From NCBI GenBank assembly GCA_016933985.1, contig JAFGTU010000432.1, positions 1-42,672 of the forward strand: a stretch of 42,672 nucleotides of DNA, written 5' to 3'. A model generated the notes under the pieces. That model was given only the letters and a program-made list of their open reading frames with translations, was not told the DNA's origin and searched no databases. This document shows, piece by piece, positions 1 to 42,672 of the stretch. The position numbers and the translations under genes were made by a program. This stretch comes from Sedimentisphaerales bacterium (GTDB taxonomy: Bacteria > Planctomycetota > Phycisphaerae > Sedimentisphaerales > Anaerobacaceae). Numbering within the stretch: the first letter of the stretch is position 1; each line of letters starts with the position of its first letter.

Positions 1-1
1 C

Positions 2-3000
2 AATACAGGCGTCGGGTTGGTCTCCGTCGAAACCAATTCAGATGGCGCTACCCAGATCAATGGCGGCTCTGTCAGAACGACAGGGACGCAGACGTACGAT
101 GATGATGTAACTCTTGGTGCGGATACTGAGCTAAACGGCAGTGAAGTAACGTTCGGCAAGAAGGTTGACGGGGCCGGCAAGTCGCTGACGGTTAATGCTG
201 GCGGGGTAACGATATTTGGAGGAGCTGTTGGTTCTGGTGGCGCTCTGGGTAGTGTTGAGACCGATGAGCCAGGAAGCACGGCTATCAACGGAGGTTCTGT
301 CTCGGCGGGGACGCAGACTTACAAGGACGATGTAACCCTTGGGTTTCCGACGACGGTACTGAGCGGCAGTGGCATCGAGTTCCGGCAGACCCTGAATGGG
401 GCCTCGGCATTAACGGTCAACACGACCGGCGGCGGATCGACAGTTTTCGGTGGTGCGGTTGGCGATACAACCGAGTTGCTGTCTGTCGAAACCAATTCGG
501 ATGGCTCTACCCGGATCAACGGCGATGTGACAACAACCGGTGACCAGATCTACCACGATGACGTCACGGTAGCAGGCGGCAAGAAGCTGGGAGCCGGTCA
601 GGATATAATCCTGGGAGACGGCAAGACCCTGACGGGTCTTGGGGCGTTGACGCTGGAGGCCAAGAGGAGTATTACGCTTGGTGGGGCGATGGGCGGCAAT
701 ATAAATGCAGCCGGCAAGTTGACGCTGAAAGCTGATGCTGTTGGCGGCGGTGCCGGCGATGTTCACGCCTACGGTACAATCAGGACGACCTCGGATGGGA
801 TAGATGCCAGCGGTGTTGATCTTACGTTTGAGAAGGCTGTTGAGTCGGCGGCGGGCATGAAGCTGAATGCGACGGGTAAGCTTTTGGCCACTGGCACGTT
901 GGATGCGAAGGGCGGGGATGTTGAGCTTTATGCATCAGATGATGCGGACAAGGGTATCAATCTTGAAGATAACGTGACGGCGAGCCGGGACATTTTGCTG
1001 AAGAACAATACCAAGGTATCGGGCGGGAAGACCCTTCAGTCGGGGCACGATGTAGTTTTAGCTGATGGCAAGACACTGACCGGCGAAGGTGATTTGACGG
1101 TCAATGCAATGAGCGGACAAATAGTGACCGACACTGCCGGAAGTAAACTCAAGATTCACATGAATGAAAACGACAGAACCCTTAGACTTACGCAGAAGGA
1201 ACGGCTTCTTTTGACGACGGGATTTGAGGTGACGGATAGTGGAGACCCTACCCCAAAGGACACACACCTTGTAGCAGAAGTTACCGGCGGCTCGTTGGAA
1301 GACAGCACCGCCGATCAGTGGAAATCTATAACGGCCACCACCCAAAGCGGAATCGCCTTGCGGGGCGCGGGCAACATTACAACCAACACGCTGAACTCCA
1401 CCGCAGGCAACATCTCGGTGCATTCAACAAACGGCAATCTTCGCGTCGATGGTAACGTAAATGAGGACCTCTCTGAAGATGCTAAGGGCGATAGTATAGG
1501 CGGCGTATTACTTCGTGCCGATGCCGGCAGGATTTATACATCCGGAGGCACCAATGATATACTGAACGTTAAGATAACGGGCAGATCTGATCAAGCTGCT
1601 GATATTGGCGTTGGGCTGCCATACGATTCTGCCAAGAAGGCGGCGATTGTGATTCAGAGTCACGATGACTTGAAGATAGGAGCGAACACCACGCTAACCG
1701 CCAAGGGGACGTATGACCCCATCAACTCAAATTCTGGAGCGGGCAGTGTTGATGATCGTGATGCTGTTGATTTTCAACGAGACGGAGATCCGATTGATAT
1801 TGCAGTCTATTTGGCCAGCCGGAACGCTGATGTGGCAGTTGACTCAAAGGTAACGCTTCCGACCGATAGCGGCGTGGCGACTATGGCTGTTGATGCCCTC
1901 GATACGGTCGAATTCAACGTGGATGGCAATGGTAGTTTTCAATCCTATGACAATTTCCACGCAGCCACCAGACTGGAGGCTGTCTCCCGAATCACAGAAA
2001 GTCTGAACCAGGCGGAATTTGAGAAGACACTGCCTTACGCCAGGGAAGTAGCCGGCGACCTGGCCCCAAGCTGGTTCAAGGGGGAAAGGTACGTACTGCG
2101 CGGCATGCCCTCAGCCGAAGTCCTCGGAATGGTAGGCCCCGCACCCGTAATCCCTCCACCCGTTCGGTTCGACCCCGAAGATCAAGAGGAGGTGGCCGTT
2201 GAAAAAGAGGACCCGAACATAGAGGATGATATCACGCTTGCATTCGGCGAGGATTTCTTCCAAGTGCCAATAGAAGGTGCTATGCGGGACATGATCGCTG
2301 TCGACAAAGAGATCACCAAAGAGCCACGCCTGAGAATTCAGAAGTACTGGCGTACACTCGATCCCAACAGAACTCCGAGTTCCGGGCAGGTAATCCTGAT
2401 CTTAAACAAGCAAATGGAGACCCTGGAAGAGCCTAACCGAAACAATGTTGGTCGGTTTGATCAAGCTCTACGCTCTAATCCAGCCGTAGGCCAATGGCTG
2501 GACGCCGTTGTTGGGTTCGTAGTAGACTCGAATGATGTATTCGGCCATGATGTGGACAAGCTGGCTGGCACGATTCAAGACAGATTCGTGCGCAGATTCA
2601 AAGCGACCAGCAAAGTGCAACAGTACATGGGCCGGTACATTAGAATAATGGCGCAGCCGCGCCAGGTTGCTCCGGCTCAAGAGACTACTGTTGAAAGTCC
2701 CGCTGAGGTTGTGGTGAGCGAAGCGGAGACCGTCACTGCTGATGCATCGTTGGCACAAGAGCCAACTGAGGCTCTTTTCCACAGTTCGGTCGTACCCACA
2801 GGCCGACAGATGCTCGACTATTGGAAAGTCATCGAAGAGACCTCGCCACAGGTCATCTCGATCTTGAGCAAGGAAGTTAAGGCCGTGCGGGAGTCGGCGA
2901 ATATCTCTCCACCCGAATTTGAGCAGATTCTACTCAAAAATCCTGTTGTCGGCCAATGGGCCGATGCCATGCTCGATTTCCTCTCGGGCATACACCAAAT

Positions 3001-3142
3001 CCAAGGCTCTATCAGAACCGAATTGGCTACTGAGATCTTTGACCGGGTGCTTCCCGCCGGTGAGATTGACGGTGAGGCTCAAGCGTCTATGATCAGGCAC
3101 ATAATGCAGGAACTCACCTACCGTCAAATCCACCTCGATTAG
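2..3142 (+). CDS. Large repetitive beta-helix/adhesin-like surface protein, 5'-truncated by the window edge
   Basis: The frame is open from nt 2 (NTGVGLV precedes the first codon of track ORF 17..3142), so the gene starts upstream of the window. The N-terminal third consists of ~76-aa Gly/Thr/Val-rich units (SVETNSDG.T.INGGSV..GTQTY.DDVTLG...LTVN..GG.T.FGGAVG), typical of secreted beta-helical adhesin/hemagglutinin-like proteins. The C-terminal part carries a duplicated ~85-aa module. No precise family assigned. Confidence 0.6.
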   Translation, partial: NTGVGLVSVETNSDGATQINGGSVRTTGTQTYDDDVTLGADTELNGSEVTFGKKVDGAGKSLTVNAGGVTIFGGAVGSGGALGSVETDEPGSTAINGGSVSAGTQTYKDDVTLGFPTTVLSGSGIEFRQTLNGASALTVNTTGGGSTVFGGAVGDTTELLSVETNSDGSTRINGDVTTTGDQIYHDDVTVAGGKKLGAGQDIILGDGKTLTGLGALTLEAKRSITLGGAMGGNINAAGKLTLKADAVGGGAGDVHAYGTIRTTSDGIDASGVDLTFEKAVESAAGMKLNATGKLLATGTLDAKGGDVELYASDDADKGINLEDNVTASRDILLKNNTKVSGGKTLQSGHDVVLADGKTLTGEGDLTVNAMSGQIVTDTAGSKLKIHMNENDRTLRLTQKERLLLTTGFEVTDSGDPTPKDTHLVAEVTGGSLEDSTADQWKSITATTQSGIALRGAGNITTNTLNSTAGNISVHSTNGNLRVDGNVNEDLSEDAKGDSIGGVLLRADAGRIYTSGGTNDILNVKITGRSDQAADIGVGLPYDSAKKAAIVIQSHDDLKIGANTTLTAKGTYDPINSNSGAGSVDDRDAVDFQRDGDPIDIAVYLASRNADVAVDSKVTLPTDSGVATMAVDALDTVEFNVDGNGSFQSYDNFHAATRLEAVSRITESLNQAEFEKTLPYAREVAGDLAPSWFKGERYVLRGMPSAEVLGMVGPAPVIPPPVRFDPEDQEEVAVEKEDPNIEDDITLAFGEDFFQVPIEGAMRDMIAVDKEITKEPRLRIQKYWRTLDPNRTPSSGQVILILNKQMETLEEPNRNNVGRFDQALRSNPAVGQWLDAVVGFVVDSNDVFGHDVDKLAGTIQDRFVRRFKATSKVQQYMGRYIRIMAQPRQVAPAQETTVESPAEVVVSEAETVTADASLAQEPTEALFHSSVVPTGRQMLDYWKVIEETSPQVISILSKEVKAVRESANISPPEFEQILLKNPVVGQWADAMLDFLSGIHQIQGSIRTELATEIFDRVLPAGEIDGEAQASMIRHIMQELTYRQIHLD
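23..700 (+). repeat. In-frame tandem coding repeat, period ~228-231 nt (~76-77 aa), at least 3 units, continuing upstream of the window
   Basis: Units start at nt 23, 251 and 482, each opening with SVET(N/D)..G.T.ING and containing TQTY.DDVTLG and (I/V)FGGAVG. Residues before nt 23 look like the end of a preceding unit. Confidence 0.8.
2333..3055 (+). repeat. Duplicated ~85-aa C-terminal module of the adhesin-like protein (copies at 2333-2599 and 2804-3055)
   Basis: Copy 1 is RIQKYWRTL..QVILILNKQMETLEEP...FDQALRSNPAVGQWLDAVVGFV...IQDRFV. Copy 2 is RQMLDYWKVIEETSPQVISILSKEVKAVRES...FEQILLKNPVVGQWADAMLDFL...EIFDRVL. The shared core is NP(A/V)VGQW(L/A)DA. Confidence 0.6.
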
Positions 3143-3188
3143 GCCCGTGGGATGGGTGTTGCTGCAAGAGGTATTCTATCGGCGGCTC

Positions 3189-6100
3189 TCAGTTCTGAAC
3201 CTGTGGAATGTTCACGACGACTCGGAAGCCCACGTCGCAGCCGGTATCGGTGTCTGCCTTGAGTCTGACAGATCTCATGCCTGGAGGGGCAAGACATGAG
3301 CCGCCATACAGGATATAGCTGGATCCATCTTTGCACCATTCCCACACGTTACCCTCAAGATCACATAGCCCGGATCCATTGGTGATAACAGGCTGTGGCC
3401 ACCACTGGTATCCGGTATCGGGCGCGATTTTCGAGGTGTCACGATCTTCAGCAACACCTAATGGTTCTCGATCATTAGTCGCCTTCTGCGGATCGTATGC
3501 TTCCATTGCCATCTTCCATGCACTTGACCTTAGGTGGGCCTTGCGTTGGTTTAGCCCTCTGCTATTGGCGAATTCGATAGCAGCCCGGAATTGGCCCGTC
3601 GTCGGCAAACTGGCTTTGAGACTATTTGCGTAGGCGAACGCTCCATAGTGGGTAACATAAGTCACGGGGTAATCGAATCTCTCTCTGGAGAGGACAAGTT
3701 GATCACTCTTGTAGAGACGTGGACACAGTCCCGGGATTTCAGAATACGGGTTAATAAGCATGATGGACTCCCTTCCATCAACATATCTGACCGAGTTATC
3801 AAGATCATCAAAGCGGATGTTACTCTTTATATCCGGCTGTTTCAGGAACATGTCGTATTGCTCATTTGTTGTCTCGTGAAGAGCCATATAGAAGGGCGGT
3901 ATTCGCTCAGCCGGATCGCTCGTGACATATATGAATATTGCACCAGGCTCGCCCGATCTCAATCTCGTGCCTCTTATGCTTGAATAGACGTATCTTGGCC
4001 ATGCGTTACCCTGGTTGTCCAATTCAAAGCGGTCCTTGAAAGCTCTATCATAGTCTCCATCGGTTCCGGTATCCCAATTCCATACTTTGTCCCAGCTATC
4101 GACAGCCGGAACGAGGGGCATGTAATACATAAATAGATTCGATCCGCTGAACTTCGCATCTTCACTGCGGAAAAGCAGGACATTTCCGTCTATTTCAAGG
4201 TGCGCGAAGCGGTCCGGCTTAATGTGACGCCTGATGGCGGAATAATGGTCACTGAGTTTCCTGAACAAGCCGGGGTACTTGCCGATATCATCATCGTTCT
4301 TCATGATAGCAGGCAGGGGCAGAATCTCGTTGTTGAGCGTTGCCTTAGTGACGCTGTAATCTTCAATAGCAGCCTTTAACGCACCCGGATTGCGTATCTT
4401 GCCCTGTACTTCCAGACGTTGTGTCTTAAGGATTACGTTTTCGATCTTCCTAAATTCATCTTCACATGCCTGCGTGTTGCGGGGATCGTTCGGTATCCAG
4501 CGATACCGTTCTGCAAGCCGGATCCAGCCATCGATATCATTTAGATCATCGGGATAGCCTGGGTCCTTAGCAAGCCCTGTCGTGTCATAGCGTCCCGGCC
4601 AGTTTGGATCTGCAATGAATTTTGAGAGCTTTCCAGCAATTAGGTTGAGATAATCCTTCTTAGCTTTGATTGCGCTCTCATCCATACTAAGCTCCGATAC
4701 ATAAGTCAGAGTCCTGTCATCCACTCCTATGTTCTTTGCCTTTATTTGCTCCTGATGTTTCTTGATGCTGATGAGAAGTGGATCTGGTTCAGGAGGAGAA
4801 ACCAGTCCGTCGTATTCGTCGCATGCCTGTTTGAAGCGTTTTTGTCGCAGATCGTCCTTTGGGAGATTATTGAAATCCGCGAATTTCTGTAGCCTAGTGC
4901 GGACATCGGCCTCTTTCACCACGGCGTCTTTGGGCCATTTTCCTGAGACGTTGGGATCTGCGATCCTTGCCCATGCTGCGAAAATAGCCTCCGGTTGTGA
5001 ATTGTCAGAGCCGGCAATCTTGACCAGTTCACTTGTGTTGAGTTCCTCGGCAATCTCGTTTAGCTTCTTCACTCTGTCGATGAGGGCCTTTACTTCAGGT
5101 TGACTGTTCGCATCAGACATGAATTCATTGAGCGTAGTGATGCCGTTTTCAAACACAGAACTAACGGAACGTCCCCCTCCCCCCCCCGGCTTGTCATCGA
5201 GAACGTAACAGGCATCAAACCATGTCTCGACATTATTGAAATCCTTCGCAACCTGAGATAACCCATTTGCCCATGTCCTGAACTTCTGTGTTTCGTCCCG
5301 GATTAGGGCGGTATTGGGATCGAAGTCTTCGAGGGCTTGAATTTGCCCGGCCAATTCGCTCTGATTCGGTTGTTTCTCAAGATCCAGTCCTGTTCTGCTC
5401 TTAATGATTTCCCGGAGCTTCCTGTCACGAGCCACAACGTACATGTCATTGAGCCCATAGCGCCGGACTTTCCCTGAGCCAATGTCTTGAATGTCTGAAG
5501 GAACAGCCTCATCCAACCTCATAAGATTACCACGAACGGTCTCAACCTCTTCTCTCCGCTTCTGGCTTTCTACGGTCGACGAGTCGGAGACCAATTTTGC
5601 CTGGGCTTGCCAACCACGGTACAAGAACCACGGTTTCTTGACCGAATTACTATCTGCCAAGATTTGCATATTCGGAAGATCGTTCCACCATTTCTGGTCC
5701 CCCATTCTCTTGCGGTACGTGGACTCGCAGGTTATCCAAACGGCTCTTGGCGAGTTGCTGTCCCCCGCAACTGCCTCCTGGCGGCTCGGTCCGTCCATTT
5801 TTTCAAGGAAGTAGCTGATATCATCCAGGTAGTCCTTCGAACCTGGTTGCAGTCCGTCCTTTGGTGTTAGCTTGCAGATGTTCTCTATAGCTAATAACAT
5901 GCGATTCATGTGACTATTTTCTATGCCGTTCGCATCCGCAGGAGGCGGGTTGATACTTTCGATCCAACTTTTCAAAGTGCCTGGAAGCTTGCGTAACCCA
6001 TATTTCCTCAACTCTGGGATTCGTTGGTCGCCAGTTTTCTTAAGGATTTGCCAGGGAGGACCATACCTATTGAAATCGTCGTCGCCAAGATACGCTCTGA

Positions 6101-7208
6101 AATTGCCGATCAACTCTTCCTTCAGTTTCTCTAGTTTGTCGGGATCACGTCCGTTCTTACTAAGGTGAGCGTTTGCATATTCTTTTGCTTTTTTCTGCTC
6201 GTCAGATGTCTTGCTCTCAGGGTCGCTGGCAAGGTTGTCAATATCTTCAACAAGAATCCAGCGACAGACTACAAGCTTGTCGTCGATGTAGGCAGGTAGT
6301 TGTGGCCGGTGTTTATAAAGGTAATTGATCCAACTCGTATTGCTTTCGATATTGATGTGAGGTTTAAGGTGAATGCTTATCAGGAGAATGCCTGCAATCG
6401 CTGTGGCACTCAATGCCCCCCCAATGACAAACCATTTTCGCCGAATGGGTGACCGTGCCAGGGGCTCCATTGCGGCCAATTCTTGGGCCAGTTGGGTGAG
6501 GTCTTTGCTGGTTCGCTGAAGTGCTGCGTCAATCAAGCGGCGGCACAGGTTCCTCCAGTCGTCCGCGCTCTTGCCGAGCGCTCGCCACTGTTCGGAGTCA
6601 GGGATTTGCCGATGGTCCAACATGGCCGATGAGCTGTGCGTTACGAGTTGGTAAATCAACTCGGCAACGTCACGCATGTCGGCCGCCCAGTGGACTTCGG
6701 GGTCGAGATGCCGGCGCGCAACTGGATCGCAAAGCACAACTTCGGCGTTCGGCAGGTCCAAATGCTGGGAGATCAAGATATTGCTGGGCTTGAGGTTGCC
6801 GTGGGGCCGGCCCAAAGCCTGTTTGAGTTCCAGCAGCCCGCACACCACTGACTTGACGATATTGTGAAGCGCTGCGGCACTTAGTCGCACATGCCCATCG
6901 ATAAGCTGCTGGGCCGAGCAGGCGTACTTGTCGGTTGCATAGTACGATCCCTCCGGTGCCGAGCCCTGGTCGTAAACCGGCGCCCAGTGCCCCGCCCCCG
7001 CTGCGGCGGCCTCTTGCTGGACTTTTGCGCTATCGAAAAACGCCTCGGCCTGATTCTTCGTTTCCTCACCCTCCCAAAATGAGGGCGGCCGAAAGACCTT
7101 AATCGCAAATTCTTTCCCCGGCTTGGCTGCTGACCGAGCGCTATAAACCGAATTCAGGCCTTTTTCGTGAAGCAAAACCTCGATGCTGTAGTGACCGAGA
7201 GTCGCCAT
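3189..7208 (-). CDS. Membrane-spanning Ser/Thr-kinase-like protein (degenerate catalytic motifs, probable pseudokinase) with a C-terminal FGE-sulfatase (SUMF1-like) domain
   Basis: aa 1-250 follow the Hanks kinase layout: EFAIKVF, HGNLKPSNILIS in place of HRDLKPxN, LCDPV in place of DFG, and DPE...DVAELIYQLVT. One TM helix is present (WFVIGGALSATAIAGILLISI, about nt 6366-6437). About 800 aa are unassigned. The last ~237 aa (nt 3192-3905) carry FGE-sulfatase signatures: PPFYMALHETTNEQY, YPVTYVTHYGAFAYANSL..LPTTGQF, GNVWEWCKD, YGGS and GFRVV. Confidence 0.8.
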   Translation of the reverse strand: MATLGHYSIEVLLHEKGLNSVYSARSAAKPGKEFAIKVFRPPSFWEGEETKNQAEAFFDSAKVQQEAAAAGAGHWAPVYDQGSAPEGSYYATDKYACSAQQLIDGHVRLSAAALHNIVKSVVCGLLELKQALGRPHGNLKPSNILISQHLDLPNAEVVLCDPVARRHLDPEVHWAADMRDVAELIYQLVTHSSSAMLDHRQIPDSEQWRALGKSADDWRNLCRRLIDAALQRTSKDLTQLAQELAAMEPLARSPIRRKWFVIGGALSATAIAGILLISIHLKPHINIESNTSWINYLYKHRPQLPAYIDDKLVVCRWILVEDIDNLASDPESKTSDEQKKAKEYANAHLSKNGRDPDKLEKLKEELIGNFRAYLGDDDFNRYGPPWQILKKTGDQRIPELRKYGLRKLPGTLKSWIESINPPPADANGIENSHMNRMLLAIENICKLTPKDGLQPGSKDYLDDISYFLEKMDGPSRQEAVAGDSNSPRAVWITCESTYRKRMGDQKWWNDLPNMQILADSNSVKKPWFLYRGWQAQAKLVSDSSTVESQKRREEVETVRGNLMRLDEAVPSDIQDIGSGKVRRYGLNDMYVVARDRKLREIIKSRTGLDLEKQPNQSELAGQIQALEDFDPNTALIRDETQKFRTWANGLSQVAKDFNNVETWFDACYVLDDKPGGGGGRSVSSVFENGITTLNEFMSDANSQPEVKALIDRVKKLNEIAEELNTSELVKIAGSDNSQPEAIFAAWARIADPNVSGKWPKDAVVKEADVRTRLQKFADFNNLPKDDLRQKRFKQACDEYDGLVSPPEPDPLLISIKKHQEQIKAKNIGVDDRTLTYVSELSMDESAIKAKKDYLNLIAGKLSKFIADPNWPGRYDTTGLAKDPGYPDDLNDIDGWIRLAERYRWIPNDPRNTQACEDEFRKIENVILKTQRLEVQGKIRNPGALKAAIEDYSVTKATLNNEILPLPAIMKNDDDIGKYPGLFRKLSDHYSAIRRHIKPDRFAHLEIDGNVLLFRSEDAKFSGSNLFMYYMPLVPAVDSWDKVWNWDTGTDGDYDRAFKDRFELDNQGNAWPRYVYSSIRGTRLRSGEPGAIFIYVTSDPAERIPPFYMALHETTNEQYDMFLKQPDIKSNIRFDDLDNSVRYVDGRESIMLINPYSEIPGLCPRLYKSDQLVLSRERFDYPVTYVTHYGAFAYANSLKASLPTTGQFRAAIEFANSRGLNQRKAHLRSSAWKMAMEAYDPQKATNDREPLGVAEDRDTSKIAPDTGYQWWPQPVITNGSGLCDLEGNVWEWCKDGSSYILYGGSCLAPPGMRSVRLKADTDTGCDVGFRVVVNIPQVQN

Positions 7209-7248
7209 CCGCCTCCTTCTATCGCCCGGCTTATCGGTAAGGTCCCAG

Positions 7249-7776
7249 TTAGTTGGAGCACTTGTCTCCGGCTACACTGATTTCCCCGCTGTCGATAGTG
7301 ATTTCAAGAGTGCACTTCTTCCAGCATTTCTTATAGTCCAACGACACTGGACGTGGGGTCGGATTGTTTGTGTCTTCATAGGGCAGGATCAGAACATATA
7401 AGTCGACAGCTCCCAGTTGCTTCCAAGTCTGCCATATAGAATCATCCTTCTCCACTGTGCGGAGCATGGTTCCTCCGTTGTCCATCTTGGCCGTTGAGAC
7501 ATTCGGATTGTCTCGGAATTCTATTATCTTCTGGTATCTACCCTGCTCGGCCGCGGTGCGTACGTCACTTATACTTTTCCAATAATCCCTCATCCTGACG
7601 GTGTCCCAACGCCACCTCGCCTTCTCTTCGGGATTAACGCCAACCAAATCCACGCGCAGGCGCCGGTTTTCATACCCAACGGCACGAACATCGATTCTGG
7701 GATCGCAGGTGCAACCCGCCGAGACAACTACTACGCCCAGCCACAACATTTGCCATTTTGACAACGGAATTCTCAT
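7249..7776 (-). CDS. Small lipoprotein (175 aa), a candidate TssJ-like or TagQ-like T6SS outer-membrane lipoprotein
   Basis: Start refined to ATG at 7776: AAGGAG at 7783-7788 lies 6 nt upstream, and the track start at 7809 has no SD. The signal peptide plus lipobox reads MRIPLSKWQMLWLGVVVVSAG|C. The mature part of ~150 aa looks mostly beta. It lies between the 661-aa gene and the kinase/FGE gene. Confidence 0.6.
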   Translation of the reverse strand: MRIPLSKWQMLWLGVVVVSAGCTCDPRIDVRAVGYENRRLRVDLVGVNPEEKARWRWDTVRMRDYWKSISDVRTAAEQGRYQKIIEFRDNPNVSTAKMDNGGTMLRTVEKDDSIWQTWKQLGAVDLYVLILPYEDTNNPTPRPVSLDYKKCWKKCTLEITIDSGEISVAGDKCSN

Positions 7777-7821
7777 GGCCAACTCCTTTCCGCACTCGCA
7801 AATCTTCAATATTTGACGTGC

Positions 7822-9807
7822 TTACTGATCCGTATATCTTTCTAAGTACTTACGAATAACACCTGCAATCTCCCAACTGGCTCGCCAATCGGGGACAATT
7901 AGAGTGCGTGTCTTTATCATAAGGTTTTCCAGTTCGGCACTCGTCTGGTCAAATACCTTATGAAGCCCACCTTGTGGAGCATCTCCATACTCCTTACACA
8001 CGCTATCAGGGCCTGCTCCTGGGAACATACGCACTATAATAGCCAACGCCGACCACCACAGCTTGAGGGGGAAGAGGCCCAGGGCCTCGTCTGGTGTAAT
8101 CTTATCAAACAACAACTGCTGTGGCCCCAGCGGAGCTATCCAGCGGTTGTCGGCTTGGAAGGTTTCTTCCACACGCACACTAAGTCTCTTTGATTCCTCG
8201 TGGGTGGATGCCAAATGGCGAGCCAAACTCAAAACCGCGTCCAGCGCTAGAGGCAGTGTTGTTGAATTGTTGACTAATATGATTCTTGTCGCCAGAACGC
8301 CCAAGGCGTACAGATCGCACGGACTACTCAACAGCGGAATTACTTCAAAGGGAGTCTCGTGCATCGGTATGCCTTCGGTTCTTTTGAGATTTGCCAGATC
8401 GCTGCCGCTTATCTTGTGGGGCACTGTCCTAAAACGCCATTCCCCCGGCGCCATCGCTGAGTCCTTCTCAAGATGGGCATACAGATTGACGGTTCCGGAA
8501 CCGTGGTTGAGTCGCAGCCAGAGAAGGTCATGGTAGAAGAACTCAATTCGCTCCTGGGTGGACAGCGTGCCGTCAACTGTCGTGATTTCATCGGTAGTGG
8601 TCGAGATTTGCCGGATGCGAACTGAGACACGCCCTTTGGCGGGTAGTGACACATTCATCGGGCGATATACTGACGCCTCGCCCGCCGAAGCCGACAAATA
8701 GTATCTGACTCCGGTATTTTCAGCAATCAACGTTATTGTATCACCCGGTTCACAAAGCTCCGCCTTCGCCGTCCACAGATATGGCAAACCTCGGCCAGGT
8801 TGGCCAAGCCTGACCTGGAAACTGGTGTCGCTAATGTTCAAGAGCGGTTTTTGAAGTTCTGATACCAACAGCCTGACCGAGGCTATAATGTCTGCTAACA
8901 ACCGAAGCTTAAGATAGAAGGTCTCCAGCAGACGACCGCTCTTGCCCTGGGATTCGAGGAAAAGCCGACCATCGTCAACCAGCACTGTCTGATCACTCTT
9001 GAGCGAGTCTATCTGTTTTCCGAGGTTAAGCTCCGATTTTCCGTGTTTGAGCCCTCCCCAGGGGACTCCGCTGATAATATCGACGAAGGATTCGAGGCTG
9101 GTCGGAAGGTGCTTCCTCGCCATAACAAAGCCCGCACCCTCATTAAACAGGATGATGGAGTCGGTGTTGTTGCATACTTGAGCCAGCGAGCTTGTACACT
9201 CGTTTTCCGGCGCGCCTTTCGTAACCGGTACAAACAATGAATCGGCCCCGATAGTAGAGATATAAAGATAGCGGTGGAGTGAGCTGGTGTAGGCAGGAAG
9301 CCCTTTTTGCCTAAGCAAGCCATCGTCAGTGCACAATGTTAATGGTGACTTGGAGTTCTTCTCGATCGGATGAACAGGAGAAAGCGAAGAAAGATCAAGA
9401 AATGTGGGCAGAGGATGTTTGGACTCCCAGCCCGTCCTGACTATTTGATCGGCACCAAGTGCCAGAAAGCCTCGACATTGTTGAATCCATCGATAGTCCA
9501 AGATGCTGTTTGAGAGTGATTGTCGATACGCGGCAGGGCTGTTCGAAAGGCCTTCGTTATTCTGGACCCAAAGCTCGATCCATTCGTGGACCTGGCCGGA
9601 GACATCGAGCACGCACCCCAAATACACCTTCGTGTCGATCCTGTCGCGAAGCAAAACGAGGTGGCCGCCAACCGGATCCGCTTCCCGCCTGGCCAATATG
9701 CAGATCCTCAGCGATGCCCTTGCTTGGTCCGCGCTGATAGGGACGGCCACGTAACCCTGGGGTAAAGTTGCAGAAGCATTCTTGGTTTCAGAAGGAGTCA
9801 CTGACAA
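7822..9807 (-). CDS. Hypothetical 661-aa protein with a degenerate protein-kinase-like C-terminal half
   Basis: Long uninterrupted ORF co-oriented with the T6SS arm. aa ~296-335 (LLADIIASVRLLVSELQKPLLNISDTSFQV) resemble kinase helix E plus catalytic loop without the HRD Asp. aa ~497-515 (CDLYALGVLATRIILVNN) resemble subdomain IX (D-x-[WY]-[AS]-[LF]-G-[VI]). The only start codons near the 5' end are TTG (9807) or GTG (9801), without a clear SD, so the start is uncertain. Confidence 0.55.
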   Translation of the reverse strand: MSVTPSETKNASATLPQGYVAVPISADQARASLRICILARREADPVGGHLVLLRDRIDTKVYLGCVLDVSGQVHEWIELWVQNNEGLSNSPAAYRQSLSNSILDYRWIQQCRGFLALGADQIVRTGWESKHPLPTFLDLSSLSPVHPIEKNSKSPLTLCTDDGLLRQKGLPAYTSSLHRYLYISTIGADSLFVPVTKGAPENECTSSLAQVCNNTDSIILFNEGAGFVMARKHLPTSLESFVDIISGVPWGGLKHGKSELNLGKQIDSLKSDQTVLVDDGRLFLESQGKSGRLLETFYLKLRLLADIIASVRLLVSELQKPLLNISDTSFQVRLGQPGRGLPYLWTAKAELCEPGDTITLIAENTGVRYYLSASAGEASVYRPMNVSLPAKGRVSVRIRQISTTTDEITTVDGTLSTQERIEFFYHDLLWLRLNHGSGTVNLYAHLEKDSAMAPGEWRFRTVPHKISGSDLANLKRTEGIPMHETPFEVIPLLSSPCDLYALGVLATRIILVNNSTTLPLALDAVLSLARHLASTHEESKRLSVRVEETFQADNRWIAPLGPQQLLFDKITPDEALGLFPLKLWWSALAIIVRMFPGAGPDSVCKEYGDAPQGGLHKVFDQTSAELENLMIKTRTLIVPDWRASWEIAGVIRKYLERYTDQ

Positions 9808-10076
9808 CTCAACTTAAAAATAACCAGCCAATTCCAATATCCCTTGCTTAACACCTGACCTGTCCACTCAACAATGAACAGTATTCAAAGGCATGCGAGT
9901 AGGTATTATTGCTGATTAGCTTCTCGGTGTCAAGTCAAATATCCGGCATCATCGAATTGAATTGGCGAAGCAGCCCCTTATGGCCACAATTGGCCGGATA
10001 AGAACAAGAAAGATCCTCTCCGTGCGTGCTCGGCAGCCTCGCCCGGCCGCTCCTCAGCTTCCACTTTCAGCCGGCC

Positions 10077-10367
10077 TTATCCTCCAATGAGGACGGTGGG
10101 GCAGCATGGGGGTCCGACTGCCGTCGTTACAGGCACCCCTGTAGCCGGGTTAGCGCCAGTCACTTGACTGGTCAGTCGCGTGGCAGGCCGACCGCCGATC
10201 AGGACGGTCATACTGCCCAAGGTTACGGCCCCCACGCAGACACCGCCCGAGACCAGATCCCCAACCACCGACGCCGGCATATTACCGACCAAAACGGTAG
10301 GAACGCCAGGCCCTGTAATAGGGTCGCCAGTAACCGTCATATCGCCAACACGTGCCGCAGGAAGCAT
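10077..10367 (-). CDS. PAAR-domain spike-tip protein (96 aa, minimal PAAR)
   Basis: There are three PAAR-type motifs: MLPAARVGDM, GNMPASVVGD and GGRPATRLTS. The protein is Gly/Val/Thr-rich and has the typical size. GGAG lies 8 nt upstream of the ATG. Confidence 0.9.
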   Translation of the reverse strand: MLPAARVGDMTVTGDPITGPGVPTVLVGNMPASVVGDLVSGGVCVGAVTLGSMTVLIGGRPATRLTSQVTGANPATGVPVTTAVGPPCCPTVLIGG

Positions 10368-10561
10368 ACCTGATTCTCCATATATTTATAAAACATCGTG
10401 GAACCACAGCGGTAACCATGGGAAATTTATGCATATCACCAAATCTTGTTGCCGGGGGTATAATCAATTTCCTTAATTCATTACATTAAGTTCATACCCT
10501 ATCGGGAATATAATTATAGAGCAACATACACTGTTATATAAAATTGCTTTTCTTAAAATCC

Positions 10562-11683
10562 TTATAATAGACTAAATTGATCAGAGCTTTCATACTGAAC
10601 ACCTTGCGCCTGCCGCACCAAATCTTTTGAATATTTAACTCCTTTAAGCTGTAAACCGTTGAAATACACGTTGTCCAATTGCAAAAGCGTGTTAAAATTT
10701 GACCGGGCAATCAAGAGACCGTTGAGACAGGATTTTGAGAACCTGCATGTTCCTATAGTCACGCCCTGAATAGTATTTTCGCCCATCATATCAGTTGCTT
10801 GAATTTCCAGTCGCTCCAGTTCACAATTTTCGATCCGCAACGAATCGACTTCTGATTCTATTAGAGATAGTTCCTTTGTTTGAGTACCTCCCGCCAGGAT
10901 CACCCCTTTCCCCTTGGATTTTATCAGGCACAAGCCCTCCACTAGTGAACAGTCTTGTAAGTTGAGTTGAGAAACATCTGACTCGCTGAAAATGACACTT
11001 TCGAGATGCACCGCGTGAAAAGTTGCTTTGGTAAGGTTTGAAGCACTAAAACCGCCTTCGATGATTGATCCGTTTAGGAAATGAATCTGCTCCACAGTCA
11101 CCTCGGTGAATATCATCTCTTCGATGCGACAATTCTCATATTTAATATGATCCAATTCACTCTGACGGAAGTTGCAGCGTGTCAAAGTGGAGCTTTGGTT
11201 AAATGCGACCATCTTCATGGTAACATCTTCGAAGTCCAGATCCTCGGCTTCGAATTTTCGGAAGGTACAGTTGACAAAGTCAGCACCCACGGCGGACCAA
11301 TTATCCGCCCGGCAAGTCTCAAAGACACAGCCCTTGAAAGTGGTTCCACCTGCATCTACCCCACTAAAAAGGCACTCTCGAAAATGGACGTTGATGAACG
11401 TCGCCCCGGACAAATCCATTTCCTGCCAATCCACCTTGACAAACGTCGAGTTTCCAATCTCCGCATCAGCTAGACCGACCGTATCCAGGCTTACATCCTC
11501 AAGTATCGCTCCCTGAAGGTGGATGCCGGAAAAATCCCGCTCAATGATCTCACGGCCGGCCAGCCTCCAGCCTTGCTTGCCGGGTCCGTCATTGAAGGCC
11601 TTAATATCCGCCAAGTCTCGTTCTTCCTGGTCCGTCAAAGGTTCTCTTGCCATTGGGTTAAGGCTCCGGATTTCTTCAAGCAT
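10562..11683 (-). CDS. Pentapeptide-repeat protein (373 aa)
   Basis: Almost the whole protein is made of A(D/N)LxX-type pentads, for example ADFVNCTFRKFEAEDLDFEDVTMKMVAFNQSSTLTRCNFRQSELDHIKYENCRIEEMIF. The gene is visibly AT-richer than the core genes. An alternative start is M11 (MAREPL), which has a GGAG about 10 nt upstream. Confidence 0.85.
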   Translation of the reverse strand: MLEEIRSLNPMAREPLTDQEERDLADIKAFNDGPGKQGWRLAGREIIERDFSGIHLQGAILEDVSLDTVGLADAEIGNSTFVKVDWQEMDLSGATFINVHFRECLFSGVDAGGTTFKGCVFETCRADNWSAVGADFVNCTFRKFEAEDLDFEDVTMKMVAFNQSSTLTRCNFRQSELDHIKYENCRIEEMIFTEVTVEQIHFLNGSIIEGGFSASNLTKATFHAVHLESVIFSESDVSQLNLQDCSLVEGLCLIKSKGKGVILAGGTQTKELSLIESEVDSLRIENCELERLEIQATDMMGENTIQGVTIGTCRFSKSCLNGLLIARSNFNTLLQLDNVYFNGLQLKGVKYSKDLVRQAQGVQYESSDQFSLL

Positions 11684-11719
11684 TCAGGTATTTTCAACAC
11701 TAAAGGCCCTGCCGTTTGA

Positions 11720-14686
11720 TTAATGTGTGATATGATATTCCGCAAATTTTGGCTGCATGCTCCAATAATTCTGTCGCTCTATGCTATAGGTCACACGCCC
11801 TTTTTTACAATTCCTCTTCACCTTGACTTCGGAGACCCACGGGGTGGAGAAATCATAGTCTTGGGTAGCTTCGTAATGCTCGCCATAGGGGGTATGCTGG
11901 AACTTAATCGCCATATACAATCGGCGACCGATGGTGTATTGTAGGCCGCGCAGGCCTGCCGTATCTGTAACGCGGTAAACGACTTTTCCCTGCTCAAGAG
12001 TCGGCGTCATAGAGACCTTCTCGGTCTGCAAAAATTGCCAATTTTGATACAGAGCGATACTCTCAACCTTCGCGCCGAATTTATTCTCTAACTCATTGAT
12101 CATCTTGGTATTGGTCAGCTTGAAGTCATACTGACCAAGGGTATATTCCTCACCTTCCGCAAAATTCGCCTGTAAGCATAGCTGCAGATCGCTTTTGCTA
12201 TACGCATCCGTTTTTCCGTACGCGGCAAAATAGTCCAGTGCCACCGCGAACCGTGGCCCAAAGCCGATCGGTAACGCGGCTACCCTTTTGACCGACGTAT
12301 CCGCATTAAACACCACCTTGATTCCCGAACAACGGCCGTTGCCGAACTCTCCGAATTCGTCTCTCTGATTGCGCCTGGTTAAAGACCCGCTGGCGTCGGA
12401 AACGATAATCCAGGTGGGATCTTCCTGAATATGTGCTTCAGTTCTGGCGTTTTGACGAATCTCATCCCAGTCCTGTTTGAACATTCCTCCTGGTATCGGA
12501 GGCAATGCCCCATGCGCCGCCGCACTGCAAGAGAGCCTGCCGGACGGCACATCAACCGGTACCCGGTAGTATTGGGTCGATAAGGTTCCGGATTTCCCCG
12601 GTATTAATTTGGAGCTCTTTTCGTGACCGGTAATCGCATAGATGGCGCGGCGGTGCGTGTGCCCGCTCAGAAGGCATTGGATTTTCCGCTCGGCGATTCC
12701 CTCTCGGTACAGACGCACGCGATTCAGGTGAAACGTACCCATGTCGTTTTTGTTGAACTGATGCTGTTTGCCCCAAGTGTAGTGCACCTCCCCCTTACCC
12801 GTTATGGCCTTATATTCGGGGATCATATTGTGGTAGCTGACAAAAGTGAAATGCGAGAAAAGAATCTTTTTCCTTTCGCGCTGATTATCCCGTTCCTTCA
12901 GCTTATCCAATAAACTAACGACCTGATCTGATATCTGATCTGTTGACAATGGCAGATGTCCCCGCCCCTGTTCCGTGCGACCGGGAACCAGGGTGATCAT
13001 GTCTTCATCATAACCCCAACCCATCCCCATCAGGGACTGTTGCGGCAACTGCGCCGCATAATCGCAGAACGGAGTGAATAGCAGGTAAAACCATCGAAAA
13101 TGATCTGCTTTGAATGCAGTCTTTGGGGTGCCCATGGAGTTGCGTTTGACAATTCGATCGTAGCTTTTACCGAAACACAAAGCGGCCTCATACATCGTCA
13201 GGTTATGGCTGGCCGGGATAAAGGCGTCCGTCTTCTTTCGAACCTTCGACGGCTTGCTGCCCAAAAGCGTCGGAAACATAGCCACCGGTTCCAAATAACC
13301 ATCGTGGTTGCCGCTTACCACAAAGACGGGTTTAGCATTGTCTATATCCTTCTTATAGAAGTCCACAATAAGCGAGTAAACGACCAGAAGATCGACATTG
13401 TCTTTGTAATATTTCAGGTAGGTTTCTTCCGGTTTTCGTTTTTTCAACCCTAAAGATTTTTTCGTCCGATCCGTCCATCGTTGTTTGAGGCTTAAAATTT
13501 CGCGGACTTCCTCGGGCGTCTTGCCGCGGGCCATATTTTCGCACCAGCTATTTCGGATAAAATCGAGGATGTCGCCTGTGATCAACACCACGTCCACCTC
13601 GGGATCCTGGGCGAAACGGTCCAGTATAAGCTTGGTGTTGTGTGAGGCGATGTTGACCATCTCGCCCAGCGGCTGAAAATCATCGTGGTTAATAATTTTC
13701 TGTGTGCTGTTGGCCAGAACCTGCTGACGTGAATTGATGTGGATATCCGAGATCTGTCCGATATTGAGGGGACGGAAATCATTAACCATGTAGAAGAAAA
13801 CAGGATGATAGGCCTGGACAGGGTTGTCCGGATCCAGTTCCCCCACCGCCACATCGTCGTCATTAGGGCGGTTAGTGATACTGCCCTGCCTGACCCTAAA
13901 ACCATACTGGCCCTGGTTCATCTCGGCAGCTTTATTCTTGAACTCATGGTATATAAGATAATCTTGATCATTTTTCTGATCGGCACCGGGGAATATCCAA
14001 GGCATATGGGGCTGGTACTTAAAATCAGGTCTCTTTTCGGGGGGGGTGATTTGGGAAATTGTGCGTTTCGGATTCTTTGCCGTAGTCTCCTGAGAATTCT
14101 TATACAAATTCACCAGAGCCGAGACCCTGACCGATACCCAATATACTTCGGTGAACTTCTGGTCTTTATAGAATCTCTGCACCCTTTCATCGACCAGACC
14201 CAGAAAGTGCCCTTTTACTTTGTTCTGTTGGTCGGCATCCAAATCCTGGCTGGTCTGGTAGATCGTCTTGCTCTTGAGGGTCCCGAGATATCCCACATGG
14301 ATGTTCTCGGTCAGATTGTCGGTTATAACCATATTGGGATCATACTTCTTTTCCGCATCCAGACCCTTGACAATCTTCAGTTGTTTATTGACACACTGCC
14401 GTATCTTGTTTTTAACCGGGTCTGAGTTTTTTTCTCCCTCCAAGGTATCTCCCTTGAAAAGCATCAGCAATTCTACAAAATAATCACCGTCCTCTTCGCC
14501 TGTTTTAATCATGACCACCTCGGGAGTGCACAACGCCGGGTAGAGGATCATCGCAGGCAAGCCCCCGGATTGTTCGTCAACCACAGCACCTTCACCTCCG
14601 GCCAGCTCTTGCTGAATATTAACCTCGAGGTTTTCCGCCTGCGGTGCCGGATAGACCCAAAACAAATCACCTAACTCTGCCGGCAT
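11720..14686 (-). CDS. Large (988 aa) calcineurin-like metallophosphoesterase-domain protein, a candidate VgrG/PAAR-associated T6SS effector
   Basis: All five metallophosphoesterase motifs occur in order: SDIHIN (DxH), ITGDILDF (GDxxD), VSGNHDGY (GNHD), FSHFTF (H) and LSGHTHRR (GHxH), spanning about nt 12640-13770. About 300 aa at the N-terminus and 310 aa at the C-terminus are unassigned. There is no signal peptide. AAGGAG lies 7 nt upstream of ATG 14686. Confidence 0.8.
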   Translation of the reverse strand: MPAELGDLFWVYPAPQAENLEVNIQQELAGGEGAVVDEQSGGLPAMILYPALCTPEVVMIKTGEEDGDYFVELLMLFKGDTLEGEKNSDPVKNKIRQCVNKQLKIVKGLDAEKKYDPNMVITDNLTENIHVGYLGTLKSKTIYQTSQDLDADQQNKVKGHFLGLVDERVQRFYKDQKFTEVYWVSVRVSALVNLYKNSQETTAKNPKRTISQITPPEKRPDFKYQPHMPWIFPGADQKNDQDYLIYHEFKNKAAEMNQGQYGFRVRQGSITNRPNDDDVAVGELDPDNPVQAYHPVFFYMVNDFRPLNIGQISDIHINSRQQVLANSTQKIINHDDFQPLGEMVNIASHNTKLILDRFAQDPEVDVVLITGDILDFIRNSWCENMARGKTPEEVREILSLKQRWTDRTKKSLGLKKRKPEETYLKYYKDNVDLLVVYSLIVDFYKKDIDNAKPVFVVSGNHDGYLEPVAMFPTLLGSKPSKVRKKTDAFIPASHNLTMYEAALCFGKSYDRIVKRNSMGTPKTAFKADHFRWFYLLFTPFCDYAAQLPQQSLMGMGWGYDEDMITLVPGRTEQGRGHLPLSTDQISDQVVSLLDKLKERDNQRERKKILFSHFTFVSYHNMIPEYKAITGKGEVHYTWGKQHQFNKNDMGTFHLNRVRLYREGIAERKIQCLLSGHTHRRAIYAITGHEKSSKLIPGKSGTLSTQYYRVPVDVPSGRLSCSAAAHGALPPIPGGMFKQDWDEIRQNARTEAHIQEDPTWIIVSDASGSLTRRNQRDEFGEFGNGRCSGIKVVFNADTSVKRVAALPIGFGPRFAVALDYFAAYGKTDAYSKSDLQLCLQANFAEGEEYTLGQYDFKLTNTKMINELENKFGAKVESIALYQNWQFLQTEKVSMTPTLEQGKVVYRVTDTAGLRGLQYTIGRRLYMAIKFQHTPYGEHYEATQDYDFSTPWVSEVKVKRNCKKGRVTYSIERQNYWSMQPKFAEYHITH

Positions 14687-14762
14687 CGTACAACTCCTTC
14701 AATTTGTTCTTTCTTAGGATACATTCAACTCACAAGGTCTTGAGAAACCCTTTTCCCGCGTT

Positions 14763-15452
14763 CTATTTGTCATGAACTTCCTTGAGTTTGTCAGCGGTGG
14801 CCTGGTCCAGTTTCCCGGTAACTTTTAGTTTGTTTTGACTCTGGAATTCCTGAAGGGCCAAACTGGTTTTGGGATTCATTTTTCCGTCCGCCTTTCCTGC
14901 GTCATATCCCATATTGTTCAAACGCTGCTGAGCCCCGCTGACTTCGTCCACCGGATCCAGGTATCTGAATTTCAAAATGTGTTCGGTTTTTTCCTCACCT
15001 TCCCCTACCGTTAGTTTACCCTGTTGGGCGTCAGGAGGCACTTCCTGCTCTAATTTCCCTTTCCCATCGGTCTTGCCCTTAAAGGTCTCCCCCTCGATTT
15101 CAAGCATATAAGGCTGATTGGCCCGCGGCTCGCCCTCTTTGCGCAGAGTAATTTTTACCTTTGAAGGCACTCCCTTCCGCTTAAAACGGTGCTTCTTTTC
15201 GGTAGCGCCGGGAACATCCTTTTCTTCTTTCTCACGGATAAAAACCTTATCACCCGGCAGCAGGACATTGGGATTCTTGCGTTCTCTTTTGAGCTCGGCA
15301 TTCTTCGGATCGTTCCAGACGGTTTCCCAGAACAAACCGTGTTCATAAGCGAGACTCTCTATGCAATCGCCCTGCTTGACTGTATAACCTTCTTTTCCCG
15401 CAGGACCTTTACCAATCGTTTGTGATGTTTCTTCTTTATTTACGCGATCCAT
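14763..15452 (-). CDS. LysM plus PG_binding_1 peptidoglycan-binding protein (229 aa), no signal peptide
   Basis: LysM domain: YTVKQGDCIESLAYEHGLFWETVWNDPKNAELKRERKNPNVLLPGDKVFI. C-terminal PG_binding_1-like repeat: VSGAQQRLNNMGYDAGKADGKMNPKTSLALQEFQSQNKLKVTGKLDQATADKL. Start refined to ATG 15452 (GGGAG lies 8 nt upstream), which overlaps the vgrG stop as TAATG. The track start at 15467 is a TTG. Confidence 0.85.
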   Translation of the reverse strand: MDRVNKEETSQTIGKGPAGKEGYTVKQGDCIESLAYEHGLFWETVWNDPKNAELKRERKNPNVLLPGDKVFIREKEEKDVPGATEKKHRFKRKGVPSKVKITLRKEGEPRANQPYMLEIEGETFKGKTDGKGKLEQEVPPDAQQGKLTVGEGEEKTEHILKFRYLDPVDEVSGAQQRLNNMGYDAGKADGKMNPKTSLALQEFQSQNKLKVTGKLDQATADKLKEVHDK

Positions 15453-17788
15453 TATCCCTTCTCCCAAGCTTCCTTATCTAGTTCCGGGAAACAGATTTTA
15501 CAGGTGCCCGGTTCGATACCGTCGAGGCGGGCAAACCCCTTTTCGTCCAGCGTGCCGTCGGCGACGCTCTTGTCGGGTAAGGTTATTTTATACCTTTCGC
15601 CCGGAATGGGTTTGTCTTTTTCATCCACTAATTCTATTTCAATCCAACTGGTTTTTTTCTTTTTCTCTTCTTCAGTCTCCGGCGGCTTGTAGGGTATGAC
15701 CGGCACCGAACCGTACTTGCCGGACTGGGTTTGAATTTGTTGGGCTTTGATTTCGGCTACCTCGCCCGGATCGGCATCGTCGGCGTCCTCGGCCTTGACC
15801 GGCACAACCGGCGCGACGACGCTTCCGGCCCGGCCGGGCGTAGGAGGTGAGCCGGGCCCGGAATTGATCCTCGTCATCCCGCCGTCAATGGTAACCATGG
15901 CTCCTTTTACCGTAACGCCGGCCGGATCGAGCACCACACTGCTGCCGCCGCATTTGAGCGTAATGCCCTTCATCGCCTCGATGACAATACCCATCGCCTT
16001 GAGGTAGTAGTTCTGTGTTGTCTGCTCGGAATGGTTCTTCTTGAAGACCTCAATAACATCCCCCTTGACCGTCAGCGACAGGCTCTTGGCAACCTCCTTG
16101 GCCTCCTTGCCCTTGACCTTCAGGTGCCGGTCCTTGCCGATCTCTTCCTTGTGGTCGGCATCGACCTTTTCGCTGCGATTGTTGTCCACGTGCTCGAACT
16201 TGTCCTTCTCGACGTGCAGGTGCCGGTTATTCTTGATCGTCTCGAATCGGTCGTTCTTGACGCGGATATCCAGATTCTTCTCGGCGTGGATGAAGATTTG
16301 TTCATCGCCCTTTTTGTCCTCGTATCGGATTTCGTTGAATCCCTGGCCGCCCTTGCTGGAGTTGGATTTGAGTGTCGATTTCGTTTTCTCAGAGGGCAGT
16401 TCATACGGGGGCATTGCTTGGCCGTTATAGACCCGGCCGGTTATGATAGGCCGGTCCGGGTCGCCTTCGATAAACTCAATGATGACTTCCTGGCCAATGC
16501 GCGGAATATACATCGCCCCCCAATTCTTTCCGGCCCAGACCTGAGCGACCCTGATCCAGCACGAGCTGTTCTCATCGGCCTTGCCGTAGCGGTCCCAGTG
16601 AAAGAGGACCTTCACGCGGCCGTACTCGTCGGTGTGAATCTCTTCTCCGGAAGGCCCAACCACAATTGCCGTCTGAGGACCTGGAATCGACGGTTTGGGA
16701 GTTATGCGGCCGGCACGAAACGGCTCGGTGGCGTCGATGGCCGCGAAACTGCATGAATAGACACTTTCGCTGGCGTTGCTGCCCTCCGATTCGAATTCTG
16801 CCAAGGCGATATTATAATGTGCCGAGGTGATCAAGTATTTGATGTTCTGGTCGTCGCGAGGATACTCGCTGAGAGTGAAGGTGCAGCCGGCGCAAATGCC
16901 TCTGGCGTCGGAATCAGCCTCAGCCACCATATATTGGGACTGCAACTCTTCTATACGCGTTCTGGCATAGTTCTCACCGTCGGCATATTCCGCATATTCG
17001 CCGGGGTAGTCATACATCTCGTGGTCGGCGCCGGCATGATCGCGAGTAACCTTGGCTCTTGTTTGAAGGTCTTTCTTCGTGTTCTTGAAGTCAAAGTCTT
17101 TCAGTGAATACATACCGGGCAGGACTTTTTTTGAAACCCTCCAAGTCAGAATGACCTCATCGTCGCTAACAGCCGAATCCGGAGGCCTGTACTGCACTTC
17201 TTCATACTCTTCAAAGGGTTGATGCGCAGATGCAGAATCAGCCAGCACGAGCGTATGTTTGCCGTCTTCGTGCTTGAAAAAGTAGTAAATCCCCTCCTGT
17301 TCCATAAGCCTGCTGACAAAATTGAAGTCGGTCTCGCGGTATTGAACACAATACTCCCATTCGCGGTAGTTGCCGCTCAAGGAGTCCTCAAAGTCGCTAA
17401 ACCCGTGGTCACGAAATACCTGCTTGATGATATTGGGAACGGTCATTTTCTGAAAGATTCGGCAATCCGAGGTCCGGGTCAGAAACCATAACCAGGGTAC
17501 GATAGTCGCTTTGTACTCTGCGTACCGGCCCCGGCCTGGCGTCTGCGTGAAATTACTTACATACCCGTTGAAATAGCGTGTCTTGTTCTTGCTCAGTTCG
17601 AGTCGGATACTAACATTCTGGCCTATGATGTCCTCGAATCGTATCTGGTGGTCTTCGCTGACCAATTCCAATCGAAAATCAAACGGCCGGCCGAGTTGCT
17701 CGGTCCCCGACATGGCAACCAGCAAAAGCACATCTTCGCCCAAAGGGGTTCCAATCGCCAACTCTCTGTGTTTCTGTGTTATTGCCAT
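15452..17788 (-). CDS. vgrG: VgrG (TssI) spike protein with a 138-aa C-terminal extension
   Basis: gp27-like N-terminus: MAITQKHRELAIGTPLGEDVLLLVAMSGTEQLGRPFDFRLELVSED. gp5 OB-fold: GRVKVLFHWDR...WIRVAQVWAGKNWG. Beta-helix repeats: KNDRFETIKNNRHLHVEKDKFEHVDNNRSEKVDADHKEEIGKDRHLKV. These are followed by an acidic/Pro linker and a ~66-aa beta-rich terminal domain. Confidence 0.95.
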   Translation of the reverse strand: MAITQKHRELAIGTPLGEDVLLLVAMSGTEQLGRPFDFRLELVSEDHQIRFEDIIGQNVSIRLELSKNKTRYFNGYVSNFTQTPGRGRYAEYKATIVPWLWFLTRTSDCRIFQKMTVPNIIKQVFRDHGFSDFEDSLSGNYREWEYCVQYRETDFNFVSRLMEQEGIYYFFKHEDGKHTLVLADSASAHQPFEEYEEVQYRPPDSAVSDDEVILTWRVSKKVLPGMYSLKDFDFKNTKKDLQTRAKVTRDHAGADHEMYDYPGEYAEYADGENYARTRIEELQSQYMVAEADSDARGICAGCTFTLSEYPRDDQNIKYLITSAHYNIALAEFESEGSNASESVYSCSFAAIDATEPFRAGRITPKPSIPGPQTAIVVGPSGEEIHTDEYGRVKVLFHWDRYGKADENSSCWIRVAQVWAGKNWGAMYIPRIGQEVIIEFIEGDPDRPIITGRVYNGQAMPPYELPSEKTKSTLKSNSSKGGQGFNEIRYEDKKGDEQIFIHAEKNLDIRVKNDRFETIKNNRHLHVEKDKFEHVDNNRSEKVDADHKEEIGKDRHLKVKGKEAKEVAKSLSLTVKGDVIEVFKKNHSEQTTQNYYLKAMGIVIEAMKGITLKCGGSSVVLDPAGVTVKGAMVTIDGGMTRINSGPGSPPTPGRAGSVVAPVVPVKAEDADDADPGEVAEIKAQQIQTQSGKYGSVPVIPYKPPETEEEKKKKTSWIEIELVDEKDKPIPGERYKITLPDKSVADGTLDEKGFARLDGIEPGTCKICFPELDKEAWEKG

Positions 17789-17854
17789 TATCGACTACCT
17801 CAAGTCACCACAACTTTTCATTACACCATGTTCCACCTGTCAATTCCAGGAATT

Positions 17855-20641
17855 TTAGTTGAACGAATATGTAAATTCGCTATCCTCAACTCCTATATGG
17901 ACGCGTTTTGCGGTTTTGCCTTCCATCAGGCGCGTCAAGAGTTCCTCGCTGATTCTCGGGAGCAGCGTGTGCGTCAGGATGGCGTCAACCATTCGAGCCC
18001 CGCTTTCAACCTCCGTGCACCGGCCGACGACAAGGGCCACAACGTCATTGTCATAGCTGAACGGTATCCGGTGATTCTGTTGTGTACGGCGTCCAATACG
18101 GTCTAACTGCAGGCGAGTAATAAGTTCCAGCGTTTCGTCGTTCATTGGATAGTAGGGCACGACTACAAGGCGCCCAAGAAGAGCCGCAGGAAAGACCTTA
18201 AGCAATGGGCCGCGAAGGGCTTTGCCTATTGCTTCGGGTTCGGGCATCAGCTTCGGGTCCTTGCACATCTGCATTATCATGTCGGTGCCGACATTGCTTG
18301 TTAGCAGAATGATAGTATTCTTGAAATCGATTAGACGACCTTCGGCATCTTCCATCTGACCTTTGTCGAACACCTGAAAGAATATCTCATGCACGTCATG
18401 GTGCGCTTTTTCGACTTCATCGAGCAGGACAATACTGTACGGTCGGCGTCGCACTGCCTCTGTGAGCACCCCGCCCTCACCATATCCGACGTACCCGGGC
18501 GGTGAACCTTTGAGCGTGGAAACCGTGTGGGCTTCCTGGAACTCGCTCATATTGATGGTGATTAAGTTATTCTCACCTCCATACAGGGCTTCAGCCAAAG
18601 CAAGTGCCGTTTCAGTCTTGCCCACGCCGCTGGGCCCAACCAATAGCATAACACCGATAGGCTTATTCGGATTCTCTATGCCGGCTCGCGATGTCCTGAT
18701 TCGTTTTGCGACTGCTTCCAGCGCGTGATCTTGACCTATAACGCGACCCCGAAGCGTATCCGACAATTTCAGCACTGCTTCGATCTCATCCTTCACCATC
18801 CCCCCCACAGGAACACCCGTCCAGTCGGCGACTACTGAACCGACAGCTCGCGCGTCAACGCACGGAAGAATAAGGGGCGTTTCTCCCTGCAGCTCATAGA
18901 GCTTCTTCTGCAGCGATTTGAGTTCTCTTAGCAATTTGTCCCTATCCTTGGCTTCTGATTTAGCCGATTTATCGGGCTTAGCCTTAGCATGCACGTCGGC
19001 ATCTACTGTCCGCGGGTCGTCAACCTTTTTGGCCTTCGTCTTTGCAGTTCCTTCTTCCGCCGTCTCTGCTTGTTCAATCGTACACTCTCCGGATTTGCGC
19101 AGCTTGGCTCGTATGTCTAAAATGGTATCGACCAAGGTCTTTTCTTCCGCCCAGCGTTGCTCCAGCTTACCCAATTTCACACGTTCCGCCTCAAGCTTCT
19201 CCTTAGTCTCGGATTCGCGTTTCTTGTGATCAACGCCCATTGAGCGTTCTCTGGCGATGATTTCCAGCTCTGTCTCCAACGCTTGAATTCGTCGCCGGCA
19301 GTCTTCCAATTCCGGCGGCACCGCATGTTGGCTTATGGCCACTCGTGCGCTCGCCGTATCGGTCAAACTGACCGCTTTGTCGGGGAGCTGACGTTCGGGA
19401 ATGTAACGGTGTGAGAGACGAACCGCGGCATCCAGGGCCTCGTCCAAAATCTGCACACGATGGTGTTGTTCAAGATTACTGGCCAATGCCCGCATCATTG
19501 TCAACGCCTTGTCTTCTTCAGGCTCATCGACCTTGATAACCTGGAATCTGCGGGTAAGGGCAGGGTCTTTTTCGATATACTTCTTGTACTCGCTCCACGT
19601 TGTCGCTGCGATGGTCCGCAACGTGCCGCGAGCAAGCGCCGGCTTGAGCAAGTTTGCCGCGTCGCCCGTTCCGGCTGCCCCCCCGGCGCCAATGAGCGTG
19701 TGGGCCTCATCGATGAAAAGGATGATGGGCTTTGGCGAACCCTGAACCTCTTCAATGACCTGTCGCAAACGGTTCTCAAACTCGCCCTTTACACTGGCGC
19801 CGGCCTGCAGCAAACCGACATCCAGCACGCGCAGTGTCACGTCCTTGAGCGATGGCGGCACGTCACCTTCGGCAATACGCTGGGCGAAACCTTCGACAAC
19901 CGCCGTCTTACCGACGCCCGCCTCGCCTGTCAGAATCGGGTTGTTCTGGCGGCGACGCATTAAAATATCGACGATCTGCCGGATTTCTTCGTCCCGCCCG
20001 ACAATCGGATCCATTTCACCGCTACGAGCCCTTTCTGTCAGATCCACTGAAAATCTCGCCAGGGCCTCCTGCTTTCCCATTGCAGCCGGCGCCATATCGC
20101 GGGCGCCCCGGCTGGATTCGCCCTCGGCCCGCATTGAACTGCCGTCAGTCGCCGAGAGGGACTCCTCAGCCGAGCCCCCGACGATTTTTGCAAAGTCATC
20201 CGTCAACTGCTCCAACTTGATCTTGCCGAATTCGCCCGAGGTTCCCAGCAGAACATTCTTGAGACCGCTGGTCTTGAGAATCCCCACTATCAAGTGGCCC
20301 GTGCGAATACACGATTCACCGAATAAAAGAGTCCCATATACCCATGCACGCTCCACGGACTCTTCAAGATGAGGTGAGAGATCCGAAATCGACGTAGATC
20401 CCCGCGGCAACCGGTCAAGTTCCTCAGTCATGTCTTTGGCGAGCCTGGAAGGGTCTATCTCAAAGTGGCGCACGATCCGGTGGATGTCTGAGTCCTGCAA
20501 TTGCAGAATCTGGTGAAGCCAGTGTACCATCTCGACATACGGATTGCCTCGCAGTTTGCAGAAGACTGTTGCGCTTTCAATAGATTTGTAGCCAAGACTG
20601 TTCAGCTTGCCAAACAAAGACGCCCGATTGATTTCAGCCAT
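17855..20641 (-). CDS. clpV: ClpV (TssH) AAA+ sheath-recycling ATPase
   Basis: ClpV-type N-domain: INRASLFGKLNSLGYKSIESATVFCKLRGNPYVEMVHWLHQIL. Walker A1 GEAGVGKT and Walker B1 ILFIDEAH. Walker A2 GPSGVGKT and Walker B2 VLLDEVEKAH. Start refined to ATG 20641 (GAGGG lies 7 nt upstream); the track start at 20647 is a TTG. Confidence 0.95.
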   Translation of the reverse strand: MAEINRASLFGKLNSLGYKSIESATVFCKLRGNPYVEMVHWLHQILQLQDSDIHRIVRHFEIDPSRLAKDMTEELDRLPRGSTSISDLSPHLEESVERAWVYGTLLFGESCIRTGHLIVGILKTSGLKNVLLGTSGEFGKIKLEQLTDDFAKIVGGSAEESLSATDGSSMRAEGESSRGARDMAPAAMGKQEALARFSVDLTERARSGEMDPIVGRDEEIRQIVDILMRRRQNNPILTGEAGVGKTAVVEGFAQRIAEGDVPPSLKDVTLRVLDVGLLQAGASVKGEFENRLRQVIEEVQGSPKPIILFIDEAHTLIGAGGAAGTGDAANLLKPALARGTLRTIAATTWSEYKKYIEKDPALTRRFQVIKVDEPEEDKALTMMRALASNLEQHHRVQILDEALDAAVRLSHRYIPERQLPDKAVSLTDTASARVAISQHAVPPELEDCRRRIQALETELEIIARERSMGVDHKKRESETKEKLEAERVKLGKLEQRWAEEKTLVDTILDIRAKLRKSGECTIEQAETAEEGTAKTKAKKVDDPRTVDADVHAKAKPDKSAKSEAKDRDKLLRELKSLQKKLYELQGETPLILPCVDARAVGSVVADWTGVPVGGMVKDEIEAVLKLSDTLRGRVIGQDHALEAVAKRIRTSRAGIENPNKPIGVMLLVGPSGVGKTETALALAEALYGGENNLITINMSEFQEAHTVSTLKGSPPGYVGYGEGGVLTEAVRRRPYSIVLLDEVEKAHHDVHEIFFQVFDKGQMEDAEGRLIDFKNTIILLTSNVGTDMIMQMCKDPKLMPEPEAIGKALRGPLLKVFPAALLGRLVVVPYYPMNDETLELITRLQLDRIGRRTQQNHRIPFSYDNDVVALVVGRCTEVESGARMVDAILTHTLLPRISEELLTRLMEGKTAKRVHIGVEDSEFTYSFN

Positions 20642-21048
20642 TGCCAAGCCCTCTCATTCTATTGTTGTGCCTTGAGTAGGTAGATGCTTCAAATCAGTGA
20701 TCCTCTTGAGAAAGGCATCTTTCGCTGGGTCGAAGCCTCTAAACCGGCCCTATGATAAGTACCGTCCGTTGAATTTACACAAATAACTCCTGATTAGCGG
20801 ATAGGCCTTCGTTGCCGCGGCCAGATGCCTGCTTATATCAAATTGCACGATTGTGTCAACTCCTCTTTTCCCTACCTTCCTCTGGAATAACGAGGGTAAT
20901 GGCGCGCTGCAAACAGGACTGCACGGCCAAAAAACCAAATTCTCCAGGGCCAAGCCAAGTTCTCCACCTTGCGCGCAGAATATAAACGGCCAGAAAAAAA
21001 GAAACCCAAATCGCAACCGAATCCGTGATGACACGCATTCTTACTGAA

Positions 21049-21072
21049 GGCGTCGCCTCAAATTCCGACGCC
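21049..21072 (-). terminator. Weak hairpin downstream of the methyltransferase gene (7-bp GC-rich stem, 10-nt loop, no U-tract)
   Basis: ggcgtcg (21049-21055) pairs with cgacgcc (21066-21072), about 80 nt past the methyltransferase stop. No T/U run follows on either strand. Confidence 0.2.
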
Positions 21073-21151
21073 CCTGAACAACCTCAACAGGCCCTACACT
21101 CTTTAAATTCTGTTTACTTGTCACCAACCCTCTGGAGAGCAAGCTGCTGTA

Positions 21152-22666
21152 TCAAATGAGCAAACTGGATTTGCCGACTGAGCCCAAAAAACCGCATTGC
21201 AGAAGCTTGCGAACCGCAGTCAGACATGCGGGTACCACGTTATCCGGATCTGCTTTCATACGGCCGGCTATCTCCACGATAAGCTCTCGTAGCGTTCGCT
21301 TGCCGTCACAGCCTGCCAATAAATTTGTGATGAATATGTCCACGTTGCCGGCAAACGGAACACCCTCGGAGGCAAGAAGATGCTCAGCCTGCACGACCCA
21401 CTTACCATCCTCAACTTTCAACTGGTGCTCCAGCCGATGGTGATCGTCGAATAGTAATCTGTGCTCAAGCAACTGGCGGTCGTCGTCAAGGCTCTGCAAT
21501 AAGTCTTCTGCTGCAAACGCGCGCTCGATTTGTTCTCCCGCCGAGCCGGTGCAGCGGCCTCTATCGATAGCGTGGGCTTGGAACCAGTTGGCATGCCGGC
21601 TTCGTTTGCGCATCACTATAGCTCCGGCACTGATCAGGCCTATCCCCATCTTCTGATAATAGTCCATCCATTCATCAAGGCAGCGTCCATAATCTGGCGA
21701 GCTCTGTCCAACACTGGTCTGCAACCAGTCCGCGGCATAGGTTAGCGGATCCGCAGACTTGAAGCATATCAGCCAGCAATCGCAACCTGCATCAGACACC
21801 CATCTTTGTGGCCTCATATCCCAATCATGCTCATCCTGATGGTGCCAATTGAACAATATGCAGGCAAAGCCTCCTTCACTGAGCCTTTGGCTGGCTCCCC
21901 GAACAACCTGCTCTGAAATGGCATCGCCGGGAAGGCTGGCGTCGCGAAAAATATAGCGCGATTCAGGCGATATCACAAATGGCGGATTCGATACGATCAA
22001 ATCGAATTGCTGCTCGGCGACCGGCTCATACAAACTGCCTTGGCGCCACTCTATTCCATTTATCTCGTTCAGCTTGGAATTGAATTCTGCAAAGTTCAGC
22101 GCTCGAGGATTAGTGTCCGTTCCAGTCACTCGATCTGCATGACGAACGGCCAGAAATGCCTGAATACCAGCCCCGGTGCCAAGGTCAAGGACTGTCTCGA
22201 CTTTGCGGCGTACTGTCAGGCAGGCGAGAGTCAAAGATGCTGCACCTACGCCAAGGACATGCTCGGCAGCCAACTGGTGATGAAGTTCCGGCCCGAAATC
22301 GCTGGCCAACAGCAAATCGTGATACGGAGCCAGCTTGGCACAGGACCGCACTGCTCCGTCTTCGCGGCTTAGCAGGCCTACAGCCATCAGCTCCTCAATG
22401 TCGAGACCCGGCAATATCTTATGAATCGCCGATTCAGAGACCGCCCTGCCAAGCCAGAACAGCCGCACCAGGATGTTGTAGGGGCTGTCGGCCCGGACAC
22501 GCCGATATACAACATCCACGTCCTGACGCTCATGCGCACAAGATATGCCCAAAGTCTCGGCTAGCGCCGTCTGGGAATAACCTGCATCAGCCACAACCTT
22601 CTTGAACGCCTCGCCTTTCAACGGCCGATCCATGTCAAAGACCACAGTGTTTTGCATCTGTGCCAT
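21152..22666 (-). CDS. Class I SAM-dependent methyltransferase (NPPF-type, PrmC/RsmC-like catalytic core) with a PqqD-like C-terminal domain
   Basis: SAM motif I is VLDLGTGAGIQAF and motif IV is LIVSNPPFV. The C-terminal ~70 aa (FITNLLAGCDGKRTLRELIVEIAGRMKADPDNVVPACLTAVRKLLQCGFL) look like a PqqD/RRE-type winged helix. The N-terminus has an HTH-like stretch (GYSQTALAETLGIS). Confidence 0.75.
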   Translation of the reverse strand: MAQMQNTVVFDMDRPLKGEAFKKVVADAGYSQTALAETLGISCAHERQDVDVVYRRVRADSPYNILVRLFWLGRAVSESAIHKILPGLDIEELMAVGLLSREDGAVRSCAKLAPYHDLLLASDFGPELHHQLAAEHVLGVGAASLTLACLTVRRKVETVLDLGTGAGIQAFLAVRHADRVTGTDTNPRALNFAEFNSKLNEINGIEWRQGSLYEPVAEQQFDLIVSNPPFVISPESRYIFRDASLPGDAISEQVVRGASQRLSEGGFACILFNWHHQDEHDWDMRPQRWVSDAGCDCWLICFKSADPLTYAADWLQTSVGQSSPDYGRCLDEWMDYYQKMGIGLISAGAIVMRKRSRHANWFQAHAIDRGRCTGSAGEQIERAFAAEDLLQSLDDDRQLLEHRLLFDDHHRLEHQLKVEDGKWVVQAEHLLASEGVPFAGNVDIFITNLLAGCDGKRTLRELIVEIAGRMKADPDNVVPACLTAVRKLLQCGFLGSVGKSSLLI

Positions 22667-22863
22667 TTTGATTCGTATCCTCTTCTACACTAAGATTCTC
22701 GATACCAAGGCCGAAACCGCTGACTCCGGACGCGATCACGAGTTCGCTAACTGATAAGCCCCATCAATCCAGGCACCGCCAACGTTTCCGCAAAAATCCT
22801 CGATGTAAGACTGAATAACCTACCTCACGTGCCGCCATTCGTTGCTTCATTTGCCGCCTTCGT

Positions 22864-23592
22864 TCAAGCGGTCTTAAATAAATCGAAGTTTTTCGCATAC
22901 TCTTGGTAAACGGCCTTGGGCTTTGCGGCGCTAAGATGTGTGGAGTCAGTCAATAAGTAACCCTGACCGAAACCAGTTGGTTTCTCAGCCGAGAGCACTG
23001 CCAAAACGATTTTCCCGTTGTTGGCAAACAGGTAATTCGCAAGATTCGTGTACTTGGGATCGGCTCTTGCCACATGCCATTCGAGGCATTCTTCTTTGGA
23101 ATCATAGATTTGGCCAAAAGTAGGGTCGTAGAAACGATTCCCGTATTTTTGAACATGATGCTCCTTAAAATAGCAGCGGTTCTCGTCGACATAGCTATTT
23201 GCGCTGCGTCTCACGTTGCCGTGGGCCCTGCTGTCAAAACAGCAGTAGCCCTGCTTGGTAATGAAAGAGCCTATGCACTCCTTCGCAAACTTGAATCCCC
23301 GGTTTGTCTCGAAGTGGAGGAACACATCAATTGTCAGTCCGACGAACGCATTACACAGCGCCTCACACATGATCGATCCGCTTGCCTCGGCCTTGAGAAG
23401 ACTGTTTGAGGCAGACATCGGCGAACTTGCAACGTATGCCCATTTACTGTCTCTAAGATAATGCACGAAATTCCAGAAGATCATTTCCACTCCCTGTTGC
23501 TCGTCTTTCTTGACCCACCACTCAATCGTGTCTCGGCTAAGGCGACCTTTGTCCACGATTTTCTTCGAGAGCTCATGTTTCAGGTCCGGCAT
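22864..23592 (-). CDS. Hypothetical 242-aa protein with a papain/transglutaminase-like Cys...His...Asp arrangement
   Basis: AAGGAG lies 8 nt upstream of ATG 23592. GSIMCEALCNAF (Cys76/Cys80 at a putative helix N-terminus) is followed by EHHVQKYGNRFYDPTFG (His145/146 and Asp156, 10 aa apart). This resembles the C / H-x(10-12)-D-P-T core of transglutaminase-like/NlpC-P60-type hydrolases. No signal peptide. Confidence 0.5.
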   Translation of the reverse strand: MPDLKHELSKKIVDKGRLSRDTIEWWVKKDEQQGVEMIFWNFVHYLRDSKWAYVASSPMSASNSLLKAEASGSIMCEALCNAFVGLTIDVFLHFETNRGFKFAKECIGSFITKQGYCCFDSRAHGNVRRSANSYVDENRCYFKEHHVQKYGNRFYDPTFGQIYDSKEECLEWHVARADPKYTNLANYLFANNGKIVLAVLSAEKPTGFGQGYLLTDSTHLSAAKPKAVYQEYAKNFDLFKTA

Positions 23593-24021
23593 GGCAATGA
23601 CTCCTTCTTGTTGGTAAAAAGCGTTTTCAGCGGCGGTCGAAAGCCTATATTACCGCTTGACACCGCACACTCTGATCCGCCTGCGGGTCTCGGGTACACT
23701 TAGCAAGAAAAGTTGGCAACGAGGTCGTTCACAGGGCTGCGCCAAGCATTCCTTCAAGCTCACTTGAGATATTCCAAATCTGTGGCACCTGCGGCTATCC
23801 TGGGCCCACGGGCAGCAAAGGTCAAGGGAAAACTTACGAATAAGGGCCCTATGCGTGTTGGAATACCCAAGGCTAAGAATCGCAAGCCCTTACATAACAA
23901 AGACTTATCCAATCTGGTCCAAAAATCACTAAATTAATCAATAGTGAGCACTTATGAATCTTGAGGCTAAGTTCTCCGATAGGCTCCCATGCTCTTTCCA
24001 AGCAGATTCTGCTTCTTGGAT

Positions 24022-24068
24022 GGTGCAGTTGGTAGCCGCATGCGTGCATGCACGACGACAACTGCACC
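24022..24068. promoter_or_regulatory. Perfect 10-bp inverted repeat enclosing a 12-nt palindrome, located ~30 nt upstream of the candidate tssA promoter
   Basis: ggtgcagttg (24022-24031) is the exact reverse complement of caactgcacc (24059-24068). The 27-nt interior contains the palindrome cgtgcatgcacg (24043-24054), with GCATGC occurring twice. Confidence 0.45.
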
Positions 24069-24098
24069 CGGTTCCAGATTTTTATAAAAAAAAAGAGC

Positions 24099-24127
24099 TT
24101 GACACTATGTCGCGAAGGCGCCAGAAT
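24099..24127 (+). promoter_or_regulatory. Candidate sigma70-type promoter for the tssA-tagF arm
   Basis: TTGACA (24099-24104), a 17-nt spacer, then CAGAAT (24122-24127). It is preceded by an A9/T-rich UP-like tract (tttttataaaaaaaaa, 24079-24094). This implies a ~235-nt leader to the tssA ATG at 24369. Confidence 0.3.
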
Positions 24128-24368
24128 TATCGTGCCTTATGTGTAAAGCCGTTTCTGGCGAATTAGTCGGTACTCTTGTGGTCTGGGAGATTTGGGCCGG
24201 TTCCCACACTCAGAGCAAGAGGTTGGTTCGTGTGATTGTGCTGCAGGCGAGGCCTTGAGCAGACGTTTCTGAGTTTACTTGGATGGCTGCAAATTGTGGG
24301 TTTAGATGGGATTTTGTTAAAATGGCGAGTGTTGTGTCCGTCAGCAGCGTTAATCGGGGTCGTGTGGC

Positions 24369-25469
24369 ATGAGCGATTTTGACATTAACAGCTTACTTGC
24401 AGAGGTGAGTGCCGAGTCGCCTTGTGGTGAAGATGTTTCTTATGACGAAACGTACTTGGCCCTGGAGAACATTGTCCAACCAAAACCACAAACCGCAGTC
24501 GGCCAAGCGGATGTTCAGGAACCCAAGTGGTCCGAAGTCCTTGAAAAAGCCTCCGAACTGCTCCAGCGGTCAAAGAACCTCAGAGTTGCTTTGTATGTTA
24601 CCCTTGCACTATTGAAGCTGAAGGGGATCCCCGGCTTGCGGGATGGATTACTGCTGGTTCGCGGCCTGCTGGAGCGATACTGGGATTGTCTTTATCCCCA
24701 GCTCGACCCGGACGACGACAATGATCCCGTTGAAAGGATGAATATCCTCATGTCGTTGTCGCCGCGGTTGGTAAGTGTTCAGGATCCGATGAAATTCAGG
24801 CAGCGAATCTTGGAAGTGCCTCTCTGCAGCTCGCGCAGACTGGGCAGTTTTAGCGCCAGGGACGTCCAGGTGGCAAAGGGACAGATCAAGGTTTCGGACG
24901 AAGAGGCCGCTGAAGCTCCACAGATATCCAAGATTGATGCAGCTTTCAAGGATACGCCTGCGGAACAGCTTGAGACGACGTGGCAAGCCATTCACGAATC
25001 GCTTGAACATATCGCGGCGATAACCAATGGCTTTGCAGAACGAAGCGCCAACAACCAGGCCCCGGATCTGAGTATGCTTGAGAAGCTTCTCAAGGGCATA
25101 GCGGGCTTTGTTCAGGGATACATTGGTGGCGCGCCGAAAACGGCTTCGTCGATGCGGGAAGGTGTGCAGGATATGGATGGAAACAGGGGAGTTGTTACGG
25201 GACAGGCGCTTACTACGTCTGGGATTAACGAGATTCGCTCGCGAGAAGATGTTGTATTTATTCTAAAAAAGGCGTGCGATTATTTCGCCCACAACGAACC
25301 TTCCAGCCCGGTACCTCTGCTTTTACGTAGAGCTCAAAGACTGGTTTCCAAGAGTTTTGTGGAAGTTATTGAAGATGTCTGTCCTGATGCAATGACGCAG
25401 ATTGAAATAATTGGTGGAACCAATAGACCTAGTGATAGCAACCACGAAACGGGCGAGGCCCGAGAATGA
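24369..25469 (+). CDS. tssA: TssA (ImpA-family) T6SS protein
   Basis: ImpA_N signature INSLLAEVSAESPCGEDVSYDETYLALE and the C-terminal EPSSPVPLLLRRAQRL motif typical of short TssA proteins. It is the first gene of the plus arm. Confidence 0.9.
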   Translation: MSDFDINSLLAEVSAESPCGEDVSYDETYLALENIVQPKPQTAVGQADVQEPKWSEVLEKASELLQRSKNLRVALYVTLALLKLKGIPGLRDGLLLVRGLLERYWDCLYPQLDPDDDNDPVERMNILMSLSPRLVSVQDPMKFRQRILEVPLCSSRRLGSFSARDVQVAKGQIKVSDEEAAEAPQISKIDAAFKDTPAEQLETTWQAIHESLEHIAAITNGFAERSANNQAPDLSMLEKLLKGIAGFVQGYIGGAPKTASSMREGVQDMDGNRGVVTGQALTTSGINEIRSREDVVFILKKACDYFAHNEPSSPVPLLLRRAQRLVSKSFVEVIEDVCPDAMTQIEIIGGTNRPSDSNHETGEARE

Positions 25470-25543
25470 TCGGCTAACCACACGTTTGAAACAGGGCCGA
25501 TTATTTTTGGTCCCGCCCGTTATCAGGCAGGAAAGGAGTGAAC

Positions 25544-26077
25544 ATGGCAAAGAAAAAGAAAAGCAGCCAAAAGTTCATACGTCGCAATCGTCCCCCGCGT
25601 GTGCAGATAGAATACGATGTGGAATTGTACGGCTCAGAGCAAAAAGTCAACCTGCCTTTTGTAATGGGAGTGATGGCGGATCTGTCCGGCAGGCCCGAAG
25701 AGAGCTTGCCGGGAGTTGCCGACCGCAAGTTCCTCGAGATCGACGTCGACAACTTCGACGAGCGGCTCAAAGCTGCAAAGCCCAGAGTTGCCTTCCAGGT
25801 GCCCAATACGCTCACCGGCGAGGGGAACATCAGCGTGGACATCAGCTTCGAGAGCATGGATGATTTCTCCCCAGCGGCCGTAGCACGCAAGGTTGATGCC
25901 CTCAATAAGCTGCTTACGGCCCGAACGGAACTGTCAAATCTGATGTCCTATATGGATGGCAAGAGTGGCGCCGAGGAATTGCTGGCCAAGGCCCTCAAAG
26001 ACGAGGCATTGCTGAAGGCCCTGACCTCTGCACCGAAACTGAAAGCCGATGCTACCGAGACTGCTAAGGAGGAATAA
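25544..26077 (+). CDS. tssB: TssB (VipA) small sheath subunit
   Basis: PRVQIEYDVELYGSEQKVNLPFVMGVMADLSG is the classic TssB signature. AAGGAG (25533-25538) lies 5 nt upstream of ATG 25544. The track start at 25538 is a GTG that overlaps the SD. Confidence 0.95.
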   Translation: MAKKKKSSQKFIRRNRPPRVQIEYDVELYGSEQKVNLPFVMGVMADLSGRPEESLPGVADRKFLEIDVDNFDERLKAAKPRVAFQVPNTLTGEGNISVDISFESMDDFSPAAVARKVDALNKLLTARTELSNLMSYMDGKSGAEELLAKALKDEALLKALTSAPKLKADATETAKEE

Positions 26078-26081
26078 TCCA

Positions 26082-27581
26082 ATGGCTGAAGAGCAAAAAA
26101 AGACCCGGGCGCAGCAAGCTGAAGCCGTAGCGATTGAGCCCGGCGAGTTTGAGGCATTGCTCAAGAAAGAGTTCAAGCCTAAGAGTGATCGCCAAAAGGA
26201 GGCTATTGCGTCCGCCGTTCAAACCTTGGCCGAGCAAGCCTTGGCGGGAACGGCTGTTATCTCCGACGATGCGGTCAAAACGATAGAAGCGATTATCGCC
26301 GAGCTGGACAAGAGGCTGTCCGAGCAGATCAACCAGATTATGCATCACCAGGATTTTCAGGCCCTTGAGGGTACCTGGCGAGGACTGAGTCACCTCGTCA
26401 ACAACACGGAAACCGACGAAACGCTAAAAATACGCGTTCTCAACCTTCCGAAGAAGGACTTGGCCAAAACTATCAAGAAATTCAAGGGTGTAGCCTGGGA
26501 CCAAAGCCCCCTCTTCAAGAAGCTGTACGAAGATGAGTTCGGCATGCCGGGCGGCGAGCCATACGGTTGTCTCGTCGGCGATTATCAATTCGACCACACT
26601 CCCCCGGATGTTGAAATACTCAATGGGATAGCTCAGATTGCCGCTGCGGCCCACGCGCCGTTTATCAGTGCCGCCGCGCCGACTCTGATGAATATGGACT
26701 CGTGGCAGGAACTAAGCAATCCTCGCGATCTAACGAAGATATTTCAGACCGCAGAGTATGCACCGTGGCGGTCGCTGCGGGACTCGGATGATTCGAGATA
26801 TATCGGCTTGACGATGCCTCGTTTTCTGGGTAGATTGCCTTACGGCGCAAAGACCGAACCGGTCGAAGAATTCGATTTCGAAGAAGACACTGGGGCCGCG
26901 GATCACTCGAAGTACTTGTGGTCAAATTCGGCATACGCGATGGGAGTGAACATCACGCGTTCTTTCAAGGAATACGGCTGGTGTGCAAGTATTCGCGGAG
27001 TCGAGAGCGGGGGGATTGTCGAAGGCCTGCCCTGTCATACATTCCCGACGGACGACGGCGGGGTGGACATGAAATGCCCGACTGAAATTGGGATCACCGA
27101 CAGACGTGAGGCGGAATTGGCCAAGAACGGCCTGATGCCACTGTCGCATTGGAAGAACCAGGATTATGCGGCCTTTATCGGCGCGCAGTCACTGCAGAAG
27201 GCTGCTGAATATGAAGACCCCGATGCGACCGCAAATGCAAAGCTGGCGGCAAGGCTGCCCTATCTCTTTGCGACATGCCGCTTCGCGCACTACCTAAAGT
27301 GCATCGTCAGGGACAAGATCGGCTCCTTCAAGGAACGTGAGGACATGGCCAGTTGGCTCAATAAATGGATCACACAGTTCGTCACCACCGACCCCAATGC
27401 CTCAGATGAAACCAAGGCCAAGTATCCTCTGGCCGCCGCGGAGGTTGTGGTCGAGGAAATTGAAGGGGACCCGGGATACTATTCCGCCAAGTTCTTCCTG
27501 AGGCCTCATTATCAGCTCGAAGGCCTGACCGTTTCCCTGCGGTTGGTCTCGAAACTACCTTCGGCCAAGGGGGGAGATTAA
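26082..27581 (+). CDS. tssC: TssC (VipB) large sheath subunit
   Basis: A 499-aa VipB-like sequence (HHQDFQALEGTWRGLSHLV, MPRFLGRLPYG, FFLRPHYQLEGL). ATG 26082 is preceded by AAGGAGG. The track start at 26049 would overlap tssB. Confidence 0.95.
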   Translation: MAEEQKKTRAQQAEAVAIEPGEFEALLKKEFKPKSDRQKEAIASAVQTLAEQALAGTAVISDDAVKTIEAIIAELDKRLSEQINQIMHHQDFQALEGTWRGLSHLVNNTETDETLKIRVLNLPKKDLAKTIKKFKGVAWDQSPLFKKLYEDEFGMPGGEPYGCLVGDYQFDHTPPDVEILNGIAQIAAAAHAPFISAAAPTLMNMDSWQELSNPRDLTKIFQTAEYAPWRSLRDSDDSRYIGLTMPRFLGRLPYGAKTEPVEEFDFEEDTGAADHSKYLWSNSAYAMGVNITRSFKEYGWCASIRGVESGGIVEGLPCHTFPTDDGGVDMKCPTEIGITDRREAELAKNGLMPLSHWKNQDYAAFIGAQSLQKAAEYEDPDATANAKLAARLPYLFATCRFAHYLKCIVRDKIGSFKEREDMASWLNKWITQFVTTDPNASDETKAKYPLAAAEVVVEEIEGDPGYYSAKFFLRPHYQLEGLTVSLRLVSKLPSAKGGD

Positions 27582-27686
27582 CTAACTAATATGAGGCGTA
27601 TTGGCGCACGGAGACTTTTCTTCTGTGCAGCAGATTTGAGTGTCGTACCGAATAGAATTGCTTTTTCTTGATTAGGAGATTAGAAA

Positions 27687-28184
27687 ATGGCTTTCGATTG
27701 TTTTTTGAAGATTGATGGAATACCAGGCGAGAGCACCGACGACAAGCATAAAGACTGGATTGAGATATTATCGTTCAGTCACGGTCTTTCCCAAACGGGT
27801 TCGGGAAGCGTAAGCTCCGGCGGCGGACGCAGTGCCGAGCGATGCGACCACCAGGACTTCTCAGTGGTCAAAACTCTCGACAAGGCCTCGCCGAAGCTGG
27901 CGTTGTTCTGTTGCAACGGCACGCATGTTAAGAAGATCACGATGGAGTTGTGCCGGGCGGCTGCCGATAAGCAGAAGTACATGGAATACACGTTATCGGA
28001 CGTGATTGTCAGCAGTGCTCGTCCGGGCGGCTCGTCCCAGGGCGGCGAGGCACTGCCTCTTGAAGAGATAAGCTTCAACTACGGTAAGATCGAATGGGTG
28101 TACACTGAGACCGATCACAAAACGGGAAAACCTAAGGGCGATGTCAAGGCCCATTGGGACCTGAGCCTTAACAAGGGCGGCTGA
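27687..28184 (+). CDS. hcp: Hcp (TssD) tube protein
   Basis: MAFDCFLKIDGIPGESTDDKHKDWIEILSFSHG is a canonical Hcp1-family N-terminus. The protein is 165 aa. AGGAG lies upstream. Confidence 0.95.
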   Translation: MAFDCFLKIDGIPGESTDDKHKDWIEILSFSHGLSQTGSGSVSSGGGRSAERCDHQDFSVVKTLDKASPKLALFCCNGTHVKKITMELCRAAADKQKYMEYTLSDVIVSSARPGGSSQGGEALPLEEISFNYGKIEWVYTETDHKTGKPKGDVKAHWDLSLNKGG

Positions 28185-28276
28185 TACCGTTGTGTTGAAG
28201 GCTTACCGCCGTCTGATATCTCATCTTCTTTGGTTATGCGGCGGGTGTATTTCCTCCCGCGGTAGAGGGTATTGCT

Positions 28277-29080
28277 ATGCGAGCAGAAGAATTAGCGCAA
28301 GCCGGGCAGCTCAGTGAGGCGTTGACTGCCTTGGAGGCCCAGGTTCGGGCTGATCCTACGGATGCAAAGCTGCGAGTCTTTCTCTTCCAGCTACTGTCTG
28401 TCCTGGGCGATTGGGAACGGGCAATCAACCAGTTGAACGTGGCTGCGGAGCTTGACGCCATTAATTTGCTCATGGCTCATGCCTACCGCCCCGCCCTTAA
28501 TTGTGAAGCGTTGAGGACACAGATATTCGCCGGCAACCGCTCGCCGCTTGTCCTCGGCGAGCCGACCGAATGGGTCGGCTGGTTGATACAGGCCAACCAG
28601 TTGGTTGCCGAAGAGAAGTACCGAGCTGCGCAGGAGCTGCGAGAAAAAGCGCTGGACGCGGCACCAGCAATCCCCGGCACTATTAACGGCGACGATTTTG
28701 AGTGGATTGCCGATGCTGATTCGAGGCTCGGTCCGGTATTGGAGGCGATTGTTGACGGCAAATACTACTGGGTGCCGTTCACTGCCGTCAAACAAATACG
28801 AATTGAAGCGCCAGCGAGTCTGCGTGATTTGGTTTGGACTTCCGTCCACTTTACCTGGACGAATGGCGGCGAAGCGGGCGGCCTGATACCCGCGCGGTAT
28901 ATAGGCTCTGAAAGCAGCCGGGACGACACGCTCAAGCTGGCCCGCAAGACCGAATGGGTGGAGCTGCCGGGCTCTACGTCTCTGGGATTGGGGCAGCGGC
29001 TGCTTGCCACCGACCAGGACGACTTCCCCTTGCTGGAAATACGCGAAATCAACTTTGACTACTCACAAGGAGCCCAATAG
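28277..29080 (+). CDS. tagJ: TagJ (ImpE-family) T6SS accessory protein
   Basis: TPR-like N-terminus (AGQLSEALTALEAQVRADPTDAKLRVFLFQLLSVLGDWERA) plus ImpE core motifs: DADSRLGPVLEAIVDGKYYWVPF, LRDLVW, IPARYIGS and GLGQRLLATD. Confidence 0.9.
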   Translation: MRAEELAQAGQLSEALTALEAQVRADPTDAKLRVFLFQLLSVLGDWERAINQLNVAAELDAINLLMAHAYRPALNCEALRTQIFAGNRSPLVLGEPTEWVGWLIQANQLVAEEKYRAAQELREKALDAAPAIPGTINGDDFEWIADADSRLGPVLEAIVDGKYYWVPFTAVKQIRIEAPASLRDLVWTSVHFTWTNGGEAGGLIPARYIGSESSRDDTLKLARKTEWVELPGSTSLGLGQRLLATDQDDFPLLEIREINFDYSQGAQ

Positions 29081-29096
29081 GCCTGCGAAATGGACA

Positions 29097-29603
29097 ATGG
29101 CTAAACTTCGACGAATTGACTCTGTGCTTCCATGCCTGCTGAACCGCCTGACGGATGATCGGCCCGACGTCACTAAGGAGACTACAGCCGAACGCATCAC
29201 ATCGATGCAGAAATACAGAGCGAGTGTGCTTCGCGATCTGGTAAACTTACTGAATTCAAAAGCGCCTCCGGCTGATGATGATATTTACGATTTTGCCGAG
29301 GCTGAGCAGTCCGTGCTGAGCTACGGTGTTCCTGATTTCTGCGGCATGACCATCTCTGACATTGGCGTAAGGGAGTTCGAGAGCAAGTTTGAGCGGGCGA
29401 TTCGGCTGTTTGAGCCGCGAATTGAGAGTAATACTCTTTCCGTTCGCGCGGTTTTTGCTTCCGAGGTGAATCCTAATCGGACACTTGCTCTTGAAATAGA
29501 AGGCCAATTATGGGCCCTGCCCGCTCCGGATCACCTTTTCGTCAGGACTGACCTTGATATGGAAACAGGCCACTGCGAACTTGGGGACTCACCCAATGGA
29601 TAG
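29097..29603 (+). CDS. tssE: TssE (gp25/GPW-like baseplate wedge)
   Basis: LLNRLTDDRPD...YRASVLRDLVNLLNSK...SVLSYGVPDF...ERAIRLFEPRI. Start refined to ATG 29097; the track start at 29004 overlaps tagJ. Confidence 0.9.
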   Translation: MAKLRRIDSVLPCLLNRLTDDRPDVTKETTAERITSMQKYRASVLRDLVNLLNSKAPPADDDIYDFAEAEQSVLSYGVPDFCGMTISDIGVREFESKFERAIRLFEPRIESNTLSVRAVFASEVNPNRTLALEIEGQLWALPAPDHLFVRTDLDMETGHCELGDSPNG

Positions 29604-31479
29604 ACGTTTTCTTGACTTGTACAATCAGGAAATTGCGTATCTTCGCACAATGGGGGCTGAGTTTGCACAGGAGTTTCCAAAAATAGCGGGTCGGCTTGGC
29701 GGATTGGACGAGTTTCAACAGTGTCGTGATCCGTTCGTTGAGCGACTTCTTGAGGGTTTTGCGTTTCTCTCAGCCAGGGTTCAACTGAAGCTTGATTCAG
29801 AATTCCCCAGGTTTACGCAATCGTTGCTTGACACGGTCTATCCCCATTATATGGCGCCGACTCCATCCATGGCTATCGTTCAGTTTGAGCCGGACTTCAG
29901 TGACGGCGGGATAGCCGATGGATTCTTGGTGCCTCGCGGCTCTTCGGTCTTCAGTGTCCTTGCTGATAAAGATGAAACCAGATGTGAATACCGAACGGCA
30001 CATGACGTCAAACTCTGGCCTGTTCAGATAATCGAAGCGAACTACTGCACCCGTGAGTTGGCGTCACTTCAGATCCCCAACTTACCCGATGTCAAAGCAG
30101 GAATTCAGATCCGGATAAAGTCAGTTGGGGGCCTCAGCTTCAGAGAGTTGAAGCTGGATTCCCTGGTGTTTCATCTGATGAGCACCGGCGATCTGCTAAT
30201 GCCTCTGTATGAGCAGTTTTTTGGAGACGCTGTCGGGGTGTTGGTTCAGCCCGCCGCTCGACCTCTCAAGTGGCAGAAGACCCTTGGCCAATCCTCCATC
30301 CGAAGTGTCGGCTTCCAAGGTGCCGAAAAGCTTCTACCCTATGACGCCAGGTCATTCAGTGGATATCGATTGCTCCACGAATATTTCGCTTTTCCCCGAC
30401 GGTTTATGTTCGTCGAATTGTCGCAATTGGGCCCTTCAATAAAGTCTTGCGAGCAAGACCAATTGGACCTGATTATATTGCTGCAGAAACCGAACCTTGC
30501 CCTGGAAGGGGCAATAAACGCAGACAACTTCGCATTGTTTTGCTCGCCCGTAATTAACCTTTTCAATAAGCGCGCCGATAGGATACACGTAACTGACAAG
30601 TCTTTCGAGTTTCATGTCGTCCCTGACAGGACCAGGCCGCAGGACTTTGAAGTTTACAACATTTCCAAGGTTGTCGGCTATGGCAGTCGGTCTGAGGAGC
30701 TGCAAGAGTTTCTCCCCTTCTACTCTGCAAAGGATCCAGGCGATAAAGGAGAGCCCAAAGAAGCCTACTATGTCTCAAACCGACTGCCCAGACCCTTATC
30801 ACCGCGTGAGAAACGCGAAGGGAGAAGGTCAAGCGCGTATGCGGGCAGCGAGGTCTACATTTCGCTTGTGGATGCTTCTTCGGCACCGTATGACCCGGAC
30901 ATAAAGCAGTTGGGCGTAGAGGCTTTGTGCACTAACCGTGATTTGCCCCTGCATATGCCGATTGGGCAGGGAAGGACCGACTTTACTATGGAGAAAGCGG
31001 TGCCTTATACTTCGATTCGTTGCCTTGGAAGAGCATCTTCGCCTGTGCTGTCGCATTGCAGGGGCGAAGTGGCTTGGCGGGCTATCAATCACCTGGCGAC
31101 TAACTATCTTTCAATTACCGATGCAAATGCCCAAGAAGGAGCGTCGGCGCTGCGAGACCTCCTGAGGCTTTACGGTGAAAACGGAAACCTGCAAGACAGC
31201 AAGCAGATTGACGGCATCAGATCCGTAAGCAGCATGCCGATAACTCGACGCATCGCTGCCGGAGGAGCAATTGCATTTGCCAGGGGATTGGAGATAACCG
31301 TGACTTTCGATGAAGCATTCTTTGAGGGCAGCGGAGTATTCTTGCTTGGCGCCGTTCTTGAGCAACTCTTCGCTCGGTATGCTTCCATTAACTCTTTTAC
31401 GGAAACAGTAATCAAGACTCTTGGACGTGGTGAGATAATCCGATGGCCGCTGAGATCAGGACTGAGGCAGATTCTCTGA
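29596..31479 (+). CDS. tssF: TssF baseplate protein
   Basis: MDRRFLDLYNQEIAYLRTMGAEFAQEFPKIAGRLG is the TssF N-terminal signature. ATG 29596 overlaps the tssE stop by 8 nt. Confidence 0.95.
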   Translation: MDRRFLDLYNQEIAYLRTMGAEFAQEFPKIAGRLGGLDEFQQCRDPFVERLLEGFAFLSARVQLKLDSEFPRFTQSLLDTVYPHYMAPTPSMAIVQFEPDFSDGGIADGFLVPRGSSVFSVLADKDETRCEYRTAHDVKLWPVQIIEANYCTRELASLQIPNLPDVKAGIQIRIKSVGGLSFRELKLDSLVFHLMSTGDLLMPLYEQFFGDAVGVLVQPAARPLKWQKTLGQSSIRSVGFQGAEKLLPYDARSFSGYRLLHEYFAFPRRFMFVELSQLGPSIKSCEQDQLDLIILLQKPNLALEGAINADNFALFCSPVINLFNKRADRIHVTDKSFEFHVVPDRTRPQDFEVYNISKVVGYGSRSEELQEFLPFYSAKDPGDKGEPKEAYYVSNRLPRPLSPREKREGRRSSAYAGSEVYISLVDASSAPYDPDIKQLGVEALCTNRDLPLHMPIGQGRTDFTMEKAVPYTSIRCLGRASSPVLSHCRGEVAWRAINHLATNYLSITDANAQEGASALRDLLRLYGENGNLQDSKQIDGIRSVSSMPITRRIAAGGAIAFARGLEITVTFDEAFFEGSGVFLLGAVLEQLFARYASINSFTETVIKTLGRGEIIRWPLRSGLRQIL

Positions 31480-32462
31480 TTGAGAGACTGCAAAATCAAC
31501 CGTGGGAGTTCGATTTCTTCCAGGCGGTGCGGCGACTTGAGTGCGTTTACCGCGGCCGGCCCTTGGTTGGGCGCTCCAAAAGGCCGAAAGAGGATATAGT
31601 GCGTTTTCGGCAGAGTGTATCCTTGGCATTTGCACCCTCAGCCGTTTCTGAATTTCACCCTGCTGCCGACCAGCCAATTCCACGAATGTTTGTGCGGTTT
31701 ATGGGCCTTCTTGGAACCAACGGACCCATGCCGCTGCACTTGACACAACATGTTCGTGACCGGATACGCGGACACGGGGATCGCACTCTTGCAAGTTTCC
31801 TGGATATCTTTAATCACCGCATGATATCCTTGTTCTATCGAGCTTGGGCGTGCAACCAACAGAATGTCAGCTACGACCGAATGGGAGAAGACCGGTTCGC
31901 CGCGTACATTGGCAGCCTATTTGGAATAGGAGAAGCCTCCTTCAGAAATCGAGATTCCGTCGCCGATCTTGCCAAACTGCACTATTCGGGCCGCTTGGTC
32001 TTGCAAACAAAGAATGCCGAAGGTCTGCAGGCGATTCTGCAAGACTACTTCGGGATTCCCGTACATATAAGGCAGTTTGTGGGTCAGTGGCTCAGCCTCT
32101 CATCGGAGTACCGCTGTCGCCTGGGAAGTTCACCTGAAAGCGCGGAGATTGGACATACTCTAATTGTGGGCGACCGGTTCTGGGAGTGTCGGCAAAAATT
32201 TAGAATAGAGTTTGGGCCGATGGGTTTTTCCGACTATTTGAGGATGTTGCCGGGGGGAGAAAGCCTCCTCAGGCTCATCGCATGGGTAAGGAACTATGTT
32301 GGAGATGAATTGAATTGGGAGCTGCAGTTGATATTGAACAGAAGCCAAGTGCCTGGTACCTGTCTTGGAAAAACAGGCAGGCTGGGATGGTATTCATGGC
32401 TCAAAAGCAAGCCGTTTGAAAGTCACGCCGATGACCTGGTGCTTAGGGGTCTCGTGGCCTAA
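31443..32462 (+). CDS. tssG: TssG baseplate protein
   Basis: QPWEFDFFQAVRRLE signature. The gene overlaps the tssF 3' end by 37 nt. Confidence 0.9.
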   Translation: MAAEIRTEADSLIERLQNQPWEFDFFQAVRRLECVYRGRPLVGRSKRPKEDIVRFRQSVSLAFAPSAVSEFHPAADQPIPRMFVRFMGLLGTNGPMPLHLTQHVRDRIRGHGDRTLASFLDIFNHRMISLFYRAWACNQQNVSYDRMGEDRFAAYIGSLFGIGEASFRNRDSVADLAKLHYSGRLVLQTKNAEGLQAILQDYFGIPVHIRQFVGQWLSLSSEYRCRLGSSPESAEIGHTLIVGDRFWECRQKFRIEFGPMGFSDYLRMLPGGESLLRLIAWVRNYVGDELNWELQLILNRSQVPGTCLGKTGRLGWYSWLKSKPFESHADDLVLRGLVA

Positions 32463-32535
32463 CAGTCGGCGGCACACTCACGGTGCGACTTCATGAGAAA
32501 ACGTTGCATTCTGAGGACAATCGGCGGTTGCTTAT

Positions 32536-33474
32536 GTGCAAATTGGAGATTTCTTTGATATGGGCAATGATGAAGAGTTCAAACAGCAAGTTAGAGTAAC
32601 GGCAAGTCGTCTTCGTTTGGTCGGAGTTGATTTTGCCGATGAGGACCAGGGGTCGAGGGTTGGGTGCCTTTGTGAGGAGATTGAACGCGCTTTGAAAAGT
32701 ATCGTTCCCGACAAGCGGAGGGCATTTCTGGAACAGTTAATGGAGAGATTTCCAACGGAATGGTTGTGTGGTCAGCCTGCGCAGGGCGAACCTGGGACCG
32801 AACAGGATAAGCTCGATGACCCAGATTACCTTGCCAGCCGGCTCGTGGAGCAACTTCCAAAGCTTACTCCTGAAAAGAAGAACTCAATTGCCGCGGATCT
32901 TCAGAACGCAGGTTTAGGATTGTTGGCAGAGAAAGCCTTTTCGGATCAATTGGTGCAGGATTTCAAAGCAGCACTTGGGATTGCCAGCTCGGCAGAGATT
33001 GACGGAGATCGACTGGTCGAGCTTGTGAGCATACTTGCGAAGTTCATTGTTTCGCTTGAGCCCAAAATATGGCACGTTTGGAGGAGCTTGTCGCCAAGAT
33101 CAAGAATTCGTCGCCCCAAGAACCTCACGGGTACTCTGGGACAACTGGTAGTTGCGGATTCTAAGGTGTTCCCGGGCCAGGTCGAGCAAGAGCTGGCAGC
33201 GTTGGGCGGATTAATCATGTCGGTTATGGCGGCGGTGAACGAGGCAGGGAGCCAGTTCTCCCGGCAATATGTCAGGAGGTTCTCGCCTTCAGCAATTTCA
33301 GGTTTGGTGGAAATGGAAGATAAAGGCGGGTTCTTCGCCGGCAGCCAGGAAGCTAAATGTTGGCGCAAGTATTGTGAGCTAACAGGACATTTGACGGAAG
33401 ATTCGGTTGTGGCGGAGATGAAGCGTATTATCGCTGATTACGTGGAGTCTCTGATGCAAAGGAGGGGTGGATAA
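32536..33474 (+). CDS. Hypothetical 312-aa (or 304-aa) soluble protein embedded between tssG and tssK
   Basis: Uninterrupted ORF in operon context, ending 21 nt before tssK. The track start is a GTG at 32536. ATG 32560 (MGNDEEF) has a GGAG about 10 nt upstream and may be the true start. The protein is predicted helical and acidic at the N-terminus. I see no lipobox, TM helix, FHA or PP2C motif. Confidence 0.6.
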   Translation: MQIGDFFDMGNDEEFKQQVRVTASRLRLVGVDFADEDQGSRVGCLCEEIERALKSIVPDKRRAFLEQLMERFPTEWLCGQPAQGEPGTEQDKLDDPDYLASRLVEQLPKLTPEKKNSIAADLQNAGLGLLAEKAFSDQLVQDFKAALGIASSAEIDGDRLVELVSILAKFIVSLEPKIWHVWRSLSPRSRIRRPKNLTGTLGQLVVADSKVFPGQVEQELAALGGLIMSVMAAVNEAGSQFSRQYVRRFSPSAISGLVEMEDKGGFFAGSQEAKCWRKYCELTGHLTEDSVVAEMKRIIADYVESLMQRRGG

Positions 33475-33495
33475 CTTGAGGCAGGAGAACAACTC

Positions 33496-34893
33496 ATGGA
33501 GATAGACACGCAGATTCATTGGTGTGAAGGACTGTTCCTTCAGCCGCATCATCTTCAAGCCATGCAGAGGAGTGTGCTGGATAAGTTCGCAAGAGAACGC
33601 CGCTTCTTGAGGAATTACGCCTACGGTGTAGTAGAAGCGAAGGTGTCTGACGATGAACTCGAGAACATGCGCGTGCGATTTGATCGCCTTCGGGTGCTGA
33701 TGCCCAGCGGCTTGGAGGTGAATGTTCCCGATAATGCCGATCTGCCTGCGCGTGATATAAAGGAGGCATTTGTTTCCAGTGGCGGCGCCTTGACCATTAT
33801 GCTTGGCGTCCCCCTCTGGTATGCGTCGAGAAGGAATGTTGTTGCAGACAGCACATCCGAAGACCATCGCGCGAATTACGCATACCGAGTCGCCGAGATT
33901 GAAAGAGTAGATGAAAACACCGGCGAGAATCCTCAACCAATCCAGATTCGTCGAGTAAATGCCCGTCTTCTGATTGAGGGACGTGATGATGTGTCCGATC
34001 TCGAAGTAATGCCGCTGCTGAGGATTGTCGGCACTGCCGTTGAAGACGTTGCAATACCGCGACGAGATCCGGATTATATCCCCCCGTGCCTCACGATCAG
34101 CGGTTCTCCTGTACTGCGAGAACTCGTACGCGATATTGCCAGCCAGATCATGGCCAGTCGCAACGAGCTTGTCTTGAAACTCGGCCAAAGGGATTTTGCT
34201 ATTGAGAACCTGCGAGGCCGTCAATTCGAACAAGTACTCCGCCTCAGAACCCTCAATAAGTTCGGCGGTGTTTTAGACTCGCTGGTTCGGACGCCAAGGA
34301 GTCTGCCGACGTTTGAAATGTATCTGTTGCTGCGGGAGTGCCTCGGCGAGCTTGCGGCCTTGCGGCCGCAGAGTGACCAATTCCAGGTCGCTGAGTATGA
34401 CCATGATAATCCTGCACTTGCATTCAATGAGCTGTATGTCAAGATACGCTCGCTCATAAAAGGCTCGATCGGGCCTACATATCTTGAGATACCCTTCACG
34501 AGGAATACCGAAGGTAAACTCTGTTTCTTCGAGGCGGTTCTGACCGACCAGGCGATTTCGTCGGCGCTCGAGTACTTCCTCTCAATCAAAACGGAAACCA
34601 GTCCGCAGCAGTTGTTGAGTTTGGTGGAAGATCCCGACAAGTTCAAACTCATGCCGGCGAGTTTCAAAGACCGGATGGTTTTCGGCGTGAAATTGAAACA
34701 CGAATCCTACCAACCCGTTGAGCTGCCTGCTCAAAAGGGCATGCACTATTTTCGGTTGCTTCGGGCGGACAGTGTTCGCATGTGGGATAGGATTTTGCGG
34801 GAAAAAGCAATTGCAGCAACATGGCCCGGAGCGGAGAACTCCGACTTTGACATGAAACTGTATATGACAATTCCGGAAATGGAGGAAAAGTAA
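33496..34893 (+). CDS. tssK: TssK baseplate protein
   Basis: IHWCEGLFLQPHHLQAMQR signature. AGGAG lies upstream. Confidence 0.95.
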   Translation: MEIDTQIHWCEGLFLQPHHLQAMQRSVLDKFARERRFLRNYAYGVVEAKVSDDELENMRVRFDRLRVLMPSGLEVNVPDNADLPARDIKEAFVSSGGALTIMLGVPLWYASRRNVVADSTSEDHRANYAYRVAEIERVDENTGENPQPIQIRRVNARLLIEGRDDVSDLEVMPLLRIVGTAVEDVAIPRRDPDYIPPCLTISGSPVLRELVRDIASQIMASRNELVLKLGQRDFAIENLRGRQFEQVLRLRTLNKFGGVLDSLVRTPRSLPTFEMYLLLRECLGELAALRPQSDQFQVAEYDHDNPALAFNELYVKIRSLIKGSIGPTYLEIPFTRNTEGKLCFFEAVLTDQAISSALEYFLSIKTETSPQQLLSLVEDPDKFKLMPASFKDRMVFGVKLKHESYQPVELPAQKGMHYFRLLRADSVRMWDRILREKAIAATWPGAENSDFDMKLYMTIPEMEEK

Positions 34894-35601
34894 ATGTCAT
34901 TGCTTGGACTTTGTGAACCGGCTTTCCAGTATGTCTGCCGACTTCATCGGTCGGCGCAGAAAGGCTGCACGCTCGATATCCATAAGGTGCGCAGTGAAAT
35001 CAAACAGATACTGGATCAAACAAAATCGACCGCTGCCGCTAAGCCGGAAGCAGCCTCCCAATATGAGAAGGTTGAATTGCCTCTGATCTTTTTCATCGAT
35101 TTTATGGCCAAAGAAAGAAAACTCGGCTTCGGCGCCGACTGGGTCGAATTAGCAAGTGAAAGGCAAGAGCTGGCTGGCGACGAGAAGTTCTTTGACCTGC
35201 TCGATATAGAATTGGCCGACCCGAGCAAGGCCGCCACGGAGCGACTTGCGGTATATTACACCTGTCTTGGGTTAGGTTTTACGGGCATCTATTTTGATGA
35301 GCCGGAAATGATTCGCAAGCTCATGTCCAGAATATCCGCCCGTCTTGCCGGCATAACCGACGGAGGCCAGAAGTCATACCTTTGCCCTCAGGCCTATGAA
35401 AACGTGGACACACGCGATTTTACGGAGCCACCGGGCAGAAAACTCACATATGTAGCAATTGGTTTGGTCTCTCTTGTCATTGTATGGTTAGTCGTGTATG
35501 TAGGCTATTTCTGGAGCGCCGCAAGGCAAGTGAGCAAAGACCTTAAGATTGTTAACGAGGCGAAAGCCGAAAGCTCCGTCCAACATGGTAACGAAAAATA
35601 G
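34894..35601 (+). CDS. tssL: TssL (DotU-family) membrane-complex protein, without a peptidoglycan-binding extension
   Basis: DotU-like cytoplasmic domain (LPLIFFIDFMAKE, ERLAVYYTCLGLGFTGIY) and a single C-terminal TM helix (LTYVAIGLVSLVIVWLVVYVGYFW), followed by only ~25 aa. The ATG directly abuts the tssK stop (TAAATG). Confidence 0.9.
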   Translation: MSLLGLCEPAFQYVCRLHRSAQKGCTLDIHKVRSEIKQILDQTKSTAAAKPEAASQYEKVELPLIFFIDFMAKERKLGFGADWVELASERQELAGDEKFFDLLDIELADPSKAATERLAVYYTCLGLGFTGIYFDEPEMIRKLMSRISARLAGITDGGQKSYLCPQAYENVDTRDFTEPPGRKLTYVAIGLVSLVIVWLVVYVGYFWSAARQVSKDLKIVNEAKAESSVQHGNEK

Positions 35602-35622
35602 CCCTCGGAGGGTTTGCAAGCT

Positions 35623-38600
35623 ATGCTATCCCAAATGTCTAATCTTCGAGATGTACCGAAGCCCGTGCAGGTGGCCGCTCTGTTAGCTGGCGGCGGCGGC
35701 GTTGCGGCCGTTGCCATACTCGCGCCAAGATTTGCGATCGCCCTTTTCATTGGACTGGCTGTGGTCGCCGCCGCGCTGTTTCTGTTCCGTCGCACCATAA
35801 AATGGCGAAACCAGCACAGGTCTGCTCCGATGGAGGAAGGAGTCCTCAGAAGCGGCGCTCCGCTGCTCAGAAAAGCCGACGAGAAGGTGAAAATAGACAA
35901 TTTGCGAAGGAGATTTGAAGACGGCATAGACAAGTTTCGCGAGGCGGGCAAGAATTTCTACAGTCTGCCGTGGTTTATGATTGTAGGCGAGCCGGGGTCG
36001 GGTAAGACAGAGGCAATACGTCACTGCAACGTCGGCTTCCCGCCTGGCCTGCAGGACGAATATCAGGGCGTTGGCGGCACCATCAATATGAACTGGTGGT
36101 TTACGAACTACGGCGTTATTATTGACACTGCAGGCCGGCTAATGTTCGAAGATGTCGAGGCCGGCGGCACCAAGGAGTGGAGAGAGTTTCTCAATCTTCT
36201 GAAGAAGTACCGCCCATATTGCCCTATAAACGGGGTCTTTCTGGTGATACCTGCCGACAGCCTCGTCAAGGATACGGCCGAGCAGATACAGCAGAAGGCA
36301 TCACAAATAGCCCAGCAGTTCAATGTCATTCAACGGACTCTCGCTGTGAGGTTCCCCGTCTTTGTTGTCGTTACAAAGTGCGATTTGGTGATGGGCTTCA
36401 GGGAGTTCTTCGACGGACTCAATAATCCGGAGCTTCAGCATCAGATGTTTGGCTGGTCCAATCCTGCCATGATCGACCAGCCTTACAACCGCGAGTTCGT
36501 CCGCCAGCACCTGCAAACCGTTCAGGATCGACTTCTCCGCCGCAGGCTTTCACTCTTGCTGGAGTTGGCTGGCGACGACGCAGCAGCCCATGAAAGCGCA
36601 TCCATCAACGCTCTGTACTCATTCCCCAAAAGTCTCGCACAGTTGGCCCCGCGAATGGCACGATACCTTGACCTGATCTTCGGCGCCGGCGGTGAGTGGG
36701 GGGCCAAGCCCGTCTTCTTCCGCGGCATATACTTCACATCTTCGATGCAGGAGGGCGCCGCGCTCGATGAAGATCTTGCTCAGGCTCTGGGCATATCGGT
36801 CGAGTCACTGCCTGAAGGCCCGGCTTGGACACGCGACCGCGCGTATTTCCTGCGGGACCTTTTTGTCAAAAAGGTATTTCCGGAGAAAGGCCTAGTCAGC
36901 ACCGCCGTCAATGCGAGCAAGCACTATGTCCGCAAAAGGATGGTTTTTTGGCTCTCGGTCGCGGCCGCGATCCTCCTTCTTTTGATATATACAATTCATG
37001 CCGAGCGCAGGTTTGAAAAAACTGTCGGGCGCGTCGAGAGCCATGTCGCAAAGGCGGCAACCGCTATGAAAGACAATTCGTTGGACATGGTGGAGTTTCC
37101 GGGAAGACAAAATGATCGAGTGTACTGGGACAAAGAAACAGGCGTGGTTGACATGAAGCGTCAACCAGTGCGCCGGTACCAGTTCTACAACGATTTTCAA
37201 GTGGTCATTGATGGCTGGAATAAGGAGATGGAGAAGGGCGGAAGGTGGCTTCTGCTTCCGTTGAGAAAACTCTCCAACATCGACACGGCTGAAATGCAGC
37301 TTGCACTGAAGAATATCTTTGAACACGGCGCGATAAAGAATTTCTATGAGGAGACATGTGAACTGTTGGCGTCTCCGCCGTCTGTTGAGGATTGGACTGT
37401 TAGCTCCAGCGAGTTGCGCGTGTTGGCCCAGTTGATAAAACTGCGGTCCAGCAGAGCGGCGTTAGCACCAGCGAACCCAAGCGACGAATACACTGCAAAT
37501 CGTTTCTTTGATCCTTTCTGCGACTATTGGCGCGCTCGCGAAAGTAGGGCGGGTGGCGACGTGTCGGCAACCTTAAACGCCGTGTTCGCAGACCTTTACG
37601 TACCTACTCCGACCGCACCGGCAGCATTTGCGTGGCCGCCCCCGTTTCTGAACGAAGACTCGGCACTCAACGAGGTTGCAAGCCAGAGTATCACCGCCGC
37701 CGTCGGTCGATTCGTCAAGGATTGCGATCCGAATAACCGCGGCAACACCAAAGCCCTAAAGAACCTGTTCGCTGTTCTCCAAGATTTCAACAATGCCGAA
37801 GAAGAGCTCTGGAAGCTCAAGGACCGCGACATTGGTTCCTTTAGAGACGCAAAGGACGGCTGGCCAGTTCGCTTTGGCGCCCTCAAAAAAGCCAGAGATA
37901 GTATCGACAACCTTCTGCAGAATGACCCCAACCTTAGTGGCATTACTACCTCTCTCAAAAGCAAGTATGATGAATTGATCAAAGAAGGGCAAGGAAACGC
38001 GCTCGAAGCGTATGACGTTTTGCTTAAGGCCTTTGGATACGACGACGCTCAGAAGGGATTGCCCGATCAGATAGCGAAAGCGTGGTCCAAAGCCGATAAG
38101 CCGGTCGAAATTCTGGTGGAAGGGAGAAAGAAGTGGCTTGAACTTGAAAAGAATGATTCTCAGGGTAAGCGCGCTGCCGATCTTGACAGGAAGCTCTGGG
38201 GCGGAAAAGAGCGTTTATATCAGCTCCGCTATCAGAAGTATGCCAGTGTCGATGGACTGGACTGCACGTATGACGATCCTGTTTCAGTTCATGGTGATTC
38301 GGGAGAGAAGGCTGCGGATGTTATCACCAGAGACGCCAAAGCTGTTAATAATGCTATTGAAAAGCTGAAGGAGAACAGGCCCACCCCGGGAGCTTACGGT
38401 TTCGATGAAGCCGAAGCCTTGTGCGAGTATGCATTGAATCTGGCTAAGGATAAGCGCATCGACGATGTAGTAGAAAAAGCCTTGAAAAGCGCAGCTCCGG
38501 ACTCTGCCTGGCTGATCGGTAAGATTGCAGACAAAGTTACGACGGCGATAACCTATCTGAACGATTGGGTGACCTTCGGGGGATATGTCGGGAAGGGCTC

Positions 38601-39828
38601 GACGCTCCGCAAAGGATACGACGCCAAGGACGAAGTCTATAAGGGCTATATCCGCGACTATTGGCTGGGGACATACTTGAAGAACTGGATTGGTGATAAT
38701 ATTCCCAAGGAGAACACCTGGGCTAATCAGCACGGCAAACTCAGCCAATCTGACTATTCTAAAGCACGCAACGATCTCAAGAACCTGGGAGACAGCGTTA
38801 ACGGTGTTGTTGCCGCAATTTTCCCCGAAGGATCTCAAGACCAGACTATCAAGGATTTCAGGGAAAGCCGTGACATGTTGAATAAGATCGGTCCCGACGA
38901 CCCTTACCGGTATGTCGTGGCGGAATGGACCGGGCTGACAGATACGGAACAAGCCCGGGGGAGTGCCTACGCCGCACAATATGCCTTGCTCAATAAGAGC
39001 CCCAGGGATTTTCTCGACGAGAACTTTCCTGCAAGAGACCCCGAGGTTCCCCCTTCGCGATTCGTCGAATCGTATTGGTGGAATTTGTCTTTCGAGACCC
39101 TAAAGGTCCTGGCCAAAGAGCCGCCGGGCTTGTCGCCGGAAGCTAAGGTGCTTCTCAGTCCATCCGTCTATTACAAGTATCCTATAGTCCCGAAGGCAGA
39201 GTACGAACTTACAACAGCAGAATTCGACAAGGCAAAGGAAGTGTGGGAGAATATTAGGAAAGGGCCCGTTTATAAGCCGGGGACTATTGGAACAGGTCTT
39301 TATACCGCTATTCCTGATACTCTGGTTACCTATCTCAAAGATCTGAAGAGAATAGCGGAATCATCTCAAACACCAGATGAAATCAAGAAGATAGGCGGGC
39401 GAATCGACTACGTTTCTACAATACGGACGTCCTATGACCTTAGGCTGAGCGTTTGCGCAGAAGGCAACGAGGAAATCTTTAAGGTGCTCCAATATGTTGA
39501 GCTGGAGGGTGATAATCTGACACGTGCGGAGAACCGCCCAAGGACCGATCCTCCGGCCGATGCGCACCTTGCCGACATGCATTGGCCGGGCGGGCCGTTC
39601 AAGTTCGACTTTTACCAAGGCCCGGCAGACCGCACGCCTGAGCATAGTCAGCCCTCGCCTATTTCGGGACAATGGATACTCATGCGAGTGCTGGACTATG
39701 CTTATCCTGAACAGAGAGGAGATGGCAAATGGCCAAGGCCGATAGCGTACGGCGGAAAACAGTATCAGCTTACCATTGTGGTTAAGCCGGTCCAGACATC
39801 CAGGAACTCTGTGATATTGAGGCCTTGA
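35623..39828 (+). CDS. tssM: TssM (IcmF-family) membrane-complex protein
   Basis: Two N-terminal TM helices, Walker A GEPGSGKT, DTAGR, a third TM helix (MVFWLSVAAAILLLLIYTI), then a ~950-aa periplasmic region. Start refined to ATG 35623. The track start at 35614 is a TTG only 2 nt from GGAGG. Confidence 0.9.
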   Translation: MLSQMSNLRDVPKPVQVAALLAGGGGVAAVAILAPRFAIALFIGLAVVAAALFLFRRTIKWRNQHRSAPMEEGVLRSGAPLLRKADEKVKIDNLRRRFEDGIDKFREAGKNFYSLPWFMIVGEPGSGKTEAIRHCNVGFPPGLQDEYQGVGGTINMNWWFTNYGVIIDTAGRLMFEDVEAGGTKEWREFLNLLKKYRPYCPINGVFLVIPADSLVKDTAEQIQQKASQIAQQFNVIQRTLAVRFPVFVVVTKCDLVMGFREFFDGLNNPELQHQMFGWSNPAMIDQPYNREFVRQHLQTVQDRLLRRRLSLLLELAGDDAAAHESASINALYSFPKSLAQLAPRMARYLDLIFGAGGEWGAKPVFFRGIYFTSSMQEGAALDEDLAQALGISVESLPEGPAWTRDRAYFLRDLFVKKVFPEKGLVSTAVNASKHYVRKRMVFWLSVAAAILLLLIYTIHAERRFEKTVGRVESHVAKAATAMKDNSLDMVEFPGRQNDRVYWDKETGVVDMKRQPVRRYQFYNDFQVVIDGWNKEMEKGGRWLLLPLRKLSNIDTAEMQLALKNIFEHGAIKNFYEETCELLASPPSVEDWTVSSSELRVLAQLIKLRSSRAALAPANPSDEYTANRFFDPFCDYWRARESRAGGDVSATLNAVFADLYVPTPTAPAAFAWPPPFLNEDSALNEVASQSITAAVGRFVKDCDPNNRGNTKALKNLFAVLQDFNNAEEELWKLKDRDIGSFRDAKDGWPVRFGALKKARDSIDNLLQNDPNLSGITTSLKSKYDELIKEGQGNALEAYDVLLKAFGYDDAQKGLPDQIAKAWSKADKPVEILVEGRKKWLELEKNDSQGKRAADLDRKLWGGKERLYQLRYQKYASVDGLDCTYDDPVSVHGDSGEKAADVITRDAKAVNNAIEKLKENRPTPGAYGFDEAEALCEYALNLAKDKRIDDVVEKALKSAAPDSAWLIGKIADKVTTAITYLNDWVTFGGYVGKGSTLRKGYDAKDEVYKGYIRDYWLGTYLKNWIGDNIPKENTWANQHGKLSQSDYSKARNDLKNLGDSVNGVVAAIFPEGSQDQTIKDFRESRDMLNKIGPDDPYRYVVAEWTGLTDTEQARGSAYAAQYALLNKSPRDFLDENFPARDPEVPPSRFVESYWWNLSFETLKVLAKEPPGLSPEAKVLLSPSVYYKYPIVPKAEYELTTAEFDKAKEVWENIRKGPVYKPGTIGTGLYTAIPDTLVTYLKDLKRIAESSQTPDEIKKIGGRIDYVSTIRTSYDLRLSVCAEGNEEIFKVLQYVELEGDNLTRAENRPRTDPPADAHLADMHWPGGPFKFDFYQGPADRTPEHSQPSPISGQWILMRVLDYAYPEQRGDGKWPRPIAYGGKQYQLTIVVKPVQTSRNSVILRP

Positions 39829-39848
39829 TTTTCGAGAGGTGAACACTA

Positions 39849-40865
39849 TTGAAGAACAAGCTTAGATTCCCATCGCAGATATGTGAATCGCTTAAGCGCA
39901 TCTCCGATAAGGTCAAGGGCGGCCTGCACTTGACGGGTCAAAGCAGCGATTCTGGCTGGGGTATTTCTGTGGCGGCTTTTGGAAAGCATCCCGGCTGGAA
40001 CGACCACATGGAAGATATCGGCCTCGATACCGATGTCCTTGCTGAATTGAAACGCGTTCTGTATTTGGAAGGGATCGGACGAAATATCGACAAAGGAACC
40101 TGGGGCAAGGACAAAGACAAGCCCGCGCCAAGGGACTATGGGCATGAGTTTCTCTGGGTCAGAGGCAATGACATTGTCGCCGGACGATTGTGGCCGTCTC
40201 GAGACGGCAAGGGCCGATCCGAATACCCTATGATTGCTTGTGTGCACTGCTCCGGCTTGTCGCTCAAGTTCGCCGTCAAGACAGTATATCCGTTGCTCGA
40301 AAAGATCGAGCGGTTGTGTGTTGAAACTGATTCGGCCGATAAGGTGCGGCAGGCAGTCGACACTGCTCGTGCGAAGCTCGTGCAATTTGTTGAATCGGAT
40401 TTGTCGGTGGTAGGGCTTAGCATTGATTATCACCGCGCAATTGCCGAACTGACTACCCTGTTTCACACTGGGTCCGGACAAGAGGGGCTCATTCGAGTTC
40501 TTTATCACATGGATCGCGATGGCGTAGGTATCTGTCAGACACCGGGCAGAACGGTCTTCCTGCAGCAGAGATCACACGCTCGTGTTCCAGCGCCGCCCGA
40601 TCTCCATCGCGAGGCTGCTTGTTCGTGGGCAGAGTTTATCTTCGGCCGATTGGGTCGGACCGCCACCGTTCTCGTCCTCATGCCGTGGGGAGAATCCTGG
40701 ATGGACGTAATAATCGGCGAATTTACTTCTACAGAGTTGTATTGCCTGCGGGCCTCTTTAAGGGCGATCACTCTCGACAGCGATGTCGCCTACGACATAG
40801 ACGCCCGTTTCAGAGATAGAATCAACCATCTTTTTCAAAATCTGCCAGCTGGCCGCGACGCCTAA
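39849..40865 (+). CDS. tagF: TagF (DUF2094-family) T6SS accessory/repressor-like protein
   Basis: AAFGKHPGWNDHM and GRLWPSRDGKGRSEYPMIACV match the TagF signature (F-G-K-x-P...D and P-S-x-D-x-x-G-R-x-[FY]-P). It lies immediately downstream of tssM, as in H1-type loci. The only start upstream of the motif is TTG 39849, with GAGAGG 9 nt upstream. Confidence 0.8.
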   Translation: MKNKLRFPSQICESLKRISDKVKGGLHLTGQSSDSGWGISVAAFGKHPGWNDHMEDIGLDTDVLAELKRVLYLEGIGRNIDKGTWGKDKDKPAPRDYGHEFLWVRGNDIVAGRLWPSRDGKGRSEYPMIACVHCSGLSLKFAVKTVYPLLEKIERLCVETDSADKVRQAVDTARAKLVQFVESDLSVVGLSIDYHRAIAELTTLFHTGSGQEGLIRVLYHMDRDGVGICQTPGRTVFLQQRSHARVPAPPDLHREAACSWAEFIFGRLGRTATVLVLMPWGESWMDVIIGEFTSTELYCLRASLRAITLDSDVAYDIDARFRDRINHLFQNLPAGRDA

Positions 40866-41205
40866 TACTCGATTCTGGTATAGAAAAGTCGTTCTTGTGC
40901 AAAAGCGCCGCCGAAAGCGCGGATAGGAGGTTCGACGCAAGTTATTGAGCATGAAGATACGCCGGCAGCCGCTCAAGAAGAGGATTGGTGCGTTGACTAT
41001 GGAAAACGAATTACTCCACGATAAAGCCAATAAGCAATCCCATGCTCCTCTATGGACTGATTCTTTTGCCAGTCGCATCCCCTCAATTCTGCTGTTCGAG
41101 ACCGGAATTACTGTGAACTCCTGGTGTCAAGGGGCGCTTAAAACCAGCCAGTATGGGCGCGTTCCGGACCTGGAGTCTGGAGAGATATTGGGTGGCAACC
41201 TCAAT

Positions 41206-42060
41206 CTACCGACGAGCGCCCGACAGTTCAGGCTGAACCTGTCTTTGTGGGGCAACGGCAGGTGCCGCAAGCTCATGGAACGTAGGCAGAAATGCGCCCA
41301 GCTTGATCTTGACCGCGACAACATTCCCCTCCGCCCACATCCGGACTTTACCCTCGCCAAAGTTGATGTGGTCGAATCCGATGCCGTTGGGATCGGTGAT
41401 TCTCGGCGCCAAGACAGGCGACCGCTCCAGGCCGCGGATAATAGCATCCAAGACCTGCTTGATGAGCAGCACGTTGACGTCGAGGCGTCCTTCGGTCGAA
41501 CGCGATACCTCTGTCCCGCCGTCAAGCTCGCGGGAATCTCTGCTGAGGTTTTCGCCAATCCTCTTCAACAGAGCCACTTCCCCCAGCTCTTTCGTATCGC
41601 CAAGCTTCTTAAGTTCCTCTTCATCCAGCAGCATCTCGCAGTCGAACCTGAAACCCCGCCCAAACGTGAACCTTTTTTCCACTTTCTCATCAACCACGAA
41701 GAAGTATTTTCGTATTACGCTCAACTCATATTCATGAAAGGCGACCATAGTGAACCAGGTCTTGTACCCTTCTTTGCTTTGCCCGAGCGAGGCAACAACG
41801 CTTTCGCTTTGACTGAGCAGCTCGTTTTTAGACTGTCCAATCCTGGGCAGCACGTCGAGGGTAAGACTCTTCTTGATTCTGGTCTGGTCATACGCTGCGG
41901 AAAGCTCTTTGTCGTACAGATGATCCTTTGGCTGTATCCAGGCCTGTGGGTATGTCAGCGAGCAACCGCAAATACAGAAAAGGCAGGCCAAGGCAAGAGA
42001 AACATAATGAAGAGTCCTTGCCCCGAATTGTTCACCTGGCACTCCAAATGTTGAGCTCAT
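41206..42060 (-). CDS. Lipoprotein (284 aa), function unknown
   Basis: Start refined to ATG 42060, with AAGGAG (42068-42073) 7 nt upstream. The signal peptide plus lipobox reads ...YVSLALACLFCICG|C. The protein-like composition contrasts with the antisense 369-aa ORF on the plus strand. Confidence 0.65.
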   Translation of the reverse strand: MSSTFGVPGEQFGARTLHYVSLALACLFCICGCSLTYPQAWIQPKDHLYDKELSAAYDQTRIKKSLTLDVLPRIGQSKNELLSQSESVVASLGQSKEGYKTWFTMVAFHEYELSVIRKYFFVVDEKVEKRFTFGRGFRFDCEMLLDEEELKKLGDTKELGEVALLKRIGENLSRDSRELDGGTEVSRSTEGRLDVNVLLIKQVLDAIIRGLERSPVLAPRITDPNGIGFDHINFGEGKVRMWAEGNVVAVKIKLGAFLPTFHELAAPAVAPQRQVQPELSGARR

Positions 42061-42121
42061 GGCATTTCTCCTTCTGAAAAAACGGTTTTGCGGCGCTATG
42101 GACAACCGCCGCGAATACCGC

Positions 42122-42672
42122 CTATACCTCCTTTGATTCGATCCATTTCATCATTTTGCGCAGTTTTCGCCCGACGGTCTCAAGCTGGCTGCCGTGGTCT
42201 TTGTTATACAGTTCGTTGAAGTTCTTCAGGCCGGATTTGTACTCGCCGACCCATTCCTTGGCGAATTCGCCGGATGTGATTTCCGAGAGTATCTTTTTCA
42301 TTTCCGCCCTGGTTTGCTGGGTGATTATCCTCGATCCGCGGGTCAAGTCTCCGTATTCGGCGGTGTTCGATATGCTGTATCTCATATAGCTCAGTCCGCC
42401 CTGATACATAAGGTCGACTATAAGCTTCACTTCGTGCATACACTCGAAATAGGCGATTTCAGGCTGATAGCCCGCTGCGACAAGCGTTTCGAATCCCGCT
42501 TTGATAAGCGCCGTGAGGCCCCCGCAAAGAACAACCTGCTCCCCGAAGAGGTCGGTCTCGGTTTCCTCTTTGTATGTGGTCTCGATAATGCCCGCCCGCG
42601 CCCCGCCTATTCCATTGGCCCAGGCAAGTGCGATCTGCCTGGCGTCGCCGGTTGCATCCTGCTCAACAGCCA
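42122..42672 (-). CDS. ilvC: Ketol-acid reductoisomerase, C-terminal part (5' end lies outside the window)
   Basis: [46 protein letters not shown]...FAKEW is the conserved IlvC C-terminal knotted domain. The frame stays open upstream of the track Met to the window edge (...[31 protein letters not shown]). Confidence 0.9.

What the first reader, a model, noticed from the sequence alone, without database searches (positions are those of the whole stretch)
3189..7208. PpkA-like and TagR-like functions fused in one polypeptide, with a kinase core that looks catalytically dead
Seen: the N-terminal 250 aa follow the Hanks kinase layout and keep the AIK lysine (EFAIKVF). The Gly-rich loop has a single Gly (LHEKGLNSVYS). 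The catalytic loop reads HGNLKPSN instead of HRDLKPxN, with Asn codon AAC (plus-strand gtt at 6795-6797) where the catalytic Asp belongs. DFG reads DPV, and only ~5 residues separate it from a DPE (APE-like) motif, so there is essentially no activation loop. After one TM helix and ~800 unassigned extracytoplasmic residues, the protein ends in a full FGE-sulfatase domain (nt 3192-3905). Established: in the H1-T6SS threonine-phosphorylation pathway, the periplasmic FGE-sulfatase-domain protein TagR, held by the lipoprotein TagQ, activates the kinase PpkA. PpkA phosphorylates Fha1 and PppA reverses this. Inference: sensor (TagR-like) and transducer (PpkA-like) are fused here. Together with the absence of Fha and PppA, this suggests signalling by scaffolding or conformational change rather than phosphotransfer. 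Caveat: kinase-FGE fusions are common in some phyla, so the T6SS link rests on operon context only.
Basis: partly seen in the sequence, partly recalled or inferred. Interest (0 to 1): 0.7.

Follow-up and report, generated by a model that had tools for sequence, protein, structure and literature searches.

The report
Membrane pseudokinase in Planctomycetota T6SS
This gene encodes a membrane protein with a catalytically disabled kinase-like domain inside the cell and a non-enzymatic FGE-type domain outside, and it belongs to a large, undescribed family that sits in type VI secretion gene clusters of Planctomycetota, probably controlling or supporting assembly of that weapon without phosphorylation.

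Summary
ORF 3189-7208(-) encodes 1339 aa made of four parts: a Hanks-kinase fold (aa 1-250), one TM helix (259-281), about 720 aa of all-helical periplasmic region with no fold match, and a full FGE-sulfatase fold that lacks FGE's catalytic cysteines.

The Asn at the HRD-Asp position is not a sequencing error. Among 168 motif-independent family representatives it is N in 87%, D in 3.6%, and otherwise A/E/S/R/K/M. The Gly-loop and the aC-Glu are lost, and the activation segment is about 33 aa shorter than in a real kinase. In contrast, the VAIK-Lys, the catalytic-loop Asn and the DFG-Asp are each ≥96% conserved. This points to a pseudokinase that probably still binds nucleotide.

The T6SS link is strong. 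The module u661 -> lipoprotein -> this gene recurs in 58/80 genome loci and in 55/59 partner-seeded metagenome loci. It usually lies next to VgrG/ClpV or directly upstream of an FHA-less Fha homologue followed by TssK-TssL-TssM.

An Fha C-terminal-domain homologue without the FHA domain is present at 32536-33474.

Homology to PpkA and TagR holds only at superfamily level, and the mechanism is inferred. I rate this a new variant of a known kind, of moderately high interest.

The parts
3189..7208 (-). Whole ORF, 1339 aa: pseudokinase, then a TM helix, then a helical periplasmic region, then an FGE-like domain ('PK_FGE')
6459..7208 (-). Cytoplasmic Hanks-kinase-fold pseudokinase domain (aa 1-250). 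Key codons: K37 at 7098-7100, HGN at 6795-6803 (N138 at 6795-6797), N143 at 6780-6782, D161-P162 at 6723-6728, aF D177 at 6678-6680.
   Evidence: Profile against PDB kinases, E=4.5e-9. AF2 model with pLDDT 89. Foldseek returns only kinases, E about 1e-10. Residue conservation.
6366..6434 (-). Single transmembrane helix (aa 259-281). RRK lies on the N-terminal side, which predicts an N-in/C-out topology.
   Evidence: Kyte-Doolittle scan; this is the only segment scoring above 1.5. A TM helix sits at the same offset in about all homologues.
4209..6359 (-). Predicted periplasmic all-alpha region (aa ~284-1000, about 35 helices) with no known fold match. It contains the family motif AAWxRLG..P.WP (aa 744).
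   Evidence: AF2 model with pLDDT 75. Foldseek against PDB gives no hit better than E=0.5 for this part.
3192..4202 (-). C-terminal beta-rich segment plus the FGE-sulfatase-fold domain (core aa ~1100-1335; signature motifs GNVWEW 1286, GGS 1302, DVGFR 1325). FGE's catalytic Cys pair is absent.
   Evidence: Pfam E=6e-14. Foldseek hits FGE/pFGE/EgtB over ~300 columns. Family profile against human FGE, E=5.6e-14, with no counterpart of Cys336/Cys341.
7249..7776 (-). Conserved ~175-aa lipoprotein immediately upstream (signal peptide plus lipobox VSAGC). Candidate periplasmic/outer-membrane partner of the FGE-like domain.
   Evidence: Present directly upstream in 61/80 genome loci. Lost together with PK_FGE in L140 and L142/L143.
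7822..9807 (-). Conserved 661-aa protein of unknown fold ('u661'), first gene of the three-gene module. It has no TM helix or signal peptide.
   Evidence: No Pfam or PDB sequence hit. Present upstream in 58/80 loci. When used as the seed, 55/59 loci carry PK_FGE downstream.
10077..10367 (-). PAAR spike-tip protein gene upstream of the module
   Evidence: Sequence MLPAARVGD.... A PAAR gene occupies the same position in homologous loci.
32536..33474 (+). FHA-less homologue of the Fha/TagH C-terminal domain (probable start M at 32560). In many relatives this gene lies directly between PK_FGE and TssK.
   Evidence: Pfam T6SS_FHA_C E=7.8e-4, below the cutoff. 7/12 family members hit it and 0/12 hit FHA. 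Synteny.
33496..39828 (+). TssK, TssL and TssM (baseplate and membrane-complex genes). In layout B of related loci these follow PK_FGE directly.
39849..40865 (+). Weak TagF-like protein (motif AAFGKHPGW) located after TssM
   Evidence: Pfam TagF_N E=0.045. 4/6 relatives give weak hits between 0.02 and 0.14. Low confidence.
15452..20647 (-). VgrG and ClpV, at the head of the minus-strand gene array that ends with PK_FGE
   Evidence: The same order, ClpV-VgrG-...-u661-lipo-PK_FGE, recurs in many loci.

Best explanation
The gene encodes a bitopic inner-membrane pseudokinase that is an accessory component of a Planctomycetota-type T6SS.

Shown:
- It has a cytoplasmic Hanks-kinase fold that lacks the catalytic base, the Gly-rich loop, the aC Glu and the activation/P+1 segment.
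- It retains the ATP/Mg-binding Lys, Asn and Asp.
- It has one TM helix, a ~720-aa helical periplasmic region, and a non-catalytic FGE-sulfatase-fold domain.
- It is almost always co-encoded with a small lipoprotein and a 661-aa cytoplasmic protein, inside or next to T6SS baseplate and membrane-complex genes. These include an Fha homologue that has lost its phosphothreonine-binding FHA domain.

Inferred:
- The periplasmic FGE-like tip, together with the lipoprotein, senses or contacts the envelope, much as TagQ-TagR feed PpkA.
- The resulting change in conformation or oligomeric state of the nucleotide-bound pseudokinase domain recruits or positions cytoplasmic T6SS parts (u661, FHA-less Fha, TssK/TssL).
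- No phosphotransfer takes place.

In effect this would be a threonine-phosphorylation-pathway layout that has lost the phosphate: the kinase base, the FHA domain and PppA are all missing together.
For: Kinase fold: family profile against PDB gives StkP E=4.5e-9 and 299 kinases, with HGN aligned on HRD. The AF2 model has pLDDT 89.2 and pTM 0.87. All top Foldseek hits are kinases, including the MviN/Rv3910 pseudokinase.

Pseudokinase status comes from motif-independent samples. All 37 word-seeded homologues carry HGN. In 168 representatives from an exhaustive profile search, the HRD-Asp position is N 87%, D 3.6%, and otherwise A/E/S/R/K/M. The aC-Glu position is never E, there is one Gly in the G-loop, and the DFG-Asp to aF-Asp spacing is 16 against 49 residues. 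K37 is 97% conserved, N143 97% and D161 96%.

The FGE fold lacks the Cys pair.

Synteny: 5/5 look-ups of homologues show [~650 aa]-[~175 aa]-[PK_FGE] beside T6SS genes. In genome loci, 58/80 have u661-lipo-PK_FGE and 43/80 have a T6SS core gene within 10 kb. Of u661-seeded metagenome loci with room downstream, 55/59 have PK_FGE there.

No Pkinase, PP2C or FHA Pfam domain occurs in the window's 25 ORFs. The Fha homologue lacks FHA in 12/12 members. The lipoprotein and PK_FGE are lost together in L140 and L142/143 while TssK-L-M stay. This fits an accessory sensor pair rather than an indispensable core part.
Against: There is no biochemical or genetic evidence.
- The high conservation of K37, N143 and D161 would also fit residual or atypical catalysis.
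- One orthologue (P0035/L087) carries a real kinase domain fused in front of the pseudokinase, so phosphorylation may still play a role in some lineages, and a trans-acting kinase elsewhere in the genome cannot be excluded from a 42.7-kb window.
- The T6SS_FHA_C and TagF_N assignments are below Pfam cutoffs.
- Homology of the FGE-like domain to TagR specifically, and of the kinase domain to PpkA specifically, was not tested.
- The partners (u661, lipoprotein) have no recognisable fold, so the proposed contacts are guesses.
Confidence: 0.6

Rival explanations
1. It is a structural subunit of a non-canonical T6SS membrane complex, rather than a sensor. The pseudokinase would be a cytoplasmic docking platform, as EssB/YukC is in T7SSb. 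The helical region plus FGE-like domain would form part of the periplasmic or outer-membrane assembly, as the FGE-fold lipoprotein PorK does in the T9SS ring. It would replace or supplement a missing TssJ.
For: The gene sits inside the membrane-complex operon in layout B, in the order u661-lipo-PK_FGE-Fha_C-TssK-TssL-TssM. No Pfam TssJ is found in the window. TssM shows only the IcmF-related_N domain, and its periplasmic IcmF-related and IcmF_C domains are undetectable. The C-terminal profile also hits PorK/GldK at E about 1e-4. EssB/YukC is a documented membrane pseudokinase subunit of a secretion system (PMC12599244). Presence next to u661 is near-obligate at 93%.
Against: A lineage (L140, L142/L143) keeps u661-Fha_C-TssK-TssL-TssM but lacks both the lipoprotein and PK_FGE at this place. 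Its TssM is equally divergent. The pair therefore looks dispensable for the core machine, unless it is encoded elsewhere. The strong conservation of ATP/Mg ligands is not needed for a purely structural role. This rival is not mutually exclusive with the best explanation.
Confidence: 0.25
2. The domain still takes part in phospho-signalling. It could be a very weak or atypical enzyme (JAK2 JH2, which from memory also has HGN and DPG, retains low activity). Alternatively it could be a phospho-acceptor or allosteric partner of a real Hanks kinase encoded elsewhere. A precedent is the MviN pseudokinase, which is phosphorylated by PknB.
For: K37, K140, N143 and D161 are 89-97% conserved. About 4% of family members have Asp at the base position. 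P0035 has a bona fide kinase (HRDIKPGN, DFG, Pfam PF00069) fused in front of the pseudokinase, in the same synteny. The MviN/Rv3910 kinase-homology domain is among the structural matches.
Against: The base position tolerates A, S, R, K, M and E. Even the HGD members keep the degenerate G-loop, lack the aC Glu and have the truncated activation segment. No FHA reader domain or PP2C eraser is in the cluster. The kinase-fused form is 1 of 177 sampled proteins.
Confidence: 0.12
3. It is a general envelope sensor of the common kinase-FGE architecture that only happens to neighbour T6SS genes in this contig. A variant of this rival is that the Asn is a sequencing or assembly artefact in an otherwise active kinase.
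For: Active kinase-FGE-sulfatase fusions are a known architecture (the Proteo1 family in the bacterial STK atlas). A distant subfamily of about 13 of the 80 genome loci shows no T6SS gene within 10 kb.
Against: Synteny with T6SS genes is conserved across Pirellulales, Phycisphaerae, Sedimentisphaerales, Planctomycetaceae, Brocadiaceae and Tepidisphaerales MAGs, and it also holds from the partner's side. Asn at this position occurs in 87-91% of independently sampled relatives that share ≤50% identity.
Confidence: 0.03

Closest known systems
PpkA (TagE), the membrane Hanks-type Ser/Thr kinase of the T6SS threonine-phosphorylation pathway (P. aeruginosa H1, Serratia, Agrobacterium)
   Same: - Encoded in a T6SS cluster near fha, tssK, tssL, tssM and tagF.
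- Bitopic layout: an N-terminal cytoplasmic Hanks-fold domain, one TM helix and a periplasmic sensor region.
- PpkA is activated by dimerisation driven from the periplasm (PMC10482370). That step needs no catalysis and could be retained here.
   Different: - The catalytic Asp is replaced (HGN).
- The G-loop, the aC Glu and the activation segment are missing.
- There is no FHA-domain substrate and no PppA.
- The periplasmic part is a helical region plus an FGE fold, not PpkA's periplasmic domain.
- Pfam Pkinase does not even detect the domain.
- Specific phylogenetic affinity to PpkA was not tested.
TagR (COG1262/FGE-sulfatase-domain periplasmic activator of PpkA), acting with the outer-membrane lipoprotein TagQ and TagS/TagT
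   Same: - A predicted periplasmic FGE-sulfatase-fold domain in a T6SS accessory protein.
- An adjacent small lipoprotein gene that is co-lost with it, which is reminiscent of the TagQ-TagR pairing.
   Different: - The domain is covalently fused to the transducer rather than free-standing.
- No TagS/TagT ABC-type genes are in the window.
- The lipoprotein shows no detectable similarity to anything.
- Direct similarity to TagR was not measured.
EssB/YukC, the membrane pseudokinase subunit of the T7SSb secretion system
   Same: - A bitopic membrane protein with a cytoplasmic degenerate kinase domain (degraded motifs, attenuated activation loop).
- It serves a secretion machine non-catalytically (PMC12599244).
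   Different: - It belongs to a different secretion system and phylum.
- EssB has lost all three catalytic motifs, whereas this family keeps the VAIK-Lys and the DFG-Asp.
- EssB has no FGE domain.
- No sequence relationship was tested.
MviN (Rv3910) kinase-homology domain / ActPs3 family, and the seven bacterial pseudokinase families of the bSTK atlas
   Same: - A bacterial Hanks-fold pseudokinase on a membrane protein with a large deletion of the activation loop.
- It appears among the Foldseek matches.
   Different: - All seven atlas families show substitution of the VAIK-Lys, whereas here the Lys is 97% conserved.
- The taxonomic range (Planctomycetota) and the T6SS context are not described there.
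- That atlas was built from Pfam-Pkinase-detectable sequences, a set that this family escapes.
Non-catalytic FGE-fold proteins (pFGE/SUMF2; PorK/GldK of the T9SS)
   Same: - The full FGE-sulfatase fold is present without the catalytic cysteine pair.
- PorK shows that this fold can be a structural periplasmic element of a secretion system.
   Different: - Sequence similarity is only at the family-signature level (GNVWEW, GGS, D.GFR).
- The domain architecture is different.

Membership tests
Hanks-type (eukaryotic-like) protein kinase superfamily (fold) | Bilobal kinase fold with recognisable subdomains | tested here: met
   The profile hits 299 PDB kinases, best E=4.5e-9. The AF2 model has pLDDT 89. 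All top Foldseek hits are kinases, with TM 0.55-0.68. Pfam Pkinase itself gives no hit.
Catalytically competent Hanks Ser/Thr kinase | Catalytic-base Asp in the HRD motif | tested here: not met
   HGN, with N138 encoded by AAC at 6795-6797. In the family this position is N 87%, D 3.6%, and otherwise A/E/S/R/K/M.
Catalytically competent Hanks Ser/Thr kinase | Gly-rich loop GxGxxG | tested here: not met
   EKGLNS has a single Gly, which is 70% conserved.
Catalytically competent Hanks Ser/Thr kinase | Salt bridge between the beta3 Lys (VAIK) and the aC Glu | tested here: not met
   The Lys is present (K37, 97%), but the aC-Glu position is S/A/R/G and never E. A Gln four residues later is 94% conserved.
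Catalytically competent Hanks Ser/Thr kinase | Metal-binding DFG Asp and catalytic-loop Asn | tested here: met
   D161 is 96% conserved (as DP, with the Pro at 100%) and N143 is 97% conserved.
Catalytically competent Hanks Ser/Thr kinase | Activation segment with a P+1 loop and an APE motif | tested here: not met
   The DFG-Asp to aF-Asp distance is 16 residues, against 49 in the genuine kinase domain of P0035.
PpkA / TagE (T6SS threonine-phosphorylation-pathway kinase) | Encoded within a T6SS cluster, with conserved linkage | tested here: met
PpkA / TagE | Bitopic topology: cytoplasmic kinase domain, one TM helix, periplasmic domain | tested here: met
   A single hydrophobic helix at aa 259-281 with RRK on the N-side. 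This is a prediction only.
PpkA / TagE | Autophosphorylates and phosphorylates Fha or TssL | not testable with these tools
   The sequence prerequisites are missing (rows above). A biochemical assay is needed.
PpkA / TagE | An FHA-domain partner (Fha/TagH) and the PP2C phosphatase PppA in the cluster | tested here: not met
   No FHA or PP2C Pfam hit in the 25 ORFs. The Fha homologue has only the C-terminal domain.
TagR | Periplasmic FGE-sulfatase (COG1262) domain | tested here: met
   Pfam E=6e-14. Foldseek hits FGE. Profile against human FGE, E=5.6e-14. The periplasmic location is inferred from the topology.
TagR | Free-standing secreted protein working with TagQ (lipoprotein) and the TagS/TagT ABC-type complex | tested here: not met
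   The domain is fused to the TM pseudokinase. No ABC-type genes are in the window. An adjacent lipoprotein exists, but it has no detectable homology to anything. Similarity to TagQ itself was not tested.
Formylglycine-generating enzyme (catalytic FGE) | Catalytic or Cu-binding cysteine pair between the GGS and GFR motifs (Cys336/Cys341, human numbering) | tested here: not met
   The alignment of six family members and the profile-to-FGE alignment show no conserved Cys pair there.
Described bacterial Ser/Thr pseudokinase families (CP1, DYD, ActPs1-3, DLHK, GLW) | [quoted passage not shown] | tested here: not met
   The Lys is 97% conserved here; the family descriptions come. Direct sequence comparison with those families was not done.
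EssB/YukC-type secretion-system pseudokinase | Homology to the EssB cytoplasmic domain and membership of a T7SSb | not tested
   This is an analogy only.

The most novel reading that the evidence does not exclude
A whole clade of PVC-superphylum T6SSs uses a phosphate-free descendant of the threonine-phosphorylation pathway. In this reading a lipoprotein-coupled, FGE-fold periplasmic sensor is fused to an ATP-binding pseudokinase switch. Together with the unknown 661-aa protein and an FHA-less Fha, the switch decides where and when the T6SS assembles. This would make it the first pseudokinase-based trans-envelope regulator, or core accessory, of a T6SS. It would also be an eighth, Lys-retaining bacterial pseudokinase family, with at least 740 clusters at 50% identity.
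Probability: 0.35. Interest if true: 0.75.

Novelty: new variant of a known kind. Interest (0 to 1): 0.62.

Why it matters
- **Annotation gap.** About 740 sequence clusters (50% identity) are currently annotated only as 'SUMF1/EgtB/PvdO family nonheme iron enzyme', 'sulfatase modifying factor' or 'hypothetical'. They are in fact membrane pseudokinases tied to T6SS, and both Pfam and the recent bacterial kinome atlas miss the kinase-like domain.
- **A natural experiment on the TPP pathway.** The kinase base, the FHA reader and the PppA eraser have disappeared together, while the receptor architecture, the Fha C-domain and a TagF-like protein remain. This makes it testable which parts of PpkA-type signalling (dimerisation, scaffolding) work without phosphate.
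- **An unrecognised T6SS gene set.** The data point to a Planctomycetota/PVC-specific accessory set (u661, lipoprotein, PK_FGE, and a TssM with a divergent periplasmic part) in a phylum whose T6SS biology is essentially unstudied.

Tried and rejected
1. Pfam and NCBIfam on the full protein find no kinase family, even at E<=10. Single-sequence phmmer against PDB was only marginal (E=0.036). A family profile and a structure model were needed.
2. I suspected that u661 (motifs PLLNISPESFQV and CDLYSLGVL) might be a second degenerate kinase. hhalign against the pseudokinase profile gives probability 0.3%, and Pfam and PDB profile searches give nothing. Rejected.
3. I tested whether the 175-aa lipoprotein is TssJ. 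There is no Pfam T6SS-SciN hit and no PDB hit at E<=10, and it is co-lost with PK_FGE while TssK-L-M remain. This is unresolved and leans against TssJ.
4. The 80 genome loci were retrieved with a pattern that requires R[PSG]HGNLK. I therefore did not use them as evidence for Asn conservation. I used instead.
5. The helical periplasmic region has no structural match in PDB.
6. The original TagR paper (PMC3402362) is not held. TPP background was taken from PMC10482370 and PMC13584744.
7. Literature searches for a T6SS pseudokinase, or for Planctomycetota T6SS accessory genes, found nothing relevant.
8. The sequencing-error explanation for AAC is rejected.

Full report
**Observation.** The ORF is real: 3189..7208 on the minus strand, 1339 aa, with an ATG start. 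Homologues begin with the same M-A-x-F-G-x-Y, so the start is correct. All quoted motifs are present:
- LHEKGLNSVYS (one Gly)
- EFAIKVF (K37)
- HGNLKPSN (aa 136-143)
- DPV-ARRHL-DPE (aa 161-171)

The Asn138 codon is AAC at 6797-6795 on the minus strand. A single hydrophobic helix (aa 259-281) follows an RRK cluster. Pfam places FGE-sulfatase at aa 1102-1294 with E=6e-14.

**Is the N-terminus a kinase?** Pfam and NCBIfam do not see one, even at E<=10. The single sequence reaches only E=0.036 against StkP. The relationship is nevertheless secure:
- A 24-member family alignment (A1) hits 299 PDB kinases. The best is StkP at E=4.5e-9, with HGNLKpsN aligned on HRDLKPQN.
- The AF2 model of aa 1-265 has pLDDT 89.2 and pTM 0.87.
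- Foldseek returns only protein kinases at E of about 1e-10 to 1e-8. These include bacterial PknI, S. aureus PknB/Stk1, Xanthomonas PknS, and the MviN/Rv3910 kinase-homology (pseudokinase) domain.

**Is it a pseudokinase, or is the Asn an error?** All 37 word-seeded homologues (27-60% identity) have HGN. An exhaustive profile search of 1.84 billion representatives found 742 proteins at E<=1e-30, 1032 at E<=1e-10 and 13,535 at E<=1e-3, the last group being ordinary kinases. So this is a large, well-separated family.

Conservation in 168 aligned representatives:

| Position | Residues observed |
|---|---|
| HRD-Asp position | N 87%, D 3.6%, otherwise A, E, S, R, K, M |
| aC-Glu position | S/A/R/G, never E |
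| G-loop | one Gly, 70% conserved |
| VAIK-Lys | 97% |
| HG of the catalytic loop | 98% |
| Catalytic-loop Lys | 89% |
| Catalytic-loop Asn | 97% |
| DFG-Asp | 96% (followed by an invariant Pro) |
| aF Asp | 99% |

The DFG-Asp to aF-Asp distance is 16 residues, against 49 in a real kinase. The activation loop, the P+1 loop and the APE motif are therefore gone. Members with HGD keep all the other defects. An independent, partner-seeded sample gives N in 50 of 55.

I did not use the loci for this point, because the search pattern itself demanded HGN.

Conclusion: the catalytic-base position is free to vary while the nucleotide and metal ligands are under strong constraint. This is the signature of a nucleotide-binding pseudokinase. 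From memory, JAK2 JH2 shares HGN and DPG; that parallel is a lead, not a test.

**The rest of the protein.** An AF2 model of aa 284-1339 (pLDDT 75, pTM 0.45) shows about 35 helices up to roughly aa 1000, followed by an alpha/beta domain. Foldseek matches only FGE, pFGE, CalU17 and EgtB, over about 300 columns (E from 4e-5). Nothing matches the helical part. A six-member C-terminal profile hits human FGE at E=5.6e-14 in two stretches covering most of the enzyme. More weakly, it hits the T9SS ring lipoprotein PorK/GldK. The Cys336/Cys341 pair of FGE has no counterpart. The domain is therefore a non-catalytic FGE/C-type-lectin-like module, predicted to be periplasmic.

**Context in the window.** The window is a complete T6SS-i cluster:
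- Plus strand, 24.4-40.9 kb: TssA, TssB, TssC, Hcp, TagJ/ImpE, TssE, TssF, TssG, a ~300-aa protein with a sub-threshold T6SS_FHA_C hit, TssK, TssL, TssM, and a weak TagF-like protein.
- Minus strand: ClpV, VgrG, a PG_binding_1 protein, a 988-aa Metallophos protein, a pentapeptide protein, PAAR (10077-10367), a 661-aa unknown ('u661'), a lipoprotein of about 175 aa (lipobox VSAGC), and then the gene in question.

No Pkinase, PP2C or FHA Pfam domain occurs in any of the 25 large ORFs. The Fha-like family hits T6SS_FHA_C in 7 of 12 members and FHA in none.

**Is the T6SS link more than this one operon?** Yes.
- Five of five homologue look-ups show [~650 aa]-[~175 aa]-[PK_FGE] next to PAAR, TssB/C, VgrG or TssK-L-M.
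- A scan of 185,579 species-representative genomes found 128 loci, almost all Planctomycetota MAGs (Pirellulales, Phycisphaerae, Sedimentisphaerales, Planctomycetaceae, Brocadiaceae, Tepidisphaerales) plus a few Verrucomicrobiota-labelled MAGs.
- Of the 80 loci kept, 58 have u661-lipoprotein-PK_FGE in the same order and 43 have a T6SS core gene within 10 kb.

Two layouts recur:
- Layout A: ClpV-VgrG-...-u661-lipo-PK_FGE with a convergent ~1000-aa gene, as in this window.
- Layout B: u661-lipo-PK_FGE-Fha_C-TssK-TssL-TssM-TagF-like.

About 13 more distant members have no detected T6SS neighbour. A few lie after TssM/TagF-like as a second paralogue.

Seeding instead with u661 in metagenomes, 55 of 59 loci with room carry the pseudokinase immediately downstream. 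The exceptions L140 and L142/L143 go straight from u661 to Fha_C-TssK-TssL-TssM and lack both the lipoprotein and PK_FGE. This suggests the two form a functional pair that is accessory rather than indispensable.

**Mechanism (inferred).** The layout mirrors the TagQ/TagR to PpkA to Fha pathway described for P. aeruginosa (PMC10482370; PMC13584744). The differences are that the FGE-fold sensor is fused to the transducer, and the three phosphate-dependent elements (kinase base, FHA domain, PppA) are all missing. My proposed sequence of events is:
1. The lipoprotein and the FGE-like tip report an envelope state.
2. This changes the oligomeric or conformational state of the ATP-bound pseudokinase.
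3. The pseudokinase then recruits or positions u661, Fha_C and TssK/L.

A structural role in a non-canonical membrane complex is the main rival, and the two readings are not exclusive. In its favour: no TssJ is detectable; TssM's periplasmic domains are undetectable by Pfam; and there are precedents in EssB/YukC and PorK.

Residual phospho-signalling cannot be excluded. One orthologue (P0035/L087) has a genuine kinase domain fused in front of the pseudokinase, in the same synteny. A trans-acting kinase could also lie outside the window.

**Comparison and novelty.**
- It works like a PpkA-TagR fusion, but it fails the membership tests for an active Hanks kinase, for PpkA, for free-standing TagR and for catalytic FGE.
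- It is not one of the seven bacterial pseudokinase families of the recent atlas. All of those show substitution of the VAIK-Lys, and the atlas was drawn from Pfam-detectable sequences.
- Reviews of T6SS accessory factors and literature searches revealed no description of a T6SS pseudokinase or of this Planctomycetota module.
- Public annotations call these proteins SUMF1/EgtB/PvdO-family enzymes or hypothetical proteins.

I classify it as a new variant of a known kind (the T6SS post-translational receptor-kinase pathway) with moderately high interest. The identity and the T6SS association are well supported. The mechanism is an inference that needs biochemistry, complex prediction and genetics.

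Noticed in passing
window 7822-9807 (-) and 7249-7776 (-): Two conserved genes of unknown fold always precede the pseudokinase: a 661-aa cytoplasmic protein (38-54% identity among relatives, many invariant Trp/Cys/Pro) and a ~175-aa lipoprotein. Neither has any Pfam or PDB sequence match. They look like unrecognised T6SS accessory genes of Planctomycetota.
   Followed up: partly
window 35614-39828 (+); also L142:13526-17650 and L004:17201-20752: TssM in this clade matches only Pfam IcmF-related_N. The periplasmic IcmF-related and IcmF_C domains that normally bind TssJ are not detected, and no TssJ (T6SS-SciN) is found in the window. This suggests a non-canonical periplasmic or outer-membrane part of the membrane complex.
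   Followed up: partly
L087 (contig of P0035) 2046-7328: One orthologue has a genuine Hanks kinase domain (HRDIKPGN, DFG; Pfam Pkinase) fused N-terminal to the HGN pseudokinase. It sits in the same u661 -> PK -> Fha_C synteny but has no lipoprotein gene between. This is a JAK-like tandem of kinase and pseudokinase, and it is a single contig.
   Followed up: partly
L140 and L142/L143 (u661 at ~8001-10016, Fha_C at 10398-11390 in L142): One lineage has u661 directly followed by Fha_C-TssK-TssL-TssM, with the lipoprotein and the pseudokinase-FGE gene both missing. This is co-loss of the pair.
   Followed up: yes
L003 18237-20609 (runs off the locus; 1522-aa product): Downstream of TssM, a TagF-like N-terminus (VFLAAFGKHPGW) is fused to a second very large FGE-sulfatase-domain protein. 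Loci L060, L076, L079 and L080 also carry a paralogous HGN-pseudokinase protein next to TssM/TagF-like. Some clusters therefore have two such proteins.
   Followed up: no
window 10077-10367 (-): An unlisted small ORF encodes a PAAR-type spike tip protein (MLPAARVGD...GGRPATR...). It lies upstream of u661, as in related loci.
   Followed up: partly
window 17-3142 (+): A 1041-aa ORF convergent with the pseudokinase gene has Gly/Thr-rich beta-helix-like repeats (GGSVRTTGTQTYDDDVTLG, three or more copies) and no Pfam hit. A homologue occupies the same convergent position in 29/80 loci. In L005 the slot holds a TPS/ShlB two-partner secretion pair.
   Followed up: no
window 14763-15467 (-) and 11720-14686 (-): A PG_binding_1 protein directly after VgrG is conserved in 16 related loci and may be a peptidoglycan-anchoring accessory. 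It is followed by a 988-aa calcineurin-like phosphoesterase and a pentapeptide-repeat protein, which are probably effector or immunity cargo. The phosphoesterase is not a PP2C/PppA.
   Followed up: no
window 21152-22666 (-) and 22864-23592 (-): A 504-aa class-I methyltransferase (MTS/DUF7059/DUF7782) and a 242-aa unknown protein lie between the two divergent T6SS operons. A relation to the T6SS is unknown.
   Followed up: no

Follow-up and report, generated by a model that had tools for sequence, protein, structure and literature searches.

A large metallophosphoesterase encoded between vgrG and PAAR genes: a candidate T6SS cargo enzyme from a class not yet characterised

The spike/cargo sub-operon

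The window, by which we mean the whole 42,672-nt stretch of DNA analysed, contains an operon in which the genes for ClpV, VgrG, a protein with LysM-like and PG_binding_1 regions, a metallophosphoesterase (MPE), a pentapeptide-repeat protein and a PAAR protein follow one another on the minus strand (Table 1). After clpV, the spike/cargo sub-operon opens with vgrG, and the gaps VgrG/PG-binding, PG-binding/MPE, MPE/pentapeptide and pentapeptide/PAAR are -16, 76, 36 and 194 nt, respectively. Both neighbours and gaps agree with a preliminary description of this DNA, which had placed the MPE gene between vgrG/LysM and pentapeptide/PAAR with short gaps. No adaptor gene of this kind (DUF4123, DUF1795 or DUF2169), as might lie directly upstream of a cargo gene, is present in the window.

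Table 1 Features of the MPE locus in the window
Feature	Coordinates	Strand	Basis and remarks
PAAR spike tip, 96 aa	10077..10367	-	PF05488, E=1.3e-11
Pentapeptide-repeat protein, 373 aa	10562..11683	-	PF13599, E=1.5e-25; database gene call (P0151) starts at 11653
MPE protein, 988 aa	11720..14686 (including stop codon)	-	ORF with ATG start, translation, PF00149, family, AF2 model
C-terminal beta-rich region, about aa 831-988, family-specific	11723..12196	-	Conserved in family
Catalytic MPE core, about aa 301-830	12197..13786	-	Motifs, ligand set, Foldseek matches
N-terminal region, aa 1-300, family-specific	13787..14686	-	ILYPxxxTP and QLK motifs conserved in family
Shine-Dalgarno GAAGGAG	14694..14700	-	Sequence reading; 7 nt 5′ of MPE ATG
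PG-binding partner, 234 aa	14763..15467	-	C-terminal PG_binding_1, PF01471, E=1.2e-15
VgrG spike, 778 aa	15452..17788	-	Phage_GPD E=9e-109, with Gp5_trimer_C and Phage_base_V

The coordinates, strand and start codon of the MPE open reading frame were confirmed, and its full-length homologues, with E values down to 1e-228, indicate a genuine gene far beyond chance. A hydropathy scan combined with inspection of the N-terminus detected neither a signal peptide nor a transmembrane segment in the protein, and the strong Shine-Dalgarno sequence reported earlier is present upstream of the start codon. An earlier impression that the gene is AT-richer than tssF and tssM was not upheld, its GC content being 49.2 % where the window as a whole has 52.0 %, tssF 51.2 % and tssM 52.8 %, with a GC3 (0.59) inside the range of its neighbours, and the hint of foreign DNA drawn from it is not real.

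The neighbour initially described as a LysM protein has a secure PG_binding_1 domain while its N-terminus is merely LysM-like (sub-threshold, E=0.025); weak LysM matches recur in seven of ten proteins scanned, this one included. The PG-binding partner has no transmembrane segment or signal peptide. The window pentapeptide protein is acidic (pI 4.6, net charge -25) and also without a signal peptide. It had been stated that no signal-peptide-bearing ORF follows the MPE gene; an ORF at 7249-7809, three genes downstream, does carry a lipoprotein signal (…VVVVSAGC), although it may be a TssJ and not an immunity protein. Next to the MPE gene itself there is no clear gene for periplasmic immunity.

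The same operon encodes a 1339-aa protein whose N-terminus is kinase-like (PADLOC PD-T4-6 models, E=2e-7) and which has one transmembrane segment and an FGE-sulfatase domain. Other products of the operon are weakly FHA_C-like or TagF_N-like, and the window ORFs scanned include no PP2C phosphatase.

Conservation and fold of the metallophosphoesterase

PF00149 (Metallophos) matched the MPE protein with 35.7 bits (gathering cut-off 21.5, E=1.5e-8) over aa 308-477 only, corresponding to the first half of the profile because of long insertions in the protein. The order DxH, GDxxD, GNH[D/E], H and GHxH that forms the signature of the calcineurin-like superfamily is present as D314-I-H316, G371-D372-ILD375, G459-N-H-D462, H612 and G675-H-T-H678. 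The complete ordered motif set given in the preliminary description was thus recovered, with all five motifs invariant in a family alignment of 32 sequences, as were D375, N495, E500 and R679 of the core. Eight metal ligands are predicted from these motifs, namely D314, H316, D372, N460, H461, H612, H676 and H678. Among 151 sequences (the window protein and 150 representatives), 141 had all eight intact and the other ten, with no substitutions, were truncated. Every complete locus copy of the MPE gene retains them as well, so that catalysis is under strict selection.

A profile search identified 302 cluster representatives of the family at E<1e-30 and 536 at E<1e-3. Members are about 850-1000 aa long with their full length conserved, and a uniform architecture of ~900 aa is maintained at 25-35 % identity across phyla. 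The regions on either side of the core had been noted as unassigned, and neither could be related to anything known. The N-terminal region gave zero PDB-sequence or Pfam matches at E<=10 and was modelled confidently only as part of the full-length model, while the C-terminal region gave no significant match in a PDB sequence search and only weak Ig-like/beta-sandwich matches (E>0.04) with Foldseek. The core is the part common to the window protein and a DUF4123-linked homologue from Massilia described below.

The AF2 model of the MPE protein (pLDDT 77, pTM 0.87) contains the alpha/beta sandwich of binuclear phosphoesterases, and Foldseek returned 13 PDB matches at E<=1e-3, all of them metallophosphoesterases and the best being SMPDL3A/B, purple acid phosphatases and Lmo2642. 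SMPDL3A/B and the purple acid phosphatases act on nucleotides and lipid head groups, in which they break phosphodiester or pyrophosphate bonds. Their structures (8w6p, 5fc1, 5kar, 3zk4, 1xzw) share the binuclear fold and the order of metal motifs with MPE at the level of fold only (Foldseek E=1e-5 to 1e-3, 9-10 % identity, target-normalised TM about 0.4), the best SMPDL3 match having E=1.2e-5, a target-normalised TM of 0.42 and 9 % identity. MPE differs from them in having no signal peptide and in its extra regions of ~300 aa at the N- and ~160 aa at the C-terminus, which are without known relatives. Membership of the ASMase-like/SMPDL3 subfamily was rejected, a 32-sequence profile finding no PDB sequence at E<=1 and the signal peptide being absent. 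An Mre11/SbcD-like nuclease, one of the subfamilies suggested for checking, is not the closest fold, with no Mre11/SbcD chain among the PDB matches at E<=1e-3 and SMPDL3A/B and purple acid phosphatases nearer; a phage SbcD model in BFVD matched weakly (E=2.3e-3).

We also rejected a PPP-type Ser/Thr phosphatase, as MPE has SDIHIN, TGDILDF and SGNHDG, not GDxHG, GDxVDRG and GNHE, and its PDB fold matches at E<=0.04 consist of sphingomyelinase-like phosphodiesterases, purple acid phosphatases and Lmo2642, without any PPP phosphatase. The same missing signatures speak against a regulatory phosphoprotein phosphatase that would replace the missing PP2C (PppA/TagG) and oppose the kinase-like protein of the operon in a threonine-phosphorylation pathway. 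Such a role would account for the company of kinase-like, FHA_C-like and TagF_N-like proteins in an operon lacking a PP2C gene. We consider it very improbable, however, as phosphodiesterases and purple acid phosphatases head the fold matches, the kinase-like gene is found with MPE in a close relative (L002) but in none of the other 30 loci compared below, and the linkages to pentapeptide, PG-binding, PAAR and DUF4123 genes as well as the 988-aa size would be left unexplained.

Gene neighbourhoods and domain fusions across 31 loci

Neighbourhoods were counted over 31 distinct MPE loci from at least eight phyla (Pseudomonadota, Myxococcota, Bacteroidota, Acidobacteriota, Desulfobacterota, Latescibacterota, Fibrobacterota and Spirochaetota). 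A pentapeptide-repeat gene adjoins the MPE gene in 27 of these, a homologue of the PG-binding partner lies near it in 20, and VgrG/PAAR-like genes are present in 22, with PAAR or PAAR-like genes beside the MPE gene in L001, L004, L007, L009, L010, L014, L028 and L030. MPE is thus part of a large and unstudied family of phosphoesterases whose genes neighbour those of the spike in eight phyla or more. DUF4123 proteins are established adaptors of cargo effectors. The order vgrG-DUF4123-MPE, assigned with Pfam, occurs in Massilia L020, where the pentapeptide gene comes next, and in the metagenomic L032, whose contig ends within the MPE gene, and corresponds to the classical adaptor-then-effector arrangement; in L031 a DUF4123 gene follows the pentapeptide gene.

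The MPE module accompanies a T6SS whose TssC/TssD match Bacteroidetes-type Pfam models in L001, and in L013 the homologue lies amid tail-fibre genes in a phage-tail-like baseplate and fibre module. Its association with such different machines indicates that, like a cargo cassette, it moves independently of any single one of them. When the window is compared with its close relative L002, identity is 38 % for MPE and 34 % for the pentapeptide protein compared with 84 % for ClpV, 65 % for VgrG and 60 % for the PG-binding protein, and this faster divergence of MPE and pentapeptide protein is typical of effector/partner pairs.

Nine of the 31 loci have no spike gene within the DNA available. Among loci with long flanks, L005 and L015 contain the MPE-pentapeptide pair without detectable spike genes, and in L005 the MPE trio is found amid metabolic genes (amidohydrolase, solute-binding, AMP-ligase). 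These loci count against a cargo function and would be expected of an enzyme unrelated to T6SS that is present here by chance, for example one of cell-wall precursor or nucleotide metabolism. That explanation has very little probability in our view given spike genes in 22 loci from at least eight phyla, DUF4123 adaptors ahead of the MPE gene in two loci and a patchy distribution, with no match in the plasmid and phage collections searched, that is not housekeeping-like. Orphan effector modules that sit apart from the core cluster are, moreover, common in T6SS biology.

Several MPE homologues are fused at the N-terminus to other domains, including OmpA with PG_binding_1 (P0009), Peptidase_M23 (P0071 and P0087) and LysM-like pieces (P0021, P0029, P0048, P0003, P0017 and P0020). 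The LysM-like piece or the PG-binding domains of the partner protein thereby recur within MPE homologues. No signal peptide was found in the fused homologues with the exception of a caveat for the M23-fused P0087, in which the hydropathy scan flags one N-terminal segment (aa 26-44) just over threshold, and which may therefore carry a membrane or export segment. Among the best 150 representatives none was fused to VgrG, PAAR, Rhs, MIX or FIX domains. The closest homologue, P0001 from L002, has an OTU insertion (PF02338), the only one among the homologues examined.

Bacterial OTU domains are known mostly from effectors acting on eukaryotic ubiquitin. The insertion would suit an effector that is injected into cells of amoebae, fungi or animals to cleave a host phospholipid, nucleotide or GPI-type phosphodiester, as would the nearest folds, those of the eukaryotic sphingomyelinase-like phosphodiesterases SMPDL3A/B, and the want of an obvious adjacent periplasmic immunity gene. 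The preliminary description had leaned on the last point, a missing immunity ORF, in arguing for a eukaryote-directed toxin. We find this target improbable, since the OTU insertion is confined to one of the homologues examined, and the modules that recur as partners or in fusions (PG_binding_1, OmpA-like, M23) are those of bacterial cell walls and point to the wall or its precursors. The tightly linked partner in 27 loci is, in addition, typical of antibacterial effector/immunity pairs, and the family is spread over free-living environmental phyla.

A candidate cargo enzyme and its pentapeptide partner

We favour, with moderate confidence, a reading in which MPE is loaded on the T6SS spike as a cargo enzyme, belongs to a class not yet characterised and has the pentapeptide protein as its dedicated partner. 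It probably represents a type of injected enzyme that has still to be described for these machines. A cargo effector of this sort had been proposed from the outset; the proposal has gained from the spike linkage, the DUF4123 loci and the unsubstituted catalytic residues, and has lost the hint from AT-richness and the inclination towards a eukaryotic target. The accompanying statement that calcineurin-like phosphoesterases are not an established effector class holds for the literature searched, in which no binuclear metallophosphoesterase was found among the characterised T6SS effectors; a genomic survey of Neisseria includes 'metallophosphatase' domains among those encoded downstream of VgrG, purely as predictions.

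MPE resembles known T6SS cargo effectors (DUF4123/Tap-Tec-dependent ones such as TseL, and the Tle lipases) in its position between vgrG and PAAR, the absence of a Sec signal, the DUF4123 gene directly upstream in two loci, a tightly linked partner and faster divergence than the core genes. Its ties to peptidoglycan-binding modules are likewise seen in VgrG-3 with its PG_binding_1-containing C-terminus. Unlike typical cargo effectors, its partner is a cytoplasmic pentapeptide protein instead of a small immunity protein, and the enzyme is uniform in length and not a modular toxin domain, which at 25-35 % identity across phyla is more like a conserved accessory than a typical polymorphic toxin.

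As cargo, MPE would be an active binuclear metallophosphoesterase that is synthesised in the cytoplasm, lacks an export signal and joins its LysM-like/PG_binding_1 partner on the tip formed by VgrG and PAAR. Firing would carry it into a neighbouring cell, where it would hydrolyse a phosphoester or pyrophosphate bond. The repeated pairing and fusion with LysM-like, PG_binding_1 and OmpA-like modules, which bind peptidoglycan, and with M23 modules, which cleave it, all likewise lacking export signals, suggests the bacterial cell envelope or the peptidoglycan-precursor pool as its most likely site of action. Candidate substrates include lipid II/undecaprenyl-PP, UDP-MurNAc-pentapeptide and membrane phospholipid head groups.

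The main rival is a non-secreted spike cap resembling Tvp, a system comprising TvpA/DUF2169, the pentapeptide protein TvpB, TvpC and a DUF4150-type PAAR (class III), in which TvpB clamps PAAR and no secretion of TvpAB or TvpB was ever observed (PMC13373197, Monlezun et al. 2026). An MPE-fold protein in the place of TvpA/TvpAB, together with a TvpB-like pentapeptide protein, would wrap and stabilise the VgrG-PAAR tip or fill the baseplate cavity during assembly and be released before firing, its active site serving assembly or regulation and not intoxication. Both systems encode a large protein and a pentapeptide protein (likened to TvpB by description) between vgrG and PAAR, and the order MPE-pentapeptide-PAAR mirrors tvpAB-tvpB-(tvpC)-paar1, a parallel to non-secreted proteins that weighs against cargo. 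Short VgrG-like proteins reminiscent of TvpC are found near the module in L008, L012, L013 (weak DUF3540 match) and L026, the module is next to ClpV-TssBC in L001 and L004, and both the uniform architecture across phyla and the compact single-body model, without the flexible loading domain of a toxin, are consistent with a structural part. We nevertheless judge a Tvp-like cap unlikely. DUF2169, which defines Tvp systems, was undetected in the window ORFs scanned and, even at E<=10, in the N-terminal regions of 11 family members, the PAAR of the window belongs to canonical PF05488 and not to DUF4150, and the strictly conserved catalytic ligands would not be needed by a chaperone. The DUF4123 adaptors that L020 and L032 encode ahead of MPE treat it as cargo, the pair in L005 and L015 does without detectable spike genes, and PG-binding and M23 fusions lacking export signals are sensible only if the protein leaves the cytoplasm.

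For the favoured cargo enzyme, the adjacent cytoplasmic pentapeptide protein would be the dedicated partner, and the possible protective role raised in the preliminary description fits its near-obligate adjacency. Tentatively, it could be a beta-helical plug that keeps MPE inactive in the producer and so confers immunity or, with the same reservation, a TvpB-like 'seat belt' clamping MPE to PAAR. A cytoplasmic pentapeptide protein would be an odd immunity protein if MPE acts in the periplasm, which also counts against cargo. McbG, AlbG, Qnr and MfpA are self-protection proteins that shield DNA gyrase against toxins, either small molecules or peptides. Like them, the partner is a pentapeptide beta-helix protein encoded next to a putative toxic function, and the window copy is acidic; however, its NCBIfam matches fall far under the cut-off (50 vs 240 bits) and the acidity is not conserved among MPE-family partners. 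As these partners are not uniformly acidic, a general polyanion-mimic model was not supported.

TelC, a toxin of the Esx/T7SS pathway, acts as a lipid II phosphatase. If the substrate of MPE is a peptidoglycan precursor pyrophosphate, TelC and colicin M would be its functional analogues, although their folds and secretion systems are unrelated to those of MPE.

The metallophosphoesterase gene and its operon

The metallophosphoesterase (MPE) gene translates without interruption into a 988-aa protein that matches the Pfam Metallophos model with 35.7 bits (threshold 21.5). All five metallophosphoesterase motifs previously read from the sequence are in place (DIH at residues 314-316, GDILD at 371-375, GNHD at 459-462, H612 and GHTH at 675-678), as is the strong SD, GAAGGAG, 7 nt upstream of the start, and the reported absence of a signal peptide agrees with a protein that has neither a hydrophobic N-terminus nor a transmembrane (TM) segment. 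The AT-richness estimated in the preliminary description did not survive measurement, the gene having 49.2% GC where the window has 52.0% and tssF/tssM have 51-53%, with ordinary GC3, and the hint of horizontal transfer drawn from it was dropped on these values.

The T6SS locus in the window is complete, with tssA, tssB, tssC, hcp, tagJ/impE, tssE, tssF, tssG, tssK, tssL and tssM on the plus strand and a single close-packed operon, from clpV through the FGE-sulfatase gene, on the minus strand.

Coordinates of the minus-strand operon and of other ORFs discussed in the text, with amino-acid identity to the proteins of a closely related locus (L002)
Gene or product	Coordinates	Strand	Position	Identity to L002
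clpV	17855-20647	-	first in operon	84%
vgrG	15452-17788	-	second, after clpV	65%
PG_binding_1 protein, 234 aa	14763-15467	-	between vgrG and MPE	60%
MPE, 988 aa	11720-14686	-	between PG_binding_1 protein and pentapeptide gene	38%
Pentapeptide-repeat protein, 373 aa	10562-11683	-	between MPE and PAAR	34%
61-aa ORF	10282-10467	-	overlaps PAAR gene
PAAR	10077-10367	-	after pentapeptide gene	42%
661-aa protein	7822-9807	-	after PAAR	53%
Lipoprotein, 186 aa	7249-7809	-	after 661-aa gene	31%
1339-aa protein with FGE-sulfatase domain	3189-7208	-	last listed in operon
1041-aa ORF	17-3142	+	window edge, outside T6SS operon
312-aa protein	32536-33474	+	near TssM
tssM, 1404 aa	35614-39828	+
338-aa protein	39849-40865	+	near TssM

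The upstream neighbour described earlier as LysM is secure in its PG_binding_1 assignment, but its LysM-like N-terminus is sub-threshold. The MPE, pentapeptide and PG-binding proteins match no defence system in PADLOC. L002 is closely related and keeps the gene order of the window, down to the genes for the 661-aa protein, the lipoprotein and the FGE-sulfatase protein; between the two, the MPE and its pentapeptide neighbour have diverged jointly, and far more quickly than the machine proteins. Contrary to the earlier statement that no ORF with a signal peptide follows the MPE gene, the 186-aa ORF three genes downstream carries a lipoprotein signal and lipobox (MRIPLSKWQMLWLGVVVVSAGC); this ORF has no match in Pfam or NCBIfam. 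Since TssJ was not recognised anywhere in the T6SS locus of the window, this lipoprotein could be either a TssJ that has diverged or an immunity protein of the periplasm.

Family size, catalytic site and fold

A word-indexed search with the single MPE protein returned three homologues, all of them full-length and with the motifs, and a 32-sequence profile returned the same three, so an exhaustive profile search was needed for the size of the family. Among 1.84 billion cluster representatives this gave 536 matches at E<1e-3 and 302 at E<1e-30, mostly 850-1000 aa in length and matching from near the N-terminus to the C-terminus. We aligned the 150 best representatives and the window protein to the family HMM. 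All eight metal ligands (D314, H316, D372, N460, H461, H612, H676 and H678) were present in 141 of these 151 sequences, the other 10 being truncated fragments, and a ligand substitution was found in none; N495, E500 and R679 are likewise essentially invariant. The ligands are also intact in every complete copy of the fetched homologous loci. This conservation marks the family as enzymes strictly selected for catalysis and not a decayed fold.

AlphaFold2, run on a 32-sequence alignment, gave a compact single body (mean pLDDT 77, pTM 0.87). Foldseek against the PDB at E<=1e-3 returned metallophosphoesterases only, namely SMPDL3A (8w6p and 5fc1; E=1e-5), SMPDL3B (5kar), purple acid phosphatases (3zk4, 1xzw and 2qfp) and Lmo2642 (2xmo), at target-normalised TM of ~0.4 and 9-14% identity; the Mre11/SbcD-like subfamily, put forward earlier as a candidate, was absent among them. 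Among PDB sequences the single protein gave nothing usable. Because the family profile, too, matched no PDB sequence at E<=1, the relation to solved subfamilies is one of fold level only. Neither the N-terminal 300 aa (PDB sequences or Pfam) nor the C-terminal 250 aa (PDB sequences) had a significant match, and Foldseek on the flanks outside the Pfam Metallophos match gave weak beta-sandwich matches. Scanned against Pfam at E<=10, 11 N-terminal regions of the family gave no DUF2169 and only two chance-level single-member matches (DUF1062, E=0.021; DUF5073, E=0.2). Modelled separately, the N-terminal 300 aa were poor (pLDDT 54) and they are confident only within the full-length model, from which we infer a region integral to the globule and not a free loading domain. 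The MPE had no match in the viral BFVD library (Foldseek, E<=1e-3) or, by tblastn, in plasmid and phage collections.

Gene neighbourhoods, fusions and proposed role

We surveyed the loci of the 3 first homologues together with 18 genome loci and 13 metagenome loci, which left 31 distinct loci after removal of duplicates and one very short contig, using phmmer with the window proteins and a few locus proteins as queries against all ORFs. A pentapeptide-repeat gene directly adjoins the MPE gene in 27 of the 31 loci (19 downstream, 8 upstream), and two of the four loci without one are cut off by the end of the contig. In 20 loci there is a PG_binding_1 partner, and in at least 22, at the phmmer sensitivity used, there are VgrG-, PAAR- or spike-like genes. 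Named hosts include Pseudomonadales, Cupriavidus, Massilia, Enhygromyxa and other Myxococcota, Cytophagia, Bryobacteraceae, Desulfatitalea, Latescibacterota, Fibrobacter and Leptospirales. It is very improbable that the MPE is a housekeeping enzyme unrelated to the T6SS, which the recurrent spike linkage contradicts, and a role as a PppA-like regulatory phosphatase, which fails on motif signatures and co-occurrence, is hardly to be expected.

Two loci, L020 (Massilia) and L032, have the order vgrG-DUF4123-MPE, with DUF4123 confirmed by Pfam; the pentapeptide gene comes next in L020, and the contig of L032 stops within the MPE gene. The DUF4123 family consists of well-established adaptors, whose genes directly precede that of the effector cargo that they load on VgrG. 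BLASTP of the MPE with the DUF4123-linked Massilia homologue aligned only residues 290-829; an N-terminal domain swap in these homologues was considered and dropped, since the Massilia protein keeps an ILFPxxxTP-like motif, so that the N-terminus is divergent and not replaced. In L001 and L004 the MPE-pentapeptide pair lies directly ahead of clpV-tssB-tssC-hcp-vgrG, and the TssC and TssD of this system fit Bacteroidetes-type Pfam models; the gene right before that of the MPE encodes a 289-aa PAAR-like protein. A 1213-aa homologue with an intact catalytic set lies in a Leptospirales MAG (L013, 2078-16470) between two tail-fibre genes (Peptidase_S74/G2), with a gpV-like spike, a gp25-like sheath initiator and Baseplate_J upstream; this is a phage-tail-like contractile module, in a tailocin or eCIS context and not a T6SS. 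In L005 the trio is set among metabolic genes, where orphan effector modules can lie.

A number of the longer homologues are fused to domains related to the cell wall. These include an N-terminal OmpA plus PG_binding_1 (P0009), an OmpA-like motif judged by eye (P0011, P0092, P0095, P0097 and P0103), an N-terminal Peptidase_M23 (P0071 and P0087) and the LysM-like segment seen in the PG-binding protein of the window, which is N-terminal in P0021, P0029 and P0048 and internal in P0003, P0017 and P0020. The fusions examined had no signal peptide and no clear TM segment, with a borderline hydrophobic stretch near the N-terminus of P0087 (aa 26-44), and no fusion to VgrG, PAAR or Rhs was seen among the family members examined. 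Such exportless domains that bind or cleave the cell wall are to be expected of proteins reaching a periplasm by a contractile injection system, and are hard to reconcile with a protein confined to the cytoplasm of its producer. In the closest homologue, P0001 (L002 4141-7719), the GHxH motif is followed by an inserted OTU cysteine-protease domain (PF02338), which turns it into a two-enzyme protein. This single insertion and the SMPDL3-like fold are the sole hints of an effector directed against eukaryotes, a reading we regard as improbable.

We read the MPE as a probable cargo effector of the T6SS whose catalytic class and type of partner are both new, and we hold with moderate confidence that it is a spike-loaded cargo enzyme that is secreted. 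A full-text literature search found no characterised T6SS effector of the metallophosphoesterase class; in a genomic survey 'metallophosphatase' domains downstream of VgrG in Neisseria are listed as unverified predictions (PMC12046857). A serious, if unlikely, rival is that the MPE is a cap similar to that of Tvp, a non-secreted spike accessory system with TvpA/DUF2169, the pentapeptide protein TvpB, TvpC and a DUF4150 PAAR (PMC13373197). The gene order parallels tvpAB-tvpB-paar1, some modules have short VgrG-like proteins nearby and the family is very uniform in architecture; however DUF2169 was not detected in the window ORFs scanned or in the 11 N-terminal regions, the window has a canonical PAAR, the residues of the catalytic site do not vary, and DUF4123 adaptors and exportless fusions occur. 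As a non-secreted cap the MPE would be a DUF2169-independent Tvp analogue carrying an enzyme. As a secreted effector it would add binuclear metallophosphoesterases to the T6SS effector repertoire as a new catalytic class, offer a large and directly testable family (at least 300 sequence clusters, at least 8 phyla) with an obligate pentapeptide-repeat partner that may serve as immunity protein or spike clamp, tie cargo delivery to the pentapeptide 'seat-belt' accessories reported not long ago and, given the phage-tail-like locus, be an enzyme common to different contractile injection machines.

The pentapeptide linkage is tighter than that of the spike genes, and the pentapeptide gene occupies the immunity slot in the vgrG-DUF4123-MPE-pentapeptide arrangement, which favours a dedicated partner of the MPE. 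McbG, AlbG and Qnr are pentapeptide proteins known as self-protection factors. The partner could be an inhibitor or immunity protein, or a clamp of the kind described for TvpB in 2026 (PMC13373197). A general polyanion (DNA) mimic was discarded, as the pI of the partners ranges from 4.3 to above 8; the window copy is acidic, but its acidity is not conserved in the family. As to the substrate, a fold resembling SMPDL3/PAP together with partners linked to peptidoglycan points most economically, if only tentatively, to a pyrophosphate or phosphodiester bond carried by a precursor of peptidoglycan or by a lipid of the envelope. A bolder joint reading, which we consider doubtful, is that PAAR or PAAR-like protein, PG-binding protein, MPE and pentapeptide protein form a four-part spike module, an ancient mobile unit common to proteobacterial T6SS, Bacteroidetes-type T6SS and phage-tail-like particles. 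The MPE would then represent the first class of metallophosphoesterase toxins in contractile injection systems, cleaving a pyrophosphate or phosphodiester bond in lipid II/Und-PP, UDP-MurNAc-pentapeptide or phospholipid head groups, and the pentapeptide beta-helix, as a new type of immunity protein or clamp, would keep the active site blocked up to the moment of firing.

Further observations on the locus

Residues 3-156 of the 1339-aa protein match the PADLOC PD-T4-6 models (E=2e-7), which we take to be protein-kinase-like; the protein also has a single TM segment (aa 258-281), carries an FGE-sulfatase domain at its C-terminus and resembles sensor kinases of the PpkA/TagE type. A PP2C phosphatase was not found in the T6SS locus of the window. 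The 661-aa protein has no family match and among the fetched loci is kept only in L002, again downstream of PAAR and before the lipoprotein and kinase-like genes, with a reverse-strand sheath-like gene between it and PAAR. In L002 the counterpart of the final ~140 aa of the window VgrG is an ORF of its own, 144 aa long (3004-3438; phmmer E=5e-48), a gene fusion or fission at the C-terminal end of the spike, adjoining the cargo genes. TssM is unusually long and its recognised part is the IcmF-related N-domain only; the 312-aa and 338-aa proteins near it gave weak matches to T6SS_FHA_C (E=8e-4) and TagF_N (E=0.045), respectively. The 1041-aa ORF has no Pfam or NCBIfam match, contains many Gly/Thr-rich repeats and resembles an adhesin. 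The database gene call P0151 (363 aa, 100% identical) starts the pentapeptide protein at Met11, and the start may thus be at 11653 instead of 11683, leaving a gap of 66 nt after the MPE stop. The 61-aa ORF, which overlaps the PAAR gene from just upstream in a different reading frame, starts with MIIPPATRFGDMH, resembling the PAAR motif, and may be the remnant of a duplicated PAAR or indicate a frameshifted PAAR gene.
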